Origin: a virus
Taxonomy: Duplodnaviria > Caudoviricetes
DNA length: 64,000 nt
Virus record (IMG/VR): IMGVR_UViG_3300021561_000002
Span: 10,471 to 74,470 of that record
Strand: one strand, 5' to 3'
In this document: positions 1 to 64,000 of the stretch, piece after piece
Layout: every line of letters begins with the position of its first letter
Position numbering within the stretch: position 1 is the stretch's first letter
The notes under the pieces: model-generated
Seen by the model: only the letters and a program-made list of their open reading frames with translations
The model's database searches: none
What the model was told of the DNA's origin: nothing
Position numbers and translations under genes: made by a program

Positions 1-128
1 CGCAACCCCGAACGGGAACAATAAACCAAAAATCACCGAGCGGCAAGTCGAGGAGCAACACAAAGTAGTTCTGGCGATGGGAACAGCGGCACGGTCGTTA
101 ATGCACTTCGATAGAAGGGAACAACGTC

Positions 129-377
129 ATGCCGCAGGGAAGTAACCCCATCGAAGTTCCTCTGTCCTCCCCGTCTGACCTCGCCAACGAGTTCAAGTAT
201 CTGACCGAGGACCAGAAGATAGTCAAAATCATGGAGATGATGAAGAACATCTATTTCGGCGAGTTGGTCATCAAGAAGCACAAGGGAAAGATTGCCGCTT
301 TCGACTTCAAGGGCCAGGTCTTGTTCCGGCTCGAAGAGTTCGACAAGGCCAAGGCGGCGAAGGCGGCGAAACTGTGA
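129..377 (+). CDS. small protein, YezD/DUF2292-like
   Basis: 82 aa; IxEMMKNIYFGELVIKKHKGKI resembles the DUF2292 pattern; GAAGGGA RBS; stop overlaps next start (GTGA). Confidence 0.45.
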   Translation: MPQGSNPIEVPLSSPSDLANEFKYLTEDQKIVKIMEMMKNIYFGELVIKKHKGKIAAFDFKGQVLFRLEEFDKAKAAKAAKL

Positions 378-3300
378 ACGATGCTCCCATGAGTTCCCAA
401 TTTGCCGGAGACCCCAGGGCTCAGTACCGTCTCCGCATGACAAAGAAGGTCGGCAACCGTATCGAGGAAGTGGACGTTCAGAAACCCGATGCGGCGGCCG
501 AAGAGGATATGATTCTTGCCGGGCTCGAAGGATTCCAGGGCGGCGGTACGGGCTTCGCTCGGTTCCTTGCCCAAGCCGCAAAACGCTCCTCGAATCCGAG
601 CTTCGGAGTGACCGGCGGATACATCGACGAGAATGGCGTCCCTCACACCGGCTCGGATGCCGTGCGCCAGCAGTCGGGTTCGACCGGCTTCGCCGATTTC
701 ATGCAACGTCAAGCCCTGAACCCCGATGGGAACAACGAGGAAGACCGTAGCGCCCCGGCGCATGGGTTCGGAGTCAGCGAAGGGGTGGACCCCACACGTG
801 GTCCAGAGCGTCGTCGTGAACCGGCGAATGATGGAGGAATGGCTCTCATGGGAGCCACTAATCGAGAACTTTATCCTCACGAGCCCGAGGAGTTGAACCG
901 CAACCCGTTCGGCAAAGGTCAGTCGAGTGATTCGTGCGGGGCGACGGCTTCGATGGGCAAAGAGGAAGTCATCAAGAAGCCTCTCCCCGAGCAGGTCCGT
1001 GGTGAAGGCGAAGGCACGGACCTCGTGAGCCGTTCGGGCCGTCGTCGTAGGATGGCGGCCGTCGATAGGAACGGGGCGTCAATCACCGACGGAGACAGGG
1101 TGAAGACCCCCGGTGGAGAAGTCGGGACGGTTGATTTCATCGACTACTCGACCTACCGGATTTACGTCACCCTCGACAATGGTTACGAGGGAGACTTTTC
1201 CTCGGGCGAACTTGAGAAAACCGCCGGGCGGAGAATGGCGGATGGCCCTCTCCCCAACTGGCAGTCCGAGCCCATCGACGACACGGATGTCCGTGAGCGA
1301 AACCGCCTCCCTGTCGTCGAGGACCCTTCCGGGCGTGACGTTCCGGGCAGGGAAGAAGAGAAGGCAACGCAGATTCCCCCACAGAAGTTCGACGACGAAG
1401 GCTCGTGGCCGACGCCCGGATTCTCCCAGGACTACCCTCAAGAAAAGGTGAGGAGCACCGAAATCATGGCGCATCAGGCGACACGTGTTCGCCTTGCCGA
1501 CGGGCGTGTTCTCGTCGGCAGAATCGCCTCGAACGACGGGTACATGGTGGAGTTCGTGGGGCGTATGGCCGGAGACAGGTCCGATGCCCGCTACTCCTTC
1601 CCGGCCCATGAGATTCGTGAGAAGGGTCCGTTCCGGGTTCGCCAGTCAGAACGTCGTGCGCCCGAGACCTTGGACGACGCCTATGCGGCTTTCAGGAGGG
1701 TAGGTAGCCGTGTCCCTTTCGGCCGTAAGGCGGTGAATAACGCAATGGCATCGAAGCGAACCGCCAAGACCATCGGCGCAATCCCGACGACGAAAGCCGG
1801 TGTGCCAATCAATCTTTACATCGAGGGCTTTGATGACGGTGAAGGGTTCTCCTACACCGAAGATGAGAGCAAGGCGATGGACATGGCGGGTTACGAAGGC
1901 GACTTCGAGATGATGCACCCCGAAGGAGTCATCATGAAAGTCTCTTCGGCCGGGAGAGGAGAAACCGTCCGTACCGCTCGCGTGGTGGCCCCTGATGCTC
2001 CGATGCTCTGCGATAAATGCAATCAGGAAATCCCTGTCAGCGGCGGTCTTATCGGCTTTTCCGTTACAGATGGGTATTACGCAAATGCTGACCTGTGCGA
2101 ATCATGCGCGAACGCCGTGGCGAAAGAGCAGGAACAGAAGTACGAAATGTTTCTCAACGAGAATGATGGCGATGAGGAATATGCGAAGCGGGATTACGAA
2201 CGCTGGCTCGAAGATGACGAGAGCGGCTCCCCGTTTACGGCCGAACGGTATCGTTATCGTTCGGCTTCTAGCGACGTGATTCCAGGGGGTCTCTCGGCCG
2301 GGCGCGGCGATGAAGAGTTCGACCCTCAATCTCTCCTTGATGGCAAGATGGTTGAGAGGGAACACACCGATGACAGGGACGTTGCGAAGGAAATCGCCAA
2401 GGACCACCTGACCGAGGACCCGGCATACTACGAGAAACTCAAGATGGTGGAATCCAGGACGGCCGGTGAAGGGACGCCTGGGTTCGACGTGGATGATGAG
2501 GTCATCGAAATCCTGCGTGCCGTCAAGAACCAGAATGACGGCGGCATTGGAAGCCACACGTTGAGCGAGTTGTCCGACATGGGACTCATGAATTTTTCTC
2601 CCGGCGTGGAGTCAACTCTTGAGCCCGGTCGTTGGTTCCTTACGGAAAAGGGAGAGGCCATGTTGAAAGCGGCGTCAGTCAGAACGGCGGACGGATTCTC
2701 AGCGAGCGATGACGAGGGCGACCCGATGGACCCCATCGTGCCCGGTCAACGCCGTCAATGCGATAAGTGCGGAGAGACGTATCTTCCGGCCACGCCCGAA
2801 GGTGGTCCCGCCGAGCGTGATGACTACTTGTGCGACAACTGTTACACCGAGAAGATGAAATCAAGGGGGCTGGCGATGGGCTCAAGGATTGCCGGTGCGA
2901 GTACCGCTTTCGACGTGACTCTGAACGGCGAGGTCATCGACACCGTTTATTACGACCAGGGTTCGACCGAAGAGACGGTTCGGCGTGACCTCATCGAACA
3001 CGACGGGTACGACCCGTCCATCAGCGTCACGAAACGTCAAGCCTCCAAGAAAACCGCTGAGGTCGATGTCGATACTCTCCAAAACGAGTTGGAGCCCGGC
3101 TTCATCGAGGACATCAAAAGGATGAGAGAAGAAGGAAAGTCCGATGACTATATTCGGTCGCTCTTTTCGCCTCATGCCGGTCCCGAACTTACGGAAGAGT
3201 GGATGGCGAGGGCTTCGTCCAAGCGTGTCGCCGCTGTCTCCGTCGGGGACCGCGTTCGCTATGCGAGTACCGCTTTCGACGTGACTCTGAACGGCGAGGT

Positions 3301-3799
3301 CATCGACACCGTTTATTACGACCAGGGTTCGACCGAAGAGACGGTTCGGCGTGACCTCATCGAACACGACGGGTACGACCCGTCCATCAGCGTCACGAAA
3401 CGTCAAGCCTCCAAGCGTGTCGCCGCCGTGGCGGCTCCCGACCGTAACGCCGGGGAAGACAAGTCCATCGGTGATGGTCAACTGTATGGCGATGACTCGG
3501 CCATGCGTGACCAGTTGAAAATCCGTGACAAGCGCCGCAAGGCCATGAAGGAGCGGTTGACGGCGATGCTTCGCACGGCCGTTCAGTTGGACAGGGCCGG
3601 GAAGCACGCCGAGGCCAAGGCCGTTGACCGGCGAATCGAGGCGATGTACGAGACCTGGAAGCGTGAGGGGAAGGCCATCGAGGGCCTCTCTAGCTTGATG
3701 TACCGTAGGTCTCTGTCCCGCATGGCGAGAGACAACAAGAAGTCCACGTTGTTCTTCCAGAATCAGGCCAAGGCTTCGCAAGACAACCCGTTCCTTTGA
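374..3799 (+). CDS. mosaic polyprotein 1 (putative internal head/cargo protein)
   Basis: 1141 aa; modules separated by KRTA/VRTA/SRTA/KKTA/KRVA; SH3-like, two CxxC..CxxC, DUF5661-like and wHTH-like modules. Confidence 0.7.
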   Translation: MNDAPMSSQFAGDPRAQYRLRMTKKVGNRIEEVDVQKPDAAAEEDMILAGLEGFQGGGTGFARFLAQAAKRSSNPSFGVTGGYIDENGVPHTGSDAVRQQSGSTGFADFMQRQALNPDGNNEEDRSAPAHGFGVSEGVDPTRGPERRREPANDGGMALMGATNRELYPHEPEELNRNPFGKGQSSDSCGATASMGKEEVIKKPLPEQVRGEGEGTDLVSRSGRRRRMAAVDRNGASITDGDRVKTPGGEVGTVDFIDYSTYRIYVTLDNGYEGDFSSGELEKTAGRRMADGPLPNWQSEPIDDTDVRERNRLPVVEDPSGRDVPGREEEKATQIPPQKFDDEGSWPTPGFSQDYPQEKVRSTEIMAHQATRVRLADGRVLVGRIASNDGYMVEFVGRMAGDRSDARYSFPAHEIREKGPFRVRQSERRAPETLDDAYAAFRRVGSRVPFGRKAVNNAMASKRTAKTIGAIPTTKAGVPINLYIEGFDDGEGFSYTEDESKAMDMAGYEGDFEMMHPEGVIMKVSSAGRGETVRTARVVAPDAPMLCDKCNQEIPVSGGLIGFSVTDGYYANADLCESCANAVAKEQEQKYEMFLNENDGDEEYAKRDYERWLEDDESGSPFTAERYRYRSASSDVIPGGLSAGRGDEEFDPQSLLDGKMVEREHTDDRDVAKEIAKDHLTEDPAYYEKLKMVESRTAGEGTPGFDVDDEVIEILRAVKNQNDGGIGSHTLSELSDMGLMNFSPGVESTLEPGRWFLTEKGEAMLKAASVRTADGFSASDDEGDPMDPIVPGQRRQCDKCGETYLPATPEGGPAERDDYLCDNCYTEKMKSRGLAMGSRIAGASTAFDVTLNGEVIDTVYYDQGSTEETVRRDLIEHDGYDPSISVTKRQASKKTAEVDVDTLQNELEPGFIEDIKRMREEGKSDDYIRSLFSPHAGPELTEEWMARASSKRVAAVSVGDRVRYASTAFDVTLNGEVIDTVYYDQGSTEETVRRDLIEHDGYDPSISVTKRQASKRVAAVAAPDRNAGEDKSIGDGQLYGDDSAMRDQLKIRDKRRKAMKERLTAMLRTAVQLDRAGKHAEAKAVDRRIEAMYETWKREGKAIEGLSSLMYRRSLSRMARDNKKSTLFFQNQAKASQDNPFL
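2896..3415 (+). repeat. 154-bp exact direct repeat (2896-3049 and 3262-3415)
   Basis: Identical DNA encoding ASTAFDVTLNGEVIDTVYYDQGSTEETVRRDLIEHDGYDPSISVTKRQASK. Confidence 0.95.
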
Positions 3800-3806
3800 G
3801 GGGCAC

Positions 3807-4520
3807 ATGCTGACCATTTCGGCTTCGATTTCCTACGACTCTAGGGGAAACATCCTGCACAAGGGCGACAGGGTGCTGGCACCGATACCGGTGTCGGATA
3901 CCTTTTCGGAGTTTTCCGTCGGTACGGATATGACGGATACTCTTGTGGAAGCTGAAATATACGATATTCTAGTGGGCAACAGGATTGCTGTCGTCCATCC
4001 CGAAGACAAGACCCTCGTGGTCATGGACTCGGGGAGCACGACCAAGGTGGACAAGCTGGTTCAGGTCGTGGAGCATTTCGAGGGCGACCAAATCGGTCGG
4101 ATGAACGAGGAGTCGGAGTTGGGCCGAGCGAGGCTTATGTCTCCGAAGGACGAACTCCTGAACGAAGTGGCTGACATCCTTCTCGACCTGATGAAGTCGG
4201 TCAAGAAGGTGGTCATGGCGACGGCCTACAACATCAAAAAGGTGGAGAGCGTCGTTACCGCCAGGACCGGTCGTGTCATGGAGGGCAAGGTCGAAGCTGA
4301 AATTCACGTTGCCGACATGATGATGAAAAGGAAGTCCAAGCTGTACGTGGAGTTGTTGGTGCGAGAAGGGACTGTGCAGACACCATTCGGGTTCAGCACC
4401 TCGGACGGAAAGCAGTTTCCGTTCAACGAGGCTGGTATCCGAAAACATTTGAATATCCCGCTGGAACCGTACATCGGAAAGAAACCATCGGGCGCTGTCA
4501 TGTCGTACAGAAAAGATTAA
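3807..4520 (+). CDS. hypothetical virion-associated protein
   Basis: 237 aa, GAGGG RBS; N-terminal KGDRV SH3-like start. Confidence 0.6.
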   Translation: MLTISASISYDSRGNILHKGDRVLAPIPVSDTFSEFSVGTDMTDTLVEAEIYDILVGNRIAVVHPEDKTLVVMDSGSTTKVDKLVQVVEHFEGDQIGRMNEESELGRARLMSPKDELLNEVADILLDLMKSVKKVVMATAYNIKKVESVVTARTGRVMEGKVEAEIHVADMMMKRKSKLYVELLVREGTVQTPFGFSTSDGKQFPFNEAGIRKHLNIPLEPYIGKKPSGAVMSYRKD

Positions 4521-4532
4521 AGGAGCCGAAAG

Positions 4533-5900
4533 ATGCCGCCTGTCAATGCGCCTCTCACCGCCGACGCCACGATGCAGGTCCCTGCGACCTCCGTGGATTT
4601 CCAGGGCCAGAAGGGTAACTCCTTCGAGCTTGGCCTTGGCGTCAACATCCAGCCGTGTAACAACATCGTTGGCATGAACACGACCTCCGTGGTCGTCGCT
4701 TCTCAGGCCAACGTCGCCGTAGCCAGCGCCCTCGAAAACGGGGACGTGGTTGACGGCGTGACTCTCGCCACCGGCAACCTCGTGTTGCTCAAGGCGCAGA
4801 CCGACCCCAAAGAGAACGGTGTGTACGTGGTGCCCGCCGCTGGTGCCGCCTCCCGCTCCGCTTCCTTCGGGGCCTATGGCCTGTCGTACCACCGGACGCC
4901 CGTTCGTGTCTTGGGCGGCACGGACGCCGGGAAGATTTTCCTTCAGGCGACCCGTGGTGCCATCGTGGTCGGGACTACGCTCGTGACGTTCGAGGAGTTC
5001 GTCGGGCAGTTGGAGCACCAAGCCGACATCCTCGATGCCACCAAGGAAGCCCTGAACCGTCAGAACGTGAAGCCGTGGCACTCGATTTCCCGCCCTCGCT
5101 GGACGGATGGCATCCTGAGTTTCGACAATCAGGTCATGGAGGGTTTCTACCCGAAGGACAACGTGCGCTTGGCGACCACCGCCGCTCACGGCCTGTCCGG
5201 CCTTGCGGCCATCGACGGTGTGACCCCCGTGGCTGGCGACCGCATCCTGGTCAAGAACGGCACGACCTCTCCGTCGCTCTATACCGCCTGCCGTTGCTCG
5301 TCCGTCGGTGCGAACATCGTTCTCGCCAGCGGCCTTGAGAACGGCGACACGCTCGATTCCCTCACGCTGGCGACCGGCGACCGTGTTTTGGTCAAGGACC
5401 AGACCGACCCCATTGAGAACGGCATCTATGTCGTTCAGGCTTCGGGTGCGGCCGTCCGTGCGACCGACATGGACGTTGCGAGCGAGGTCATCCTCGGGAA
5501 GGGCGTGACCGTCACGGAAGGGACGAACGCCGGCAAGTATTACGCCGTGTCCGCCGTCCCTCATACGATGGGCGTCAACCCGCTGACCTTTGCGCTGTCT
5601 TCGGCCGCCTTGCTTGCGGCCGTCGCCAACGGCATCTACGTGGCCGATTCCGGCTCGTGGTCCCGCTCGGCCGACGCCAACACTTCGGCGGAAGTCCGCA
5701 ACGGGATGACGGTGTTCGTGACGGAGGGCGCGGCGAACGGGGAGAAGTCGTTCTTCATCAGCACGGCGGACCCCTTCTATCTCAACGTGACTCCTCTCGC
5801 CTTCAACAACCTCACGGACGTTCTCACCGAGAACATCGTGAACCAGCCGACCGATACGGTCAAGAATGCGTCGGACGCTGGAATGTACCGGTCGCTGTAA
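4533..5900 (+). CDS. head/collar fibre-like structural protein with repeated modules
   Basis: 455 aa; about 3 copies of the (I/V)DGVTLxxGDR(I/V)LVKxQTDPxENG(I/V)Y module common in phage fibres. Confidence 0.65.
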   Translation: MPPVNAPLTADATMQVPATSVDFQGQKGNSFELGLGVNIQPCNNIVGMNTTSVVVASQANVAVASALENGDVVDGVTLATGNLVLLKAQTDPKENGVYVVPAAGAASRSASFGAYGLSYHRTPVRVLGGTDAGKIFLQATRGAIVVGTTLVTFEEFVGQLEHQADILDATKEALNRQNVKPWHSISRPRWTDGILSFDNQVMEGFYPKDNVRLATTAAHGLSGLAAIDGVTPVAGDRILVKNGTTSPSLYTACRCSSVGANIVLASGLENGDTLDSLTLATGDRVLVKDQTDPIENGIYVVQASGAAVRATDMDVASEVILGKGVTVTEGTNAGKYYAVSAVPHTMGVNPLTFALSSAALLAAVANGIYVADSGSWSRSADANTSAEVRNGMTVFVTEGAANGEKSFFISTADPFYLNVTPLAFNNLTDVLTENIVNQPTDTVKNASDAGMYRSL

Positions 5901-5928
5901 GACCGGGTTTTTGCAGGGCATCTTCGGC

Positions 5929-5957
5929 GGGTCCGCTCTCTTCTTGAGGGCGGACCC
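5929..5957 (+). terminator. GC-rich stem-loop (12-bp stem), terminator/processing candidate
   Basis: GGGTCCGCTCTC-TTCTT-GAGGGCGGACCC in intergenic gap; no clear U tract. Confidence 0.45.
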
Positions 5958-5975
5958 CCTCCTTCGAGGACATCA

Positions 5976-8900
5976 ATGGATAGGGCTACCCGCAGGGCAC
6001 TCCGTCGGAATACCTACGCTCTCATGGCCGAGCGAGTTCGTAGGGAGGCTCAGGTCAGCGTGACCGAAGAATGGGCACCGGATGGTACGGTGAAACGCAC
6101 TACCAAGATGGACAACTCGATGCCCGGAGAGGCGGAGTTGCTCCTGAAGATGTTGTCGTTGGCTCCGCCCGAGGCGGCGGAGGTCGTGAACGATGCGAAG
6201 GCCAAAGGCATCTTGCCCGAGGGGAATCCTGCGCCCGCTCCGACCGAGGAAGTAGTGGCCGAGCAGGGTCCGGCGATGCAGGAGGACGACCAGGCGGACG
6301 TGAAGGGTCGAGTCTCGGAAGGAAAGAAGGATTTTCGGGCCTCCGGTAAGAGGTCGTTCTATCCCGACGTTTTGATGCACAAGGTTTTCAACGTTGACGC
6401 TCCCGTGACGGCCTCAAAACGCACCGCCGATGATAGTGGTGTGTTTGCCGAGGGAGACTTAATCCGGGTGACTCGTGGCGGATACGCCGGTTTGACCGGG
6501 AAGGTTCTCGGGTATTCCAGAAACGATGCGTATTCCGTTCAGCTTGATGGAGGCCAGCCTGGCGATGGGAAGGGCGGGCAATGCGAGTTCTACTCTTCGG
6601 AGATGGAGAAGACCGCTTCCAAGCGTACCGCCGAACTCCGAATCAAAACGACCTACGAGGTCGTGACTCCCGAGAGTGCCGAGGCCGGTGACTTCGAGGA
6701 GACTGGCTGGCACGACGAAGTGGGCAAAACCTTTTCTAGTGTCGAGGAGGCCGCCTCGTTCCTTCGCAACGAAGGGGCCACCGAGTATTCGGACAGCCGA
6801 CCCGACTTCAACCAGGGCTATCGTGGATGGTACATCGGACAGCCCGACAATGATTACGAGACCGGGGCCGAGACCACGAAGAACTACCACCTGGAAGGTT
6901 TCTCTTCTGATGACGCCAGGGAACTCCACAAGCTCGTCACGGGTCAGGATACGCCTCCCATCGACCACGGCCAGCAGGAGATGTTTGCGGCGAAGCGGGT
7001 TGCGGTAACGAGGGAAGATTTTGTCAATGCGGCCACCGAACAATACTTGAAAAGTGGCGTCTCCTACGACGAAGCAAGACAGTATGCGGAAGACGATGCT
7101 GATTACATCGAGGGCCCGGCGCCAGAATTTACCCGATATGTGCATGGCCCCTTCGATAAGGCTTCATCGAAACGCACCGCCTCGTTCCAAGTCGGCGACC
7201 GGGTTCGCATTACGCAGTACGAACACGCCGGTAAAGAAGGTGAACTCGGTTCGACCAACGATTACACGAACAAAGTCTTGGTCATCTTGGACGATGGGAC
7301 TCGTGTTCGTGTCTGGCCAGGAGACCTTGAGAAGGTTGGCTCTAGGCGTACCGCCTCGTTCCAGGTAGGCGACAAGGTTCAAACGAAAGACGGGCGTTCC
7401 CCGATTTTCAACGTTGTCGAAGAATCCCGTGAGCGTGGCGACGGGTTTACGGTTTATGACCGCCTCGTTGTCGTCGAGGCTAACGGTCAACGGTACGAGA
7501 TGAGCGAGAAGGACTTGGTGAAGGTTGCATACAGCCGTTACTCCGGCGACCCGTTTTGGATGAAGGTGAAGTATCCCACGACCTGTAAGCGGTGCGGAAA
7601 GTCCGTCCAGCCAGGCGAGGAGGTTTTCCGGTTCAAGGACGGCTCGATGTATTGCGACGCCCCTGATTGCGGTCAGCGGGAGTCGAACTCTTTCAATGCG
7701 TCGGCGCAGGACGAAGCCATGTTCGGCGGAGGCATGGACGAAGGCATGATGGAGTTCGGGTCGAAGCGCGTGGCCGCTGATTGGGAGTCTCTTCTTCGCA
7801 AGCAGAGAGACGCCGAGGGATACGTGGCCGCAATCAAGGACACCCGTGGCGGGGAAACGTATTGGGGCAAGTCCGGCGAGACGCACAAGGAACTCATCTT
7901 CCGGGTTTTCATGGAACAGAGCGACGACAAAAAAGACGTTCGGAATCTCATCATCGCGTTGGATATGTACGGCATCGGAAGCGGCCCATTCTCGCACATC
8001 GAAGCGGGATTCGTTGACCCCGAAGAGGGGCGTTTTCTATCTCAAGACGAGATGCAGAACCGCATGGGCGGAGGAGGCAAGGGGAGAATCATTACGGAAT
8101 ACCTTCCCTCTTACCAGACCGCCGCGAAGCGCACGGCGCAGTCCACCCGCGAGTACCTCGAAACCTTCTTCGAGGAGAAACAGCTTCCTCATCAATCGTG
8201 GGACATCACGGACCAGAACGGGACCATGCACTACATCGACAGCGATGTGGTCATCGAGGCCCTGCTCAACGCTCCACCGCAGGAGCAGGAACAAGCGGCC
8301 AACATCATCCGCAAAATCGACTTCATGAACGGTGACGTGAACCACTTCCTGAAACATCTTGCGACCGGGCTCGTCATGAACTCCTCGGGAGGTTCCGAGA
8401 TTTTCGCCATGAGGCGTTCTCTGAAGACCGCCGGATACTCCGTCCGTAAGGGAACCAAGGCTGAAATCGAGGCCATCTATCCTTCCCTTCAGATGGTGTC
8501 GGCCAGCGGGGAAGCGAACTTCAGTAAGCCCTCTTTCGCATCCATCGAGGACGAAATCTCCATCGGCGACAATGGCTCGGTCACGGTGTTCAAGGGACCG
8601 GACCGCTCTGGCGTGACCGGCAAGTGGTGGGAGTTGGAAGGCGTTCCGGTCGAAGTGTACGACCGCACGGCCTCCAAGAGGCAAGCCGATTTCAAGGGCG
8701 GGGAGCGTGTGAAGATAAACAGCGACTTCGCGGAGTTTCCCTACGGTTTTGTGGAAAGCGTCAATGATGACGGAACCGTGAAAGTCGTTTACGACAACGA
8801 GGGAACTTGGGGACATGGAATTGGTCCCGCGAGAACGTTCTATCTCAATGAGTTGGAAAAGACTTCTTCCAAGCGTAAGGCTGATGACAGCCGTGTTCCT

Positions 8901-9233
8901 CAAGTCGGCGACACCGTCGGCAAGGTGACGAAGGTGGCGACCAAGAAGGAAGAGGGCGCGGTTCAGGCCCCGGTCGAGGTCCACAGCATCGACGACACCA
9001 AAATCCAGACGTGGTTCGAGCGCGACCGTCAGCATGTGGCTCTCGTGGACGCCGAGACCGAACAGAATACCATCATCGAGTGGTGGGACGAGGCCGTGAC
9101 GGAAGCGGTGGAGGATGGTTTCCTGGACCCTCGTGACTATCACGGTTCGGCCTACGACTACGCCAAGAGTAATGGCCTCCTCATCGAGATGCCGTATGAA
9201 CAACCGACGTGGGACGAAGCCTTTAGCCTGTGA
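5976..9233 (+). CDS. mosaic polyprotein 2 (putative internal head/cargo protein)
   Basis: 1085 aa; ASKRTA, AKRVA, SSKRTA, GSRRTA, LKTA, SKRQA linkers; 4 SH3-like modules, one Zn-binding module. Confidence 0.7.
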   Translation: MDRATRRALRRNTYALMAERVRREAQVSVTEEWAPDGTVKRTTKMDNSMPGEAELLLKMLSLAPPEAAEVVNDAKAKGILPEGNPAPAPTEEVVAEQGPAMQEDDQADVKGRVSEGKKDFRASGKRSFYPDVLMHKVFNVDAPVTASKRTADDSGVFAEGDLIRVTRGGYAGLTGKVLGYSRNDAYSVQLDGGQPGDGKGGQCEFYSSEMEKTASKRTAELRIKTTYEVVTPESAEAGDFEETGWHDEVGKTFSSVEEAASFLRNEGATEYSDSRPDFNQGYRGWYIGQPDNDYETGAETTKNYHLEGFSSDDARELHKLVTGQDTPPIDHGQQEMFAAKRVAVTREDFVNAATEQYLKSGVSYDEARQYAEDDADYIEGPAPEFTRYVHGPFDKASSKRTASFQVGDRVRITQYEHAGKEGELGSTNDYTNKVLVILDDGTRVRVWPGDLEKVGSRRTASFQVGDKVQTKDGRSPIFNVVEESRERGDGFTVYDRLVVVEANGQRYEMSEKDLVKVAYSRYSGDPFWMKVKYPTTCKRCGKSVQPGEEVFRFKDGSMYCDAPDCGQRESNSFNASAQDEAMFGGGMDEGMMEFGSKRVAADWESLLRKQRDAEGYVAAIKDTRGGETYWGKSGETHKELIFRVFMEQSDDKKDVRNLIIALDMYGIGSGPFSHIEAGFVDPEEGRFLSQDEMQNRMGGGGKGRIITEYLPSYQTAAKRTAQSTREYLETFFEEKQLPHQSWDITDQNGTMHYIDSDVVIEALLNAPPQEQEQAANIIRKIDFMNGDVNHFLKHLATGLVMNSSGGSEIFAMRRSLKTAGYSVRKGTKAEIEAIYPSLQMVSASGEANFSKPSFASIEDEISIGDNGSVTVFKGPDRSGVTGKWWELEGVPVEVYDRTASKRQADFKGGERVKINSDFAEFPYGFVESVNDDGTVKVVYDNEGTWGHGIGPARTFYLNELEKTSSKRKADDSRVPQVGDTVGKVTKVATKKEEGAVQAPVEVHSIDDTKIQTWFERDRQHVALVDAETEQNTIIEWWDEAVTEAVEDGFLDPRDYHGSAYDYAKSNGLLIEMPYEQPTWDEAFSL

Positions 9234-9254
9234 TTCCAAAGCCGTAAGGAGAAG

Positions 9255-12200
9255 ATGATGCGTACTCGCAAGACAGCCTTGACCGAGCAGTCCTTCAAGC
9301 AATCCCTGGAAGGAAAGGAGTTTATGTCTCCTTCCTGCGGAGGTCCAGTCCGCATCAATGGAGGGCGTGTCGTCCTCAATGGGTACGAGGACGTGACCGA
9401 TTCCTGTGATTGGTCGAAGCTCATGGACGAATACCAGGCGTGGAATATCGGCGGAGCGTATCAGCGCATGACGGCAAGCGACGCCAGCACGGAGTCTTCC
9501 AGGTACATCGCCCATATCGGGGACCGGGTTCGGTATCAGACCGAGGACGGCTCCGAGGGCGAGGGCATCCTTCAGGACGTTCAACTCGGGATGGACAATG
9601 GTTTCCATGACAACTTCTACATCATCAAGAAGGATGATGGCGAAGAGGCTCGAATCCCAACTTTCAGCCTGCTCATGTTCCAGAAGGTCTCCATGAAGAA
9701 AACCTCCGACATCAATCCCGATGATTACAGCTACGAGACTTACTACGATGAAATCGGAAAGCTCGACAGCGAAGGCCGCGAGGTGCGTTGGCTCAACGTT
9801 AACCGAACCGGCCCGAAAGGCTCGCATCAAGTCGCATCCATTCCCGTTCATGAAGGCCAGACTGACCCGATGAGGCTCATCGAAGACCTGAAGGCCGTGG
9901 ACCGCATGGGCATGGAAGGCAGGGAATGGTCCGAGGCGTTCAATCGGGTGTTCGATAAGTACATGGTCCCTGGCATGGACGCCGTAATCTCTGCGAGTGG
10001 GATGGGCGAGTTGTATCGTTATTCCTCCGAGATGAAAAGGACCGCTTTGACCGGCTGGCTTGAAGGGATGACCGAGGACGAAGTCAAGGGGATGCCGGTT
10101 CAAGTGGTCTTCGAGGACCCGAGTGGTCGTGGCCTGAAGAGCGAGGAATATCCGAACTTCCAAGCCGCTCTTTCGGCGGGTCATGATTTCATCCGTCCGA
10201 ACGATTGGCAGAATGCGATGAAGGGGGTTTCTTACGAGACCAATGCCACGGTTCTCCGATTCGAGAGCCCGGAAGCGTACCGCATTCTTTCTGCGTCGAA
10301 GAGGGTTAGGGTTGCGTGGTCAGGTCCGGTGAAGGTCGTGACCGACTCCTGCGACTGGTCGAAGCTCATGGACGAGTCTCAGGCGTGGAGCCTCGGCGGG
10401 GCGTACAATAAAATGGTCGCCAATAAAAAGACGGCTGGCGCTACCGACATGGATGGGCAACCCATCGAGGTCGGAGATAAGGTTCGCGCTCAGTCCCTCT
10501 ACAACGTTTCCGAAGGAGAGGGCCAGACGCACGATGGCGGAACGGGAGTCGTGACGGAAATCAACGAACTCGGTCAAGTTCGCGTGAAGTGGGATGCTGG
10601 CTCCGAGGGAACCGGGGCCGACTGGAACGAGGGGGCCACTTTGTATGTGCGTCCTTCCGTTCAGATTTACGAGCCGTTTACCGGAACGAAGGTTCATGGC
10701 TCCATGACCGATGACCAGACTCGCGAGCAGATTCTCTCCTTCGTCAAGGACTGCAAGGAGAAGGGGCGTAGCCGTACCGAGTGCATCTCCGACGCCTGTT
10801 TGCAGTACCGTGGCATGGACGACGCGGTGTACGAGGTCGTGGACGAAGTGTACGGGAAGAACTCGAACGTGTGGGCTTCCAAGAAGACCGCCGCTGACGA
10901 GAGTGCCCTGAAGTTCTCCGCGACCGTCGTCGAGGACACCAACGACCCGAACGGTAGCGAGGGGATGTTCTTCGTCGATGTGAAGTGCACGGGGCCGGAT
11001 GGCACGGTCGGCGAGTGGAGTGAGTGGTATCCCGAAGCCGATGCCAAGAGGTATAGCGGCTTCATCAACCAGAACCCGACGTTCCAATACATGCAGGAAC
11101 ATCGCGGTTCTCCCGAGGCGGACATGATGCACGAGGCATGGCAGGATTTCCGGTCCAAGGGTGGTCAACTCTACGCTTCCCGTAAGCCGAAACTCGGAGA
11201 CCATGTTACCGGCATGAGTATCACCCTGGCCGGTAAGAACATCCGTGTGGCGGGTGTCCTGCTTCGCAATGAGTACGAGGACATCTACACGGTTCGCACG
11301 GCCAACGGGGACTACCCCGTCATCGAGCGTGACCTGAAGAGCGCCCCGAAGAAGTACGCCTCCATCGCCGACGAAATCCAAGACCTCAAGGGGCGGAAAG
11401 AGATGCTTGAGGTCGAGTATGACTCGGCTGAGACCGACGACCAGAAGGCGGCGTTTACCGCTCGCATCGACGAACTGGACCGGGAAATCAATGCTCTCGA
11501 AGCCAAGACCGCGATGACCGACCCGACGTTCTTCGGCCACGGTTTGAAGTGCGCCGAAATCGAGGGCGGCAACACCCCGACCTTGACTTCTCCTTCGACC
11601 GAGGAAATCTCGGACAACGCCGACGTTCCTCTCTCCATGCGCCCCAAGGGGGAGCCCGGCGAGGGCTCGGAGTACCGAACGAAGATTTCTAGGAGACGCC
11701 GCACGGCCGAAGACGCCATCAAGGCCGGAGATGACGTGGTGGTTTTTGCCGACGCCGCTCACGAAATCGGTCAGTACGGCGGTAAGGTCGTTGAGGTCAA
11801 GCCCAACGGCTATGCGATGGTCGAGAGCTATAAATTCCCAGGAGACCCGGAGGAAGTAGGGCTTGCCTGGGTTGAGAAAATCAGCCCCGAAGAGGCCGCT
11901 GATTGGGGCAAGGTCGGCTCGAAGCGAATCGCCGGACATAGGAGACGCCGCACGGCCGAAGACGCCATCAAGGCCGGAGATGACGTGGTGGTTTTTGCCG
12001 ACGCCGCTCACGAAATCGGTCAGTACGGCGGTAAGGTCGTTGAGGTCAAGCCCAACGGCTATGCGATGGTCGAGAGCTATAAATTCCCAGGAGACCCGGA
12101 GGAAGTAGGGCTTGCCTGGGTTGAGAAAATCAGCCCCGAAGAGGCCGCTGATTGGGGCAAGGTCGGCTCGAAGCGAATCGCCGGACAAACCATCTGCCGC

Positions 12201-12908
12201 AAATGCGGGGCCGTGTTTGTTCCGACCACCGACGACCCCGTTGAAGAGGCCGAGGACCTGGGATGGGAAATCGGGCAGATAGGCGGATACTTCACGTTCG
12301 AGAGGGAAATCGGGCAGATAGGCGGATACGTCACGTTCGAGAATAGCCTGTGCCCCGATTGCCGTAAACGCCGTAAGTCCGGCTCCGTTCGTTCCGCCGA
12401 CAACGGTGCGGCCCCCACGATAGGCGGCGCTCCCGAAGGTCTCGATGACGTTGAGGGCGAAAAGAAAACGGCCGAGGTTGAACTCGATGAGAACATCTTC
12501 GAGAGCGAGGATGATGCTCCTCACCGTTTCCGTGGCGAGGAGAAGGACCAGTCAGTCATGCGTTCATCTTCGGACGGGGCCAAGGGCTACCAGTCAAGCG
12601 GGCCGTTCGTTGCCCCTCCCTCGGCGTTGCCGGGCGCGTATGCCTCTTGCCCGACCGGCATCCCGAAGGACGTGAAAGATGAAGTCATCGACGAATACGG
12701 CAAGGACAGCCCCAAGACCTACATGACCTTGAACAAAATCAAGGACGACATGAAGGAGGGCAAGACTGCCTCGTTCATGGGGGACCAGATGGACGAAATC
12801 TTCAAGGCCAAGGTCGAACAGTACGTGGCCGAGGGGATGAGTGAAGAAGAGGCCAAGAAGAAGGCCGAGGATGCGGTTCTGTCCGAATACTCCTTTTGGG
12901 CGGACTAA
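9255..12908 (+). CDS. mosaic polyprotein 3 (putative internal head/cargo protein)
   Basis: 1217 aa; RKTA, KRTA, KKTA, RRTA, KRIA linkers; 5 SH3-like modules, one Zn ribbon. Confidence 0.7.
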   Translation: MMRTRKTALTEQSFKQSLEGKEFMSPSCGGPVRINGGRVVLNGYEDVTDSCDWSKLMDEYQAWNIGGAYQRMTASDASTESSRYIAHIGDRVRYQTEDGSEGEGILQDVQLGMDNGFHDNFYIIKKDDGEEARIPTFSLLMFQKVSMKKTSDINPDDYSYETYYDEIGKLDSEGREVRWLNVNRTGPKGSHQVASIPVHEGQTDPMRLIEDLKAVDRMGMEGREWSEAFNRVFDKYMVPGMDAVISASGMGELYRYSSEMKRTALTGWLEGMTEDEVKGMPVQVVFEDPSGRGLKSEEYPNFQAALSAGHDFIRPNDWQNAMKGVSYETNATVLRFESPEAYRILSASKRVRVAWSGPVKVVTDSCDWSKLMDESQAWSLGGAYNKMVANKKTAGATDMDGQPIEVGDKVRAQSLYNVSEGEGQTHDGGTGVVTEINELGQVRVKWDAGSEGTGADWNEGATLYVRPSVQIYEPFTGTKVHGSMTDDQTREQILSFVKDCKEKGRSRTECISDACLQYRGMDDAVYEVVDEVYGKNSNVWASKKTAADESALKFSATVVEDTNDPNGSEGMFFVDVKCTGPDGTVGEWSEWYPEADAKRYSGFINQNPTFQYMQEHRGSPEADMMHEAWQDFRSKGGQLYASRKPKLGDHVTGMSITLAGKNIRVAGVLLRNEYEDIYTVRTANGDYPVIERDLKSAPKKYASIADEIQDLKGRKEMLEVEYDSAETDDQKAAFTARIDELDREINALEAKTAMTDPTFFGHGLKCAEIEGGNTPTLTSPSTEEISDNADVPLSMRPKGEPGEGSEYRTKISRRRRTAEDAIKAGDDVVVFADAAHEIGQYGGKVVEVKPNGYAMVESYKFPGDPEEVGLAWVEKISPEEAADWGKVGSKRIAGHRRRRTAEDAIKAGDDVVVFADAAHEIGQYGGKVVEVKPNGYAMVESYKFPGDPEEVGLAWVEKISPEEAADWGKVGSKRIAGQTICRKCGAVFVPTTDDPVEEAEDLGWEIGQIGGYFTFEREIGQIGGYVTFENSLCPDCRKRRKSGSVRSADNGAAPTIGGAPEGLDDVEGEKKTAEVELDENIFESEDDAPHRFRGEEKDQSVMRSSSDGAKGYQSSGPFVAPPSALPGAYASCPTGIPKDVKDEVIDEYGKDSPKTYMTLNKIKDDMKEGKTASFMGDQMDEIFKAKVEQYVAEGMSEEEAKKKAEDAVLSEYSFWAD
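11690..12187 (+). repeat. 249-bp perfect tandem duplication (11690-11938, 11939-12187)
   Basis: Two in-frame copies of RRRRTAEDAIKAGDDVVV...WGKVGSKRIAG. Confidence 0.95.
12265..12342 (+). repeat. 39-bp tandem duplication, one mismatch
   Basis: EIGQIGGY(F/V)TFE twice, inside a Zn-ribbon module. Confidence 0.9.
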
Positions 12909-14515
12909 TGAACAAGACCGCTACCATCTTCGATAAGAGTGGGCTCATTGCCCTTCAGCTTGGAATGACCGTTGAGGTTCAGACCAATCCGTACTGGTAC
13001 GGAGAAATCGTGGACATCGAAGGTCGTGAGGGACAAGAGAAGGTCGAGGTCGAAGGTCTCCATGAACCGAAGAGGGAATGGGTCTCGGTTAAGGACGTAG
13101 TGGCGTGGAAGGGCAAAACTGAAGGCTCGAAGAGGACTGCCATGTTCAACAAAGGCGACCGCATCAAGTTCGTTGGCGACTTCCCGGCTGGCTCGGTCGG
13201 CGAGAAGTATCGCAATGAAGGGTCGGAGGGCGTCGTTCAGGGAGAGGGATACGACCCCGATTATTTCGACCTTGAGGGCAACGGTCCTACGGGTAGCGAT
13301 GGTCAATACTCCGTCCTCATGGATGACGGGTATGACCTCATGGTGCCGGAAAAGAACTTGGAGAAGGTGGCCTCGATGAATAAGACATCCGCTATCGACA
13401 GTAATGGTCAGGAACTCAAAGTCGGCGATATGGTCCGGGTGTTAGGCTTCGCAGGAGAGACAGTAGAGGCCGAAGTCACGAGCGTCACCGAAAGGCAAAT
13501 CCAGGTCTCTTGGGTTGAGGACGGGATGAAGATGGCGACGAACATCTGGACCGATGGGCGTAGCAAAATTGAAAAGGTTGCCGCTTGGCGGTCGGGCAAT
13601 CACCTTCGCCTCGCCTCCAAGAAGACCGCATGGAACCCCGAAGGAACCGATGCCACTCCGAATGCCGAAAAAATCATGCGGGCTTTCGATGATGTCGAAA
13701 GAGAAACCGGTGCTCAGTCCGGCACGGCCGTCCGTGAGGAGCCGTGGGCCTCGAAGTTCCTGGCCCACTTTGTTGCTGACGGTTGCAAACCGGCGAGCGA
13801 CGACGACCTGAAGGCCCTCGAAGATTACAACTATCACTCGGCCATCTACATCCTCACGATGAACGGACTCGTGACCGGGAACTACTACACGAAGTCCACT
13901 TATGGCTCGAAGAAGACCGCCAGCGAACTCACCGACGCCATCGGGGAGCCCATCCTGGTCGGCGACAAAGTTCTCGATACGGAGACGGACGAAGAGGGCG
14001 ATGTCATCGAGGTTTCAGGCGTCGAGGCTTTCATCGAATGGTTGTCTTCCGGTCGTCAGGAGTGGACGACGGGCGACATGCTCGTCAAGGCCATGAAGAA
14101 GGAAGCCGAATACTTCGAGGACGAAATCTTCGATGAGGACACGACCGACGACGAGGGCGCTTTCAACCCGAACTCTTCTTCCGCCGTGAGTCATTCGTTC
14201 GCCGTCGGAGACATCCTTCATGGTTCCTTTGGGTATGACGAGACCCACAACTACTTCGCAGAGGTCACGGGCCTCGTGGGGTCCTCTACGTTACTCGTTC
14301 GCCCAATCTCTTACGAGCAGGTCGGGGAGATGGAAGACAGATTTTCAAGCAGGGTTCGTCCGATTCCCGGAAAATACATTGGCCCCGAGGTTCGTACGAG
14401 AGTTAACCGTAGCGGGAACTACGCTAAGGTTCCGGTTCCGAACATTAGCGAAATGATGTCGGCCAGCAAGTGCAATCCGAGCGACACGTTCTACGCCTCG
14501 TCTGGTTTTCATTGA
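12908..14515 (+). CDS. mosaic polyprotein 4 (putative internal head/cargo protein)
   Basis: ATG overlaps upstream TAA; about 535 aa; NKTA, SKRTA, EKVA, SKKTA linkers; 5 SH3-like modules. Confidence 0.7.
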   Translation: MNKTATIFDKSGLIALQLGMTVEVQTNPYWYGEIVDIEGREGQEKVEVEGLHEPKREWVSVKDVVAWKGKTEGSKRTAMFNKGDRIKFVGDFPAGSVGEKYRNEGSEGVVQGEGYDPDYFDLEGNGPTGSDGQYSVLMDDGYDLMVPEKNLEKVASMNKTSAIDSNGQELKVGDMVRVLGFAGETVEAEVTSVTERQIQVSWVEDGMKMATNIWTDGRSKIEKVAAWRSGNHLRLASKKTAWNPEGTDATPNAEKIMRAFDDVERETGAQSGTAVREEPWASKFLAHFVADGCKPASDDDLKALEDYNYHSAIYILTMNGLVTGNYYTKSTYGSKKTASELTDAIGEPILVGDKVLDTETDEEGDVIEVSGVEAFIEWLSSGRQEWTTGDMLVKAMKKEAEYFEDEIFDEDTTDDEGAFNPNSSSAVSHSFAVGDILHGSFGYDETHNYFAEVTGLVGSSTLLVRPISYEQVGEMEDRFSSRVRPIPGKYIGPEVRTRVNRSGNYAKVPVPNISEMMSASKCNPSDTFYASSGFH

Positions 14516-14541
14516 CGAGAATTGATGGTATAGGTACAGTA
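14512..14541 (+). promoter_or_regulatory. sigma70-like promoter upstream of portal with partial operator
   Basis: TTGACG-N17-TACAGT; overlaps TGGTATAGGTA; -35 overlaps the TGA of the preceding ORF. Confidence 0.6.
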
Positions 14542-14557
14542 GAACGAAGGGGAAACA

Positions 14558-17431
14558 ATGAGCGACCGCACATACCGACCTGTAAACCAGCGCCAGATTC
14601 TCGGCTTCGATGGTAAACCTCTTACCTCGAAGCCGAAGTCCGTTATCGTTCCTGGCACCAGGAGGTCGGCCGCTGATGTGGCGCTCACGTCGCCGGAGAT
14701 TCGTAACCCTCTACTCAACATCGTCAACTTCTTCCTCCCGTACAACTACAAGGTACTGAATCAATGGATTCGGTACTACGACCGCTTTCATCCGATGGTC
14801 GGTAACTGTATCGACCTGCACGGGTACTTCCCCATTTCCAAGTTCGACTTGAAGTTGGGGAAGCAGGACGAAGAGGTTCTCAACGTGTACGAGGATTGTT
14901 CGGAGGAAATAGAACTATTCCAGAGATTCCTCGAAATGAGCCGCGAGTTTGAACTCATTGGGGAGGAGTATCCTTACCTGCATTGGAGCGATGAACTCAA
15001 CTTCTTCGACTCCATGACCTTGATGAACCCCGACTTCATCAACGTCAAGATGCACCCGTTGGCTTTAGGCATGAAGCCGACTATCGAACTTGAGCCGGAC
15101 GAACTCCTGAAGAGCCTCATCCAGTCCAATGAGCCCGAGGACATCGAAATCAAGCAGTCCTTGGACCCCGTTGTGATTTCGGCTGTGATGATGGGCCAGA
15201 ACATCCGCATCGACCAGTTCAACACCGAGCAGATTGCCCGTAAGGCTTCTCCTTACGAGCCCCGTGGCACCTCCATCGTCCTCCGCATCCTGAAGGACCT
15301 GTTGTACGAGGACAAGCTCCGTGAGGCGCAGTATTCGGTGGCCGACGGCATGATTACGCCGAAGGTCATTTACAAACTTGGCGACCCGAACAACGGCTAC
15401 ATGCCTACCACCGAGGACCTGACAGACTTCCGAGCCCTGCTCCAAGCTCAGGCCCATGACCCGCTTGCGGCAATCGTGACTCACTACGGTCTGTCCCTTG
15501 AGTACGTGGGGGCATACGGGAAGATTCTTCCCATCGTGCCGGAGTTCCAGTTCATCGAGGACCGCATCCTGACTGGCCTATACACGAACAAGGCCCTGAC
15601 GCATGGTGAGGGCCCGTGTGCGAGTTCCGACACAGAAACACTTACTCGTCGAGGATTCAAATTCTACGATGAAATCACGGATGAGGATGAGATTGCGACG
15701 TACAACTCCGTGACCGGAAAATTGGAATACCACAAACCGACAGGTCGAGTTAAGTTCAATGTGGACAGCGAACTCATCCTGTTCGAGAATAGATGTCTTG
15801 ACCATTTTGTTACCCCGAATCATAAGGTTTGGGCAAGGAAGCCCAACGGTAAGTTTGAGAAGATGAGGGCTGATGAGGTTTCGGAAAAATACGAGTTTAT
15901 GACAACCCCGGAAAATGGTTGGGATGGAGCCTCGCCTGAATACGTCCAGGTAGGGGACCGAAAAATTCCGACGAATGATTACATGAGGTTCGTCGGTCTT
16001 TATCTGTCGGAAGGCTCGATGGAATTTTCTAGGACGGCGGAATTTGTTAAGACGGGAAATAAATCATGTACCCGCCCAATCGAAATCCGAATTACTCAAA
16101 CCGAGGTTCACAAGTCCGGCCTTAATCCGTGGTACGGACGTGTCAAAGAGGCCGTCTTGAAAGCGTTCCCCGACGCCATCGAAAGACAGGCAAAAAGACA
16201 AAATGGAAACTACGGGACTTTCAGGATTAAGGGAGGAGACATAGCGGCTCATTTCCTTTTGAATTACGGAGAGGGGAGCGCCGTTAAGACCGTTCCTGCT
16301 TGGGTTAAGAGTTTTGGGATGGATGCTTTAAAGGCTCTGATTGACGGGTTTCATATCGGAGACGGCTCGGATTTCTCGAACTCGGATAGCGGATTTGAGC
16401 TTAACACCGTATCGAAGGTTCTAGCCGATGACTTGCAAGAAATCTGTTTGAAGTGCGGCTATTACTCAAAAAATTCAGTTCGGACAAGAACCGGAAGAAA
16501 GAAACTGTACAGATTGAAAATCCATCCCTTTAACATTCGGAGGGATTATGGATTTACTCCAATGTTGTCGAAGGGCGACATCAAGCGAATCCCTTACAAG
16601 GGGTGGGTCTATTGTTTTGAGGTTCCCAATCGTCTTTTCGTCATGCGACGAAATGGAAAGATTTGCATAACTCATAACACCTACGCCAACGCCACCGTGG
16701 CGATGGAGGCTCTCCAAGGTCGGTACATGGCGAAGCGGGAGAAGTTAGAGGACTTTGCCATCCGAAAGATTTTCACTCCGGTCGCTCTCGCCAACGAGTT
16801 CTACGAACCTCTCACCGAGGCGCAGTCCTCCCACGGCGTCCGTCCTTCGCGCAAGGACCGCAAGCTGAATATACCGACCTTCGAGTGGAAGCAGAAATTG
16901 AGGCTCGTGGACGACATTCAACGGAAGCAGATGGTCATCAACCTCCGCAACCGTCCCATCCCCGAGGTTTCCCTGCGGAAGATTTACGACGAGCTTGGTA
17001 TCGACTTCGACACCGAAATGCAGGCGTTGAAGGAAGAGGCCAAGATTATGAAGCAGATGAAGCAGGACTACGGCGTGGAGAACCCGTTGTTGAATCCCGG
17101 TTCTCGTCCTGGCGGTCAGATGCCTGGTTTGCCGGGCGAGAGCGGAACGACGAGACCCGTTCAGCCTCCAAGGGACATCTCGATGGTCAAGGCCCCAGGC
17201 GGCGGAGGAAGCAAGTCCTCTACCCAGGAGCCAGGTGGCCCGTCCAAGACCAAGGAACCCGGCGGCGAACTGAAGGGGGCAAGCGCATCATGGAACTCCG
17301 AATTACAACAGGCTCGCAAAGAAAAGGCCAAACTTCTCGTGGCGTTGTCGGACCCGCCGAAATTCTTCTCGGAGGACGGGCGGCTGAAGGACGTTCACGC
17401 TCTCGAAGCGGAAGCGGCATTGAGGTCGTAA
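14558..17431 (+). CDS. portal protein, intein-containing
   Basis: 957 aa; portal-like segments (SIVLRILKDLLYEDKLREAQ, TPKVIYKLGD); position ahead of MuF, protease and capsid. Confidence 0.8.
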   Translation: MSDRTYRPVNQRQILGFDGKPLTSKPKSVIVPGTRRSAADVALTSPEIRNPLLNIVNFFLPYNYKVLNQWIRYYDRFHPMVGNCIDLHGYFPISKFDLKLGKQDEEVLNVYEDCSEEIELFQRFLEMSREFELIGEEYPYLHWSDELNFFDSMTLMNPDFINVKMHPLALGMKPTIELEPDELLKSLIQSNEPEDIEIKQSLDPVVISAVMMGQNIRIDQFNTEQIARKASPYEPRGTSIVLRILKDLLYEDKLREAQYSVADGMITPKVIYKLGDPNNGYMPTTEDLTDFRALLQAQAHDPLAAIVTHYGLSLEYVGAYGKILPIVPEFQFIEDRILTGLYTNKALTHGEGPCASSDTETLTRRGFKFYDEITDEDEIATYNSVTGKLEYHKPTGRVKFNVDSELILFENRCLDHFVTPNHKVWARKPNGKFEKMRADEVSEKYEFMTTPENGWDGASPEYVQVGDRKIPTNDYMRFVGLYLSEGSMEFSRTAEFVKTGNKSCTRPIEIRITQTEVHKSGLNPWYGRVKEAVLKAFPDAIERQAKRQNGNYGTFRIKGGDIAAHFLLNYGEGSAVKTVPAWVKSFGMDALKALIDGFHIGDGSDFSNSDSGFELNTVSKVLADDLQEICLKCGYYSKNSVRTRTGRKKLYRLKIHPFNIRRDYGFTPMLSKGDIKRIPYKGWVYCFEVPNRLFVMRRNGKICITHNTYANATVAMEALQGRYMAKREKLEDFAIRKIFTPVALANEFYEPLTEAQSSHGVRPSRKDRKLNIPTFEWKQKLRLVDDIQRKQMVINLRNRPIPEVSLRKIYDELGIDFDTEMQALKEEAKIMKQMKQDYGVENPLLNPGSRPGGQMPGLPGESGTTRPVQPPRDISMVKAPGGGGSKSSTQEPGGPSKTKEPGGELKGASASWNSELQQARKEKAKLLVALSDPPKFFSEDGRLKDVHALEAEAALRS
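15617..16678 (+). mobile_element. intein with LAGLIDADG homing endonuclease (354 aa)
   Basis: Starts C(ASSDTETLT); ends VYCFEVPNRLFVMRRNGKICITHN followed by T; blocks FVGLYLSEGS and LIDGFHIGDGS; visibly more AT-rich than flanks. Confidence 0.93.
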
Positions 17432-17508
17432 GGTCCATTAAGACCATTCAAGCCTGTCTTCATCCAGAGGAACACGCCGACCATGTATGCCATTGCGGCA
17501 TCACACGG

Positions 17509-19047
17509 ATGGCGTTGTCCGAGTGGCAAGACGGACTCTCCCGAACACGGCTTGATTCCAATACCATCCGGCATATCGTTGAACTCGAACAGTCGGTGTC
17601 CGAACACTACGACAAGGGCGGGGCGGACTTCGTTGATTTCCTCATGGACATCTATGAGAAGAAGGGTGGCATCCAGCCCGAAGACCTGAATCAAGCCTTC
17701 CTGTCCTCTTACTACAACGTGACCCAGGACATCTCGACTCCGTACACGCTCTATTACAAATCCATCGTTGACTCCGGCCGGGACCGTGCCCTCAAGGACC
17801 TCGGAATCGAACGTGAGGCCCGCCGCAAGATGCGTCGGACGGCCGCTATCGGTGACACGTACATCCAGGACAGCCTCGACAAGTCCTTTAGCCAGGTGAA
17901 GACCGTTGGCGATGAGGTCATCAAGCAGTTGACCGATAAGTGGACCGAGAGCGGCGGCACGAGCAATGTGGTCATGGACCTGCTCAAGGAATACGAGGAC
18001 GAGGCAAGGGACGAGGGCCTGACCCGTCAGCAGTTGAGGCAAAAGCTCTATGAGATTTGGCAGGGCAAGAGGTTCCTGCTCGAACGCATCGTGCGGACCG
18101 AGACCGTGAACACCTACGCCCGTGCTCAACTGCAAGAGTGGTACGAGCAAGGCGTGAGGAAAGTTGAGCGGCACGAAATCAAGGACATGCGTACCTGCCC
18201 GCTTTGCCGGGACACGCTGGATGGGAAAATCTACGACGTGGAGATGTTGCTGAACGGTGGATATGTAAACCAGGAGACCGGAATCTCAAGCGCCGCATAT
18301 CCCATCTCGTTCGACTCGCATCCCAACTGCCGTGGGTCGTACACGCCTATCGTGAACTGGTCGGTATTCGAGGAGTTCGAGAAACTGTACCTTGAGCCCG
18401 ACGCTTTGACGGAGTTCCAGAACGCAAGCGACGTGGTGACTCAGGATTCCAAGGCCGAGAACGTTCCAATCGAGTACCAGGAGCAGGTTCAGCGAGCCCT
18501 TGAGGATTTCGGGCCTGACTATCGGCTCCGGTTCGTGCCGGAGATAACGGAGTCTCCTGAGTGGCAAGAAGACCGCCTGCATGACCTACGGTACTACTAT
18601 TCCGAGGGGGAGGCCCAGGCGCACCTGAATCTTGAAAAAGGGGAAAACAGGGGCAAGCTGGTGCAATATACGTCCAGGAGCGGTACTGTCCTGGTCAGCG
18701 GTAGCGCCGGGAACGTGAACGACGTGGTTGTCCCCATCCTGCGGGAACACGCTCATCAGGCTTGGGGAGCGGCGGAGGAAGAGAAGAAGGCTTGGGTCAT
18801 TGAGCGGTACAAGAACAAGATGGAAGAGATGGAGTTCACTCTCGAAGAAGAGGGCGTTCAAATCATCGGCGACACGCCGTTCGTTTCTCCGATTGCGAAG
18901 GAGAGCCCCGAGGATTATTTCGTCGAGTGCTACGCCGCATACGTGGCCGACCCGACGACTTTGCTCTACTTCGACGAACCTTTTTATGATTTCCTTCGAG
19001 CCAACTTCATCAACCGTGAGTACATCGCTCGTGGAGGCGTGAATTGA
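17509..19047 (+). CDS. head morphogenesis protein (MuF/SPP1 gp7-like) with C-terminal zincin-like domain
   Basis: IVRTETVNTY, TCPLC, HPNCRG MuF motifs; C-terminal ILREHAH and SPEDYFVECYAAY; start codon uncertain. Confidence 0.8.
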   Translation: MALSEWQDGLSRTRLDSNTIRHIVELEQSVSEHYDKGGADFVDFLMDIYEKKGGIQPEDLNQAFLSSYYNVTQDISTPYTLYYKSIVDSGRDRALKDLGIEREARRKMRRTAAIGDTYIQDSLDKSFSQVKTVGDEVIKQLTDKWTESGGTSNVVMDLLKEYEDEARDEGLTRQQLRQKLYEIWQGKRFLLERIVRTETVNTYARAQLQEWYEQGVRKVERHEIKDMRTCPLCRDTLDGKIYDVEMLLNGGYVNQETGISSAAYPISFDSHPNCRGSYTPIVNWSVFEEFEKLYLEPDALTEFQNASDVVTQDSKAENVPIEYQEQVQRALEDFGPDYRLRFVPEITESPEWQEDRLHDLRYYYSEGEAQAHLNLEKGENRGKLVQYTSRSGTVLVSGSAGNVNDVVVPILREHAHQAWGAAEEEKKAWVIERYKNKMEEMEFTLEEEGVQIIGDTPFVSPIAKESPEDYFVECYAAYVADPTTLLYFDEPFYDFLRANFINREYIARGGVN

Positions 19048-19406
19048 AGCGGTTTTTAGTGGTCAAAGATTCTGATATAGGTATGCTTGCGGCAATTCTT
19101 GTTCAGAACGAACAAGATGGAAAAATTGGAATAACGGCGTACAATAAATCGTATGAAGAAGTTCTTCGGAGGCTTGTCTCTGATGAGCATTTCTTCTTCG
19201 AGGAAAAGCGTGACGACAGGACCATCGCACGAGTCGAGGTGACACGAAGCGACCCTAGATTCCTCGACATGTTGAAAACAAGAATCGGCCCGCCGTGTGT
19301 AGTCCACCTGCGGGGATTGATTCAGGCGGCAACCGTAGAAGAGGCGGCGGAGAGACTTTGGAAGATGTTCTCTCCGAAGGAGTCTCGACCAATCACGGGA
19401 GTCTGA
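19044..19406 (+). CDS. hypothetical protein
   Basis: 120 aa; TTG start overlapping MuF stop (TTGA) with GGAGG RBS; AT-richer. Confidence 0.65.
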   Translation: MKRFLVVKDSDIGMLAAILVQNEQDGKIGITAYNKSYEEVLRRLVSDEHFFFEEKRDDRTIARVEVTRSDPRFLDMLKTRIGPPCVVHLRGLIQAATVEEAAERLWKMFSPKESRPITGV

Positions 19407-19407
19407 A

Positions 19408-19578
19408 ATGTTTAAGAAGGCAGGAGCAACTCCGACGGGGCGTATCGAGGCCGTTGGCACCCTCGAACCCAAAGACGTTCCCATCGAGAAAAGCGCGAGT
19501 GCAGAAGCCACCCGCAAGCAGGTCGCCGACAGCATCAAATGGCAACCGACTGGCGGAGGGACGCAGGATGACAAGTAA
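19408..19578 (+). CDS. small hypothetical protein (56 aa, absent from ORF track)
   Basis: MFKKAGATPTGRIEAVGTLEPKDV...DDK; GGGAG RBS; fills the gap. Confidence 0.55.
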   Translation: MFKKAGATPTGRIEAVGTLEPKDVPIEKSASAEATRKQVADSIKWQPTGGGTQDDK

Positions 19579-20062
19579 TGCCTCTCTTCTTTTCAAAAAA
19601 GTAGCCTTATGGCAGAAGGCCGGGCAGGTCAGCGCAAGCGACCAGTCCATCTCGACCCGCATCGGCGAAGCGGCTTTGGCCCGTGAGATTTCCGCTCTCG
19701 ACAAGAAGGCCATGCTTGAGTTCAAGGACGAACTCAAAGTGGCCGTCGCCTGTTTGAAGATGGCCGACTCTTTCGCCACCGCCCGCCGTACCCGAAACCC
19801 GAAGACCGCCGCCGAGGCCGAGACGCTCGATGCGCTCATTCAGGGCGTCGATGACCTCACGGATGTCATCTCGACCTCCGGCGATGAGAACCTCGTGATG
19901 GTCCAGAAGATGCTCTCGGACTTCCTCATGGAACTCAAGACGAGCAACCAGACGACCTCCAAGGAGCAGGAAGACTACGAGCGCGCCGACGCTCGGCCGG
20001 AAGTCGCCATCGGTCCCAAAGCCGAACCTTCGAGCAACGAGGAGCGCACGAATGTTGGTTAA
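19568..20062 (+). CDS. hypothetical helical head-associated protein
   Basis: 164 aa from ATG 19568 (GGAGGG RBS); contains KKVA, PKTA motifs. Confidence 0.6.
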   Translation: MTSNASLLFKKVALWQKAGQVSASDQSISTRIGEAALAREISALDKKAMLEFKDELKVAVACLKMADSFATARRTRNPKTAAEAETLDALIQGVDDLTDVISTSGDENLVMVQKMLSDFLMELKTSNQTTSKEQEDYERADARPEVAIGPKAEPSSNEERTNVG

Positions 20063-22619
20063 ACACGGAGCATTCATCGGCATCGCCGAGTTCGCCACGG
20101 CCAGTAAGCGTGAGTTGCCCTGGTTCGTGCGGAACGATGCTTCGGCGATGAAGCGGCTTGCGGCCATCGAGCCGGTGATGCTGAACCCGGAGAAGTTCCT
20201 TTACATGCGTACTCGCATGGTCAGCGCCGTCGAGGCCCACGGGCCGAACGCAAACGGTGACGCCTTCGAGGACGCTGAGTTGGCCGCTCGGTATGCAACC
20301 TTCATCCAGTCGGCGGTCAACATCGACCACGACAATGACGACCCGAAGAAAGCTGTGGGGTTCATCCTCGATGCGAGGTATATCCCCGAGGCGAAGTACG
20401 TCGAAGGCATTCACGCCATCGACAGGACGCTGGCCGAGGCGAAGCGCCCCGGCATCATCCGTGCCATCGAGGGCGGTGTCGTTACCGATACCTCGATGGG
20501 TTGCTACGTGGAAAAGTCCCTCTGCTCCGAGTGTTTGAAGGAGGCCGGTTGGGACGGCAAGGATTTCTCGCAACTCAACAAGTACGCCGCTCTGTTGTCG
20601 GTCGGGCGTGGGATTGCGACGGTCCCCGAGGAATACTGCCATCACATCGGCAAGTACGGAGAGAAAAAAGGTGGGGCGAACGGTCCCTATGAGATAAACC
20701 GTGGCGTGACGTTCTTCGAGGACTCCATCATTACGACGGCGGGGGCCGACAAGGATGCGAAGTATCTGGAAAAGCTGGCGCAGTTGGGCATTGATTGGAC
20801 TCGTTTCATAATCGACAGGAGCAAGGGAGGTAGTGAGATGAACGGAGTGAAGGTCGCCGCCGATGGCCTGAAGTTGGATACCATGAAGGAACCGGGCGAT
20901 AACCCCGGCACCCCCGCCGATAAGGACAAGGCCCTGCACGACCAAGCCAAGGGCAAGTCCGAAAGCACGGATGCCAAGGGCAACGCCGTTCAGACGGGGG
21001 ACGAGAAGGGCGATTACGTCCTCGCCAACAAGCGCAACCTCGAAGCCATCGCCATCGTCCGTAAGATGGCGAAGGACAACCCCGAGGCCGTGAAGGACCT
21101 CGTGTTCGATGACAAGGCCGACGTGGGTGGCGTTCCGCCCGCCGTCAAGGCCGGGGAAGAGGACCGGGATTCGGCCAAGGAAGACGCCGCCACCGAGCGT
21201 AAGCCCGAGGGCGTGGTCGAGGACAAAGACAAGGGCCTCATCGACAAGGTGGTGGCCGCTGTGAAGTCGCTCTTGCCGAAGCAAGCCATCGACGGCACCG
21301 GCAATCCGACCGAGACGGCGACCGAGAAGACGGAGCAGATGCCCCCGAAGTCCGGCGACCCCGACAAGGCGTTGGCGGGCCAGGCCAAGGGCACGTCCGA
21401 GAAGACCGGCATGAATGGCAACCCCGTGCAGACCGCCGAGGACCCCAAGGACCATCCGCTGACCGCTTCTCGCCGGGCCTCCGACGAGTCGGCCCGTCTC
21501 GACATGATGGTCTCCGAGATGCAGAAGGGCCGTTCCTTCGACGACGCCGAGAAGTCGGCCAAGGAGAAGTTGGGCATGGACGCTCGTATCGCTCGTCGCC
21601 GGGCCATCGCCGAGGACCTGAACAAGGGCTCGATGGGCTCCCCCGAGGTTCCCGATAACGTCAAGGCCGAGCAAGAAGAGAGCAAGGATGCCAAGTGCGG
21701 CCGGGTGGCGATGGACAAGCCGAACGAGTCGCCCGAGCAACGTCAGGACGAAGGCACGACGGAGACCAAGACCACGGCCCCCATTCGTACCGACGCCGGT
21801 AAGAAGACCGCTCAGGGTACGCCCGGTGCTCCGGCCTCCGACGCCTCCACCGCTCCCCCGGAGCTTCCGCCCGTGACTTCCAAGGACGGCCCGGACAAGG
21901 TGGTCAAGAACCTGGACCAGAAGGCCGATGCGATGGAAGCCATCGGTCGTGCCAAGCGTATCCGTGCCTCGGTTCTCGCCAAGGCCGGGTATTCCGCCGC
22001 CGCCAAGAGGAACCTGATGGACATCGCCCGCATCGAGGCGTCCATCGGCAACTTCGAGCGCATCGCCAACAACATCGAGAACGTCATGGAGAGCCTGAAG
22101 ACCAAGGTTGCCGGGGCTTCTCGTGGCGCTCTCGTCGCCCATGTCCGGTCGCTCGTGGCTCAGGCCATGAAGGCTATGGCCGAAGAGGACAAGGCGATGG
22201 AGGACATGGAGAAGATGGACAAGGCCGACGACGAGAAGGTCGAGGCGTCCCGAAAGAGCGCCGCTATGGAGGCCGAGCTTCGTCGCATGAAGGCCGAGCG
22301 TCAGGAGGACCGCAATCGTTTGGTGGCGCTGTTGAAGTCTAAGGCCATCAAAGAGGTCATCGACCTCGGGCGTCAGAAGGGTCTCGTGACGACCGCCAAC
22401 CTTCAGGCGAAGTTGAGCGAGTTGTCGGGCATGAACGATGCGGAGTTCGAGGCCACCCGTAAGGTGTGGGCCTCCCTCCCGAACGCTTCTCGTCCGGGCT
22501 TCGTGAGCCGTTCCGTCCGTGAAGCCGCTCGTGTGGCCGGGACCGGCATGAGTACCGTGGAGCCGTCTTCCGGTTCCACGCCGACTGGTGACATCAACGC
22601 CGGGACGCTGTTCTCGTAA
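20052..22619 (+). CDS. prohead protease fused to scaffold
   Basis: N-terminal PNANGDAF, NIDHD, TSMGC, YEIN..VTFFEDSI motifs of assemblin-like head proteases; charged helical C-terminus; directly upstream of decoration and capsid genes. Confidence 0.8.
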   Translation: MLVKHGAFIGIAEFATASKRELPWFVRNDASAMKRLAAIEPVMLNPEKFLYMRTRMVSAVEAHGPNANGDAFEDAELAARYATFIQSAVNIDHDNDDPKKAVGFILDARYIPEAKYVEGIHAIDRTLAEAKRPGIIRAIEGGVVTDTSMGCYVEKSLCSECLKEAGWDGKDFSQLNKYAALLSVGRGIATVPEEYCHHIGKYGEKKGGANGPYEINRGVTFFEDSIITTAGADKDAKYLEKLAQLGIDWTRFIIDRSKGGSEMNGVKVAADGLKLDTMKEPGDNPGTPADKDKALHDQAKGKSESTDAKGNAVQTGDEKGDYVLANKRNLEAIAIVRKMAKDNPEAVKDLVFDDKADVGGVPPAVKAGEEDRDSAKEDAATERKPEGVVEDKDKGLIDKVVAAVKSLLPKQAIDGTGNPTETATEKTEQMPPKSGDPDKALAGQAKGTSEKTGMNGNPVQTAEDPKDHPLTASRRASDESARLDMMVSEMQKGRSFDDAEKSAKEKLGMDARIARRRAIAEDLNKGSMGSPEVPDNVKAEQEESKDAKCGRVAMDKPNESPEQRQDEGTTETKTTAPIRTDAGKKTAQGTPGAPASDASTAPPELPPVTSKDGPDKVVKNLDQKADAMEAIGRAKRIRASVLAKAGYSAAAKRNLMDIARIEASIGNFERIANNIENVMESLKTKVAGASRGALVAHVRSLVAQAMKAMAEEDKAMEDMEKMDKADDEKVEASRKSAAMEAELRRMKAERQEDRNRLVALLKSKAIKEVIDLGRQKGLVTTANLQAKLSELSGMNDAEFEATRKVWASLPNASRPGFVSRSVREAARVAGTGMSTVEPSSGSTPTGDINAGTLFS

Positions 22620-22675
22620 TAGCGTCCTCGGAGTTGTAAGTTGTAGGATTCTTAAAGGAAAGGGAGTGATTTAGA

Positions 22676-23146
22676 ATGGGTGCGACTCTGAGGAATGGCG
22701 GGGTGCGGCACGGTGAGTACAAGCTCAACGTGGCCGACGCTCAGGCCAACAAATACTTCGGGGGCCAGCCCTTGTGTATCGACGCCAACGGCGTTCGGTT
22801 GTGCAAGGCGGCTGACCGTGCCAACTTCATCGGCTTGGCGGCGGTTTCCTCTTACGAGGACTTGAAGAACGGCAACGTGACGGTCTTGACGGGTTCGGGG
22901 GCGGTCGTGAAATTGTACGACGGTTCCGTCTCGCAGGACAACACGGACGCCGTGGGTACGGTTGTGGAGGGCGCTCCCTTCGACACGAACCTCGTGTTCG
23001 TCGCTGGCGAAAAAGTGTATATCGACGCCAACGGCAAGTTCACGAACGTTCTTGACGCAGGGAAGGCCGTGGGCATCGTCATCAAGGGTCAGGGCGTGAA
23101 CGACAACTCTGTCGAAATCGAACTGGCTCCTGTGACCATCGACTAA
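22676..23146 (+). CDS. capsid decoration/cement protein
   Basis: 156 aa beta-rich, between scaffold and capsid. Confidence 0.65.
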   Translation: MGATLRNGGVRHGEYKLNVADAQANKYFGGQPLCIDANGVRLCKAADRANFIGLAAVSSYEDLKNGNVTVLTGSGAVVKLYDGSVSQDNTDAVGTVVEGAPFDTNLVFVAGEKVYIDANGKFTNVLDAGKAVGIVIKGQGVNDNSVEIELAPVTID

Positions 23147-23159
23147 AGGAGGCTGAGGG

Positions 23160-24134
23160 ATGGTCTCACAACAAGACATCATCGCTGGCCTTCAAAGTCT
23201 TTTGAATGGTGCCAGCAAGCAGGGGCGTCACGTCCGCCACGCCGGTCAAACGACCGTCGAGGAGCGTCTCGCCAAGTCTCGCAACGAACTGCGTAAGGAA
23301 GCGCAGTTGACTCAAGCCTTGCAGTCCCCGGCCGGTCTGACGAAAATCGCCGCTAACATGGCGAACCCCGTCCGATTCCGCCTGGACTACAAGGGCATCT
23401 TCCGCAAGTTCGCCATCGTCGAGCAGATGCCGGACGGCGTGCCTCTCATCTACGACAAGGACCAGCCTTTGGCCCCTGCCGTTAAGGTGGGCAAGTACGG
23501 CTCCCCCGGTCTCATCGAGATGGTGGGCAAGCGTGTGGAACTGGAACCCTTCGAGATTGCGTCGAGGGTCAAGGTTCCCTACGCCGAGCTTTACAACCGT
23601 CGCTATCGGGCTTTGGACCGGGCGAAGGACCGTCTCATCGAGGGCATGGAACTCCGTGAGGACCTCATCGGGTTCGGGCTCTTGGAAGCGGCTTCCGCTT
23701 TGTCCAACGTGCCGGTGGTCAACGTCGGTCTTCCGTTCGACCGTGACCTGATGGCCCGTGGTTTCGCTCAGGTCGAGAAGAACCGTCTCCCCGTGGGTGC
23801 GGTTCTCATGTCGCCCTTTGCGACGATGGGCATCCGTCGTCTGACGTTCCAGACCCTCGACCAAGTGGGGATGCAGGAAGTCCGGGAGACCGGCTACCTG
23901 GGTTCCTATTGGGGGGCGGACTTCTATGTCACGGACCAAATCCCGCAAGGGACCGCCTACGCTTTGACCACGCCGAAGTATCTGGCGTGGATGCCGATTC
24001 GCAAAGATGTCGATGTCATCCCGGCGGATGACCCCGACAACCTGCGTTTGGGCTTCGTCGGCTACGAGTTGCTCGGCATGACCGTGTTCAACTCGTTGGG
24101 CGTCGAGAAGATGACGTTCGACCCGACCGTGTAA
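23160..24134 (+). CDS. major capsid protein
   Basis: 324 aa; ANPVRFRLDYKGIFRKFAIVEQMPDGVPLIYDKD, FEIASRVKV, GYLGSYWGADF resemble HK97-fold capsids; strong RBS and codon bias. Confidence 0.85.
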   Translation: MVSQQDIIAGLQSLLNGASKQGRHVRHAGQTTVEERLAKSRNELRKEAQLTQALQSPAGLTKIAANMANPVRFRLDYKGIFRKFAIVEQMPDGVPLIYDKDQPLAPAVKVGKYGSPGLIEMVGKRVELEPFEIASRVKVPYAELYNRRYRALDRAKDRLIEGMELREDLIGFGLLEAASALSNVPVVNVGLPFDRDLMARGFAQVEKNRLPVGAVLMSPFATMGIRRLTFQTLDQVGMQEVRETGYLGSYWGADFYVTDQIPQGTAYALTTPKYLAWMPIRKDVDVIPADDPDNLRLGFVGYELLGMTVFNSLGVEKMTFDPTV

Positions 24135-24160
24135 TAGCGGTTGGTGAAGTAACTGAAGGA

Positions 24161-24183
24161 CGGGGGAGGAAACCCCTCCCCCG
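24161..24183 (+). terminator. stem-loop after capsid gene
   Basis: CGGGGGAGG-AAACC-CCTCCCCCG followed by CCTCTTTC. Confidence 0.55.
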
Positions 24184-24225
24184 CCTCTTTCAGAGGATGG
24201 AAAACAACGTTCAGGGAGAACGAAC

Positions 24226-24774
24226 ATGAAGACGTATACGGTGGAAGAACTGAAGAAGGTCGAGTGGGTGCAGAACATCTCCGGTGGGCTTGCGTATCTC
24301 GGCGACCTGTCGGAGGACGGCAAAGAGGGCAAGGGCGTCACCCTTCGCCCGGACGAGATTCTCGAACTGAAGACCGTCGTGAGCGAAGAGGCGAAGTTGC
24401 GGTCGAAGAGCCTCAAGAAGGGCCTGGAAGGTTTCCCAGGCGATATGGGATTTGCCCCCGTCGCTCCGTGTCTCCGGGCCATCAGCGGGCCGAAAGACAC
24501 GAACATCATCAAGACGGCGCTGAAGGGGAGCCTCATCGACAAGGGTTCTCCGAAGACCCGTGAGAAGAACATCTTCGACGTGACTCTCATGGAGCAGAAC
24601 CTCAAGGAACTGCGTGACGAGTTGGAGACCACGCAGGACGCCGGTAAGCGTGCCGTCTTGGAGACCACCATCTCTCAGATGGAGAATAGCATTGCGGAAC
24701 TGAAGAAGGCTACCCCGACTGGCGTGGAGGCCAACGTGGTCGTCCTTCCCAACGACGAGGCGGGCGTGCTGTAA
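24226..24774 (+). CDS. hypothetical virion protein
   Basis: 182 aa, GGGAGA RBS. Confidence 0.65.
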   Translation: MKTYTVEELKKVEWVQNISGGLAYLGDLSEDGKEGKGVTLRPDEILELKTVVSEEAKLRSKSLKKGLEGFPGDMGFAPVAPCLRAISGPKDTNIIKTALKGSLIDKGSPKTREKNIFDVTLMEQNLKELRDELETTQDAGKRAVLETTISQMENSIAELKKATPTGVEANVVVLPNDEAGVL

Positions 24775-24788
24775 GAAGAAACCAGGGT

Positions 24789-24812
24789 CTCCCCCGGAGC
24801 AATCCGGGGGAG
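24789..24812 (+). terminator. 10-bp stem with GCAA tetraloop
   Basis: CTCCCCCGGA-GCAA-TCCGGGGGAG followed by GTTCTT. Confidence 0.55.
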
Positions 24813-24835
24813 GTTCTTAGGTCAAGGAGAGCGGA

Positions 24836-25162
24836 ATGAGCGTGGCAATCGGAAGCCTCAAAATCGACGAGACGTTCACGGGGGTCGAAACGAAATACTC
24901 GTTGCCCCTGAACCTGTCCGGCCGTACCGCCGGGGACCTTGTTGGTCTCGCCGAAACGGCCAACGTGGTCGTGACGCTAGAGGTTTCTTCCGATAACGAA
25001 GCCGGTACATATACGGGCATGGGGGCCGCCGTGACTTTCGTGGCCGGTACTCCGAACAAACTCTCCATCTCCGAGTTGCACGGGTGGGTGAGGTTCAAGA
25101 TGGTGTCGGCTGGCAATGCGACTTTGAAGGCGACGTACCGCTCGAATCCCGTTGCTCAGTAA
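24836..25162 (+). CDS. hypothetical beta-sandwich structural protein
   Basis: 108 aa, AAGGAG RBS. Confidence 0.6.
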   Translation: MSVAIGSLKIDETFTGVETKYSLPLNLSGRTAGDLVGLAETANVVVTLEVSSDNEAGTYTGMGAAVTFVAGTPNKLSISELHGWVRFKMVSAGNATLKATYRSNPVAQ

Positions 25163-25174
25163 GAAGGTGGCATA

Positions 25175-25894
25175 ATGGCCGCTCCCTCAAAGCCGTCTAT
25201 CATTAGTGTTAATTTTTATTACGTAGATGGTCTTCGTCAAGGAGATGCCGGGGGGTCGGCGAGCCTTAATGCGGTCGTCTATGCCCCTGGCTCTACGTGG
25301 GCGATGCTTTACATTAGGCGCAGTCCCGAGAAGCCATTTGAATATGTTGGGGCATCTAGGACTGGATTTGGTGCGGGTGCTAATTCCGATAGGGCTATCT
25401 TCTCGAAGTATTTTCAGCTTCTTGAGAGCCCCTCGGCGGAGTTCAAGTGCGTCGCATACTCATCGGAGACGGAAGCCTCTGAGGAGAGCGATATTTTTAC
25501 GGCGACGGTCGATGACATTCTCCCTCTTCCTAAAACTCCGATAAATTTGTCGGCAGTACAGCAATCCGGGAATCTTGTGAAGGTCTCTTGGAACGAAGTC
25601 ACCTATAACACGATTGCGGTTGGAATTTTGAGGGGCGAAGACGAATTTGGTGACGACGCCATTATGATTGGATACGCAAACGGTGAAAACAAAAATTTCG
25701 ACACTCTCGATAATTTCTTCGTTGACCCGACGTGTGAATACGGAAAAACGTACTACTACTGGGTGTGGGCCGAAGGGATTAAGATTGGCTACTTTTCTAA
25801 TCAGACCGCTGACATCTGTTCCGTTACTCTTAGTGACGCTCCTCCCATGCCTCCGGTGCCTCCTGCGCCAACAAACTTGAGGGTCGGTGCGTAA
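25175..25894 (+). CDS. fibronectin type III/Ig-like protein
   Basis: PINLSAV..VKVSWN...GKTYYYWVWA FN3 pattern; AT-richer. Confidence 0.65.
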   Translation: MAAPSKPSIISVNFYYVDGLRQGDAGGSASLNAVVYAPGSTWAMLYIRRSPEKPFEYVGASRTGFGAGANSDRAIFSKYFQLLESPSAEFKCVAYSSETEASEESDIFTATVDDILPLPKTPINLSAVQQSGNLVKVSWNEVTYNTIAVGILRGEDEFGDDAIMIGYANGENKNFDTLDNFFVDPTCEYGKTYYYWVWAEGIKIGYFSNQTADICSVTLSDAPPMPPVPPAPTNLRVGA

Positions 25895-26196
25895 TGGAAA
25901 CCGTCATCATTCAATGGGATACGGTGAGCGGGGCGGAAAGCTACAACGTTTACCGCTCGACGGACTCTCTTGACATCGGAACGAAAATCAACGCCTCTCC
26001 CGTTCTTCCTTCGGGCGGTGCCGTGGAGTCTTATACTGACTCCGCCGCATCTGGTATGGTATATTTTTATCGGGTGACTACCTTAATCAGCGGTATGGAA
26101 TCCCTGCCGTCGTCGGCCTTGAGGGTCTCAGTCGGGTCTCCTCAAGACATCACCCCGAGACAAGCTACCATCATCGGCATCGAGACAAGGGGATAA
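25894..26196 (+). CDS. FN3-like protein
   Basis: IQWDTVSGAESYNVYRS...YFYRVT. Confidence 0.65.
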   Translation: METVIIQWDTVSGAESYNVYRSTDSLDIGTKINASPVLPSGGAVESYTDSAASGMVYFYRVTTLISGMESLPSSALRVSVGSPQDITPRQATIIGIETRG

Positions 26197-26200
26197 GGCC

Positions 26201-26977
26201 ATGAGCATTCTCATCCGTTGGGCCGTCCCCGAGCGATACGAGGTTGGACCGGACCCCGATGTCCGAAAGGTCATCATCCAAAAGCAGACCGGTGGGTTTG
26301 GTGTGTTCGCTCAAATCGCTGAAATCGACGCCACGAGCGATGGGCTCGCCAAGAGTGCGACGAATACGTGGGTCAGCGAGTACGAGGACGCCACGGGAAC
26401 CATCACCGATATGTATCGAGTGGCCTTCAAAGACGCCTCTGGACGAATCGGCACGTTTTCTGTTCCTGGGTCCGGTGGTTACTTGAGTCGTATCCACGAG
26501 GTCATGGACCTCGTTCGGTACGACCTCGGAGATATGGACCCGTCCTTCTATCAACTCGATTCCATAACTCAAAACAAATGGACCGGAACGCAGTTGTATA
26601 TGTGGCTCCGTGCGGCCATCAACGATTTCAACGGCTCCGGGTCGATGGTCACGAACTACACGTGGGACACGTTGCCGGAAGATGCGATTCCCGTCATCGA
26701 GGAAGCTGTTAAATGCCGGGCGCTGTTCGAGCGGGCAACCAAGGAAGTTCCGAACGTTCTCGACTATAATGACGGTGTGAGTTTCAGGATTACGAACCGC
26801 CCCGCCGATTACAGGGCCATGAAGGACGAGGCTTGCCGATACTTCATGGAGAAGGTCAAGATGTGGAAACTGTCTCACCGGCCGAGAGCAATCGGTCTCG
26901 GGAGTCAGAGGTTGCCTTTCCGGGTCACGAGACCCCTTTCGATGTTGCCTAACATGAGCAATACCTTTGGACTGTAA
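26201..26977 (+). CDS. head-tail adaptor/neck protein
   Basis: 258 aa; VRYDLGD..., LRAAINDFN helical adaptor-like segment; position. Confidence 0.55.
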   Translation: MSILIRWAVPERYEVGPDPDVRKVIIQKQTGGFGVFAQIAEIDATSDGLAKSATNTWVSEYEDATGTITDMYRVAFKDASGRIGTFSVPGSGGYLSRIHEVMDLVRYDLGDMDPSFYQLDSITQNKWTGTQLYMWLRAAINDFNGSGSMVTNYTWDTLPEDAIPVIEEAVKCRALFERATKEVPNVLDYNDGVSFRITNRPADYRAMKDEACRYFMEKVKMWKLSHRPRAIGLGSQRLPFRVTRPLSMLPNMSNTFGL

Positions 26978-26988
26978 GGAGATTTGAA

Positions 26989-27552
26989 ATGGGAATCCGA
27001 GTGAAGGGCATGGTTGACCCGAAGGTCGTTATCTATGACCTCGGTGGCATTTCGATTTACAAAGACCAAGTGGTTGAACTGACGGCTGTTCAGTTCAATG
27101 GGAGCCCCAACACTCAGGCGATGGTGGCCGGTGGCGTCCTGAGTGTCGTCATCGACGCCGTGACCCCTCCGCACGTGGACCCGTCCATCTCGGACGTTGA
27201 CCAATCCTTCAACTTGAGGAACGGTGTGGTCGAGCAAGCCCACATGAGCGATTCCCTCATGCTCGTCCTTCAGAGTGCGGAGAACGTTGTTTTCAATCCG
27301 GCCACGACCATCTTTTCGTCCGCCGACGTTCAGGCTCTCGGGGTGGAGTTGAGCACGCTCCTTGCGGATACCGGTGCCCTGGACTTGAAGTACAACCTTT
27401 CGGCCTCCGTGGCTCCTGGTGTGGACGACGATGGCACGGATGGTTACTCGAAGGGGTCTCGCTGGTATCATGATGACGGCATGGGGACGCAGGACGAATA
27501 CGTGTGCCTCTCCAACGTCACGGGTGCCGCTGTGTGGAAGAAGACGACGTAA
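26989..27552 (+). CDS. hypothetical virion protein
   Basis: 187 aa; C-terminal DDGTDGYSKGSRWY..YVCLSNVTGAAVW fibre-type motif. Confidence 0.55.
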   Translation: MGIRVKGMVDPKVVIYDLGGISIYKDQVVELTAVQFNGSPNTQAMVAGGVLSVVIDAVTPPHVDPSISDVDQSFNLRNGVVEQAHMSDSLMLVLQSAENVVFNPATTIFSSADVQALGVELSTLLADTGALDLKYNLSASVAPGVDDDGTDGYSKGSRWYHDDGMGTQDEYVCLSNVTGAAVWKKTT

Positions 27553-27562
27553 GGAGAGAGCC

Positions 27563-27808
27563 ATGCAGTTCAAGATGCCGATGGCCCGTGAGGGCAAGAA
27601 AGAACCCGAGGTCTTCATCCCGTCGGTGGTAAGGGCCGCCAGGGCGACGGTTTTCATCTCAGACCTTGAGAAGCCCCTGAACATCCCGGCCGACAGGCCG
27701 ACGAACATCGCGGGGCTCCGCTCGCTGAAGGAGCTTCAGAGGAGCCGTGTCTTGAAGAAGGCGCTGAAGATGGGTATGGTCGTTGAGGCCAAAGAACAAA
27801 TCCTGTAA
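27563..27808 (+). CDS. hypothetical protein
   Basis: 81 aa from ATG 27563 with AAGGAG RBS. Confidence 0.55.
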   Translation: MQFKMPMAREGKKEPEVFIPSVVRAARATVFISDLEKPLNIPADRPTNIAGLRSLKELQRSRVLKKALKMGMVVEAKEQIL

Positions 27809-27817
27809 GAGGTCGTC

Positions 27818-30800
27818 ATGTCCGATGTGGTTCTGAGGGGCAAGACACTTCCTGCGGTCAATATCTACGACCTTGACCCGGAAATCATTGTCCATTACGA
27901 AGAAGAAGTGACGCTGACTCTCGACCAGTATGTGTCGAGCCCGGTGGCGCAGAGGTATGTCGAGACGAACCTCTTGCAGATGCTTTCCGGCCCGTCGATT
28001 CTTCCTCGTACTGTTCTCGACACGGATGTTGACCCTCAGACGTTCAATCTTCGTCAGCACGTCGTTGATTGGGACAACATATCAGTAAGCCTTCAGTCGT
28101 TGCTCTCCGTATTGTCGCTTAACTATTATTGGTTGAGCGACCCGAGATTCACGGAAGACCCGCTGACCGATACCATTTCGTTCGGTAACGCCGTCCTTCT
28201 TTACGGAAGCGAGCCTTATGCCCTTTCCGCTGGCTCCATTGGTCCTGCGACAGAAGATTCCATCATCGTTGGTACTGCTAACCTCCTCAATACCCTGTCG
28301 CTTCGATTTGAGCCGATGGGCTATATCCCGGCGCCCGTCAACGAACTCGTCATTGGCGCCTACGATTTCACGCTGAAGCGTGGGGTGTTCCCCCGTAGCA
28401 TCTCCGTGGAGGCTCGTGACGTTGCATACGATAGTTCGACAAGCCTCATTCCGGCGACGACCGTTCAGGGGGCCATCGACTACATTGTAGGGATGTCCGC
28501 TTCGTCTCTTGGGACGAACGAGGCTTCGTGGTCGGTCAACCTTGACCGGACGGCCGACCCAACGCTGAGTCTGTTTTTCCGTCGGAACTCCCTGTCGGGA
28601 GACCCGGCGCTCCGATGGATTGAGGCGGCGAACCGCCTTTACCTCGACAACCCAATCCCGAACTCTCACCTGTCCATCGACACGACGGGGGTAACGAGTT
28701 CCATCGACATCATTTCAGGCGGAAGCCTTGACTTGCGAGGGGTCGCTGGTTCTGCGTCTCTCTACGGTTTGACAAGCGCCGTCGTCGGGAGCGAGACGGG
28801 CTCCATGACTATCGGAGCCTCCGGCACGGATATTGTTTCCGGTGGCTATATGGTTCCAATCGTCGTTTATGCGGCGGACAGCAATGTGCAGGTTCGTGGA
28901 TACGACTATGTTCAACTGAACAGCACTCATGGTCCTATCTACCTGAATGCCGCCACTTCCATTACTGGTACATTCGGTGCCGACGGGATGGGAATGAGCG
29001 GCGTCGGCCCGGTCCTTTACAATCATACGGGTCTCTACACCCACTCTTCCGGCACGGGCTTCTTGTTGCAGAGCCCTCTCTTTAACCTGACCGCCAACGT
29101 TGCCGGAACGACGACTCTGAACAGCGGCTCGAACGACCTCGTGATTCAGGCCGCTACGTATGGCAAGAGTATCACTATCCAGCCCGATGCCAACATCAGC
29201 CTGACGCCGGTCTCTGTTGGAGGAAGGGTATTTGTCGGGAGAACGATTCTTCCCACGGCGCCTTCCATCGACATCGGCACTACCTTGACTCCCTTCGGGA
29301 CCTTGTACGCCACGGACATCGTGATTCCGGGAGGAGTCTTCAAGGCCAACGGTTCCGTGACGGCGACCGGCGACTTCAACTTGGGAACCAAGAAAATCAC
29401 GAGCATGGGGAATCCCGTGTTGCCCGGGGATGCGGTGAACCTCGGGTATCTTCAAGCCTACGTTTCGGGATACGTTTACAAGTCGCCCGTTCGCCTTACG
29501 ACAACTGCTCCCGGAACCCTCGCCACGGATTTCGAGGCCGGAGACCTGATTGACACCAAGGCTCTTGCCCTCGGCGACCGAATCCTTATCAAGGACCAAG
29601 TGGACCCCATTGAGAACGGCATCTATACGGTCAACGCGACCGGAGCACCAACGAGGGCCACGGACGCCGACCAGCCCGGAGAACTCGCTGGTGGCATGAC
29701 TGTCTTCGTTGAAGACGGTGATGTGAACAAGAATACCGGGTGGGTCGTTACGTCTGACGGACCCTTGACTCCGGGAACCGACCCTATTGTGTGGGGTCAG
29801 ATTTTCGGTCCGGGCTCGGTCGTTGCGGGGAACGGCCTCGGCCAAAGTGGGAATACCCTGTTCGTCAACGTGGGTGCCAGCGGCGGCATTCAAATCGTTA
29901 CGGATGCCCTCGAAGTCAAGTTGAATGGCTCGACTCTTCAACTAGGCCCGGCGGGTCTTTCCGTCAACCAGTCATCTCTGTCTTTGAACAGCATCGGCGG
30001 GACGCTCGCCGCAAACAAGGGCGGAACGAACGCCGATTCGTCCGGGTGGACCGGATTCGTCAAGGTCACGTCCGGCGTTTGGTCCGCTACGTCCATCTCG
30101 ACGACGGATGTGTCGGAAGGCACACATCTCTATTACACGGACGAGCGAGTCGATGACCGTGTGGACGGCCTGCTCGTTGCCGGGACCGGTATCCAAAAGG
30201 CTTACGACGACCTCCTCGGAACGTTGACTCTATCCGTCGTTGCCGATACCACGGTCCAGCGCACGAACATCCTGTATGGCGGTTCGGCCATCGGAAGCCG
30301 TCCGGCCATCAATTTCATCGCCGGGTCCGGCATCGGTATGACCGTTACCGACAACATTGGTTCCAACAGGGTCGATGTGACCATTGCGAGCTCCGCTTCC
30401 GGTGAATACAACACGGCGTCCAACGTCAATGTTGGCGGGGTTGGCGTATTCAATTCCAAGGTCGGCGTGGACCTTCAATTCCGTGGAGTGAATGCGGGTA
30501 GCACCAAGGTCGGGGTCACACTCGATACCCCGAATAATGAAATCGACATTGATGTCAACGAGGCGAACCTTACCCTAAATAATATCGGAGGGACACTTTC
30601 AATCACGAAGGGCGGGACGGGTCAAATCACGTCTTCGGCGGCTTTCGATGCTCTCGCTCCGACTACGACGCAGGGCGACGTGATTGTTCGCGGGGCGTCT
30701 TCCAACGCGAGGCTCGCCATCGGGGCGAACGGAACGTATCTCGGCTCAAACGGGACAACGGCAAGCTGGTCGGTCCCTGCTGGTACGGGCGTTCCTTACT

Positions 30801-32635
30801 CGGGGGCCACCGGTGCCGTTGACCTGAACAGCCAGAACCTTACGAACGTCAATAACCTATCCGTGCTTGGGTACATGTATGGCGGCCCGACGGTTGGCGT
30901 CTTGACAAACAACGGAACGTACACCTTGAGTACCATCACCTATGGGACCGGTACGATTGGTGCGGGGTTTATTTTCAACGACATATCCGGGGCAAAACAT
31001 CTTCTCACGACGTATGGGTACAACCTTACGTTCTTCAAGCATCGCTCGACGGACTCTACCTACTACCAAACTTTTCAAATCGTCGGGGGTTCAGCGACTT
31101 CGATTGGGGCCACGGGCTACAATTTCAACATCGGAACGACTACCCCTGTCTCTATTAACTCCACGGGCCAGTTGGTGAGTTCTCTTGCCATCGGCACGGC
31201 TCCTTTCCTAGTTACGTCAACGACGGCTGTGACAAACCTGAACGCCGACCTTCTCGACGGGAATCATGCGTCGGATTTCGAGGATGCTCTAGGGAACCCG
31301 GCCTCTGACGGAAGACTCCTTTCTTCCACCGCCGCCGGAGTGAGAAGTTGGGTGGGTTTCGACCCAGGCTCGAATGGCATCATGGTCAGAACGGCCTTGA
31401 ACGATACCTCTGCGACCGCAATCGCTCAGGGAGACCTGTTCTATGGTTCCGCCGCAAATACATTGACCGCTTTAGCGAAGAGCACGACCGCCACCCGTTA
31501 TCTTTCCAATACGGGGACGACCAATAATCCCGCCTGGGCTCAAGTCAATCTTACGAACGGCGTTACGGGACTCCTTCCTTTCGCCAACATTGCAGATGGC
31601 TCGGCGCTGTCCGTCCTGGGGAGGGCGTCAAACAGCGCGGGTGTCATGGCTTCGATTGCCGCTGGAACGGACAATCAAGTTCTTCGTCGCTCCGGTACGA
31701 CCCTCGCGTTTGGCTCCGTGAATCTTGCGTCGGCCAACGCCGTGACCGGACTTCTTCCTTTCGCGAACATCGCCGACGGCTCGGCGCTCTCGGTCTTCGG
31801 AAGAGCGTCCAACTCGTCTGGCGTTCAGGCTAGTATCGCGGCTGGTACGGATAATCAGGTTCTTCGCCGTTCCGGGACCTCTCTCGCTTTCGGGGCGGTC
31901 AACCTTGCCTCCTCGGATGCCGTGACGGGTGCCCTTGCCATTGCCAACGGTGGTACGGGCCAGACTACGAAGACGGCGGCGATGGATGCCTTGTCTCCGA
32001 CGACCACCAAGGGCGACCTTCTGGTGGACAACGGGACGAACGTGATTCGTGTTGCGGTCGGTACGAACAATCAAGTCCTTACCGCAGATTCGGCTCAAGC
32101 GTCGGGCGTCAAGTGGGCGGCGGCTTCTGGCGGAGCGCACACGTTCGAGGCGTCAAATGCGGCTACCGTGTCGTCTTCCTACGCGATGCTGTCGAAACAT
32201 TGTATCGACACGAACAACCCTTCAGGGCTTCCCACGGGCTCTCCGTACACCTATTGGGGCTCCGGCGGCGCTGACCCGTTCCTTGCTGTGGAAGCCATGA
32301 CAATCACGAAGGCTATGGTTTCGGTTCAAACGTGCTGTGTTTCTCAGGATACGGTTGGAGCCACGGCAACTCTACGAATCGACGTGTACCAAGAGGACTA
32401 CTCATCGCGGACGCTTCTTGGTTCTCTGGACTTCTCCATGAATACGGCCAAGGTTCAGACCAGTAATACGCTGTCCGCTACGGATAACGCGCAGTCTGTG
32501 GCCCTGACGGGATTGAGCATATCTATTCCGGCTGGAACCCGGTTTAGTATGCAATTCACGAATCGAAGCGCGGATAACACGCAAATCAACGGGGTTGCGC
32601 GTGCCATCTGCCGCTTGTACGCCACTCCGTCGTAA
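27818..32635 (+). CDS. long fibre protein (head/neck or tail fibre)
   Basis: 1605 aa G/T/S-rich; GDRILIKDQVDPIENGIY module; GGTGQT and LNADLLDG fibre motifs. Confidence 0.75.
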   Translation: MSDVVLRGKTLPAVNIYDLDPEIIVHYEEEVTLTLDQYVSSPVAQRYVETNLLQMLSGPSILPRTVLDTDVDPQTFNLRQHVVDWDNISVSLQSLLSVLSLNYYWLSDPRFTEDPLTDTISFGNAVLLYGSEPYALSAGSIGPATEDSIIVGTANLLNTLSLRFEPMGYIPAPVNELVIGAYDFTLKRGVFPRSISVEARDVAYDSSTSLIPATTVQGAIDYIVGMSASSLGTNEASWSVNLDRTADPTLSLFFRRNSLSGDPALRWIEAANRLYLDNPIPNSHLSIDTTGVTSSIDIISGGSLDLRGVAGSASLYGLTSAVVGSETGSMTIGASGTDIVSGGYMVPIVVYAADSNVQVRGYDYVQLNSTHGPIYLNAATSITGTFGADGMGMSGVGPVLYNHTGLYTHSSGTGFLLQSPLFNLTANVAGTTTLNSGSNDLVIQAATYGKSITIQPDANISLTPVSVGGRVFVGRTILPTAPSIDIGTTLTPFGTLYATDIVIPGGVFKANGSVTATGDFNLGTKKITSMGNPVLPGDAVNLGYLQAYVSGYVYKSPVRLTTTAPGTLATDFEAGDLIDTKALALGDRILIKDQVDPIENGIYTVNATGAPTRATDADQPGELAGGMTVFVEDGDVNKNTGWVVTSDGPLTPGTDPIVWGQIFGPGSVVAGNGLGQSGNTLFVNVGASGGIQIVTDALEVKLNGSTLQLGPAGLSVNQSSLSLNSIGGTLAANKGGTNADSSGWTGFVKVTSGVWSATSISTTDVSEGTHLYYTDERVDDRVDGLLVAGTGIQKAYDDLLGTLTLSVVADTTVQRTNILYGGSAIGSRPAINFIAGSGIGMTVTDNIGSNRVDVTIASSASGEYNTASNVNVGGVGVFNSKVGVDLQFRGVNAGSTKVGVTLDTPNNEIDIDVNEANLTLNNIGGTLSITKGGTGQITSSAAFDALAPTTTQGDVIVRGASSNARLAIGANGTYLGSNGTTASWSVPAGTGVPYSGATGAVDLNSQNLTNVNNLSVLGYMYGGPTVGVLTNNGTYTLSTITYGTGTIGAGFIFNDISGAKHLLTTYGYNLTFFKHRSTDSTYYQTFQIVGGSATSIGATGYNFNIGTTTPVSINSTGQLVSSLAIGTAPFLVTSTTAVTNLNADLLDGNHASDFEDALGNPASDGRLLSSTAAGVRSWVGFDPGSNGIMVRTALNDTSATAIAQGDLFYGSAANTLTALAKSTTATRYLSNTGTTNNPAWAQVNLTNGVTGLLPFANIADGSALSVLGRASNSAGVMASIAAGTDNQVLRRSGTTLAFGSVNLASANAVTGLLPFANIADGSALSVFGRASNSSGVQASIAAGTDNQVLRRSGTSLAFGAVNLASSDAVTGALAIANGGTGQTTKTAAMDALSPTTTKGDLLVDNGTNVIRVAVGTNNQVLTADSAQASGVKWAAASGGAHTFEASNAATVSSSYAMLSKHCIDTNNPSGLPTGSPYTYWGSGGADPFLAVEAMTITKAMVSVQTCCVSQDTVGATATLRIDVYQEDYSSRTLLGSLDFSMNTAKVQTSNTLSATDNAQSVALTGLSISIPAGTRFSMQFTNRSADNTQINGVARAICRLYATPS
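31561..31920 (+). repeat. 180-bp (60 aa) diverged tandem repeat in fibre
   Basis: VTGLLPFANIADGSALSV(L/F)GRASNS... twice, mostly synonymous differences. Confidence 0.85.
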
Positions 32636-32704
32636 CGTAAACTGTTTGTAATGTCCCTCGACGAGGAAGGCTCGAAGAGGGACAAAACTTAAAGGAGATG
32701 TGAC

Positions 32705-32950
32705 ATGGGCGAGGAAAACAAGTTCGAGGCCGGTATCCGTGAGACGGTGGAGAAAACGAAGGAGGCGCTCCGACGGCAGTTCAAGGACGCCGAGTACACG
32801 GTGGATGAGGTTTCGGTGGTGTTGACGATGCGTGCCGTCTCGAAGGACGACGAATCCATCGTCCTGCAACAACCCTCCATCGCCATCACGGCCTTCGGGA
32901 CCGACCATGAGCGTGTCATCAAGGCCAAGCCGCAGGGCCAGCAGGGGTAA
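32705..32950 (+). CDS. hypothetical protein
   Basis: 81 aa, AAAGGAG RBS. Confidence 0.6.
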   Translation: MGEENKFEAGIRETVEKTKEALRRQFKDAEYTVDEVSVVLTMRAVSKDDESIVLQQPSIAITAFGTDHERVIKAKPQGQQG

Positions 32951-32959
32951 GAGGACGGG

Positions 32960-33775
32960 ATGGCTCCACAGACAGTTCAGGGAGTTACAGTAACCAATCC
33001 GATGACTGGAACGAGTTTGCTCGTCTCTTGGGCGGCATCCTTGTCTCCGGTCATCGGATATTCCGTTTACAGGGGACTCTCGCAGGCGGGGCCGTTCGAG
33101 TTGTTGCAGGCCAACATCGCAGTAACTTTTTTCATGGACCTGACGGCCGACCAGAGGCAACGGACGGACTACTGGTACGCCGTAACTGCTACCGATGGGA
33201 CCGGTGAGAGCCTGATGTCGGTGGCCGCAAACCAGATTCCTTTCGCCCGGATTTCGTCCGCAGAGGAGATGACCCGTCTCGGCGAACAGGCGGAGATGAA
33301 CCATCGGCTCATCCTTGCCGAGGTCGTGAGAAGGAATGAGTACCTTCTTCGCCGTGGTGGGGAGGTCGTTGACATCTACATCCGCAAGACCGCTGGCGTC
33401 AAGTGTTCCAACTGTTTCGACCCGATTCGTAATCAACCGAAGTTTCCCGAATGTCCGGTGTGCTATGGAACAACCTATGAGGGCGGATACGATTCGTTCC
33501 CGTCGGTGCTGGCGAAAATCGAGCCGTACCGAGACTACCGTGAGCTTGCGGACGCCGGGTACAAGTGGCGTGTCATTCCTCGTAGTTGGATTACTACCTA
33601 TCCGCTTATCCGTCCTGGTGACATCTTGGTCCGCCGCCTGAGCAACCGACGGTATGAGTTGCAGAACATCGACGTGAAACTGTCTCGTGGAATCATCACG
33701 AGGCAAGAGTTCGACATCATGGAGTTCCAGAGGACCGAGCGCCCCGAAATCTTTGCCCTGGGGGTCGGGACATGA
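32960..33775 (+). CDS. neck/head-closure protein with N-terminal FN3 and CxxC..CxxC
   Basis: VSWAASLSPVIGYSVYR; CSNC..CPVC; position before tail completion genes. Confidence 0.55.
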   Translation: MAPQTVQGVTVTNPMTGTSLLVSWAASLSPVIGYSVYRGLSQAGPFELLQANIAVTFFMDLTADQRQRTDYWYAVTATDGTGESLMSVAANQIPFARISSAEEMTRLGEQAEMNHRLILAEVVRRNEYLLRRGGEVVDIYIRKTAGVKCSNCFDPIRNQPKFPECPVCYGTTYEGGYDSFPSVLAKIEPYRDYRELADAGYKWRVIPRSWITTYPLIRPGDILVRRLSNRRYELQNIDVKLSRGIITRQEFDIMEFQRTERPEIFALGVGT

Positions 33776-34386
33776 CCACCGTGAATTACGGAGTCGAAAT
33801 GGTCGGTACGAACCTCCCGCTGAAAATCAGCCAAGGAAAGGCGATGGAGCAGTTCATCGTAACGAAGCTCCTGCCCGAAATCGGGAATATCATCCGCAAG
33901 AAAGTCGTGGACCGAATCGAAAGGGAGAACTTTAAACGCTCGAACGGAAGAATGAAGTCCGCCGTGAAGGTTCGTGTTCTTCCAGGGGAGATGGCGGTCG
34001 AGGTCTATAACGATAGCTCGCTGGCTCCTTATGCGAAGTGGCAGGAGATTGGCGTGCGTCCGCACTCGATGACGTACCTCCTGAACAAGAAGAACCCGAA
34101 TCGCATCCCCTACAAAATCGTCGGCGGAGAGTTCGTGTTCGCAGGTCGTGGCACGGGAGACGCCTATAACCCGAAGGCCCGTGGTATCCGGTGGGCGACC
34201 GTGACTCCCGAGGCGCTTGCGAAGGGGAAGTTCTTCAATCCTGGATACTCTGGCCGCTACCTCTACCGGAATGGCATGAGGGACGCCTTGCGGGAAATCG
34301 AAGATAAGTTCAAGTGGTTCACGTACCGCATCGCACAGGAACAGAGCGGGGAAACGGGAGGAGTTCACCATGCCGCCGCTCAATGA
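33772..34386 (+). CDS. neck/tail completion protein (HK97 gp10-like)
   Basis: RSNGRMKSAV, APYAKWQEIG, YLYRNGM. Confidence 0.55.
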   Translation: MTTVNYGVEMVGTNLPLKISQGKAMEQFIVTKLLPEIGNIIRKKVVDRIERENFKRSNGRMKSAVKVRVLPGEMAVEVYNDSSLAPYAKWQEIGVRPHSMTYLLNKKNPNRIPYKIVGGEFVFAGRGTGDAYNPKARGIRWATVTPEALAKGKFFNPGYSGRYLYRNGMRDALREIEDKFKWFTYRIAQEQSGETGGVHHAAAQ

Positions 34387-35365
34387 GAACGGTCTCTACT
34401 TCTCGATGGTCGAGGAGGTCCAGAACTACCTCATCCAAGAACTTCGGAAGTTCTTCGGACAGCTTCCTCCCTACGTGGACAAATACCCGACCGGGCTCAT
34501 CCCGACCGACCTGATTTACAGAGAGAGTTCCCCTGGCGTGCCGACCGGCAACATGAACATCGTGGACGAAGAGAACTTCGACGACCGCCGCCTCCCCTGC
34601 ATCATCCTGACAGGCTTCAACGGGGACGCCGTGGAGTTGGGTCTCGGGCAGGCTGGCATGAGGCCCCCGCAGACAAGGGAGGCGAACACGGTTATGGCTT
34701 CGGCCGTGAGGGCCGCTACCGTGGTGGCCGGAAACCTGACCTCAGACTTCGATGCTGGAAAGATTATCGACGGGGTGACTCTGGCGGCCGGTAACAGGGT
34801 CCTCATCAAAAATCAGGCCCTCCCGGCGCAAAACGGGGTGTATGTGGTTCAGGCGACAGGGGCTCCCCTACGTGCGACTGATTTCGATACAGCCGTGGAG
34901 TTCTTGAAGTGGACCACGATTCCCGTGACTGAGGGAACGGAGAACGCAGGCAGGTACTTTAGTCAGGTATCCGTACCCCCGACGACCTTGGGGGTGGACC
35001 CGGTGCTTTATGATGACCGGGGGCTGGAAACGCTTGAGTGGGATGAACGGGTAGGGGCACGGAACATCAATATAACGTACTCTATTCGGGCTCGTAGCAC
35101 CTCTCAGAGGGCCAGGCTTACTGACCTTCTGATGGTGGCTGTGCAGGACAAGAGATTCGTTAGAGGCGAAATAGAGAAACAGAGCGTTTTTATCACTCCC
35201 CCCTTCGTAAGAGAAACGGGTTCGAGTGAAGAGTTTACGGTGTCTCCCGGTACTGATATGATATATCGGGTGGACTACACAAGTGTTTTCTTCGCTCAAT
35301 GGAGCCATAGGCTCCTTAAAACGGAGAACGTGGCAAAGGCTATCATCCCGACAGCAACATTTTAA
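34370..35365 (+). CDS. tail terminator/completion protein with inserted fibre module
   Basis: RRLPCIILT..., SIRARSTSQRARLTDLL flank an IIDGVTLAAGNRVLIKNQ module; immediately before sheath. Confidence 0.55.
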   Translation: MPPLNENGLYFSMVEEVQNYLIQELRKFFGQLPPYVDKYPTGLIPTDLIYRESSPGVPTGNMNIVDEENFDDRRLPCIILTGFNGDAVELGLGQAGMRPPQTREANTVMASAVRAATVVAGNLTSDFDAGKIIDGVTLAAGNRVLIKNQALPAQNGVYVVQATGAPLRATDFDTAVEFLKWTTIPVTEGTENAGRYFSQVSVPPTTLGVDPVLYDDRGLETLEWDERVGARNINITYSIRARSTSQRARLTDLLMVAVQDKRFVRGEIEKQSVFITPPFVRETGSSEEFTVSPGTDMIYRVDYTSVFFAQWSHRLLKTENVAKAIIPTATF

Positions 35366-35377
35366 GGAGGCCGTGAG

Positions 35378-37147
35378 ATGGACATTCCGAAGACAAGGTT
35401 AGGGGTTTTCAGCGTCGAAGACCCGACTTTGGGAACGGCGGTCGTTGCCGGATACGATACGACCGTGGCAGTCATCGGCAAGACTTTCGGCGAGGTTGCG
35501 ACCCTCTCCGACGAGGCCGTGGAAAGGGGTGATACCCCGGACCTGAGCGACCTTCTGCTCCACAACACCATCACCCGTATCTCTCGTGTGTCCGACATCC
35601 AGGGCGGCGTTGCCTCTTACGTTCGGGACGTGGACTACCGCCTCGTCACGGCGAACAGCATCGAGTGGCTCGGCACGACGGTTCCGGCTCCCGTGGGTCT
35701 CGTGGGCTCCGCTCAGACCGTGACTCCCGTTGCTCCGAACGTCGGTCTCGCCGCCAACACATACGACTTCGTGGTGACGGCCATCAGGAAAATCGACACC
35801 GACCCCGAGACCTACGGCGAGACCGTGGTTTCCTCACAAGTCGAGGTCGTGGTTGGCGGCGGCGCTCCGGCGACGAATGCCGTGAGGTTGACGTGGACCC
35901 CTTCCGATGGTGGCGAGGGCTACCGCATCTACCGTAAGTTGAGCACCGACCCCAACTACACCGACAAGCTCATCGCCGAGGTTCCGGGCGGGGCGAGCAA
36001 CTACTTCGTGGACGACGGTTACGCCACGGCCACCGGAACGCCTCCGGGCGTGAACAACGCCTACAAGCGTCCGGCGGACGGGGCCACGTACTACGTGACC
36101 TACGTCGCCACGCTGTTCGATTACTTCACTCCTCGCACGTTCTTCAGCCTGACCGAACTCATCAAGAAGCACTCCCTCGGGAGTGACCTCGCCATTGCGG
36201 GGTCAATGATTATCGGCGGTCCGGGCGTGGGGCAGGGTGCGAGTAAGGTTATGACCATCGCCATCCCCGATACGACCGAGGCGAGTTTCTTGACGGCCCT
36301 GGAAGCCTTGGAGACCGAGGACGTGGACATCATCGTTCCCTTCTCGTTCGACCCGGCGGTTCAGTTGGCCGTTGCGGAACACGTGGTCGCCATGTCGAAC
36401 CCCATCACGGGCCGTCGGCGTCAGGCGTTCATGGGTTGTGCGAGGGGCACGCTCATCGGCGACCCCGATACCGTGGGAACGTCCGTTTGGGCGGCTCGTC
36501 GCTTGGAACTCCAAGACGACGATACCGTTCCGCAGGGCAAGCTCATCGTCTTCGTGGCGGAGAACGGGTGCAACTACGACGTTCAGTTGCCCAACAACGT
36601 CCTCCTTCCGACGGACCTGGACGGCTGGTTCCTTGCGGCGGCGGTGGCCGGTCGGGTGGCGTCCTTGCCGGACCCCGCTACCCCGGTGACGTACAAGCAG
36701 TTGCGAGGCATCAACTCCCTGGCTCAGAACTTCAGTCCCAACGAGCGGGACTACCTCGACTCCAACGGCTTGCTGACCTGCTTCGACGATAGCGGGGTCA
36801 TCAAGGTGTATCACGGTCGGACCATCGACTTGCTGACCGTTGAGCACGGCGAGGTCAGCATGGTCCGCACGATGCACACGCTTCAGCGTCGGATGGCCGT
36901 TCGGTTCGCTTCCTTCATCGGGGCGAAAATCACGGAGATGTTCCTCAAGTCAATCGAGACGGGCACAGACCAGGAACTCGGCATCGCCCTGAAAGATGAA
37001 CTCCTGTCGGACTACGACAAGAGTTCCATCGAGGCGACCCAGGATAGCGGTCCTGGCGCTGACCCTCGCCTCATCAACGTGACCTTCAGGGCCACGGGGA
37101 TGTACCCCGCCAACCAAATCGTCTTCAAGTTCGGCTTCAACCTGTAA
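35378..37147 (+). CDS. tail sheath protein
   Basis: 589 aa; ALEALETEDVDII, LAAAVAGRVAS, ATPVTYKQL, ERDYLDSNGL, EVSMVRT. Confidence 0.9.
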   Translation: MDIPKTRLGVFSVEDPTLGTAVVAGYDTTVAVIGKTFGEVATLSDEAVERGDTPDLSDLLLHNTITRISRVSDIQGGVASYVRDVDYRLVTANSIEWLGTTVPAPVGLVGSAQTVTPVAPNVGLAANTYDFVVTAIRKIDTDPETYGETVVSSQVEVVVGGGAPATNAVRLTWTPSDGGEGYRIYRKLSTDPNYTDKLIAEVPGGASNYFVDDGYATATGTPPGVNNAYKRPADGATYYVTYVATLFDYFTPRTFFSLTELIKKHSLGSDLAIAGSMIIGGPGVGQGASKVMTIAIPDTTEASFLTALEALETEDVDIIVPFSFDPAVQLAVAEHVVAMSNPITGRRRQAFMGCARGTLIGDPDTVGTSVWAARRLELQDDDTVPQGKLIVFVAENGCNYDVQLPNNVLLPTDLDGWFLAAAVAGRVASLPDPATPVTYKQLRGINSLAQNFSPNERDYLDSNGLLTCFDDSGVIKVYHGRTIDLLTVEHGEVSMVRTMHTLQRRMAVRFASFIGAKITEMFLKSIETGTDQELGIALKDELLSDYDKSSIEATQDSGPGADPRLINVTFRATGMYPANQIVFKFGFNL

Positions 37148-37165
37148 AACAAGGAGGATTGAGTC

Positions 37166-37672
37166 ATGGGATTGGTCAAGCACGGGTACGGAGTCGGTCT
37201 CGCTCCGCAGAATCAGGTGGTCATCAGCACCGCCATCACGGTGTTCGATGAGCAGGGAAACGAAATCGGCTTCATCCAGTCGTTGAACCGGAACGATACC
37301 CGGGGCACGACGCCGATTCGCCACCTGAACAAGGCCGACGCTGGCCGCATCGTCGAGCAAGTGCCCGGCGTTGAGAACTACGGTCTCTCGGCTTCGTCCT
37401 TCGGTCTCTGGAACGCCTCGAACTCCGACAAGAGGAGCCTGATGAACCGCCTGGCTGGCCTGGGCGGCCCCGGCGGCGGAGGCGCTTTCCAAGTGCTGAA
37501 CCAACAGCAAATCCCGTTCGTTATCCGTCAGGTCGAAGAGCACCCTTCGACCGGCGCTCAGAACGTGACGCTGTTCTTGGGGTGCATGTTGACTTCGTTC
37601 AGCCGCCCGGTGGCCGTCGGCACGGCGACCATCTCGGAGACCTGCGCCATCACTCCCTCCTGGGTCGAATAA
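37166..37672 (+). CDS. tail tube protein
   Basis: 168 aa after sheath; IGFIQSLN..IRHL...VEQVPG. Confidence 0.8.
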   Translation: MGLVKHGYGVGLAPQNQVVISTAITVFDEQGNEIGFIQSLNRNDTRGTTPIRHLNKADAGRIVEQVPGVENYGLSASSFGLWNASNSDKRSLMNRLAGLGGPGGGGAFQVLNQQQIPFVIRQVEEHPSTGAQNVTLFLGCMLTSFSRPVAVGTATISETCAITPSWVE

Positions 37673-37732
37673 GACCAGGAGGGTAGTGAAGCATTTCAAT
37701 GCCCGGCCAAGGTCGGGCAATGGGGGTAAGCA

Positions 37733-38194
37733 ATGAGTGATGGTATTCCTTCGTTCATCGAGAAGAAGAAGTTTCTCATGGACCTGTTGATGATGGGCGT
37801 GATTGAGGATGAGTTCGACATCATCGGGAACAAGGTGAAGTTTCGGTCCTTGAACTCCGATGAAAACCTTGAATCCATGAAGGAAGCGACGGGCTACGAC
37901 GGGGCGACGAAGGTGTTCATGCTTCAGATGTCCCTCATGTCCAAGGCTCTCGTTTCTATCAACGGGGACTTCATTCCGACTGTCGAAGAGGCCAGGACTC
38001 TGTTCGGCAAATTGCCGCCTGTCGTGGTCGAGGAGTTTTGGAGGAGGTACGACGAACTTCGGGCTCGACGAGACCTTCTGGTGGAACGGGGAATCATCGA
38101 CTTAAAAAAATCATTGCGGAACCCGAGTCCCGACAATTCTGGCGATACTGTAAAATCTGCCAGCCCCTCTGGTTCCGCTCCCTCTATCCTGTAA
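37733..38194 (+). CDS. tail assembly chaperone (short form)
   Basis: 153 aa between tube and tape measure. Confidence 0.75.
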   Translation: MSDGIPSFIEKKKFLMDLLMMGVIEDEFDIIGNKVKFRSLNSDENLESMKEATGYDGATKVFMLQMSLMSKALVSINGDFIPTVEEARTLFGKLPPVVVEEFWRRYDELRARRDLLVERGIIDLKKSLRNPSPDNSGDTVKSASPSGSAPSIL

Positions 38195-38550
38195 GGTCGA
38201 ACGTCGATGCGTTCAGGGCGGCTTGGATTTCAGCCAACCAGAACCAAGACGAGTACGAGATGTTGTCGTGGGTGGACATGTATGCGGATTACATTGCGGC
38301 GTTCGTGAACCCCGAGGCGTTCAAGAAGTTCAATGATATGCAGTCGGTGACGGCCGGAGCCTCGATGGACATGACGTTCGTGAACCCGGACGCATTGAAG
38401 AAGATGAAGGACGCCGAAGCCGGAGTGAAGTTCGAGCCCGCCTTTGATGGTGACATCGCCGAGCGGGTCCGCCGAGTGAGAAACCGCCTGGGCCGCAAGG
38501 TCTCCGAGCGGCAAGAGGACATTGGGATAGAGGGTAAGCCGAATGGCTGA
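37733..38550 (+). CDS. tail assembly chaperone, -1 frameshift extended form (about 272 aa)
   Basis: A_AAA_AAA heptamer at 38104-38110 joins the first frame to the -1 frame (IIAEPESRQFW...). Confidence 0.75.
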
Positions 38551-40633
38551 TGGCGGCGAGAGCTTCATTGAGACCGTATCGGTAAAGTTCAAGGTCATGG
38601 AGGAATCCCTTCAGGGCCTCAAGGAGGCTTTGCGTAAGGCCAACCAGACCGTCCTCGAAGCCCAGGGAGAAGTCGGGAAGAGTTTGGAGGAAAAAGAGAG
38701 GTCAACCCAAGAAGAACTCACGAGAATCCGTGAGTCTCACTTGGATAAGACCACTCAGATGCGACTCCGTGAGCAACGCTCCATCTACGAACTTCATGAG
38801 AAACAGAAGGCGTGGCTGATGGAGCGTAATGACCTCGACCTCAAAGTAAAAAATGACATGATGGCCGCCGAGCAGAATGCTATGGACCATGCCAAGAAGA
38901 ACATCGAAGAAATGAAGAAGGGGTACGGTGATTTATCGAATAGCATCAACGAGGTCAGCAAAGCCATCGGCATCAACGTCGGCGAGCTCGCCAAGGCGGG
39001 GACAATGGTTACTGCTATTTTCTCTGCATGGGGAGAGGGAACGAAGATAGAAAGAGACGAGCTTGTTTTTCAAACAATGAGAGGAACGGCTCTGAGCGCA
39101 GGTGAGAAAGGTCTTTACGAGGAGTGGTATAACAGCGCAACCAAAAAAGGGATTGGGATGGAAGGTGTTGGTGGAAATGTGTCTCCCGCGGTAGCAACTC
39201 GTGTCGGGGCAAGTCTGATGAGTTCGAGCGCCGGTCTCGTCAATCCGGCCGACGTGTTTAAGAAGGGCGGACTCGCAGACATCGCTCTCTACACCGCTCC
39301 TGGCGCTGGTATTTCGACGGATAAGGCTCTCGAACATTTTAAGGACATGATTTCATCACTTCGTATGTCAACGGGCGAGGTGTCAACAGAGTTCATGAAG
39401 CTGGTTCATACATCAAGGCAACTCAATGACATGAATGGGAAATCCATCGAGGCTACTATCGGTCTCGCAAAGAATTTCTCGGCCTATAACCTCGACATCG
39501 ACACGGCCAGCCGGGCCGTTCGTAGCTTCTGGCGTGAAATCAAAGACGGAAAGATGTCCGTGGAAGAACTCGTGAAGGTGTTCCAGGTCGGCGGGAAAAT
39601 GAGCGAGGGACAGGCGGCGTATGCTGGCATGGAAATCCTCGGGAAGGACCCGGCGTTCGCAAGTCTATTGGGAGACGAGAGCGGTTTCGGAATGGCAAGA
39701 CAAGTGAAACGTATTATGTTCGCAAACCCCCTCCTTGGGGAAAATCTACCAATGGGCACGTCCGAAGAAAGAAAAAAGACGAAAGAGATGCTCAACGAGC
39801 GCCGGAATCATGCTATCCGGCTTTATGCCGAGAAGGCGGCGTCGTTGGCGCAGGAGGGCGGAGGGACCCCTTCGGAAATCTCTGCGAAGACCTCGAAGTT
39901 TCTGCAAGCAATCGTTCCGATAAATTGGAGCAATCTTTCTCCTGATATGGAGGACACGCTAATAAAGGACATGCGCTCAGGCACGTTGTCCAAAAGAGGG
40001 GAGGAAGCGTATAAACTTGGCTCGATGGACCCGACAGTAGCCGAACTCACGAAACTCGGAATGGACATCCGCCGTCTCGATACATCTCCTCTTCAGGACA
40101 TCCTGAACACGGTCAAGGAACTGTTGACGGTAGTTGGCTCTGGATTCATGGTTGTGGCGTCATACCTTGTTGGGGACACGAAGGGGGCGTCGAGATATGC
40201 CGCTATGGTCCGCAGTCATCTTCCTGGGTATGAAAAGTTAAATAATGGAGATGATTCTGGACTCAGCCTGTCCCCCGACGCTCTCATGGCTCGTGGTAGG
40301 CAAGAGGCCACGCAGTATCTTCAGACCGCAAAATTCGATAGCCCCGAACAATTTAGCAGAGCTGTCATGGGAGCGATTGGCGGAAAATCTTCTAGCGTCC
40401 AAAAAGGATGGGCCGACATCCTCGGGTCCGGTGCCTTGAAGACAACTCTCGATGGAAAGCTCGTTTTCGATTTTGGGCATTTTGGGGAGTATGATGTTGT
40501 CGTGGAGAAAAATAGACTCGTCAGGGCGGACAGGATGCCGAAGTCGGGGCTGGTTCCATCGAGCGGTTCTTCTACGGCATACCCGGCACCGACCAATACG
40601 CCGACGCCGAGCCCTACGTTAGCGGTACAATAG
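38543..40633 (+). CDS. tape measure protein
   Basis: 696 aa helical, follows chaperones. Confidence 0.75.
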   Translation: MADGGESFIETVSVKFKVMEESLQGLKEALRKANQTVLEAQGEVGKSLEEKERSTQEELTRIRESHLDKTTQMRLREQRSIYELHEKQKAWLMERNDLDLKVKNDMMAAEQNAMDHAKKNIEEMKKGYGDLSNSINEVSKAIGINVGELAKAGTMVTAIFSAWGEGTKIERDELVFQTMRGTALSAGEKGLYEEWYNSATKKGIGMEGVGGNVSPAVATRVGASLMSSSAGLVNPADVFKKGGLADIALYTAPGAGISTDKALEHFKDMISSLRMSTGEVSTEFMKLVHTSRQLNDMNGKSIEATIGLAKNFSAYNLDIDTASRAVRSFWREIKDGKMSVEELVKVFQVGGKMSEGQAAYAGMEILGKDPAFASLLGDESGFGMARQVKRIMFANPLLGENLPMGTSEERKKTKEMLNERRNHAIRLYAEKAASLAQEGGGTPSEISAKTSKFLQAIVPINWSNLSPDMEDTLIKDMRSGTLSKRGEEAYKLGSMDPTVAELTKLGMDIRRLDTSPLQDILNTVKELLTVVGSGFMVVASYLVGDTKGASRYAAMVRSHLPGYEKLNNGDDSGLSLSPDALMARGRQEATQYLQTAKFDSPEQFSRAVMGAIGGKSSSVQKGWADILGSGALKTTLDGKLVFDFGHFGEYDVVVEKNRLVRADRMPKSGLVPSSGSSTAYPAPTNTPTPSPTLAVQ

Positions 40634-40645
40634 GAGTTAATTAAA

Positions 40646-41323
40646 ATGCTAGACACATCTCTGTCTCCAAAACCGAACTGGCTTCAGTCGAGCCAGGCGT
40701 ACCCCGGCTCGGGGAACACGGTCAACGACGTTCTGCGTCAGTTGAACCAGATGATTATCTATGACCCTTCCGTGATGAGCCTGACGAGTGGAGCCACAGC
40801 CATCGGCGACATCCTCGAAGCGGCAAAGAGGGCCGTGACCTCGAAGCGACCGTATTTTTTCCGGTTCTTCATCAATCCGTCCACGGTGGCCTTCTCCTTG
40901 AGAAAGACATCGAAACCAATCCTTGAGAAGAAGGGATGGGACATCGTTCACTTCGATGGGACTCCGAATGAGATGATTCCTCTCAAGTTCGGCGGGAATA
41001 CTGGCTCTATTGTTCCTCCGATAGCTTTGTGGAACAAGGGCATCCGTGAAACGAAGTTCTCCGTGAACTACCAACGGTTCCAGCAGTTGTTTGAACTGGC
41101 CCGCACCGCCAGCAATGACCTGAAACTTTTCTATGACGGGAAGCTCTACGAGGGTGCGTTCTCAGATTTCAGCTTCGACGAGAACGCCAACGAGCCGTTC
41201 TCCATCCGATACTCCTTCACGTTCATGACCTACCCCGACCGCACGAAGAACATCACGTCCTTCTCTCAGGTAACATCCCTTCCGATTGCCAGCGCCATCC
41301 TTCAGGCGGGGGTTCCGATTTGA
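40646..41323 (+). CDS. tail tube initiator/baseplate protein
   Basis: FFINPSTVAF, YEGAFSDFSFDENANEPFSIRYSFTF. Confidence 0.65.
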   Translation: MLDTSLSPKPNWLQSSQAYPGSGNTVNDVLRQLNQMIIYDPSVMSLTSGATAIGDILEAAKRAVTSKRPYFFRFFINPSTVAFSLRKTSKPILEKKGWDIVHFDGTPNEMIPLKFGGNTGSIVPPIALWNKGIRETKFSVNYQRFQQLFELARTASNDLKLFYDGKLYEGAFSDFSFDENANEPFSIRYSFTFMTYPDRTKNITSFSQVTSLPIASAILQAGVPI

Positions 41324-43425
41324 TTGAAACGTCTGCAAGGATTTATATTCAGGTGAGAGAAACGGGCGAAATCATCCAGTTGGATGACTTCGTTTCAATA
41401 AACACGACTCAATCTATCAAGGGGGATTCGACGGCGAGTATTGTAATCGTGAATAAGGCCGATAAGTGGTACAACTTCCGTTCTACCAAGGACCGGAAAC
41501 AAACAGACGTGGCCCAACTGCTTGCGAACACCTACACTCGTCCGCTGTTCAAAGACATCAATCGAGCCATCGCCGAGAAGTCCAAGCAGGTCTATAAGGA
41601 TGCGGTGAGGGCGGAGGAAACAGGGAACGTCAAGTACGTGACCAACAGCGATGCCCTCCGTGAAATGGCCTCTCTTGAAGAGTACCTGATATTCGACCTC
41701 ATGTACCGTGTTTGGGTTGACTTCCGTGGCAGGGATAACCTGTACGAGATGGCGGCTCCCCCGGCGGCAAAAACGAGTAGGCCACGGTGGTACGCCGGGT
41801 TCACGGGCATCATCACAACGATGAATGAATCCTATACGGCCGGGAGGGAGTCTTCCCTTATCGTCTCGGCGCAGAACATGTTGCAGTTATTCAGGACCAC
41901 CAAGGCCGTTACGGACAGGGGATTCAAGCCTTTGATGGAAGGCGTGACGGACGTGAAAGCGTCCTATCAGGCTTACACGAATAGTTTCTCGCAGTTCGTT
42001 GACGGTGGAGCCATCATCGGGTTCCTCGCTACCTTGGTGATGAGGACTTTCCAATCCGATGAAGGGACGATTTACGGCGGCCCGAAACTCTGGACGTTGC
42101 CGGAAGTGGAGATGGTCGCAAAACGTGGCAAGGGTTTCATACCGAGCGAAAAGATTGGTCTTGCAAAGGAGTGGATTAACGACATCCTCAAGAGGGAATA
42201 CCGAGGAGTCAGTCATCGTCGGCCGGAGACCGGTCTCGCTGGAATGTCTTCGAGCGAAAGTTTCCTCTCCAACTTGACCATGAAGGACTTCTACGAGAAC
42301 GGTTCTCTCCGAGTTAAAAAGTCGGACATCATCAGGTTCCTCACGGGTCCGGCCGTCTCTGCGGCCGTGGAACATAACGATGACAATGTGATGCAGTACC
42401 TACAATCGAGCTTCCTCATCGACGCCATGCTTCGTGCCCAAAACACGACGGGGGATATTGATAGCAACCCTTACCAGCAGATGATTAAGAACGGCTTCGA
42501 GTTCGAGAGCCAGCGACTCAGCGCCGACAACATCATGCGCGCCGTTGCGAACTTAATGAACTATGACGTTTACTTCGACGCAAAAGGAAACCTCATCTAC
42601 CAGAAAGCCAGGTACGATGATTTTCCGGGTCAGGAGGCAGATGTTGACTATGACGAGATGAACGAAGAAAGTCGTGGGTATGCCTTCATCGACGGCGACG
42701 GGAATCCGAACTCTCGATTGTTTTACAAATTGGGCAAAGGGCGATTCGACAGGAGTAGCGGCCTGTATTTCCACGGAAGAAATTACATCATTGGCGACGA
42801 AAGCCTGATGAGTTGGAACATCTCTCACAATGAGCATAACGTTCTGACCCATGTTGTCGTTCCGCAAGCCCTGAACTTCCTCACAATCAGCCAGGCTCTT
42901 CAGGCGATGGGTCCGGCCGGAACGGTGTCGCATCCAGACCTAGAAAGAAAATTCGGAACAAGGATGGCGACGGGTTCTGCGCTCCTAACAAATACTCTGA
43001 ATACACAGTTGGCGGAACTTCTCGCCGAGGGAATCTTGCGCCGGTCGAATGCGACGCTTGAGTCCGCAACCGTCACTTTAAATACGAGGCCGGACCTTCA
43101 GTTGGGCCGGACCATGTATCTTGCCGAGCGGCGTCGTCTCTACTACATCACCAGCATCACGAACAGGTTGGTGTGGGGGCACGAGTTCAGGACGACCGTG
43201 GAGGGAGCTTATGGGCATCATCCAACATCTCCCATTGGAGACCCGTGGTCCCTTGTGATGAACGGAGACAAGTTTATGCCTTCCTTCGGACCGACATCGG
43301 GAGGCGCTTCTCTTCAGGACCAACAGACCGCTACGGCCGTAAACGGTCCTACGTCGGGCGGGGCCTCTTTCAATGATGCCAAGACGGCTTTGAACAACCA
43401 AGTCATACCCATCGAGAACAGCTAA
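41320..43425 (+). CDS. baseplate hub protein
   Basis: 701 aa; YDVYFDAKGNLIY, RPDLQLG, YYITSITNR; position. Confidence 0.7.
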   Translation: MIETSARIYIQVRETGEIIQLDDFVSINTTQSIKGDSTASIVIVNKADKWYNFRSTKDRKQTDVAQLLANTYTRPLFKDINRAIAEKSKQVYKDAVRAEETGNVKYVTNSDALREMASLEEYLIFDLMYRVWVDFRGRDNLYEMAAPPAAKTSRPRWYAGFTGIITTMNESYTAGRESSLIVSAQNMLQLFRTTKAVTDRGFKPLMEGVTDVKASYQAYTNSFSQFVDGGAIIGFLATLVMRTFQSDEGTIYGGPKLWTLPEVEMVAKRGKGFIPSEKIGLAKEWINDILKREYRGVSHRRPETGLAGMSSSESFLSNLTMKDFYENGSLRVKKSDIIRFLTGPAVSAAVEHNDDNVMQYLQSSFLIDAMLRAQNTTGDIDSNPYQQMIKNGFEFESQRLSADNIMRAVANLMNYDVYFDAKGNLIYQKARYDDFPGQEADVDYDEMNEESRGYAFIDGDGNPNSRLFYKLGKGRFDRSSGLYFHGRNYIIGDESLMSWNISHNEHNVLTHVVVPQALNFLTISQALQAMGPAGTVSHPDLERKFGTRMATGSALLTNTLNTQLAELLAEGILRRSNATLESATVTLNTRPDLQLGRTMYLAERRRLYYITSITNRLVWGHEFRTTVEGAYGHHPTSPIGDPWSLVMNGDKFMPSFGPTSGGASLQDQQTATAVNGPTSGGASFNDAKTALNNQVIPIENS

Positions 43426-44246
43426 TGGACCACCCGGAAGACGGAAATATCTACGAACGACTTCAACTCGGCGTTGTGACCGACGTGAAGCCGCTCATGG
43501 GCGACGATGAACAGCCCACCGAGTTTTTCAGCGGGTACGTGTCCGTTCGACTCCTTACGTCTTGTGAGGAGTTCCATTGGGTCAAGTGGTCCTATCCGCA
43601 CATCGGCCAGTCGAACAAGAGCGGAATCATTGCGTGTCCCTCCGTGGACGATGTGGTCGTCCTTCAGTTCGACCCTCGTGGATACCCCGTCGTATTGGGA
43701 ACCATGCTTTACAGCCAAGCGGTGAAGCCCATCTATGACCAGACGGACTTCACGACCACGCAGACGCCCGAAGGCGAGAAGACAAAAGAGTCCGACGACC
43801 TCCGGCTGAAACTGAAGCAAGGCGAGGTCATGGTTCGTGGAAGTAACGGGACCAGCGTACACTTCAGGAACGACGGAACGACCATCCTCAAGCTGGACGA
43901 CACGAAGGAAGATGCCGACACCACGGTTATCGGCGTTGATGTGAACAAGAACATCTTCATTCTCGGTGCTCAGAACGTGACGGTGAAAGGTACGGAGACG
44001 GCCAGGGTTGAGTGTAAAAACGCTGAAATCGAGGCGACGGAGAAGGTCTCGGTCAAGGCGGATGAGGCTACCGTGGAAGCCTCGCAAGCGAAGGTCATCT
44101 CTGATAACATAGAGTTAGGCGGAAGCGGCGTCAAAGCCGCCATCATCCGTGAGTTGGATAAGGCTCAGCACATCGACCCCGTTATCGGGGTTCCTGTCGT
44201 CTCAGTACGGTACTTGACGAAATCTAAATCGACGAAGGCTACGTGA
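43425..44246 (+). CDS. baseplate central spike (gpV/gp5-like)
   Basis: N-terminal OB-fold (PSVDDVVVLQF..PVVLG) plus beta-helix repeats. Confidence 0.75.
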   Translation: MDHPEDGNIYERLQLGVVTDVKPLMGDDEQPTEFFSGYVSVRLLTSCEEFHWVKWSYPHIGQSNKSGIIACPSVDDVVVLQFDPRGYPVVLGTMLYSQAVKPIYDQTDFTTTQTPEGEKTKESDDLRLKLKQGEVMVRGSNGTSVHFRNDGTTILKLDDTKEDADTTVIGVDVNKNIFILGAQNVTVKGTETARVECKNAEIEATEKVSVKADEATVEASQAKVISDNIELGGSGVKAAIIRELDKAQHIDPVIGVPVVSVRYLTKSKSTKAT

Positions 44247-44494
44247 TGCCAGGCGAACTCACGAAGGACATGGTTGTCGGGGAGATTCGTAGGCAGATGC
44301 TCCTCATGCAGTTCGATGTCCCGGTCATCAACGAGTCCGGGGATGTCGTGGGGACCACCAAATCTCCCCCGACGGGCGCTGGCATTGAACAGTTCGCAAC
44401 CTCTATTGGTACGGCTATTTTCAACATCTTGAAAACTCAGGTCATCGTTGACGTGACTACGACCGGCGGGCCTGGAACGGGGAAGATTCGATGA
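44243..44494 (+). CDS. small baseplate protein, possible spike tip
   Basis: 83 aa ending TTGGPGTGKIR, directly after the spike. Confidence 0.45.
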   Translation: MMPGELTKDMVVGEIRRQMLLMQFDVPVINESGDVVGTTKSPPTGAGIEQFATSIGTAIFNILKTQVIVDVTTTGGPGTGKIR

Positions 44495-44937
44495 GGGACT
44501 GGCGGCTGAGAAATGCCAACGGGCAAGATATGTTCGGCCGTCCGCTCGACATCGAGTACGACCAGAACGGCGAAATCACGTTTGTCCAGAATATGCTCAT
44601 GCTCGACCAGAACCTCAAAAAGATTTCCATGACGCAGTTCGGCTCCTCTCAGTTGAACCCTCAGTATGGGACTGCTGTGGCTTCCCTGACCGGCTCGAAG
44701 CTGGACCCCGTGATGACCGGCTCGCTCATCGTTTCTGAAATCGAGCGTGTCGTGACGTACATGAAGACCATGATGCAAAAGCAAATGAAGGCGACCCCGC
44801 AAGAGCGTATTGCCTCCATTGACGACGTTCTCGTGGACAGCGTGAGTTCGGACCCGAGGAAGCTCCTTGTGACGACGCTCGTAAGGACAGAGGACGAGAA
44901 CAGCATCCAGATGCAGACCACGGTTCAACCGTTCTAG
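44491..44937 (+). CDS. gp25-like baseplate wedge protein
   Basis: NPQYGTAVASLTG, ERIASIDDV. Confidence 0.8.
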   Translation: MRDWRLRNANGQDMFGRPLDIEYDQNGEITFVQNMLMLDQNLKKISMTQFGSSQLNPQYGTAVASLTGSKLDPVMTGSLIVSEIERVVTYMKTMMQKQMKATPQERIASIDDVLVDSVSSDPRKLLVTTLVRTEDENSIQMQTTVQPF

Positions 44938-44947
44938 GAGAGAAGAC

Positions 44948-46411
44948 ATGGCGAACACTTTGAGGACAACGGAACAGGTTAAAAAGGCCCTGTCCGACTT
45001 CTTCGGCTCCAACGCCCCTGACGTTTTGGTCCAGCCGGGTAGCGGACCGCAGGATGTCATCGACACCGTTTCTCAGGAGGCCGGTCGCCTCTACGTCATT
45101 CTGACTTTCATCTCTCTCACGAAGTCCGTGGCTGGTCTCAGGGACCTCATTGCGGACACCAACGAGTCCTCCGCATTCCGTGAGCAGTTGCGCCAGGCCC
45201 TTGAGCTTACCGAGTCCGACCTGGAAATCCTCATCAACGAAACCGTTGATAATTTTGCCGCCAACTACGGTCGCACGAGGGTTCCGGCAACGTCCTCTAC
45301 GACCGTCCTGCGATTCATGAAGGGCTCCTCGGCGCTTGGGACCATTCCAATCGGCACGACCGCTCGGACCCCTGGGCTGAACGCAATCGAGTACGCAACC
45401 TCAATCGACATCCTCTCTCAGCCCGTCGTTCATGACCCCGTGACTGGCCTCTACTACATTGATGTCCCGGCGACCGCTACGTCCTCCGGGACGTTGAGCC
45501 GGGTTCCCATCAACCGTGTGACTCAGTTAAGCCCTCCGATTACTGGATTTTCTACGGTTACGAACATCGTGTCCTCTTCGGGCGGGACGAATACGGAGTC
45601 CAATTCGGCTCTCTTGGACCGGTGCATGACCGCCCTGAAGGGCCGGGAACTCGACACCGTTTATGGCCTGGATGGATTCGTGCGGGGGCAGGCAGGCGTG
45701 GAGGATGCGCTCGTCATCGACAACTCCGACCCCCTGATGCTCCGTGGAAACGGAAACGAGGTTGATATTTATGTCGTGGCCGACAACGAGCAGTCGGCGT
45801 CCGACTCCGTGACATTCAACTCGTCCATCATGGGCGATTCCGTCATCCTCAACCACCAGCCGGTAACGATGATTTTTCAGGTCCTCGTGAACGGCACTCT
45901 TCAGACCGCTGGCGTTGATTACAATTTCACGAAGGACTCGGGCGGGTTCGCAGGGAGTTCCATTGCGGTCGATAAGGTCCAGTTCCTTTCTGGTCACGCC
46001 CCCTCCGATGGGGACACCGTGGCCGTCTCTTACTCCTACAATACGATGATAGGCGACATCCAGGGGCAGTTCACGTTGCCGGAGAACGACATCCCGAACT
46101 CCGACATCCTCATTAAGACCGCAGAGCGCATCTTGGTGGACATGACCATCACGGTCGTTAAGCTCGCCAGCTTCTCGACCATCCAGGTTCAGACGAACGT
46201 GACGACGGCCCTCGAAAACTTCTTCGATGCCCTCATGCTCGGCGATAGCGTGTATGTGTCGGACGTAGTGGCGGTCATCGAGGCAACGGCTGGCGTTAAC
46301 CGGGTGAACGTTCCTTTTACCAAGATGGCACCCGTCGGCCAGGTCGGTGCGTCGGACATCACCATCCAAAAGAATCAGTTCGCACGCCTGAACAGCGTCC
46401 TGTTCCTGTGA
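44948..46411 (+). CDS. baseplate J-like protein
   Basis: SSGGTNTESNSALLDR, QAGVEDALV, GNEVDIYV, VIEATAGV. Confidence 0.85.
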   Translation: MANTLRTTEQVKKALSDFFGSNAPDVLVQPGSGPQDVIDTVSQEAGRLYVILTFISLTKSVAGLRDLIADTNESSAFREQLRQALELTESDLEILINETVDNFAANYGRTRVPATSSTTVLRFMKGSSALGTIPIGTTARTPGLNAIEYATSIDILSQPVVHDPVTGLYYIDVPATATSSGTLSRVPINRVTQLSPPITGFSTVTNIVSSSGGTNTESNSALLDRCMTALKGRELDTVYGLDGFVRGQAGVEDALVIDNSDPLMLRGNGNEVDIYVVADNEQSASDSVTFNSSIMGDSVILNHQPVTMIFQVLVNGTLQTAGVDYNFTKDSGGFAGSSIAVDKVQFLSGHAPSDGDTVAVSYSYNTMIGDIQGQFTLPENDIPNSDILIKTAERILVDMTITVVKLASFSTIQVQTNVTTALENFFDALMLGDSVYVSDVVAVIEATAGVNRVNVPFTKMAPVGQVGASDITIQKNQFARLNSVLFL

Positions 46412-46418
46412 GGATAAA

Positions 46419-48041
46419 ATGCCGATAACGATAAACCCACTCTCGTACCCATACCGGACCAACCGGTACTACCGACATCTTCTTGAGCGGTTGACCGACA
46501 AGAACGTGTACGACGTGAGTTACGCCGCCGTCGGAAGGCGGCAGTCCTACTTCCTTTCGCCGACCATCAACTCCGCTATTCCAGCCGTTGTCCCAGGGGC
46601 CAGCCTTGCGCCTGGCACGTATTACTTCACGGTGGTCGGGGTAACGGCCTACGGGGAGACCTTGCCAGCAAGCGAGATGTCGGTCGTCGTGACCGCTCCG
46701 AACAACGCCGTGATTCTCTCTTGGTCGGGGGTCGCCTATGCGACTGCCTATCGAATTTTTCGCTCCTTCGTTTCGGGCGGGTATAACGACACGTTCTTAG
46801 CGGAAGTCACCGGGGTCACTTTCACCGACTCTGGATATGTGGCTCAGTTGGGATTTCCAATGGCCTCCTTGGTCAAGGTCACGGGGGCCGTGACTCCGGC
46901 GGGGACTTACGAAGTCAGCCTGATGACAAGGAACCGTGAAGAAGACATCTACACGGAGATGATGAAGACAACGACAAAACCCGACGGTACTTTCGAGTTC
47001 ACCGCCTCGTTACCGAGGGGAGAGAACGAGATGTACGCCGTGGCGTCGGGCGAGAACAGCGAGCGGGTGTATGTGAACGTCTATAACCTGCACCTGTATT
47101 TCGAGGCCATCGCAAGCGAGTTAATCAACTTCTGGCAGGAGATGTCGGACCGGGAACGGGCCGACTCTTTCATCGAGCCGACAAAGAACCTCTTCGACTC
47201 GAATCTGAGATACCCGTCAGACGAAGCCCTCCGTAAGATTTGGGGCGACCTTCTCGACGCCTATCGCCCCTCGACTTACTCGACCGAAGACTACCGGCTA
47301 ATGCTGAAGGGCATCCTTGCGGCTCATGGCGAAGCCACGACGTTTGAGGCAATCAAACGGGTCTTTGAGATGTTCCAGAGCGCCCCGGACTACCGGCGCA
47401 TCGTGTTCTTTGACAAGGGTTCCATGCCGTTCCGAATCGGAGAGAGGTTTGGGTTCAAAGCCGTGCGGACGCTCGGCGTCGGGAATCCTACCCTGGACTA
47501 CGAGTGGACCGGCGGGAATATGTTTTTTGGCGGGGGGCGGGGAGACATTCCAAACGGGTCTGGTTCTTTTTCGGCGACGGGGGGCGGGAGCTTCATCCAC
47601 ACTTTTTACATCGACGGAGAGAGGGATTCCGACGGATACTTCATGGTTAAAATCATCCAGTCGGCCTGGAATACACTTGGCTTTGTCCCGACACTCCCGC
47701 TCGGAGTGAAAGTGCTTGCGATGTTCTGTGTGACGAATGACGACATCGTGGGTATCTATGGGCAAGGTTTTGTTGGCTCATATACCACGCTTCTTTCCTA
47801 CGAGGGTCCGTACCATGTTGGCCCTTCGTATATAACTAGCAACGCCCGGATTATGAGCGAGGGATACCGAGGGTCTCGATTTATGGTTTACTTCAATACC
47901 ATCTTCGGTACGGGGTATCTGACCGACCCCGAATATCTTCAGAAAAGGAAGATGATTTCTGACATCTTGAAGGCCGTCAAGCCTGCGAAGACCACGATTG
48001 GATTCGGCGAAGCGTCGAACTATACTCTTACAGAGATTTAG
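46419..48041 (+). CDS. baseplate wedge protein
   Basis: 540 aa; EDYRLML, AIKRVF, DILKAVKPA; N-terminal FN3-like insert. Confidence 0.65.
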   Translation: MPITINPLSYPYRTNRYYRHLLERLTDKNVYDVSYAAVGRRQSYFLSPTINSAIPAVVPGASLAPGTYYFTVVGVTAYGETLPASEMSVVVTAPNNAVILSWSGVAYATAYRIFRSFVSGGYNDTFLAEVTGVTFTDSGYVAQLGFPMASLVKVTGAVTPAGTYEVSLMTRNREEDIYTEMMKTTTKPDGTFEFTASLPRGENEMYAVASGENSERVYVNVYNLHLYFEAIASELINFWQEMSDRERADSFIEPTKNLFDSNLRYPSDEALRKIWGDLLDAYRPSTYSTEDYRLMLKGILAAHGEATTFEAIKRVFEMFQSAPDYRRIVFFDKGSMPFRIGERFGFKAVRTLGVGNPTLDYEWTGGNMFFGGGRGDIPNGSGSFSATGGGSFIHTFYIDGERDSDGYFMVKIIQSAWNTLGFVPTLPLGVKVLAMFCVTNDDIVGIYGQGFVGSYTTLLSYEGPYHVGPSYITSNARIMSEGYRGSRFMVYFNTIFGTGYLTDPEYLQKRKMISDILKAVKPAKTTIGFGEASNYTLTEI

Positions 48042-48052
48042 GGGAGGACGAG

Positions 48053-50590
48053 ATGAAGGGCTACAAGGCGAACGACGGCTTCAATGCGATGAAGGAGGAC
48101 TTTGACTTCTTGCAGGGCTCCCTGCAAGAAGGCATCAAGTACCGCTCCAAGGATATGTTCGGGGTCGGTGGCTTCATCAGCGGTGGCATCGTCACTCCCA
48201 ACGGCGTGAACCCCGACAACATTGACATCTCGGCTGGCATCGGATACGACGCCAACGGCGAGCGATTCTTCTTCTCCGCTCAGTCGGATATTGTCATGCC
48301 GTACTTGCCGGGCAACAACTATGTTCTGGTGAGTTATCAGAACTACGACGATACCCCGAAAGCCGACCCGACGTTCGGCACGCTTCAGAACACACGGACG
48401 CAAGAGCGGGCCATCATCGCCGTCAAGCCCACATACGCTCCTGGCGACTTGGATACCTACGGCAACCCCTATGTTCCCATCGCTCTCGTGACGAAGCCGA
48501 GTTCCCTCAACATCGACCAGAACATCCGTGTGGACATCTTGAGCCTGAAGTTCGACTCGGTTGATACCTCTCAAATCGTCAACTCCGCCGTCACGTTCGC
48601 AAAATTGTCAAGCTATCTCCGTCCGCTGATTTGGGTCACGGACGAACCGAACATCCACTACGACAAAGAGACCGAGACGTTTCGGACGCAGAGCGCCGGA
48701 ACGTTCATGTTGCCGGGCGGAAGCACCCTGAACACCGTGGACGGGTTCCCTATCGCTCGTGTCCCCGCTGTTCCGAACGTGATGCTTCTCACGCCGTCCG
48801 TTATCCCGGACCATTGGGACGTGTCGGTTGTCTCCGTTGCGGGTTTTAACCCAACCACTCTTTTGAAGACCCAAATCCTGCTCGGATACCTCAACGAGCA
48901 TGACCAGTTCATCAACCTGCAAGCCTCGACGCCGGACGAAATCATCCACATGTCCGAGGATGAGGCCGAGACCACTCGTGTCTCGATGCACGAGAACATG
49001 TGGCGTCGTCGCAACGAGGCGTTCCAATCTTTCACGTCCATCACCCGTGATGGGACCCCCCTCGTGGATTCTCATCTGGTGTACCAGTCCGGCACGGACT
49101 ACGTGGTCTCTCCTGGCGTGTCTCATGTGGCCGGTCGAAGGATTAGTACGACGGCCCCCGAGACCATCGGGGCCTCGAACACCGAGAACTACCCCGTTCC
49201 GTTTGCCGGAGACTATGGGCTGTGGGTCCAGCGTGAGTCTTCTGTCGGCAAGAGGTTCAGGCTCGACCAAGGCACGGTTGCGAACGCCTATCTGCTTGCG
49301 ACCGTGACCTATGACATCGCCAGTCAGGCCATCGCCACGCCGGTCGATAGGCGGAAGTTCACTCCCGTTGCCGAAATCGAGTTTCTCGAAACGGCCACGA
49401 GGAACGTCCTGTTGGGATGTAGCTTGTCCTGGAAGAGCAACACCGAGGTCATCGTTGGTCCTGGCGAGGTTGGGTTTCCCGACGGCCAGGTCCGCAAGAA
49501 TACGACCTCGAAGGTCATCAACTTCACGGACACCGCCCTCGACATCCTTTCTGCCGACGTGAGTGGCGGGCGCATGGCCGAAGGCTCCATGACTCCTTAT
49601 CGCTGGTTCTGCGTCTTCGCAACAGCGAGCCATGCTGGAAACGAGTTCAATCTGGTTGCCTCACGCATCCCCTACTTCGAGGGCGTTTCGGGCGCATCGG
49701 GGACCTATACCGGCGCTGGCTTCACGGGCTTCGTGAACGGGCAAAGGGTTCGTCTTTATAAAACGAACGCCTCGGGGCAGAACATCGTCACGACTAGCGA
49801 AAATGATTTTTCGGGCGTCACGACGGCGGGCGTCGAGGGCGAGACCATCGTGGCGTGGAACGCTGGCGGCATCAGCACGACCGGAATCTCTCCGGTTGGA
49901 AGCCTGTCCAGCGGAACAGTCGTGGCCCTGAACAAATTTTCCCCGAACCTTGCTGGCGTGACGAACTACCGACTCATCGGGTTCGTTGGGACCGATGCTT
50001 CCGGTTACATCAAAAAGTTCACGCAGGTTTCTCCCGGAAAGATGCTCATCACATCCGCCGACACTAGCGCCGCTGGTGTAACCAGCATGTATCCCCTGCG
50101 GCTTGATTGGGGAGTGGCGAGTGAATACGTTCCGTTTTTAGGGAAGACGGTGTACGGCGGAGGGCAAGGACCAAACAGTTATGGGCCGTGTGCGAAGGAC
50201 ATCGTGAAATATGCCCCTTCGTGTGCCGACTCGCTTTCCCTTCGGTTGGTGCATTACTGGAAAGACGACAGTTCGACAAACCCAACTAATGACCCGCACG
50301 GAAACTATGCTTTTGCCGGGCGGAGGATAGCCGAAATAACAGGGGCTCCTCAACATATTGTTGGAGGGTTCCAGCTTCAGCCGTGGGGCGGGCTTGATGA
50401 AATCTCAGGACGAGGCTCCGGCGGGGTCGCCATCTTTGACTGTCCGGCGTTCCAGGGCACGGTTGCCATCGAAACGACATCTTACGGATATACGAACATG
50501 TCCAGCCTGCACCTCACGATTACCGGATTTGAGTTCGACCTAAAGAAAGAGTGGAGCTTACAAACCGCTGGTGGAGGATTCTTGCCATGA
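48053..50590 (+). CDS. tail fibre/baseplate fibre protein
   Basis: 845 aa; DISAGIGYDANGER N-terminal fibre anchor. Confidence 0.65.
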   Translation: MKGYKANDGFNAMKEDFDFLQGSLQEGIKYRSKDMFGVGGFISGGIVTPNGVNPDNIDISAGIGYDANGERFFFSAQSDIVMPYLPGNNYVLVSYQNYDDTPKADPTFGTLQNTRTQERAIIAVKPTYAPGDLDTYGNPYVPIALVTKPSSLNIDQNIRVDILSLKFDSVDTSQIVNSAVTFAKLSSYLRPLIWVTDEPNIHYDKETETFRTQSAGTFMLPGGSTLNTVDGFPIARVPAVPNVMLLTPSVIPDHWDVSVVSVAGFNPTTLLKTQILLGYLNEHDQFINLQASTPDEIIHMSEDEAETTRVSMHENMWRRRNEAFQSFTSITRDGTPLVDSHLVYQSGTDYVVSPGVSHVAGRRISTTAPETIGASNTENYPVPFAGDYGLWVQRESSVGKRFRLDQGTVANAYLLATVTYDIASQAIATPVDRRKFTPVAEIEFLETATRNVLLGCSLSWKSNTEVIVGPGEVGFPDGQVRKNTTSKVINFTDTALDILSADVSGGRMAEGSMTPYRWFCVFATASHAGNEFNLVASRIPYFEGVSGASGTYTGAGFTGFVNGQRVRLYKTNASGQNIVTTSENDFSGVTTAGVEGETIVAWNAGGISTTGISPVGSLSSGTVVALNKFSPNLAGVTNYRLIGFVGTDASGYIKKFTQVSPGKMLITSADTSAAGVTSMYPLRLDWGVASEYVPFLGKTVYGGGQGPNSYGPCAKDIVKYAPSCADSLSLRLVHYWKDDSSTNPTNDPHGNYAFAGRRIAEITGAPQHIVGGFQLQPWGGLDEISGRGSGGVAIFDCPAFQGTVAIETTSYGYTNMSSLHLTITGFEFDLKKEWSLQTAGGGFLP

Positions 50591-51852
50591 GGATAGTTTA
50601 CAGTCTCGCTAATGGTGCCGTGATTGCGGCGGCTCAATGGGATTCTTACGAGCCGTCCACCGTGGAGACGTATCCGGCCTTCAACCCAAGTTATCACGGG
50701 TCTTTCACGAAGGCTCAAAACCTTCTGCCCGGAGACTTCTCCGGCGATGGCATCAAGCGATACAACGTGGACGACACCGTGACGCCAACCGATGTCGTGG
50801 AAAAGAATCACTTTACGGTCGAGTTGTCCGGTTCTCAGTTACAGCCCGCCGACGGCTCTACGAGGCTTTCCCTGACCGTTACTCATCGTGACCCGGATGG
50901 ACTGCCCCTGGCGGTCTCATCTAGCACGACGGTCAATCTCGTTGCAAACAACGGTTTCCTTGAGAACAACCAAGTCACCATCTTGTCCGGTCAGTCATCG
51001 GCTCCCTTGTACCTTTATACGGCGAGGACGAACGGCTCCGCCGTCGTGTCGGCCTATGACTCTAGCACATCGGCAACGGCTCCTGACCCTGCCATTCTTC
51101 CTGGACATTCCCCTGAGATTTACTTCGTGGCGACCGCCAGCGTACCCACCCCGATGTCTCCGCAGGCGAATCAGGGAGCCATTCCGAAGCCGGAGTACGC
51201 ACAGCACTCCCTCGTGAACTTCTACAACGGCAAGGCCATCGGTGTCGGCGTGGAAATCGAGAGCGATGTTTCCGGTAGTTCCATCGTTGAGAGCCCTTCT
51301 AACGGAAGCCACGTCCTTACGAAGTACGAGAACTCCGGCGTCCTGAATGACGTTGCGGGGTTCAACGCTTATCGAAATCACATCACCGCAGGGATGCGCC
51401 CGAGGGTGACGTTCGTTTTCAGTACCAATGGAGTGCAGACGGCGGACACGCTCATGATGTTTGGCTTCTCCAAGACAGACATCTCGGCTACCGGCGGGCT
51501 CGCCTCGGACATTTTCGTGGGGCTGAAATTCCTGGCCTCTGAAGATACCGAGTTTAGTGTCGTGGTCGGAACCGGGTCGTTTCTTAACCAGGCCGCTACG
51601 ACGGCGAAGCCCACGGACGACATCCTGTGGCGTGTTGTGTTTGAGTTCAAAACAAGCGGGTACGCCGGTCCGGGGCTTTACGTCAGTTTGCTCGGCCTTA
51701 CGACGGGGCACTCGGATGTCCTGTTTCTCGGAACTGGTTCCAACGTTCCTTCGCCGACGGAACTGATGGGCGTGTTTGCGTTTGCGAAGTGCCTCAATGC
51801 CGGGACGGTCGGAAACGTCATCTTGAAGAACGTGTACGTCCAGCACGACTAA
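50587..51852 (+). CDS. tail-associated Ig-like/receptor-binding protein
   Basis: ATG overlaps upstream TGA; 421 aa beta-rich; ADGSTRLSLTVT Ig-like segment. Confidence 0.55.
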   Translation: MRIVYSLANGAVIAAAQWDSYEPSTVETYPAFNPSYHGSFTKAQNLLPGDFSGDGIKRYNVDDTVTPTDVVEKNHFTVELSGSQLQPADGSTRLSLTVTHRDPDGLPLAVSSSTTVNLVANNGFLENNQVTILSGQSSAPLYLYTARTNGSAVVSAYDSSTSATAPDPAILPGHSPEIYFVATASVPTPMSPQANQGAIPKPEYAQHSLVNFYNGKAIGVGVEIESDVSGSSIVESPSNGSHVLTKYENSGVLNDVAGFNAYRNHITAGMRPRVTFVFSTNGVQTADTLMMFGFSKTDISATGGLASDIFVGLKFLASEDTEFSVVVGTGSFLNQAATTAKPTDDILWRVVFEFKTSGYAGPGLYVSLLGLTTGHSDVLFLGTGSNVPSPTELMGVFAFAKCLNAGTVGNVILKNVYVQHD

Positions 51853-51861
51853 GGAGACGCC

Positions 51862-52497
51862 ATGCAACTGACACGTGAGGACTGGATTGAGAAGGTCGCT
51901 CCTTTTCATTTCCCGTCGAACTACGCTCGGCCAATCCAGGGACTTTCCGCTGTGTGGAAGAACACGGTGGACCCTCTCGGCTCGTTGTTGGAGATGCTCA
52001 AGTGGGCCAGACTTGCTCCGACCTACGATTGCAACCCGGCTGTCTTCGTGGCGCAGGTTGTCTTGGAGTCGAACTTCGGTCTCAAGACGGACGCCCTGCT
52101 CGGCATCAAGGCGACCAGGGCCGACGTTGCCGCCGGGAAATACAAGCGCCTTGCTACCCGAGAGGTCTTTACCGCCGAAGAGGTGGAGAGAGTCCGAGCG
52201 GCAGGGGACCTCATCTCTATCGAGAGCGAGGTCAAAGGCTCGACACCCAGGTTGTACCGAATCCGGTGCTATCAACTATTCCACTTCGAGCCGGGACTGA
52301 CTGACGATTTCGAGCGATACTTCAGGTACTATGTGAGCCGGAAGCCCAAACGGGCTCGGTACATGAGGGATACGGAATCCTTCATCCGGTATGCTTGTGA
52401 AGAGCCATACGCCTACGCCACGGACGACAAATACGTCTCGATGATTTTGAGCGTGGTGAAGCGGTACGCCTTAGAAGACCTGAACGCATCCATCTAG
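51862..52497 (+). CDS. endolysin, GH73 glucosaminidase/FlgJ-like
   Basis: VAQVVLESNFG (catalytic E), LLGIKA, YATD motif. Confidence 0.85.
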   Translation: MQLTREDWIEKVAPFHFPSNYARPIQGLSAVWKNTVDPLGSLLEMLKWARLAPTYDCNPAVFVAQVVLESNFGLKTDALLGIKATRADVAAGKYKRLATREVFTAEEVERVRAAGDLISIESEVKGSTPRLYRIRCYQLFHFEPGLTDDFERYFRYYVSRKPKRARYMRDTESFIRYACEEPYAYATDDKYVSMILSVVKRYALEDLNASI

Positions 52498-52507
52498 GAG
52501 GAATGAC

Positions 52508-52831
52508 ATGGCGATGACGAAAGAACAGGTCGCAGAGAACATCAAGCAGGTTTCCGTTCTCTACTCTGAAATCTCCGACCTTCAAGACATCGGCTTCTCG
52601 GCCAAGGAAACCCCCGAAGGGAAATACCTTGTTATGAGCGGCAACAAGATGCTCAAGGGTATCGAGTGTGGCGTGAAGCTCCCCGCAACCCTGACCACGG
52701 ATGAAGTGACCCTCTTGGTCACGACCATGAACGAGAACGTCGATACCGCCGTGAAGTCGCTCGTGAAGAATCGCAAGCACGCCATCAAGACGATTCTTGC
52801 GGCCCTCACGACAGAGATGAGTAACGTCTAA
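52508..52831 (+). CDS. hypothetical protein
   Basis: 107 aa, GGAGGA RBS. Confidence 0.6.
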   Translation: MAMTKEQVAENIKQVSVLYSEISDLQDIGFSAKETPEGKYLVMSGNKMLKGIECGVKLPATLTTDEVTLLVTTMNENVDTAVKSLVKNRKHAIKTILAALTTEMSNV

Positions 52832-52849
52832 AATTCAAGGAGGAATAGC

Positions 52850-53134
52850 ATGGCGACGAAAAAGTGGTGGCAGAAGGTGTTGGATGCCGTGAAGGCGGTG
52901 GTGCTGTGGGCGTGGTCCGGCATCCTGTGGTTGTACCGGGCGCTGGTGAACAAGGTGAAGTTGCTCAACGGCCTCATCGACGACCTCCTGGTGGATGCGA
53001 GCGGCTGGCGGAACAAGCTCGTCATCGCCGTGTGGGTCATCGTGTGGTTCAACCCAACGAATTGGGTTTACATGGTCTGCGCCACGTTCCTGACCGGCAT
53101 CTATATGTGGCGGTACGACAGCGGGAAAGGCTGA
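52850..53134 (+). CDS. holin-like membrane protein
   Basis: 94 aa, 2-3 hydrophobic segments, near endolysin. Confidence 0.5.
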   Translation: MATKKWWQKVLDAVKAVVLWAWSGILWLYRALVNKVKLLNGLIDDLLVDASGWRNKLVIAVWVIVWFNPTNWVYMVCATFLTGIYMWRYDSGKG

Positions 53135-53138
53135 TTCC

Positions 53139-53723
53139 ATGAAGAAGGTCATCGAGTGGGTCAAGTCGAATCCCGTGGTGGCTTTGGTCTTCGTCATCCT
53201 GCTTCTTCTGCTCGCTTTCACGGGCGACAAGTTGCGGAAGACGGAGACCAAGCTGGTCACGACCGTAGAGGAGAAGAGCGTTCTCCAAAAGAATCTCGAC
53301 ATGAGCGCAAGCGAGTTCGCTGAATATAAGAAGAACGTTCAGCAAAGCTCCCGGCACTATGTCAGCTACTACGAGAATGGGAACAAGAGCAAGGAGTGGT
53401 GGATTCTCAAGTCCAACTCAAGCTCTAGCGGTTCTTCGTCCTCTTCCGTTACGGTTCATGAGGCCGTGACCATCACCGTGACGAAGGCCGTCACCGTGGT
53501 CGAGACGAGGACGGAGCAGGTCGGCCGCCAGAACCGGGTCGTCGTCAAGCTCGGGGCGACCTTGGATGCCGTCAATCCGTCCATGCTCATCAAGACCAAG
53601 GCCATCACCGGATGTAGTGTGAGGGTCTTCCGTGGTTTCGGTGCCTTCATCGACGTTACGACGCCTATCGCCTTCAAGAAGGAAGGCGTGGAACTCTACC
53701 TCGGACCTACGTTCTGGTGGTGA
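53139..53723 (+). CDS. membrane-anchored lysis accessory protein, spanin candidate
   Basis: N-terminal TM, coiled coil, Ser-rich linker, beta-rich C-terminus ending ELYLGPTFWW. Confidence 0.4.
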   Translation: MKKVIEWVKSNPVVALVFVILLLLLAFTGDKLRKTETKLVTTVEEKSVLQKNLDMSASEFAEYKKNVQQSSRHYVSYYENGNKSKEWWILKSNSSSSGSSSSSVTVHEAVTITVTKAVTVVETRTEQVGRQNRVVVKLGATLDAVNPSMLIKTKAITGCSVRVFRGFGAFIDVTTPIAFKKEGVELYLGPTFWW

Positions 53724-53724
53724 C

Positions 53725-53904
53725 ATGGCGAGAAGCTCACGAAGGAACATCCTCCGTAGAAGGCGCATGATGAAGGATATGCGTACTACGGAGGATTTTC
53801 CTCTCGTGGACCGAGTGAGGAACACACGTGAGTATCTGAGCGAGAAGCTCGGCTTCGATGTCCGTGGAACTGTTTTGAGGTTCAGACGAAAGACGGGGTT
53901 CTAA
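53725..53904 (+). CDS. small basic protein
   Basis: 59 aa Arg-rich; abuts both neighbours. Confidence 0.45.
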   Translation: MARSSRRNILRRRRMMKDMRTTEDFPLVDRVRNTREYLSEKLGFDVRGTVLRFRRKTGF

Positions 53905-54317
53905 TGAAAAACGCACGAATTGATAGATACTCCGAATACGAGAAAATCGCTGGCCGGAACCCGTGGTACGAGGTCCTCCTGTATCGGCTCCTGCTCGTGT
54001 TTGTGGATACCCTCTCGATGGCTTCCATCTTTGCGGTCATGATGACCGTCATCCTCTACAAAAGCTGGAAGGTCTTCACGTACATGGTGGACAAGCAGGT
54101 CGCTCCCTCTGTTCTCATCACGTACATCGGGATGCTGTTGGCCGTGTTTGCCACGTTCACGTTTGCGTACACCTACCTGTGTGCGAGGAAGTACACGCCG
54201 CCTATCGTGGAGGCGCTCGCCACCAGGCTTTCCGGCGGTCACGACATCGAGGTCCCGGTCGAGAACGGGAACGAAAAAACCAAGGTAGCGACCACGGCTC
54301 CTGCCGACACGAAGTAA
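53904..54317 (+). CDS. two-TM membrane protein (holin/antiholin candidate)
   Basis: 137 aa with two long hydrophobic stretches. Confidence 0.5.
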   Translation: MKNARIDRYSEYEKIAGRNPWYEVLLYRLLLVFVDTLSMASIFAVMMTVILYKSWKVFTYMVDKQVAPSVLITYIGMLLAVFATFTFAYTYLCARKYTPPIVEALATRLSGGHDIEVPVENGNEKTKVATTAPADTK

Positions 54318-54336
54318 CCTTCAACAATCAATTTTC

Positions 54337-54373
54337 TTGACACAAACTTATATCGTATGGTATAGGTATATTC
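54337..54373 (+). promoter_or_regulatory. early promoter with operator-like palindrome
   Basis: TTGACA-N18-TATAGG; TGGTATAGGTATATTC at 54358-54373. Confidence 0.7.
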
Positions 54374-54406
54374 GTTGTTGCAGTTATCTTCTCTCAGGAG
54401 GCAGTT

Positions 54407-54754
54407 ATGAAGGTTGCCACGGCTGATTTGATGAAGACGGCCGAGTCGCAGATGGCCGAGTACGTCCGCTTGAATGAGGACATCAAGGCCAAGGAAGCCC
54501 GCAAGGAGACCCTCCGGGCGTCAATCCTGGGCTTGGTCGAGGCGGGCGTGTCCGAGACCGAGAACTACTCCGCAACGGTCAACCAGCAAACCCGGCGCTC
54601 CCTGAAGGTCGATGAGGTCATCGCCAAGTTCGGCGAGGACAAAGTGAAGCCCCTCATCAAGGTCACGGAGACCAACGCCCTGTCGGTGAAGCGGAAGTCC
54701 GAGTCCATCGTGGCTCCCCCGGCTCCGTATCCCAAGAAACGTGGGAAGAAGTAA
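54407..54754 (+). CDS. hypothetical early protein (coiled coil)
   Basis: 115 aa, AGGAGG RBS. Confidence 0.65.
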   Translation: MKVATADLMKTAESQMAEYVRLNEDIKAKEARKETLRASILGLVEAGVSETENYSATVNQQTRRSLKVDEVIAKFGEDKVKPLIKVTETNALSVKRKSESIVAPPAPYPKKRGKK

Positions 54755-54755
54755 T

Positions 54756-55043
54756 ATGGCTCGCTTCGATTCATCGAAGGTGTACGGCGGAGCGGCCCGG
54801 CATTGCGGAGAGCAATGCCGGGCTATTGCCTTCGCCCCCACCAAGAAGCGGCTCCTCGAAATCACGGGGCAGTCCATAAGACACTTCAACAATTATTGGT
54901 GCGTGACTGGAAACCTGACGGAACTCAAACTCGTCCATGCGGCCCGTTTAGCCGGGGAGACCGAAGGCGTGTGGGCCGAGGTCGGTCGTTCCTTCAGCGG
55001 CAACTACACACGGGCAAATCTCGGGGAGGTTGACGGACATTGA
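54756..55043 (+). CDS. hypothetical protein
   Basis: 95 aa, packed between neighbours. Confidence 0.5.
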   Translation: MARFDSSKVYGGAARHCGEQCRAIAFAPTKKRLLEITGQSIRHFNNYWCVTGNLTELKLVHAARLAGETEGVWAEVGRSFSGNYTRANLGEVDGH

Positions 55044-55600
55044 AACTCCTGAACAATACTCCTGTCCCTGACGAAATACTAACCAGTCTGTTGACGGCCG
55101 CTGGCCGGTCCGTCGGTGCCAGGACGGCCAACGTGGTCGTCCAGGTAAATCAGGGTAGCGTAAACAGAACCTCTAGCGGAACCGCATGGCATTGTGAATG
55201 GGTCCGGTGGTCCGGCAATCGGAAGAAGACCACCAGGAAAATCTCCACGGACGGCGGAGCATTTAAGATTTCGCTCTCCATCATCCCTAAGAAGTACCTG
55301 GGCCTCGGGTTTGACAGCTATGACGGCCTCAAGGCGGCCGAGAACTTTATGCACGTGGCCCGACACGAGTGGGGGCACATCCGGGACTACCAAAACGGAG
55401 GATGGTATCGCTTGGAGTGGTCCCGTCGTGGACCTGGCGGGAGACGGGGACTCCATGACCGCCGCCCGGAGGAAATCAGGACCGAGAACTACATCTACGA
55501 ATCCGACAAGGCCCGGCGGAACCGGAATTGGGCCTACGCTGAAATCATGGATTTAGCCCTGTTTTTGGAGGCTCGAAAGTCTGTCAAGAATCTTGACTGA
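55040..55600 (+). CDS. zincin-like metallopeptidase
   Basis: ARHEWGH (HExxH) plus downstream PEE; TTG start overlaps upstream stop. Confidence 0.65.
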   Translation: MKLLNNTPVPDEILTSLLTAAGRSVGARTANVVVQVNQGSVNRTSSGTAWHCEWVRWSGNRKKTTRKISTDGGAFKISLSIIPKKYLGLGFDSYDGLKAAENFMHVARHEWGHIRDYQNGGWYRLEWSRRGPGGRRGLHDRRPEEIRTENYIYESDKARRNRNWAYAEIMDLALFLEARKSVKNLD

Positions 55601-55631
55601 CTACACCAAATCTGCTAGTATAGGTTCATCA
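55593..55631 (+). promoter_or_regulatory. sigma70-like promoter with degenerate operator
   Basis: TTGACT-N17-TAGTAT with TG extension; TAGTATAGGTTCATCA at 55616-55631. Confidence 0.65.
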
Positions 55632-55654
55632 GTAGGAACCACAGGGAGGGCACG

Positions 55655-57763
55655 ATGAACGCCGAAACCGAAAAGGACCTCTTGACCAGGATGGGAAACT
55701 ACCTGGACAGCATCGACAATGTGGTCGAGCAGAACTTCATGGGCTTCAACAAGCCCGACAAGATGGCCTGGCCCCGTGCCTGCGGCAACGTGCCTCGCAT
55801 GAAAACGGTGCTCCGCAAGTACGAGAAGCAACTCTCCGGTCGCTTCGGGGAGGACGCCTTCAACAGCATCGACTGGAAAGTTCAACTGCCCGAGTCCTAC
55901 ATCTCCCCCGAGAAGGTCCCCGGCGGCATCGCCCTGATGCTCGGCGGCAAGCGAATCTCCGGCGACAAGTTCAGCCAGTACCTCGGAATCCACCGCTCCT
56001 TCAAGGGCGAGGGCTTCCGATGGAACGGGAACAACTGGGTCGCTCCATTCTCATTCGACTTCGCCCCCTACATCGAGAAGATGAGCGCCGTCGGCATCGA
56101 AGTCCTCCCGGTCCCGGCCATCTCGGTCCAGGAGTTCGAGAAGGCGAAGGCCGACACGGAGAGCAACAAGGCCCCCAACAAAGGAGCCTCCATCGGCCTT
56201 CTCCCCGACGGTCGCTTCGCCATCCGTCACCCGTACAGCGAGAAGATGAACCAAGCCTACTGGAACGCCGAGGAGTTCGGCGGCATCGTGAAGTGGTCTC
56301 ACGAACTCAAGGCCCGCCTGGTCGGTGCTGGCGACATCGAGGACCTGCTCGACGCCGAGGCGCTCTTGAAGAAGGTCCATCCCGAGTGGACGGTCTCCAT
56401 GTCCCCCGAGGTCACGGCCGAGGTCAAGCGCATCGAGGACGCCCGTGCCGAGTACCGCAAGCCGACCCCCGAAATCCTGGGGGTCTTCAAGGACAACATC
56501 ATCCCCTTCCCGCATCAGGTCGAGGGCATCAAGCGCCTGAACGAGATGGACGGCCACGCCCTGAACGGCGATGACATGGGCCTCGGCAAGACGATGCAGA
56601 CTCTCGCCTGGGCGGCGATGAACTGCAAGAGCTTGGTGGTCATCTGCCCCAAGAACGTCCGTCGTCAATGGCTTCAGGAGGCCGACAAGTTCTTCTTGGC
56701 CGGGACCTTCAACGGCATGGAAATCGACGCCACGACCGACCCGGAGTTCATCGTGAATGCCAAGGGCAACGGTTACAACCTGCTCACGATGAACTACGAA
56801 ATCGTGAACAAGTTCAAGGACGCCATTGCGATGTGTGGGTTCGATGCCCTGGTCCTCGACGAGAGCCATCGCATCAAGAGCCTTGACGCCCAAATCACGA
56901 AGAACGTGACGGCCTTGTCGAAGAAGTTCGAGCACCACATCTTCATGAGCGGCACGCCCATCAAGAACAAGAAGAACGAAATCTTCACGCAGGCCAACAT
57001 CGTTGCCCCTGGAACCTTCACGAGCCGGGGCCAGGTCACGATGATGCCGGTCTTCGACGTGAAGGAGAGCCTGAAGAAGTTCTTCTTCCGACGGACCAAG
57101 CGGGCCGAGTTGAAGAACCTGCCGGAGAAAATCCGCACTCGCATCTCCCTGCCCAACGGCAAGGAACTGCCGGACTGGACGCCGGGCATGGAAGTCGGCG
57201 AAATCAGCGCCCTGAAGAGCGCCCTCGCCTTCGCCAAGACCAAGTACACCATCGAGTTCGTGTCGGACATCATCGAGAACACCGAGAGCAAGGTCCTGGT
57301 GTATAGCGACTCCGACGACGCCGCCGAAATCATCGCCAAGCACTTCGGGAAGAATGCCGTTCTTCATACGGGCTCCACGAGCCACGAGAAGCGTGAAGTG
57401 GCCAAGGCGGCCTTCATGAACGAGGACAGCGAAGTCCGGGTGTTCGTGGGGACCACGGGCTCCTGCCGTGAGGGCCTGAACCTGACCGTCGCTGATAAGG
57501 TGGTCTTCAACGACCTGCCGTGGACGCCCGCTGACCTGGAACAGGCCGAGGACCGGACGCATCGCATCGGCCAGAAGAACGTGGTCAACGTTTACTGGCT
57601 GACCGTGGCGGGCAATCGCTTCGACAGCCGGGTGTGCGAACTGCTGTGGGCCAAGATGGACATCTACAAGAAGGTCATCGAGGGCAAGAAGCCGACGGCG
57701 GAGGAGAAGAAGGTGTTCGAGACCGCCATCTCTGCCCAAGACCTCTTCAAGGATGCGGCGTGA
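55655..57763 (+). CDS. SNF2-family (HARP/SMARCAL1-like) helicase
   Basis: DDMGLGKT, LVLDESH, MSGTPIKN, GLNLT, QAEDRTHRIGQ. Confidence 0.92.
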   Translation: MNAETEKDLLTRMGNYLDSIDNVVEQNFMGFNKPDKMAWPRACGNVPRMKTVLRKYEKQLSGRFGEDAFNSIDWKVQLPESYISPEKVPGGIALMLGGKRISGDKFSQYLGIHRSFKGEGFRWNGNNWVAPFSFDFAPYIEKMSAVGIEVLPVPAISVQEFEKAKADTESNKAPNKGASIGLLPDGRFAIRHPYSEKMNQAYWNAEEFGGIVKWSHELKARLVGAGDIEDLLDAEALLKKVHPEWTVSMSPEVTAEVKRIEDARAEYRKPTPEILGVFKDNIIPFPHQVEGIKRLNEMDGHALNGDDMGLGKTMQTLAWAAMNCKSLVVICPKNVRRQWLQEADKFFLAGTFNGMEIDATTDPEFIVNAKGNGYNLLTMNYEIVNKFKDAIAMCGFDALVLDESHRIKSLDAQITKNVTALSKKFEHHIFMSGTPIKNKKNEIFTQANIVAPGTFTSRGQVTMMPVFDVKESLKKFFFRRTKRAELKNLPEKIRTRISLPNGKELPDWTPGMEVGEISALKSALAFAKTKYTIEFVSDIIENTESKVLVYSDSDDAAEIIAKHFGKNAVLHTGSTSHEKREVAKAAFMNEDSEVRVFVGTTGSCREGLNLTVADKVVFNDLPWTPADLEQAEDRTHRIGQKNVVNVYWLTVAGNRFDSRVCELLWAKMDIYKKVIEGKKPTAEEKKVFETAISAQDLFKDAA

Positions 57764-57991
57764 GAATCAATCCGAAGACCAACATCACTACCTGGGGCTC
57801 TCTGGCCCCAGGCGGCGCTCGTGGACCGAAGATACGGCCCGTGTCGTATATGGACTTGTATAAAAGACGGGCCATTGCGATGAGCCGGGTGTGGGGCTCT
57901 CTTCGAGCCCCTGGCAAGTCGAGCATGAGCGCAAGTCGCAAGAGATTTTTGAGGAGATGGCGAAGAGCCTCCCCGGAAAGAAGGTCGTGTG

Positions 57992-58138
57992 ATGTTTTTC
58001 GCAACGAAGGCCGTGACCTGGGCGTGCCTTGTCGGGGTTGGGGTTGCGGTCTCTACCGTCAGCCCGCAGTCGATTCCTGCGTGGGTCATCTTGCTGGTTT
58101 GTCTGTTCTACGGCCTCGGCCTGAATAGGGGTGAGTGA
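57992..58138 (+). CDS. 48-aa membrane peptide (absent from ORF track)
   Basis: MFFATKAVTWACLVGVGVAVSTVSPQSIPAWVILLVCLFYGLGLNRGE; stop overlaps next start. Confidence 0.5.
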   Translation: MFFATKAVTWACLVGVGVAVSTVSPQSIPAWVILLVCLFYGLGLNRGE

Positions 58139-58536
58139 TGAACTTCGGCGAATACATGAAAGAGTACGAGAAAGTCAAATCCGAGAAGGGTGAGGACGCC
58201 GCTGGCGTCCACATCATGCGGATGATGCTCGATGAGGTCCTGACGTGCGTAAGACTGGTCCAGACACATTCGTTCGATTCCGTGGATGAAGTCAGCGTCC
58301 GGGAGTTTACGGACGCCGTGAAGTATTTCATCGACACAGTTGACCGCATCAGGCGTGATTGGTCGAGGTTCGCATTGGATAGCAAGGGAAGGTTCCAGCC
58401 CGATGCGTTCGACAAAATCCTGGACAAGACGACCCCTGGGCTCCTGGACATCCACAAGAAGTACCACGAAGAAAGAAAGAAGCTGGAACTGAGGGCCACG
58501 CTCGAACGACGCCGGGATGGAAAAGAGAGGTTCTGA
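58135..58536 (+). CDS. hypothetical protein
   Basis: 133 aa. Confidence 0.6.
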   Translation: MMNFGEYMKEYEKVKSEKGEDAAGVHIMRMMLDEVLTCVRLVQTHSFDSVDEVSVREFTDAVKYFIDTVDRIRRDWSRFALDSKGRFQPDAFDKILDKTTPGLLDIHKKYHEERKKLELRATLERRRDGKERF

Positions 58537-58856
58537 TGGACACGTCACGCATGATGAAAGTAGTGATGAGCTACTTCGATGCCACCAACGCCGAGGTTGC
58601 GGAGGTCCTCGGCGTCACGGAGAGTTACATCACGCACATCGTCAATGACAAGCGAGAGCCATCCCTGAAGTTGTTGGAGGTCATCTCTCGGAAGATGAAC
58701 GTGCCCATGTGGCTTCTCATCATGGCCGGGGAGCCAAGGGAAATGGAGCGGTTCCTCGGGGACGGCCGTGACCCGTACAAGGAGGCCGAGATGCCGAAAG
58801 AGGTCGCCCGCTTCGTGGTTTCCATGCGGGCTTCACTTATGAGAAAAAGACCTTGA
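58536..58856 (+). CDS. XRE/Cro-like HTH transcriptional regulator
   Basis: TNAEVAEVLGVTESYITHIVNDKREPSLKLLEVI. Confidence 0.85.
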   Translation: MDTSRMMKVVMSYFDATNAEVAEVLGVTESYITHIVNDKREPSLKLLEVISRKMNVPMWLLIMAGEPREMERFLGDGRDPYKEAEMPKEVARFVVSMRASLMRKRP

Positions 58857-58889
58857 CTGATTCTCTAATCGTATGATATAGGTATATCA
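58853..58889 (+). promoter_or_regulatory. early promoter with perfect palindromic operator
   Basis: TTGACT-N18-TATAGG; TGATATA-GG-TATATCA at 58874-58889. Confidence 0.75.
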
Positions 58890-58916
58890 GTCGTTATCAA
58901 AAACAGGAGGCCGTGT

Positions 58917-59939
58917 ATGTCAGCGAACGTGACGGTGCGTGAGGACGGGAAGGCCGAAATGATGTTTGTCGGGAAAACGCCCTGGCATGGGTTGGGCACC
59001 TATGTCGGCGACAAAGAGGTCACGTCGAAGGAAGCCATCGTGGCGGCGGGCATGGACTTCGAGGCGGTCAAGAAGCCCTTGACCTACCTCTTCAACGGCG
59101 AGAAGAAGGCCACCGATTCCTACGCCGTCGTCCGCAACGACAACGGGCGGCACCTGGGTACGGTGGGCTCGAAGTACGTGCCCTTCCAGTACAGCGAGGC
59201 TTTCGACTTCTTCGACAGCGTTGTCGGCGGCAAGCACGCCATCTACCACACGGCGGGCACCTTGTCCGGCGGTCGAATTGGGTGGATTCTCGCCAAGATG
59301 AATGGTCTGCTTCGCATCAAGGGCGACGACGTGGTGGAGAAGTTCCTGCTCCTGAAGACGGGCCACGACGGCAACAGCGCCGTCGAAATCCTCTTCACCC
59401 CCATCCGTGTCGTCTGCGCCAACACGCTCTCCGCCGCTTTCGACAACGTGGCGAAGGGCGACGTGTTCCGCATGAAGCACACCCGGAACATCGGACAGAA
59501 GGTGTTCGATGTGCAGAACCATCTCGCCTCCGTGGACGCCTACTTCAAGAAGTTCAACGAGGCCGCTCAGTTCCTCGCCGGGGAGCAGGCGACCAAGAGC
59601 GACGTGGAGAACTTCCTTATCCAGTTGGAGTTGGCCCGTGCCAACCAGCGGGAGGGCATGAACCCGAAGCGGTTGGTCTATGAGTCGGCTGACTGCCAGA
59701 AGGTCATCTCGCTCTTCGAGCGGGGCCGTGGGAACGACATGAACGGCATCAAGGGCTCGTTCTGGTCGCTCTACAACTCCGTGACCGAGTTCGTGGACCA
59801 CGAGCGCAAGACTCGGTGCGCCTCGAAGTCCGGCGACTCGTCCAACGCCTGCCGCCTGAAGAGCGCCTGGTTCGGGTCCGGTGCGGACCTCAAGCAGGAA
59901 GCATTCGCCCTCGCCCTCGACATGGCGGGGAAGAAGTAA
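58917..59939 (+). CDS. DUF932 (TIGR03299-like) protein
   Basis: PWHGLG, YHTAGTLSGG, TPIRVVCANTL, HTRN, WSLYNSVTEFVDH. Confidence 0.88.
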   Translation: MSANVTVREDGKAEMMFVGKTPWHGLGTYVGDKEVTSKEAIVAAGMDFEAVKKPLTYLFNGEKKATDSYAVVRNDNGRHLGTVGSKYVPFQYSEAFDFFDSVVGGKHAIYHTAGTLSGGRIGWILAKMNGLLRIKGDDVVEKFLLLKTGHDGNSAVEILFTPIRVVCANTLSAAFDNVAKGDVFRMKHTRNIGQKVFDVQNHLASVDAYFKKFNEAAQFLAGEQATKSDVENFLIQLELARANQREGMNPKRLVYESADCQKVISLFERGRGNDMNGIKGSFWSLYNSVTEFVDHERKTRCASKSGDSSNACRLKSAWFGSGADLKQEAFALALDMAGKK

Positions 59940-59951
59940 GAGACCGATACC

Positions 59952-59975
59952 CCCCGGCGGGGAGACCCGCCGGGG
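59952..59975 (+). terminator. 10-bp stem with GAGA tetraloop
   Basis: CCCCGGCGGG-GAGA-CCCGCCGGGG followed by AGTGTCTTT. Confidence 0.6.
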
Positions 59976-59996
59976 AGTGTCTTTGAGGAGGGAACC

Positions 59997-60629
59997 GTGG
60001 GACTGTTCGGGGACAAGCGCAAAAAGTTCGTACTGGATACGTCCATCCTCGTCGATGGGCGATTGATGATTATGTACCGGAACGACCTCCTCGACGGGCG
60101 CATCATCACCCCGGCCTTCGTCCTCGACGAGCTTCAAGGTCTTGCGGACTCCTCGAACTACGTCAGCGAGAAGAAGGGGAAGAAGGGTTTCGCATCCCTG
60201 AACAAGCTGAAGGAGGCCATCGCCAAGGCCAACGGAAAACTCGAAGTCCCTCTGTGCAAGGAGGTAACGTCTCCGGCCGTGGACGACAAGCTCATCGAAC
60301 TGTGCGGGTCGATGAAGGCGGTCCTCGTGACCGTGGATGGAAACCTGACGCACAAGGCAGGGCTCCTCGGCGTGAAGGTCCTCAACCCGAACGTCCTCGT
60401 GGGGCAGTTGCGCCGGTCGGTGTCGGTCGGCGACAAGTACGTCTTGAGGCTGTCAGAGGCCGGGAAGCAGGCAGGACAGGCCATCGGCTACCTGCCGGAT
60501 AGCACGCTGGTCGTCGTGGACAACGGCGACCGATACATCGGCAAGGCGGTGTCGGTTGTGGTGCGGAATGTCATCGTGACCGATACGGGCATCATCGTGT
60601 TCGCCGACATCACGTGGGAGAGACGATGA
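59997..60629 (+). CDS. PIN-TRAM domain protein (YacL-like, lacking TM region)
   Basis: VLDTSILVDGR, VLDELQ, VDDKL, TVDGNL, then TRAM GQAIGYLPDSTLVVVD. Confidence 0.88.
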   Translation: MGLFGDKRKKFVLDTSILVDGRLMIMYRNDLLDGRIITPAFVLDELQGLADSSNYVSEKKGKKGFASLNKLKEAIAKANGKLEVPLCKEVTSPAVDDKLIELCGSMKAVLVTVDGNLTHKAGLLGVKVLNPNVLVGQLRRSVSVGDKYVLRLSEAGKQAGQAIGYLPDSTLVVVDNGDRYIGKAVSVVVRNVIVTDTGIIVFADITWERR

Positions 60630-60704
60630 ATCATCTATCACTTGAACAAGGAGAAGTGTCATGACGCAATCCGGGCTTTGGCAAAAGCGAAACCGAGGTG
60701 AGTT

Positions 60705-60887
60705 ATGAAGGACATCTTCTGCCCTACGTGCGGGGGTCCGGCCATCGACGAGCAACACGATGAAGTCGATGTCGGTGTGGGCGTCTTGAGTGGACCTTCG
60801 TCCTATCTCTGCGCCAAGGGGCACGTGTGGTCTCCCGGATTGGATGCGAAGGAAGAAGCGGACAAACTGTTCAAGGAGCCGTTATGA
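60705..60887 (+). CDS. small Zn-ribbon protein
   Basis: CPTC...CAKGH. Confidence 0.55.
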   Translation: MKDIFCPTCGGPAIDEQHDEVDVGVGVLSGPSSYLCAKGHVWSPGLDAKEEADKLFKEPL

Positions 60888-61144
60888 AACCGAAGGGTTG
60901 GGAAGAGTCACGTATCAAAGGGATGTACACCAGGGACCTCGATGAGTTCTACAAGCTCGTGGTCGAGGACCGGGGAGCGGATAGAGCCCCGTACTGGAAG
61001 AAGAACGACGAGCGGGTACGGGTGTACGCATTGAAGTTCTGCGGTTCCGTTTACCCCATCAAGTGTTTCCCGAGGCTGAAGGGAGCCCTGGCGTTCTGCA
61101 AGGGCATCGACGCCGAAAACTGGCGCACGGCGAGGTACTCATGA
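60884..61144 (+). CDS. hypothetical protein
   Basis: 86 aa from ATG overlapping upstream stop. Confidence 0.55.
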   Translation: MKPKGWEESRIKGMYTRDLDEFYKLVVEDRGADRAPYWKKNDERVRVYALKFCGSVYPIKCFPRLKGALAFCKGIDAENWRTARYS

Positions 61145-61695
61145 AAAGGAACCGTGTCTGCATCTTCATCGACGGAAGTAACTTCTACCATCTGACCAAG
61201 ATGAACGACCTGCCGACCAACATCGACTATAACGAACTGTCGAAGGCGTTGGCTGGCGACCGTACCCTGGTCCGCACGTACTACTACAACTCGTTCTACG
61301 ACGCCGATATGTACCCGGACCGAGCGAAGGCCCAAACGCCGTTCTACGAAGCGTTGGGTCGTGTCCCGTACCTGGAAGTCCGGCTGTCTCGGCTGATGCC
61401 GAAACAGGACGGCGGATTCCACGAGAAGGGCGTGGACGTGAAGGCTTCGGTGGACATGGTGTACTACGCCGCCTTGGACTTCTACGACACGGCCATCTTG
61501 GTCAGCGGCGACCAGGACTTCGCTCCGGCCCTCCTGGCAGTCAAGGAGATGGGGAAGCACGTCGAGGTCGCCGCTTTTGCGAACAACCTCCCGAGGGAAC
61601 TCCACAAGAGCGCCGACCGCATTATCCTCCTCAACGAGGTCATGCGGCCGGACTCGTTGACGTTCCTCAAAAACGGGGGTGCCCGTAAGTCGTAG
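61141..61695 (+). CDS. NYN domain (LabA/DUF88) PIN-fold nuclease
   Basis: IFIDGSNFY, EKGVDV, ILVSGDQDFAPAL, GKHVEV. Confidence 0.9.
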   Translation: MKRNRVCIFIDGSNFYHLTKMNDLPTNIDYNELSKALAGDRTLVRTYYYNSFYDADMYPDRAKAQTPFYEALGRVPYLEVRLSRLMPKQDGGFHEKGVDVKASVDMVYYAALDFYDTAILVSGDQDFAPALLAVKEMGKHVEVAAFANNLPRELHKSADRIILLNEVMRPDSLTFLKNGGARKS

Positions 61696-61716
61696 AGAGC
61701 CCGAATAACGAAGGCT

Positions 61717-61759
61717 AAGGGGTCGGAAAGTAGCTATCGGCTACTCTCCGGCCCCTTTT
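61717..61759 (+). terminator. intrinsic terminator
   Basis: AGGGGTCGGA-A-AGTAGC-TATCG-GCTACT-C-TCCGGCCCCT followed by TTT. Confidence 0.7.
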
Positions 61760-61860
61760 ACGTTTATAGGGGCATCGTTAAAAAGAAGGGCCTTTACGTG
61801 CAAAATCGGAGGGGGTATGAAAAGGCCATAAATCCCAAATAATATGGGGCTTCAACACTA

Positions 61861-61897
61861 TTGACAGATTCCTAGAACGTATGATATACCTATATCA
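61861..61897 (+). promoter_or_regulatory. early promoter with perfect palindromic operator (inverted orientation)
   Basis: TTGACA-N18-TATACC; TGATATA-CC-TATATCA at 61882-61897. Confidence 0.75.
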
Positions 61898-61915
61898 TCA
61901 AGTCAGGAGGCGGGT

Positions 61916-62485
61916 ATGAAGGTCAAGGTCCTGAAGCGGGGCGGGGTCGATAACCGGCAAGAGGTCGAGAGGATAGTCCGGTTCATGGCCAGCAAGTTGA
62001 TGTCCACCCGGATGGCCAACACCCTGAGCATCAGGGTGGAGATGCGGGCGTCGAAGTTGAAGGGCACGATGCTTGGGTGTGTCGTTCACAATGCCAGCGG
62101 GGATTACTCCTGGAAGAACCGGAAGGACTACCGCATCGTCGTCCGCCGGGACCTCGACACCCCTAAGCTTGCCGAGGTCATCGCTCACGAAATGGTTCAC
62201 GTGAAGCAGTACGCCCAAAGGGAGCTTCGCAAGCGGTATCACTCCACGGAGAAGGCGTGGCGCCAGTTCTGGATGGGGCAGGAGGTTCCCCGCTCGACTC
62301 CTTACCTCGACCTGCCCTGGGAGATTGAGGCTCGAAAGATGGAGTCAGCCCTGAAGTACAAGTACCTCATCGAGGTCCAGTCCAAGGTCATGAAGCACAT
62401 CGCCAATATCGACGAGTGTGTGACCGTCTGGAAGGAACACCTGAATGCCGAACTTGCGAAGAGCGCCCCTGTCGCCTCTGTTTGA
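61916..62485 (+). CDS. zincin-like metallopeptidase
   Basis: IAHEMVHVKQY plus PWEIEA. Confidence 0.75.
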   Translation: MKVKVLKRGGVDNRQEVERIVRFMASKLMSTRMANTLSIRVEMRASKLKGTMLGCVVHNASGDYSWKNRKDYRIVVRRDLDTPKLAEVIAHEMVHVKQYAQRELRKRYHSTEKAWRQFWMGQEVPRSTPYLDLPWEIEARKMESALKYKYLIEVQSKVMKHIANIDECVTVWKEHLNAELAKSAPVASV

Positions 62486-62491
62486 TGGAGC

Positions 62492-62527
62492 TTGACAGGC
62501 TCCTAATGTTCTGATATACCTATACCA
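62492..62527 (+). promoter_or_regulatory. early promoter with operator
   Basis: TTGACA-N17-TATACC; TGATATA-CC-TATACCA at 62512-62527; shares ATCAAGTCAGG leader with 61897 site. Confidence 0.75.
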
Positions 62528-62546
62528 TCAAGTCAGGGAGGAAGAG

Positions 62547-63044
62547 ATGGCCGAGACCAAGAAGGGGTACATCATCAAGGGACTCCGCAAGGGCGCGGTG
62601 GCTTACTTCGAGGGCAACGAGCGGCGGGTAGGGATTTCGTCCTTCAGCAATGTGCAGACCGTAACGCTGACGGACAGCATTTACCGCGCCGAAGTGTTCG
62701 AGACACGGGCCAAGGCCACGGCCAAGATGAAGAACAATTCGGTGTATTACAAGTTCGACCAAGGCGAGAAGTTGTCGGACCCGCATCGGGTCGAGGTCGT
62801 CGAGGTCGAGTTGTACCCCTCCATCTCTTGCTCGTTCGACGAGATTGGGTCGGCGGTCAAGGTCTCGTACCGCACGTACTACGTGATGAGCGAAGCGTCG
62901 GTCGTCTCGAAGGAAGACGCCTTCGAGAAGGCCAAGGAGAACGAGATGGAGTCCGCCGAGAAGCATGTGGCGAACCTGAAGGCGCAGTTGGCCGAAGCGG
63001 AGCGGTATGTCTCGCTGGTCCGTGGCGTTCAGTTCAAGGGCTGA
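62547..63044 (+). CDS. hypothetical protein
   Basis: 165 aa, GGGAGG RBS. Confidence 0.65.
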   Translation: MAETKKGYIIKGLRKGAVAYFEGNERRVGISSFSNVQTVTLTDSIYRAEVFETRAKATAKMKNNSVYYKFDQGEKLSDPHRVEVVEVELYPSISCSFDEIGSAVKVSYRTYYVMSEASVVSKEDAFEKAKENEMESAEKHVANLKAQLAEAERYVSLVRGVQFKG

Positions 63045-63064
63045 AATCTCCCAAGGAGGCCGTT

Positions 63065-63487
63065 ATGTCGAAGACCAAAGTGGGCACCCTGAAACTGGAC
63101 AAGGAAGAGGTCGCTGTCATGGTGAGCTTGCCGGATGGGCCGGAGCCGACCGAGATGACCAAAGACGACGTGTGGGGGAAGCTAGTGGTCGATGGCGTCG
63201 AGGAGCACGTTGGGGCATCTGGCAAGTATGCGTCCTCAGTCAAGGGCCACTTCGAGGGCGGCTACATCGTCGCCCGTGGTCACGGCCACGACGACGCTCC
63301 TCCCGTGAAGTGCCCGGTGTTCGGCGACGAAGTGCCGTACAAGTCGGTGACGGCGGTGTTCCCTGCCGCCATCGAGAGCGATGTGACGTACTGGCTCGGG
63401 TACGTCCAGGGCGGCGATTGCGTGTCGAAGCGGAAGGTCCTTCCCGATGGCAGGGTCGCTGTCCGTGCCGACTATATGTGCTGGTGA
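63065..63487 (+). CDS. hypothetical protein
   Basis: 140 aa from ATG 63065, AAGGAGG RBS. Confidence 0.65.
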   Translation: MSKTKVGTLKLDKEEVAVMVSLPDGPEPTEMTKDDVWGKLVVDGVEEHVGASGKYASSVKGHFEGGYIVARGHGHDDAPPVKCPVFGDEVPYKSVTAVFPAAIESDVTYWLGYVQGGDCVSKRKVLPDGRVAVRADYMCW

Positions 63488-63491
63488 GAAC

Positions 63492-63746
63492 ATGAAAAGC
63501 AACAAAGCCAAACCCTGCTACGGAGGCAAGCCGAACGGCTGGCAAGAGTGTACGACCTGCGGTGGGCGCATCCACGACAATACGTGCACGTCGAAGATGC
63601 GTCCCCGGTGGGACTGTTGCAAGAGGCGGCACGAGATTCTTGGGAACCCTCCCACGGATTTTGTGGCTTCGCTGGACTCTCCGATACCCCTCCGTCCAGG
63701 GTTGCCGATTCGTAAAGTGTGGCCTGTTCAAGCCGTCAACGTTTAA
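63492..63746 (+). CDS. Cys-rich small protein
   Basis: CxxC and further Cys/His; weak RBS. Confidence 0.4.
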   Translation: MKSNKAKPCYGGKPNGWQECTTCGGRIHDNTCTSKMRPRWDCCKRRHEILGNPPTDFVASLDSPIPLRPGLPIRKVWPVQAVNV

Positions 63747-63757
63747 GGAGTCCGAGC

Positions 63758-63964
63758 ATGGCTCGCTGGTACAACAAACCCAAGAGGAACAGAGTGGTCT
63801 CCAAGCTGGGGAGGAGGCGCTTCCGTTCTCTCGTGGCCCATGTGGCTCGCTCGCTTGCGTCTCCCGTGAGAGTTGAGATTGTGTTCACGGGAGAGTTCAG
63901 AGGATTCAAATCCGTGAGCAGGATTGAAAATCAAGGAAGGAGGGACCATCCAAAGACCTGTTGA
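63758..63964 (+). CDS. small basic hypothetical protein
   Basis: 68 aa, AAGGAG RBS. Confidence 0.45.
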   Translation: MARWYNKPKRNRVVSKLGRRRFRSLVAHVARSLASPVRVEIVFTGEFRGFKSVSRIENQGRRDHPKTC

Positions 63965-64000
63965 AGAAGTAGGAGATGAAGCAGTTCAAAAAAAAAAAAA

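Follow-up and report, generated by a model that had tools for sequence, protein, structure and literature searches.

We report that four open reading frames (ORFs) upstream of the portal gene of an uncultured phage (Caudoviricetes) encode strings of small modules separated by a basic linker peptide, and that related sites are conserved in the head proteins of the same phage. The stretch of DNA that was analysed, here referred to as the window, comprises 64,000 nt of the IMG/VR record IMGVR_UViG_3300021561_000002 (positions 10,471-74,470). The four ORFs, denoted polyproteins A, D, E and F, might represent head cargo polyproteins, with cleavage after Ala by the prohead protease and ejection together with the DNA, and we judge the chances of this reading to be about even. 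As the linker peptide recurs in head proteins of the phage itself, the sequences suggest that the strings are probably separated into their modules by the head protease within the capsid.

Polyproteins A (374-3799; 1141 aa, pI 4.9), D (5976-9233; 1085 aa), E (9255-12908; 1217 aa) and F (12908-14515) are, as all features given here, encoded on the + strand, and together they account for 3,982 aa (1141+1085+1217+539), in agreement with the initial annotation of four ORFs of about 3,980 aa at these positions upstream of the portal gene. For F, 539 aa refers to a start at TTG 12896; a start at ATG 12908, which overlaps the E stop by 1 nt and gives 535 aa, is more likely. Two motif-free ORFs, B and C, intervene between A and D. 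ORF B (3807-4520; 237 aa) has neither a linker motif nor a match in the family scans, and its orthologue in the related genome L043 is positioned directly 5' of the orthologues of C and D. ORF C (4533-5900; 455 aa), also without the linker motif, carries a repeated virion fibre/head-decoration-like domain, matches phrog_24595, phrog_2647 and phrog_11518 (E 1e-43 to 1e-46), and its repeat recurs in the ORFs 27818-32635 and 34370-35365. The head genes downstream are ordered portal, MuF, protease-scaffold, cement and capsid, which is also the order in phage G (Donellivirus), the nearest cultured relative (38% identity for the capsid protein and 33% for the protease).

The strict linker motif, [KR][KR][TVIQK]A, is present 29 times in A, D, E and F (7.3 per 1,000 aa) compared to five times in 15,811 aa of the other + strand ORFs (0.32 per 1,000 aa), i.e. 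it is 23 times more common in the polyproteins, and shuffled cargo sequences averaged 1.2 copies and never exceeded 6. Specifically, A has seven strict linkers (12 nt each, starting at nt 1754, 3032, 3047, 3221, 3398, 3413 and 3533) as well as RRMA sites at aa 225 and aa 286; D has nine (nt 6417, 6621, 6993, 7170, 7344, 7764, 8127, 8676 and 8871) in addition to degenerate ones, e.g. KVA at approximately aa 519 and LKTA at approximately aa 819; E has ten (nt 9267, 10035, 10425, 10881, 11697, 11922, 11946, 12171, 12462 and 12855), the first of which is located right behind the start Met (aa 5-8); and F, which opens with M-N-K-T-A, has three (nt 13130, 13619 and 13910) together with relaxed NKTA/NKTS sites at aa 2-5 and approximately aa 158-161. 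The pattern S[KR][KR]xA occurs 17 times in the polyproteins and twice elsewhere. A relaxed pattern yields 41 cut sites and 36 fragments of at least 25 aa in the four proteins, and therefore an earlier manual tally of 45-50 linkers was somewhat too high. The linker conforms to [AGS]-[SM]-[KR]-[KR]-x-A, usually with S at the second position, and constitutes the sole basic patch within very acidic modules. Variants are found among the relatives: A-M-K-K-K-A in L003, P0001, P0004, P0006 and P0007, G-Q-R-K-T-A in L005 and S-S-K-K-V-A in L010. Moreover, the codons for the motif differ synonymously among sites, and the constraint is therefore on the protein and not on the DNA.

The motif is positioned at module edges and not in module interiors. 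Searches for stand-alone relatives of the modules, as had been proposed, identified homologues of 47-135 aa in other phages, and these carry no motif, begin no more than about two residues after the position of the motif and end 5-10 aa before the next one. Projected onto the polyproteins their N-termini fall on the motif, with a median at aa 218 for the K-R-T-A at 216-219 and at aa 720 for the motif at 718-721. In phages with unrelated heads, members of at least five module families exist as complete small proteins on their own, and the homologues reside in small-gene arrays of BirdsNest, vB_Pae-SS2019XI and PAK_P3, away from the structural genes. Many homologues (70-135 aa) were found for the D modules at aa 221-321, 509-586, 722-802 and 1004-1070, and the A module at aa 845-1011 (phrog_6353) is similar to the 47-aa PAK_P3 gp082; for E, which has modules in common with the L003 ORF 4206-8438, no homologues were found in cultured phages. 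Linkers inside folded domains would have been difficult to reconcile with a string of modules, and in an AlphaFold model of D, which is poor overall (mean pLDDT 54.7), eight of the nine linkers coincide with or border on stretches of pLDDT <50 and the remaining one (aa 716-721) is modelled within a helix.

The modules had been described as unrelated and 50-110 aa in size. They are small, but the sizes range from 25 to approximately 300 aa, and an HMM built from six KOW/SH3-like modules matches 8-10 modules in A, D, E and F, with more recognised by eye. About a third of all modules belong to this type, and the description as unrelated thus does not hold throughout. Searches of the four polyproteins against Pfam, PHROGs and NCBIfam returned only KOW (PF00467 in D aa 159-184; 28.5 bits, cut-off 22.3), DUF5661 (A aa 660-694) and families without assigned function, and no module matched known effector or anti-defence families.

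The module content differs between close relatives. Over 281 aa, D and its L043 orthologue share 95.7% identity, but the orthologue lacks five of the window modules and carries different ones instead, and the break points are within approximately 20 aa of linkers. Whole-module perfect duplications are also present, e.g. a tandem duplication at 11690-12187 in E (249 nt, 100% identity, spacing 249; repeat family D1) that corresponds to one 83-codon module plus its linkers, which may be an assembly error. The first 147 residues of D (5976-6416) form a conserved leader domain (pLDDT 66-87 for aa 1-80) that is always N-terminal in other linker-punctuated polyproteins (P0001, P0002, P0005, P0069, L003 909-4202 and L043), and it is a candidate for a head-targeting or anchoring part.

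The protease gene is located between the genes for the portal and the major capsid protein. The ORF 20052-22619 had been annotated as protease, which applies to residues 1 to approximately 240, while the remainder is scaffold-like. The prohead serine protease domain (20052-20831; core aa 44-233) has His93 (nt 20328-20330) and Ser148 (nt 20493-20495), which are invariant in 24 family members (alignment A2) and predicted by this alignment to be the catalytic pair. As modelled with AlphaFold (pLDDT 80-96 in the core), the domain has the T4 gp21/assemblin fold: VIA-align gave Z 9.9 for T4 gp21 (5jbl_A; rmsd 3.0, 128/165 residues), 7.8 for the VZV protease (1vzv_A) and 6.6 for the HCMV protease (8j3s_A), and the next unrelated structures scored Z ≤5.2. 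In the BFVD, 128 matches had E ≤ 0.001, several among the best 50 of the 128 are named prohead protease, and phage G gp19 matched with E 1.7e-16. Some 10 aa ahead of the core there is a conserved K-[KR]-x-A (alignment A2), the location of which matches the self-trimming of T4 gp21, which becomes active by removing its own N-terminal 9 residues (PMC9958956). The scaffold-like C-terminal part (20832-22619) carries [KR]-x-A sites, of which those at aa 267, 515, 551, 584, 734 and 827 are at the same positions in L003 (54% overall identity), and in a linker-profile search of the non-cargo proteins four of the six best matches were within the protease-scaffold ORF. Scaffolds adjoining distant members of this protease family are motif-rich as well.

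Candidate sites are also present in other head proteins. The portal (14558-17431; phrog_16240, E 1e-56) has a candidate N-terminal processing site, R-R-S-A, at nt 14660-14671 (aa 35-38), and G-T-R-R-S-A in the window and G-S-M-R-T-A in L003 both abut a conserved core starting A-D-V-A-L-T-S-P-E. The MuF/SPP1 gp7-like minor head protein (17485-19047, start uncertain; Pfam Phage_Mu_F E 3e-6, phrog_115) has M-R-R-T-A at nt 17833-17844, where L003 has M-K-R-A. For the major capsid protein (23160-24134; phrog_2522, phage G gp27 homologue), a candidate propeptide (aa 1-48, nt 23160-23303) ends in R-K-E-A, and the same alignment column reads V-R-E-A in L003, R-K-E-A in L010 and M-K-R-A in L011. The [KR]-x-A positions in portal, MuF, capsid, protease N-terminus and scaffold are thus conserved across relatives, and those sharing the single head-protein sites reach down to 29% protease identity. 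In terms of numbers, [KR][KR]xA occurs 9 times in 2,938 aa of head proteins versus 9 times in 11,666 aa elsewhere (Fisher p = 0.004); for head proteins outside the scaffold the enrichment is modest, 9 observed versus 4.6 ± 2.1 in shuffles. That the linker is a prohead-protease site, as initially suggested, is partly supported, with several sequence tests in favour of this prediction.

In the mechanism that we propose, each polyprotein would be a string of small, mostly acidic and independently folding modules (2-34 kDa) with a basic hexapeptide in between, and we infer cleavage and its scissile bond, loading, retention, ejection and effector action in the host. The His-Ser prohead protease, fused to the scaffold, would recognise the hexapeptide and cut after Ala, and it would likewise cut [KR]-x-A in its own N-terminus, the scaffold, the capsid propeptide, the portal and MuF. 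Within the prohead, the four precursors would in this way become approximately 35 small proteins, which would stay in the capsid and exit through the tail along with the DNA. Loading into the prohead might occur via the conserved leader of D or by docking of linkers on the protease-scaffold. Cutting after Ala is suggested by analogy with herpesvirus assemblin and by the alignments, since T4 gp21 cuts after Glu, at (L/I)-x-E, and the phiKZ-type motif (gp175) also ends in Glu; the linker consensus ends in Ala and differs from (L/I)-x-Glu. The parallel to T4 gp21 and phiKZ gp175 drawn in the initial annotation is thus an analogy.

One arrangement speaks against a cut site. In E, F and the L003 ORF 4206-8438 the start Met is followed by the motif within 1-4 residues, and cutting would free only 5-8 residues; a tag or targeting role therefore fits equally well. 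A tentative and somewhat unlikely extension of our proposal would give the linker both roles, such that its many copies dock in the substrate groove of the protease-scaffold, load the prohead as a multivalent targeting signal and are cut when the protease has become active. If so, approximately 35 small acidic proteins would be injected ready-made, where other phages must transcribe theirs from early genes, and exchange close to linkers could reshuffle the set one module at a time. It would represent a DNA-phage counterpart of RNA-virus polyproteins, with an Ala-specific code common to the phage G protease family.

Alternatively, the proteins stay uncut as giant multidomain virion or late proteins of the polyvalent type, with the hexapeptide as flexible spacer, as contact to DNA or an acidic partner, or as a sequence for cassette exchange. 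In favour of this, a cut right behind their start Met would gain E and F little, the very acidic modules have no basic patch other than the linker, and exchange and duplication break points are at or near linkers. The linker, as a shared sequence, could also drive module recombination and be kept for that. The virion RNA polymerase of N4 likewise travels uncut, as do some of the polyvalent proteins of plasmids (PMC5512222). We consider this unlikely, however, as a spacer leaves several features unexplained: an Ala that is invariant and a small residue two positions ahead of the basic pair, the related conserved single sites in portal, MuF, capsid and protease N-terminus, and residues that are fixed while their codons vary.

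It is distinctly unlikely that the polyproteins, although cut by the prohead protease, serve as core material or scaffolding inside a very large capsid, with fragments that are expelled or remain as inert filler and have no role in the host. The motif is shared with the scaffold part of the protease ORF, the polyproteins are acidic as scaffolds are, T4 core protein is mostly digested post-assembly (PMC9958956), and a single KOW/SH3-like fold recurs in many modules, which could be indicative of a structural function. Against this, the stand-alone module families in phages with unrelated heads are found outside structural genes, module turnover between near-identical relatives is unusual for assembly parts, and folded domains of 7-15 kDa would be unlikely to pass capsid pores. 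Very unlikely, finally, is cutting by another enzyme, either a host protease or one of the phage that was not recognised, or cutting that takes place outside the capsid, with ordinary late cytoplasmic proteins as products: basic-pair sites serve many cellular proteases and a gene for a zinc peptidase (gp2) is located close to the head genes of phage G, but family scans of the head genes and larger ORFs revealed no second peptidase (the rest of the window and the 10 kb upstream in the contig were covered by translation), the motif is shared specifically with typical prohead-protease substrates, and the genes are inside the head-gene block just before the portal.

Among known systems, our preferred reading, cargo cut by the head protease, is close to the polyvalent proteins (Iyer, Burroughs, Anand, de Souza, Aravind 2017, PMC5512222), which also have many independent domains per polypeptide, are encoded beside virion genes, differ in domain content between relatives and are proposed to be co-delivered with DNA and released by proteolysis. 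With approximately ten modules per ORF directly 5' of the portal, the window proteins fall within their range of 2-15 or more domains and their virion/late context. Polyvalent proteins are built on enzymatic hubs (MPTase, ArdC-N, ART, SNF2, methylase, DdrB-ParB), and their processing is predicted to rely on a zincin-type peptidase within the protein or, in rare cases, on an assemblin-like one at the C-terminus (PMC5512222). In contrast, the window modules are small and non-enzymatic and are separated by a fixed hexapeptide that matches the phage's own head-protein sites; none of the hub or effector domains (MPTase, ArdC-N, ART, SNF2, methylase, DarA-N, DdrB-ParB, MuF fusion) was detected in A, D, E and F, nor did family scans reveal a peptidase family in them, the protease being a separate gene 5.5 kb downstream.

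The T4 proteins IPI-III and Alt (PMC9958956, PMC9026906) resemble what we propose in prohead-core loading, trimming by a protease of the same fold and ejection with the DNA, and gp21 also trims its own N-terminus (PMC9958956), for which the window protease has a candidate site. In T4, however, one short N-terminal peptide is removed per single-domain protein, whereas the window has approximately 40 internal sites ending in Ala in four giant precursors. In the giant phages phiKZ, 201phi2-1 and SPN3US a short motif for the protease (gp175/gp245) is found in many proteins of the head, ejected ones among them (Thomas et al. 2012; PMC10052503). In some cases a propeptide contains several sites, and the substrate cleavages identified in SPN3US free N-terminal propeptides (PMC10052503). 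A bead string of modules that stand alone elsewhere is described neither for these phages (PMC10052503) nor in a 2026 jumbo-phage review.

Herpesvirus assemblin, for the maturational cleavage of which Welch et al. (1991; cited in PMC5512222) is the source, has the same fold (Z 6.6-7.8), with Ala preceding the cut and Ser or Ala often following, as predicted for the window. The cleavage takes place at (V/L/I)-x-Ala followed by Ser. Assemblin differs in that it cuts its own precursor and scaffold at two sites, with no cargo polyprotein and no basic pair. In phage G the gene order is the same, with gp4, gp5, gp7 and gp11 upstream of portal gp14 and protease gp19, and K-x-A-[SA] sites are present in gp4, gp5, gp7, gp9, gp11, gp13, the portal N-terminus, gp19 and gp21, while a search of its terminase and capsid gave none; the sites are few per protein, with a single Lys instead of a basic pair and no dense module string. 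Taken together, we regard the system as a previously unrecognised variation on polyvalent or internal head proteins.

The four ORFs A (374-3799), D (5976-9233), E (9255-12908) and F (12908-14515), all on the + strand directly upstream of the portal gene, encode 3,982 amino acids in total, as against the approximately 3,980 of the initial annotation, and are punctuated by a short basic linker. The strict form of this linker, [KR][KR][TVIQK]A, occurs 29 times in the four products versus five times in the remaining + strand ORFs (15,811 aa), and shuffled versions of the four sequences averaged 1.2 copies and never exceeded six, so the enrichment over other genes, for which the initial annotation proposed a check, is borne out. 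The count of roughly 45-50 instances given there is somewhat too high; a relaxed pattern yields 41 sites. These 41 sites delimit 36 fragments of at least 25 aa (2.4-34 kDa), 30 of them acidic; leaving the basic tag out, the median pI is 4.5. The fuller linker consensus is [AGS]-[SM]-[KR]-[KR]-[TVIQK]-A, and in E and F the motif stands right behind the start Met. Since the motif codons vary freely among synonyms, selection acts on the peptide, and for the same reason we rejected, as the main constraint, a signal in the DNA such as an internal start, a recoding site or a recombination site. A scan for promoters and terminators of window positions 1-15000 gave matches at chance level only.

The window comprises the final 64 kb of a 74.5-kb contig and, according to family and profile matches, carries the structural genes of a contractile-tailed phage: the portal (14558-17431, + strand), a MuF-like protein (17485-19047, +), a protein with an N-terminal prohead protease domain and a scaffold-like C-terminal part (protease-scaffold; 20052-22619, +), a cement protein (22676-23146), the major capsid protein (23160-24134, +), the tail sheath (35378-37147) and a baseplate wedge (44948-46411). 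The nearest cultured relative is Bacillus phage G (498 kb; capsid 38% and protease domain 33% identical), which has the same gene order and is, to our knowledge, the only cultured megaphage; a search of 185,579 prokaryote genomes for relatives of the capsid protein gave none. B and C, which lie between A and D, both lack the motif, and C (4533-5900) is a virion fibre/decoration-like repeat protein as judged by PHROGs profile matches. Its repeated domain of approximately 90 aa is shared with ORFs 27818-32635 and 34370-35365 and matches PHROGs whose annotation is head decoration, virion structural protein or tail fibre protein. The portal gene is interrupted by a 354-aa intein (15617-16678; portal aa 354-707) with a LAGLIDADG-type endonuclease (Pfam LAGLIDADG_3, aa 592-655), which starts with Cys and ends with His-Asn followed by Thr; the portal of the related contig L003 (69-79% identical) is without an intein and uninterrupted at the insertion site. 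A tRNA-Ser gene (anticodon tga), which may be a false call, was predicted by ARAGORN on the minus strand at 37031-37124, where it overlaps the 3'-terminal part of the tail sheath ORF in antisense orientation.

Sites resembling the linker are also present in the head proteins. A profile built from 19 strict linkers was scanned over all ORFs of the window, and four of the six best matches outside A, D, E and F fell in the protease-scaffold protein, which makes up approximately 5% of the residues scanned. The form [KR][KR]xA occurs nine times in 2,938 aa of head-assembly proteins, and also nine times in the 11,666 aa encoded by the remaining genes (Fisher p = 0.004; shuffle expectation 4.6 and 9.2, respectively). 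At the level of sequence, it is more telling than such enrichment counts that site positions are kept in relatives while the flanking residues change. Specifically, the portal has G-T-R-R-S-A in the window and G-S-M-R-T-A in L003, both immediately N-terminal to the conserved portal core; the MuF-like protein has M-R-R-T-A versus M-K-R-A in L003; in the capsid protein a single alignment column, approximately 20 aa ahead of the conserved N-arm, holds R-K-E-A, V-R-E-A, R-K-E-A and M-K-R-A; and the protease-scaffold protein shares six [KR]-x-A positions with that of L003 at 54% overall identity. Among 24 members of the protease family K-[KR]-x-A or K-T-A stands approximately 10 aa ahead of the catalytic core, and the scaffold genes adjoining distant family members are also motif-rich. 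In phage G, K-x-A-[SA] is present in gp4, gp5, gp7, gp9, gp11, gp13, gp14 (portal N-terminus, aa 55), gp19 and gp21, with sites at both ends of the protease domain of gp19, and is absent from terminase and capsid; this suggests that phage G may use the same cleavage code. A 2025 multi-omics paper gives no cleavage sites for this phage. The conserved single sites in head proteins argue against the strongest of the alternatives, i.e. that A, D, E and F are uncut proteins of the polyvalent type in which the linker is a basic spacer that also eases recombination, and we consider this unlikely.

That the linker separates modules, as stated in the initial annotation, is supported by stand-alone homologues. 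A full HMMER search of 1.8 billion representative proteins with D as query gave 1,287 matches, and the D modules at aa 221-321, 509-586, 722-802 and 1004-1070 each have many complete stand-alone homologues of 70-135 aa. When projected onto D, their first residues coincide with the end of the motif (median at aa 218 versus K-R-T-A at 216-219, and median aa 720 versus the motif at 718-721), and their C-terminal residues lie 5-10 aa short of the next motif. The homologues themselves are without the motif, which rules it out as an integral part of each module. Those in cultured phages, e.g. BirdsNest gp98 (88 aa), vB_Pae-SS2019XI gp063 (103 aa) and PAK_P3 gp082 (47 aa; with an annotated promoter in front), are small genes within arrays of small hypothetical genes. 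The existence of stand-alone homologues in unrelated phages weighs against a second alternative, that the polyproteins are cut and their products are mere assembly filler, which we find somewhat less probable than the uncut proteins. Projection of stand-alone proteins is a cleaner edge test than the ends of BLAST segments between the window and relatives' polyproteins, which are loosely tied to linkers (median 8.5 aa versus 30 at random) because the alignments continue through similar linkers. In an AlphaFold model of whole D, eight of the nine strict linkers are within or adjoin stretches of pLDDT <50, an overlap of mild significance only (approximately 0.02 by our estimate) as 49% of the residues are <50. 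The single MAFFT alignment over all D modules stacked unrelated short families together, so D was folded with the depth of one module, and the model is reliable only where the alignment is deep and poor outside aa 722-802.

Modules are gained and lost near the linkers between close relatives, as seen in the 6-kb metagenome contig L043, where B, C and D have orthologues. The D orthologue has a leader (the conserved N-terminal domain, aa 1-147) 81% identical to that of the window and a stretch of 281 aa at 95.7% identity, is missing five window modules (aa 152-521), has different modules in place of window aa 803-897, and carries the mixed linkers A-S-K-R-T-A, A-S-K-K-V-A and A-M-K-K-K-A. Between its C and D orthologues lies a 251-aa gene (2513-3268), missing from the window, with repeated H-S-E-E-S-R-R-K-type motifs, which looks like a NUMOD3-type homing endonuclease. 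In the window, a perfect 249-nt tandem duplication (11690-12187) corresponds to exactly one module plus linkers, and A has a perfect 154-nt repeat (2896-3049 and 3262-3415; copies 366 nt apart); these reflect either an amplification of modules that is very recent or faulty assembly. Other polyproteins of this kind begin with counterparts of the first 120-147 residues of D, which makes the leader a candidate loading domain. No homologues of E and F were found in cultured phages or by word-index search. Searches for module function gave only a zinc finger (Pfam, ten stand-alone homologues), nothing usable in the ESM Atlas, and generic helical matches (Z ≤6.3) for the D model with VIA-align.

The linker varies among lineages. 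L003 has three giant ORFs ahead of the portal with A-M-K-[KR]-K-A, L005 (portal 40% identical) has fewer sites, G-Q-R-K-[TQ]-A, and further metagenomic polyproteins have one or other variant. L010, whose protease is only 29% identical, has a 964-aa ORF with S-S-K-K-V-A and related sites, and [KR][KR]xA is present in both its scaffold and its capsid. The structural gene block of L010 also includes, approximately 7 kb downstream of the protease, a protein of >1,000 aa (18526-21296) with precomputed Pfam matches to DUF5710, 2_5_RNA_ligase2 and, weakly, Acb1, which makes it a candidate polyvalent protein of the classical type, possibly with an anti-CBASS domain.

Residues 44-233 of the protease were predicted by AlphaFold as a high-confidence fold, and for this model comparison with VIA-align settled the assignment: the best match is T4 gp21 (5jbl_A; Z 9.9, rmsd 3.0 over 128 residues), followed by herpesvirus proteases (Z 7.8 and 6.6), with unrelated entries at ≤5.2. 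Among the entries retrieved from BFVD were phage G gp19 and many with the name prohead serine protease, and His93 and Ser148 are invariant in the family alignment; the family profile had no match among PDB sequences, and Foldseek against PDB gave weak matches only. T4 gp21 becomes active once it has cut off the nine residues at its own N-terminus that obstruct the active site (PMC9958956). By analogy, the conserved site ahead of the protease core fits the same self-activation scheme. Herpesvirus assemblin cuts after Ala, which makes a cut after the linker Ala plausible for this fold, and we favour this bond over the A/G-S bond four residues earlier because the stand-alone N-termini match the Ala closely.

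From these sequence facts, which are all that is shown, we infer that the polyproteins are loaded and cut and that the products are retained, ejected and active in the host. The polyproteins would enter the prohead along with the protease-scaffold fusion; after shell assembly the protease would cut the scaffold, the capsid propeptide, the portal and MuF N-termini and every linker; and the small folded modules, unable to exit the shell, would be compressed with the DNA and leave via the tail at infection. Cutting alone leaves the motif behind the start Met of E and F unexplained and, speculatively, the linker may also be a loading tag. That another enzyme cuts the linkers, or that they are cut outside the capsid, is the least probable alternative; it, too, is opposed by the single sites conserved in head proteins.

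Should cutting of the linkers take place in the capsid, four genes would place dozens of pre-made small proteins in the host with the DNA before any transcription. This would provide a function and a delivery route for small phage protein families now just hypothetical, define a basic-x-Ala cleavage code for the protease family of phage G and large actinophages, and offer a natural design for putting chosen proteins into capsids. The case lends itself to direct testing, as each site is located to the residue and the obvious control is a point mutant of the protease.

A jumbo-phage review from 2026 is silent on polyproteins and polyvalent proteins alike. Polyvalent proteins (Iyer et al., PMC5512222), T4 internal proteins and phiKZ/SPN3US head proteins are all alike in way of working to the system described here, which nevertheless lacks defining features of each. 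Polyvalent proteins have hub and enzymatic domains and an embedded peptidase, neither of which was found by family scans in A, D, E and F; in comparison with the T4 and the phiKZ/SPN3US proteins the motif ends in Ala, not Glu; and the cleavages identified in SPN3US substrates take off N-terminal propeptides, whereas here the division would be internal and into many modules.
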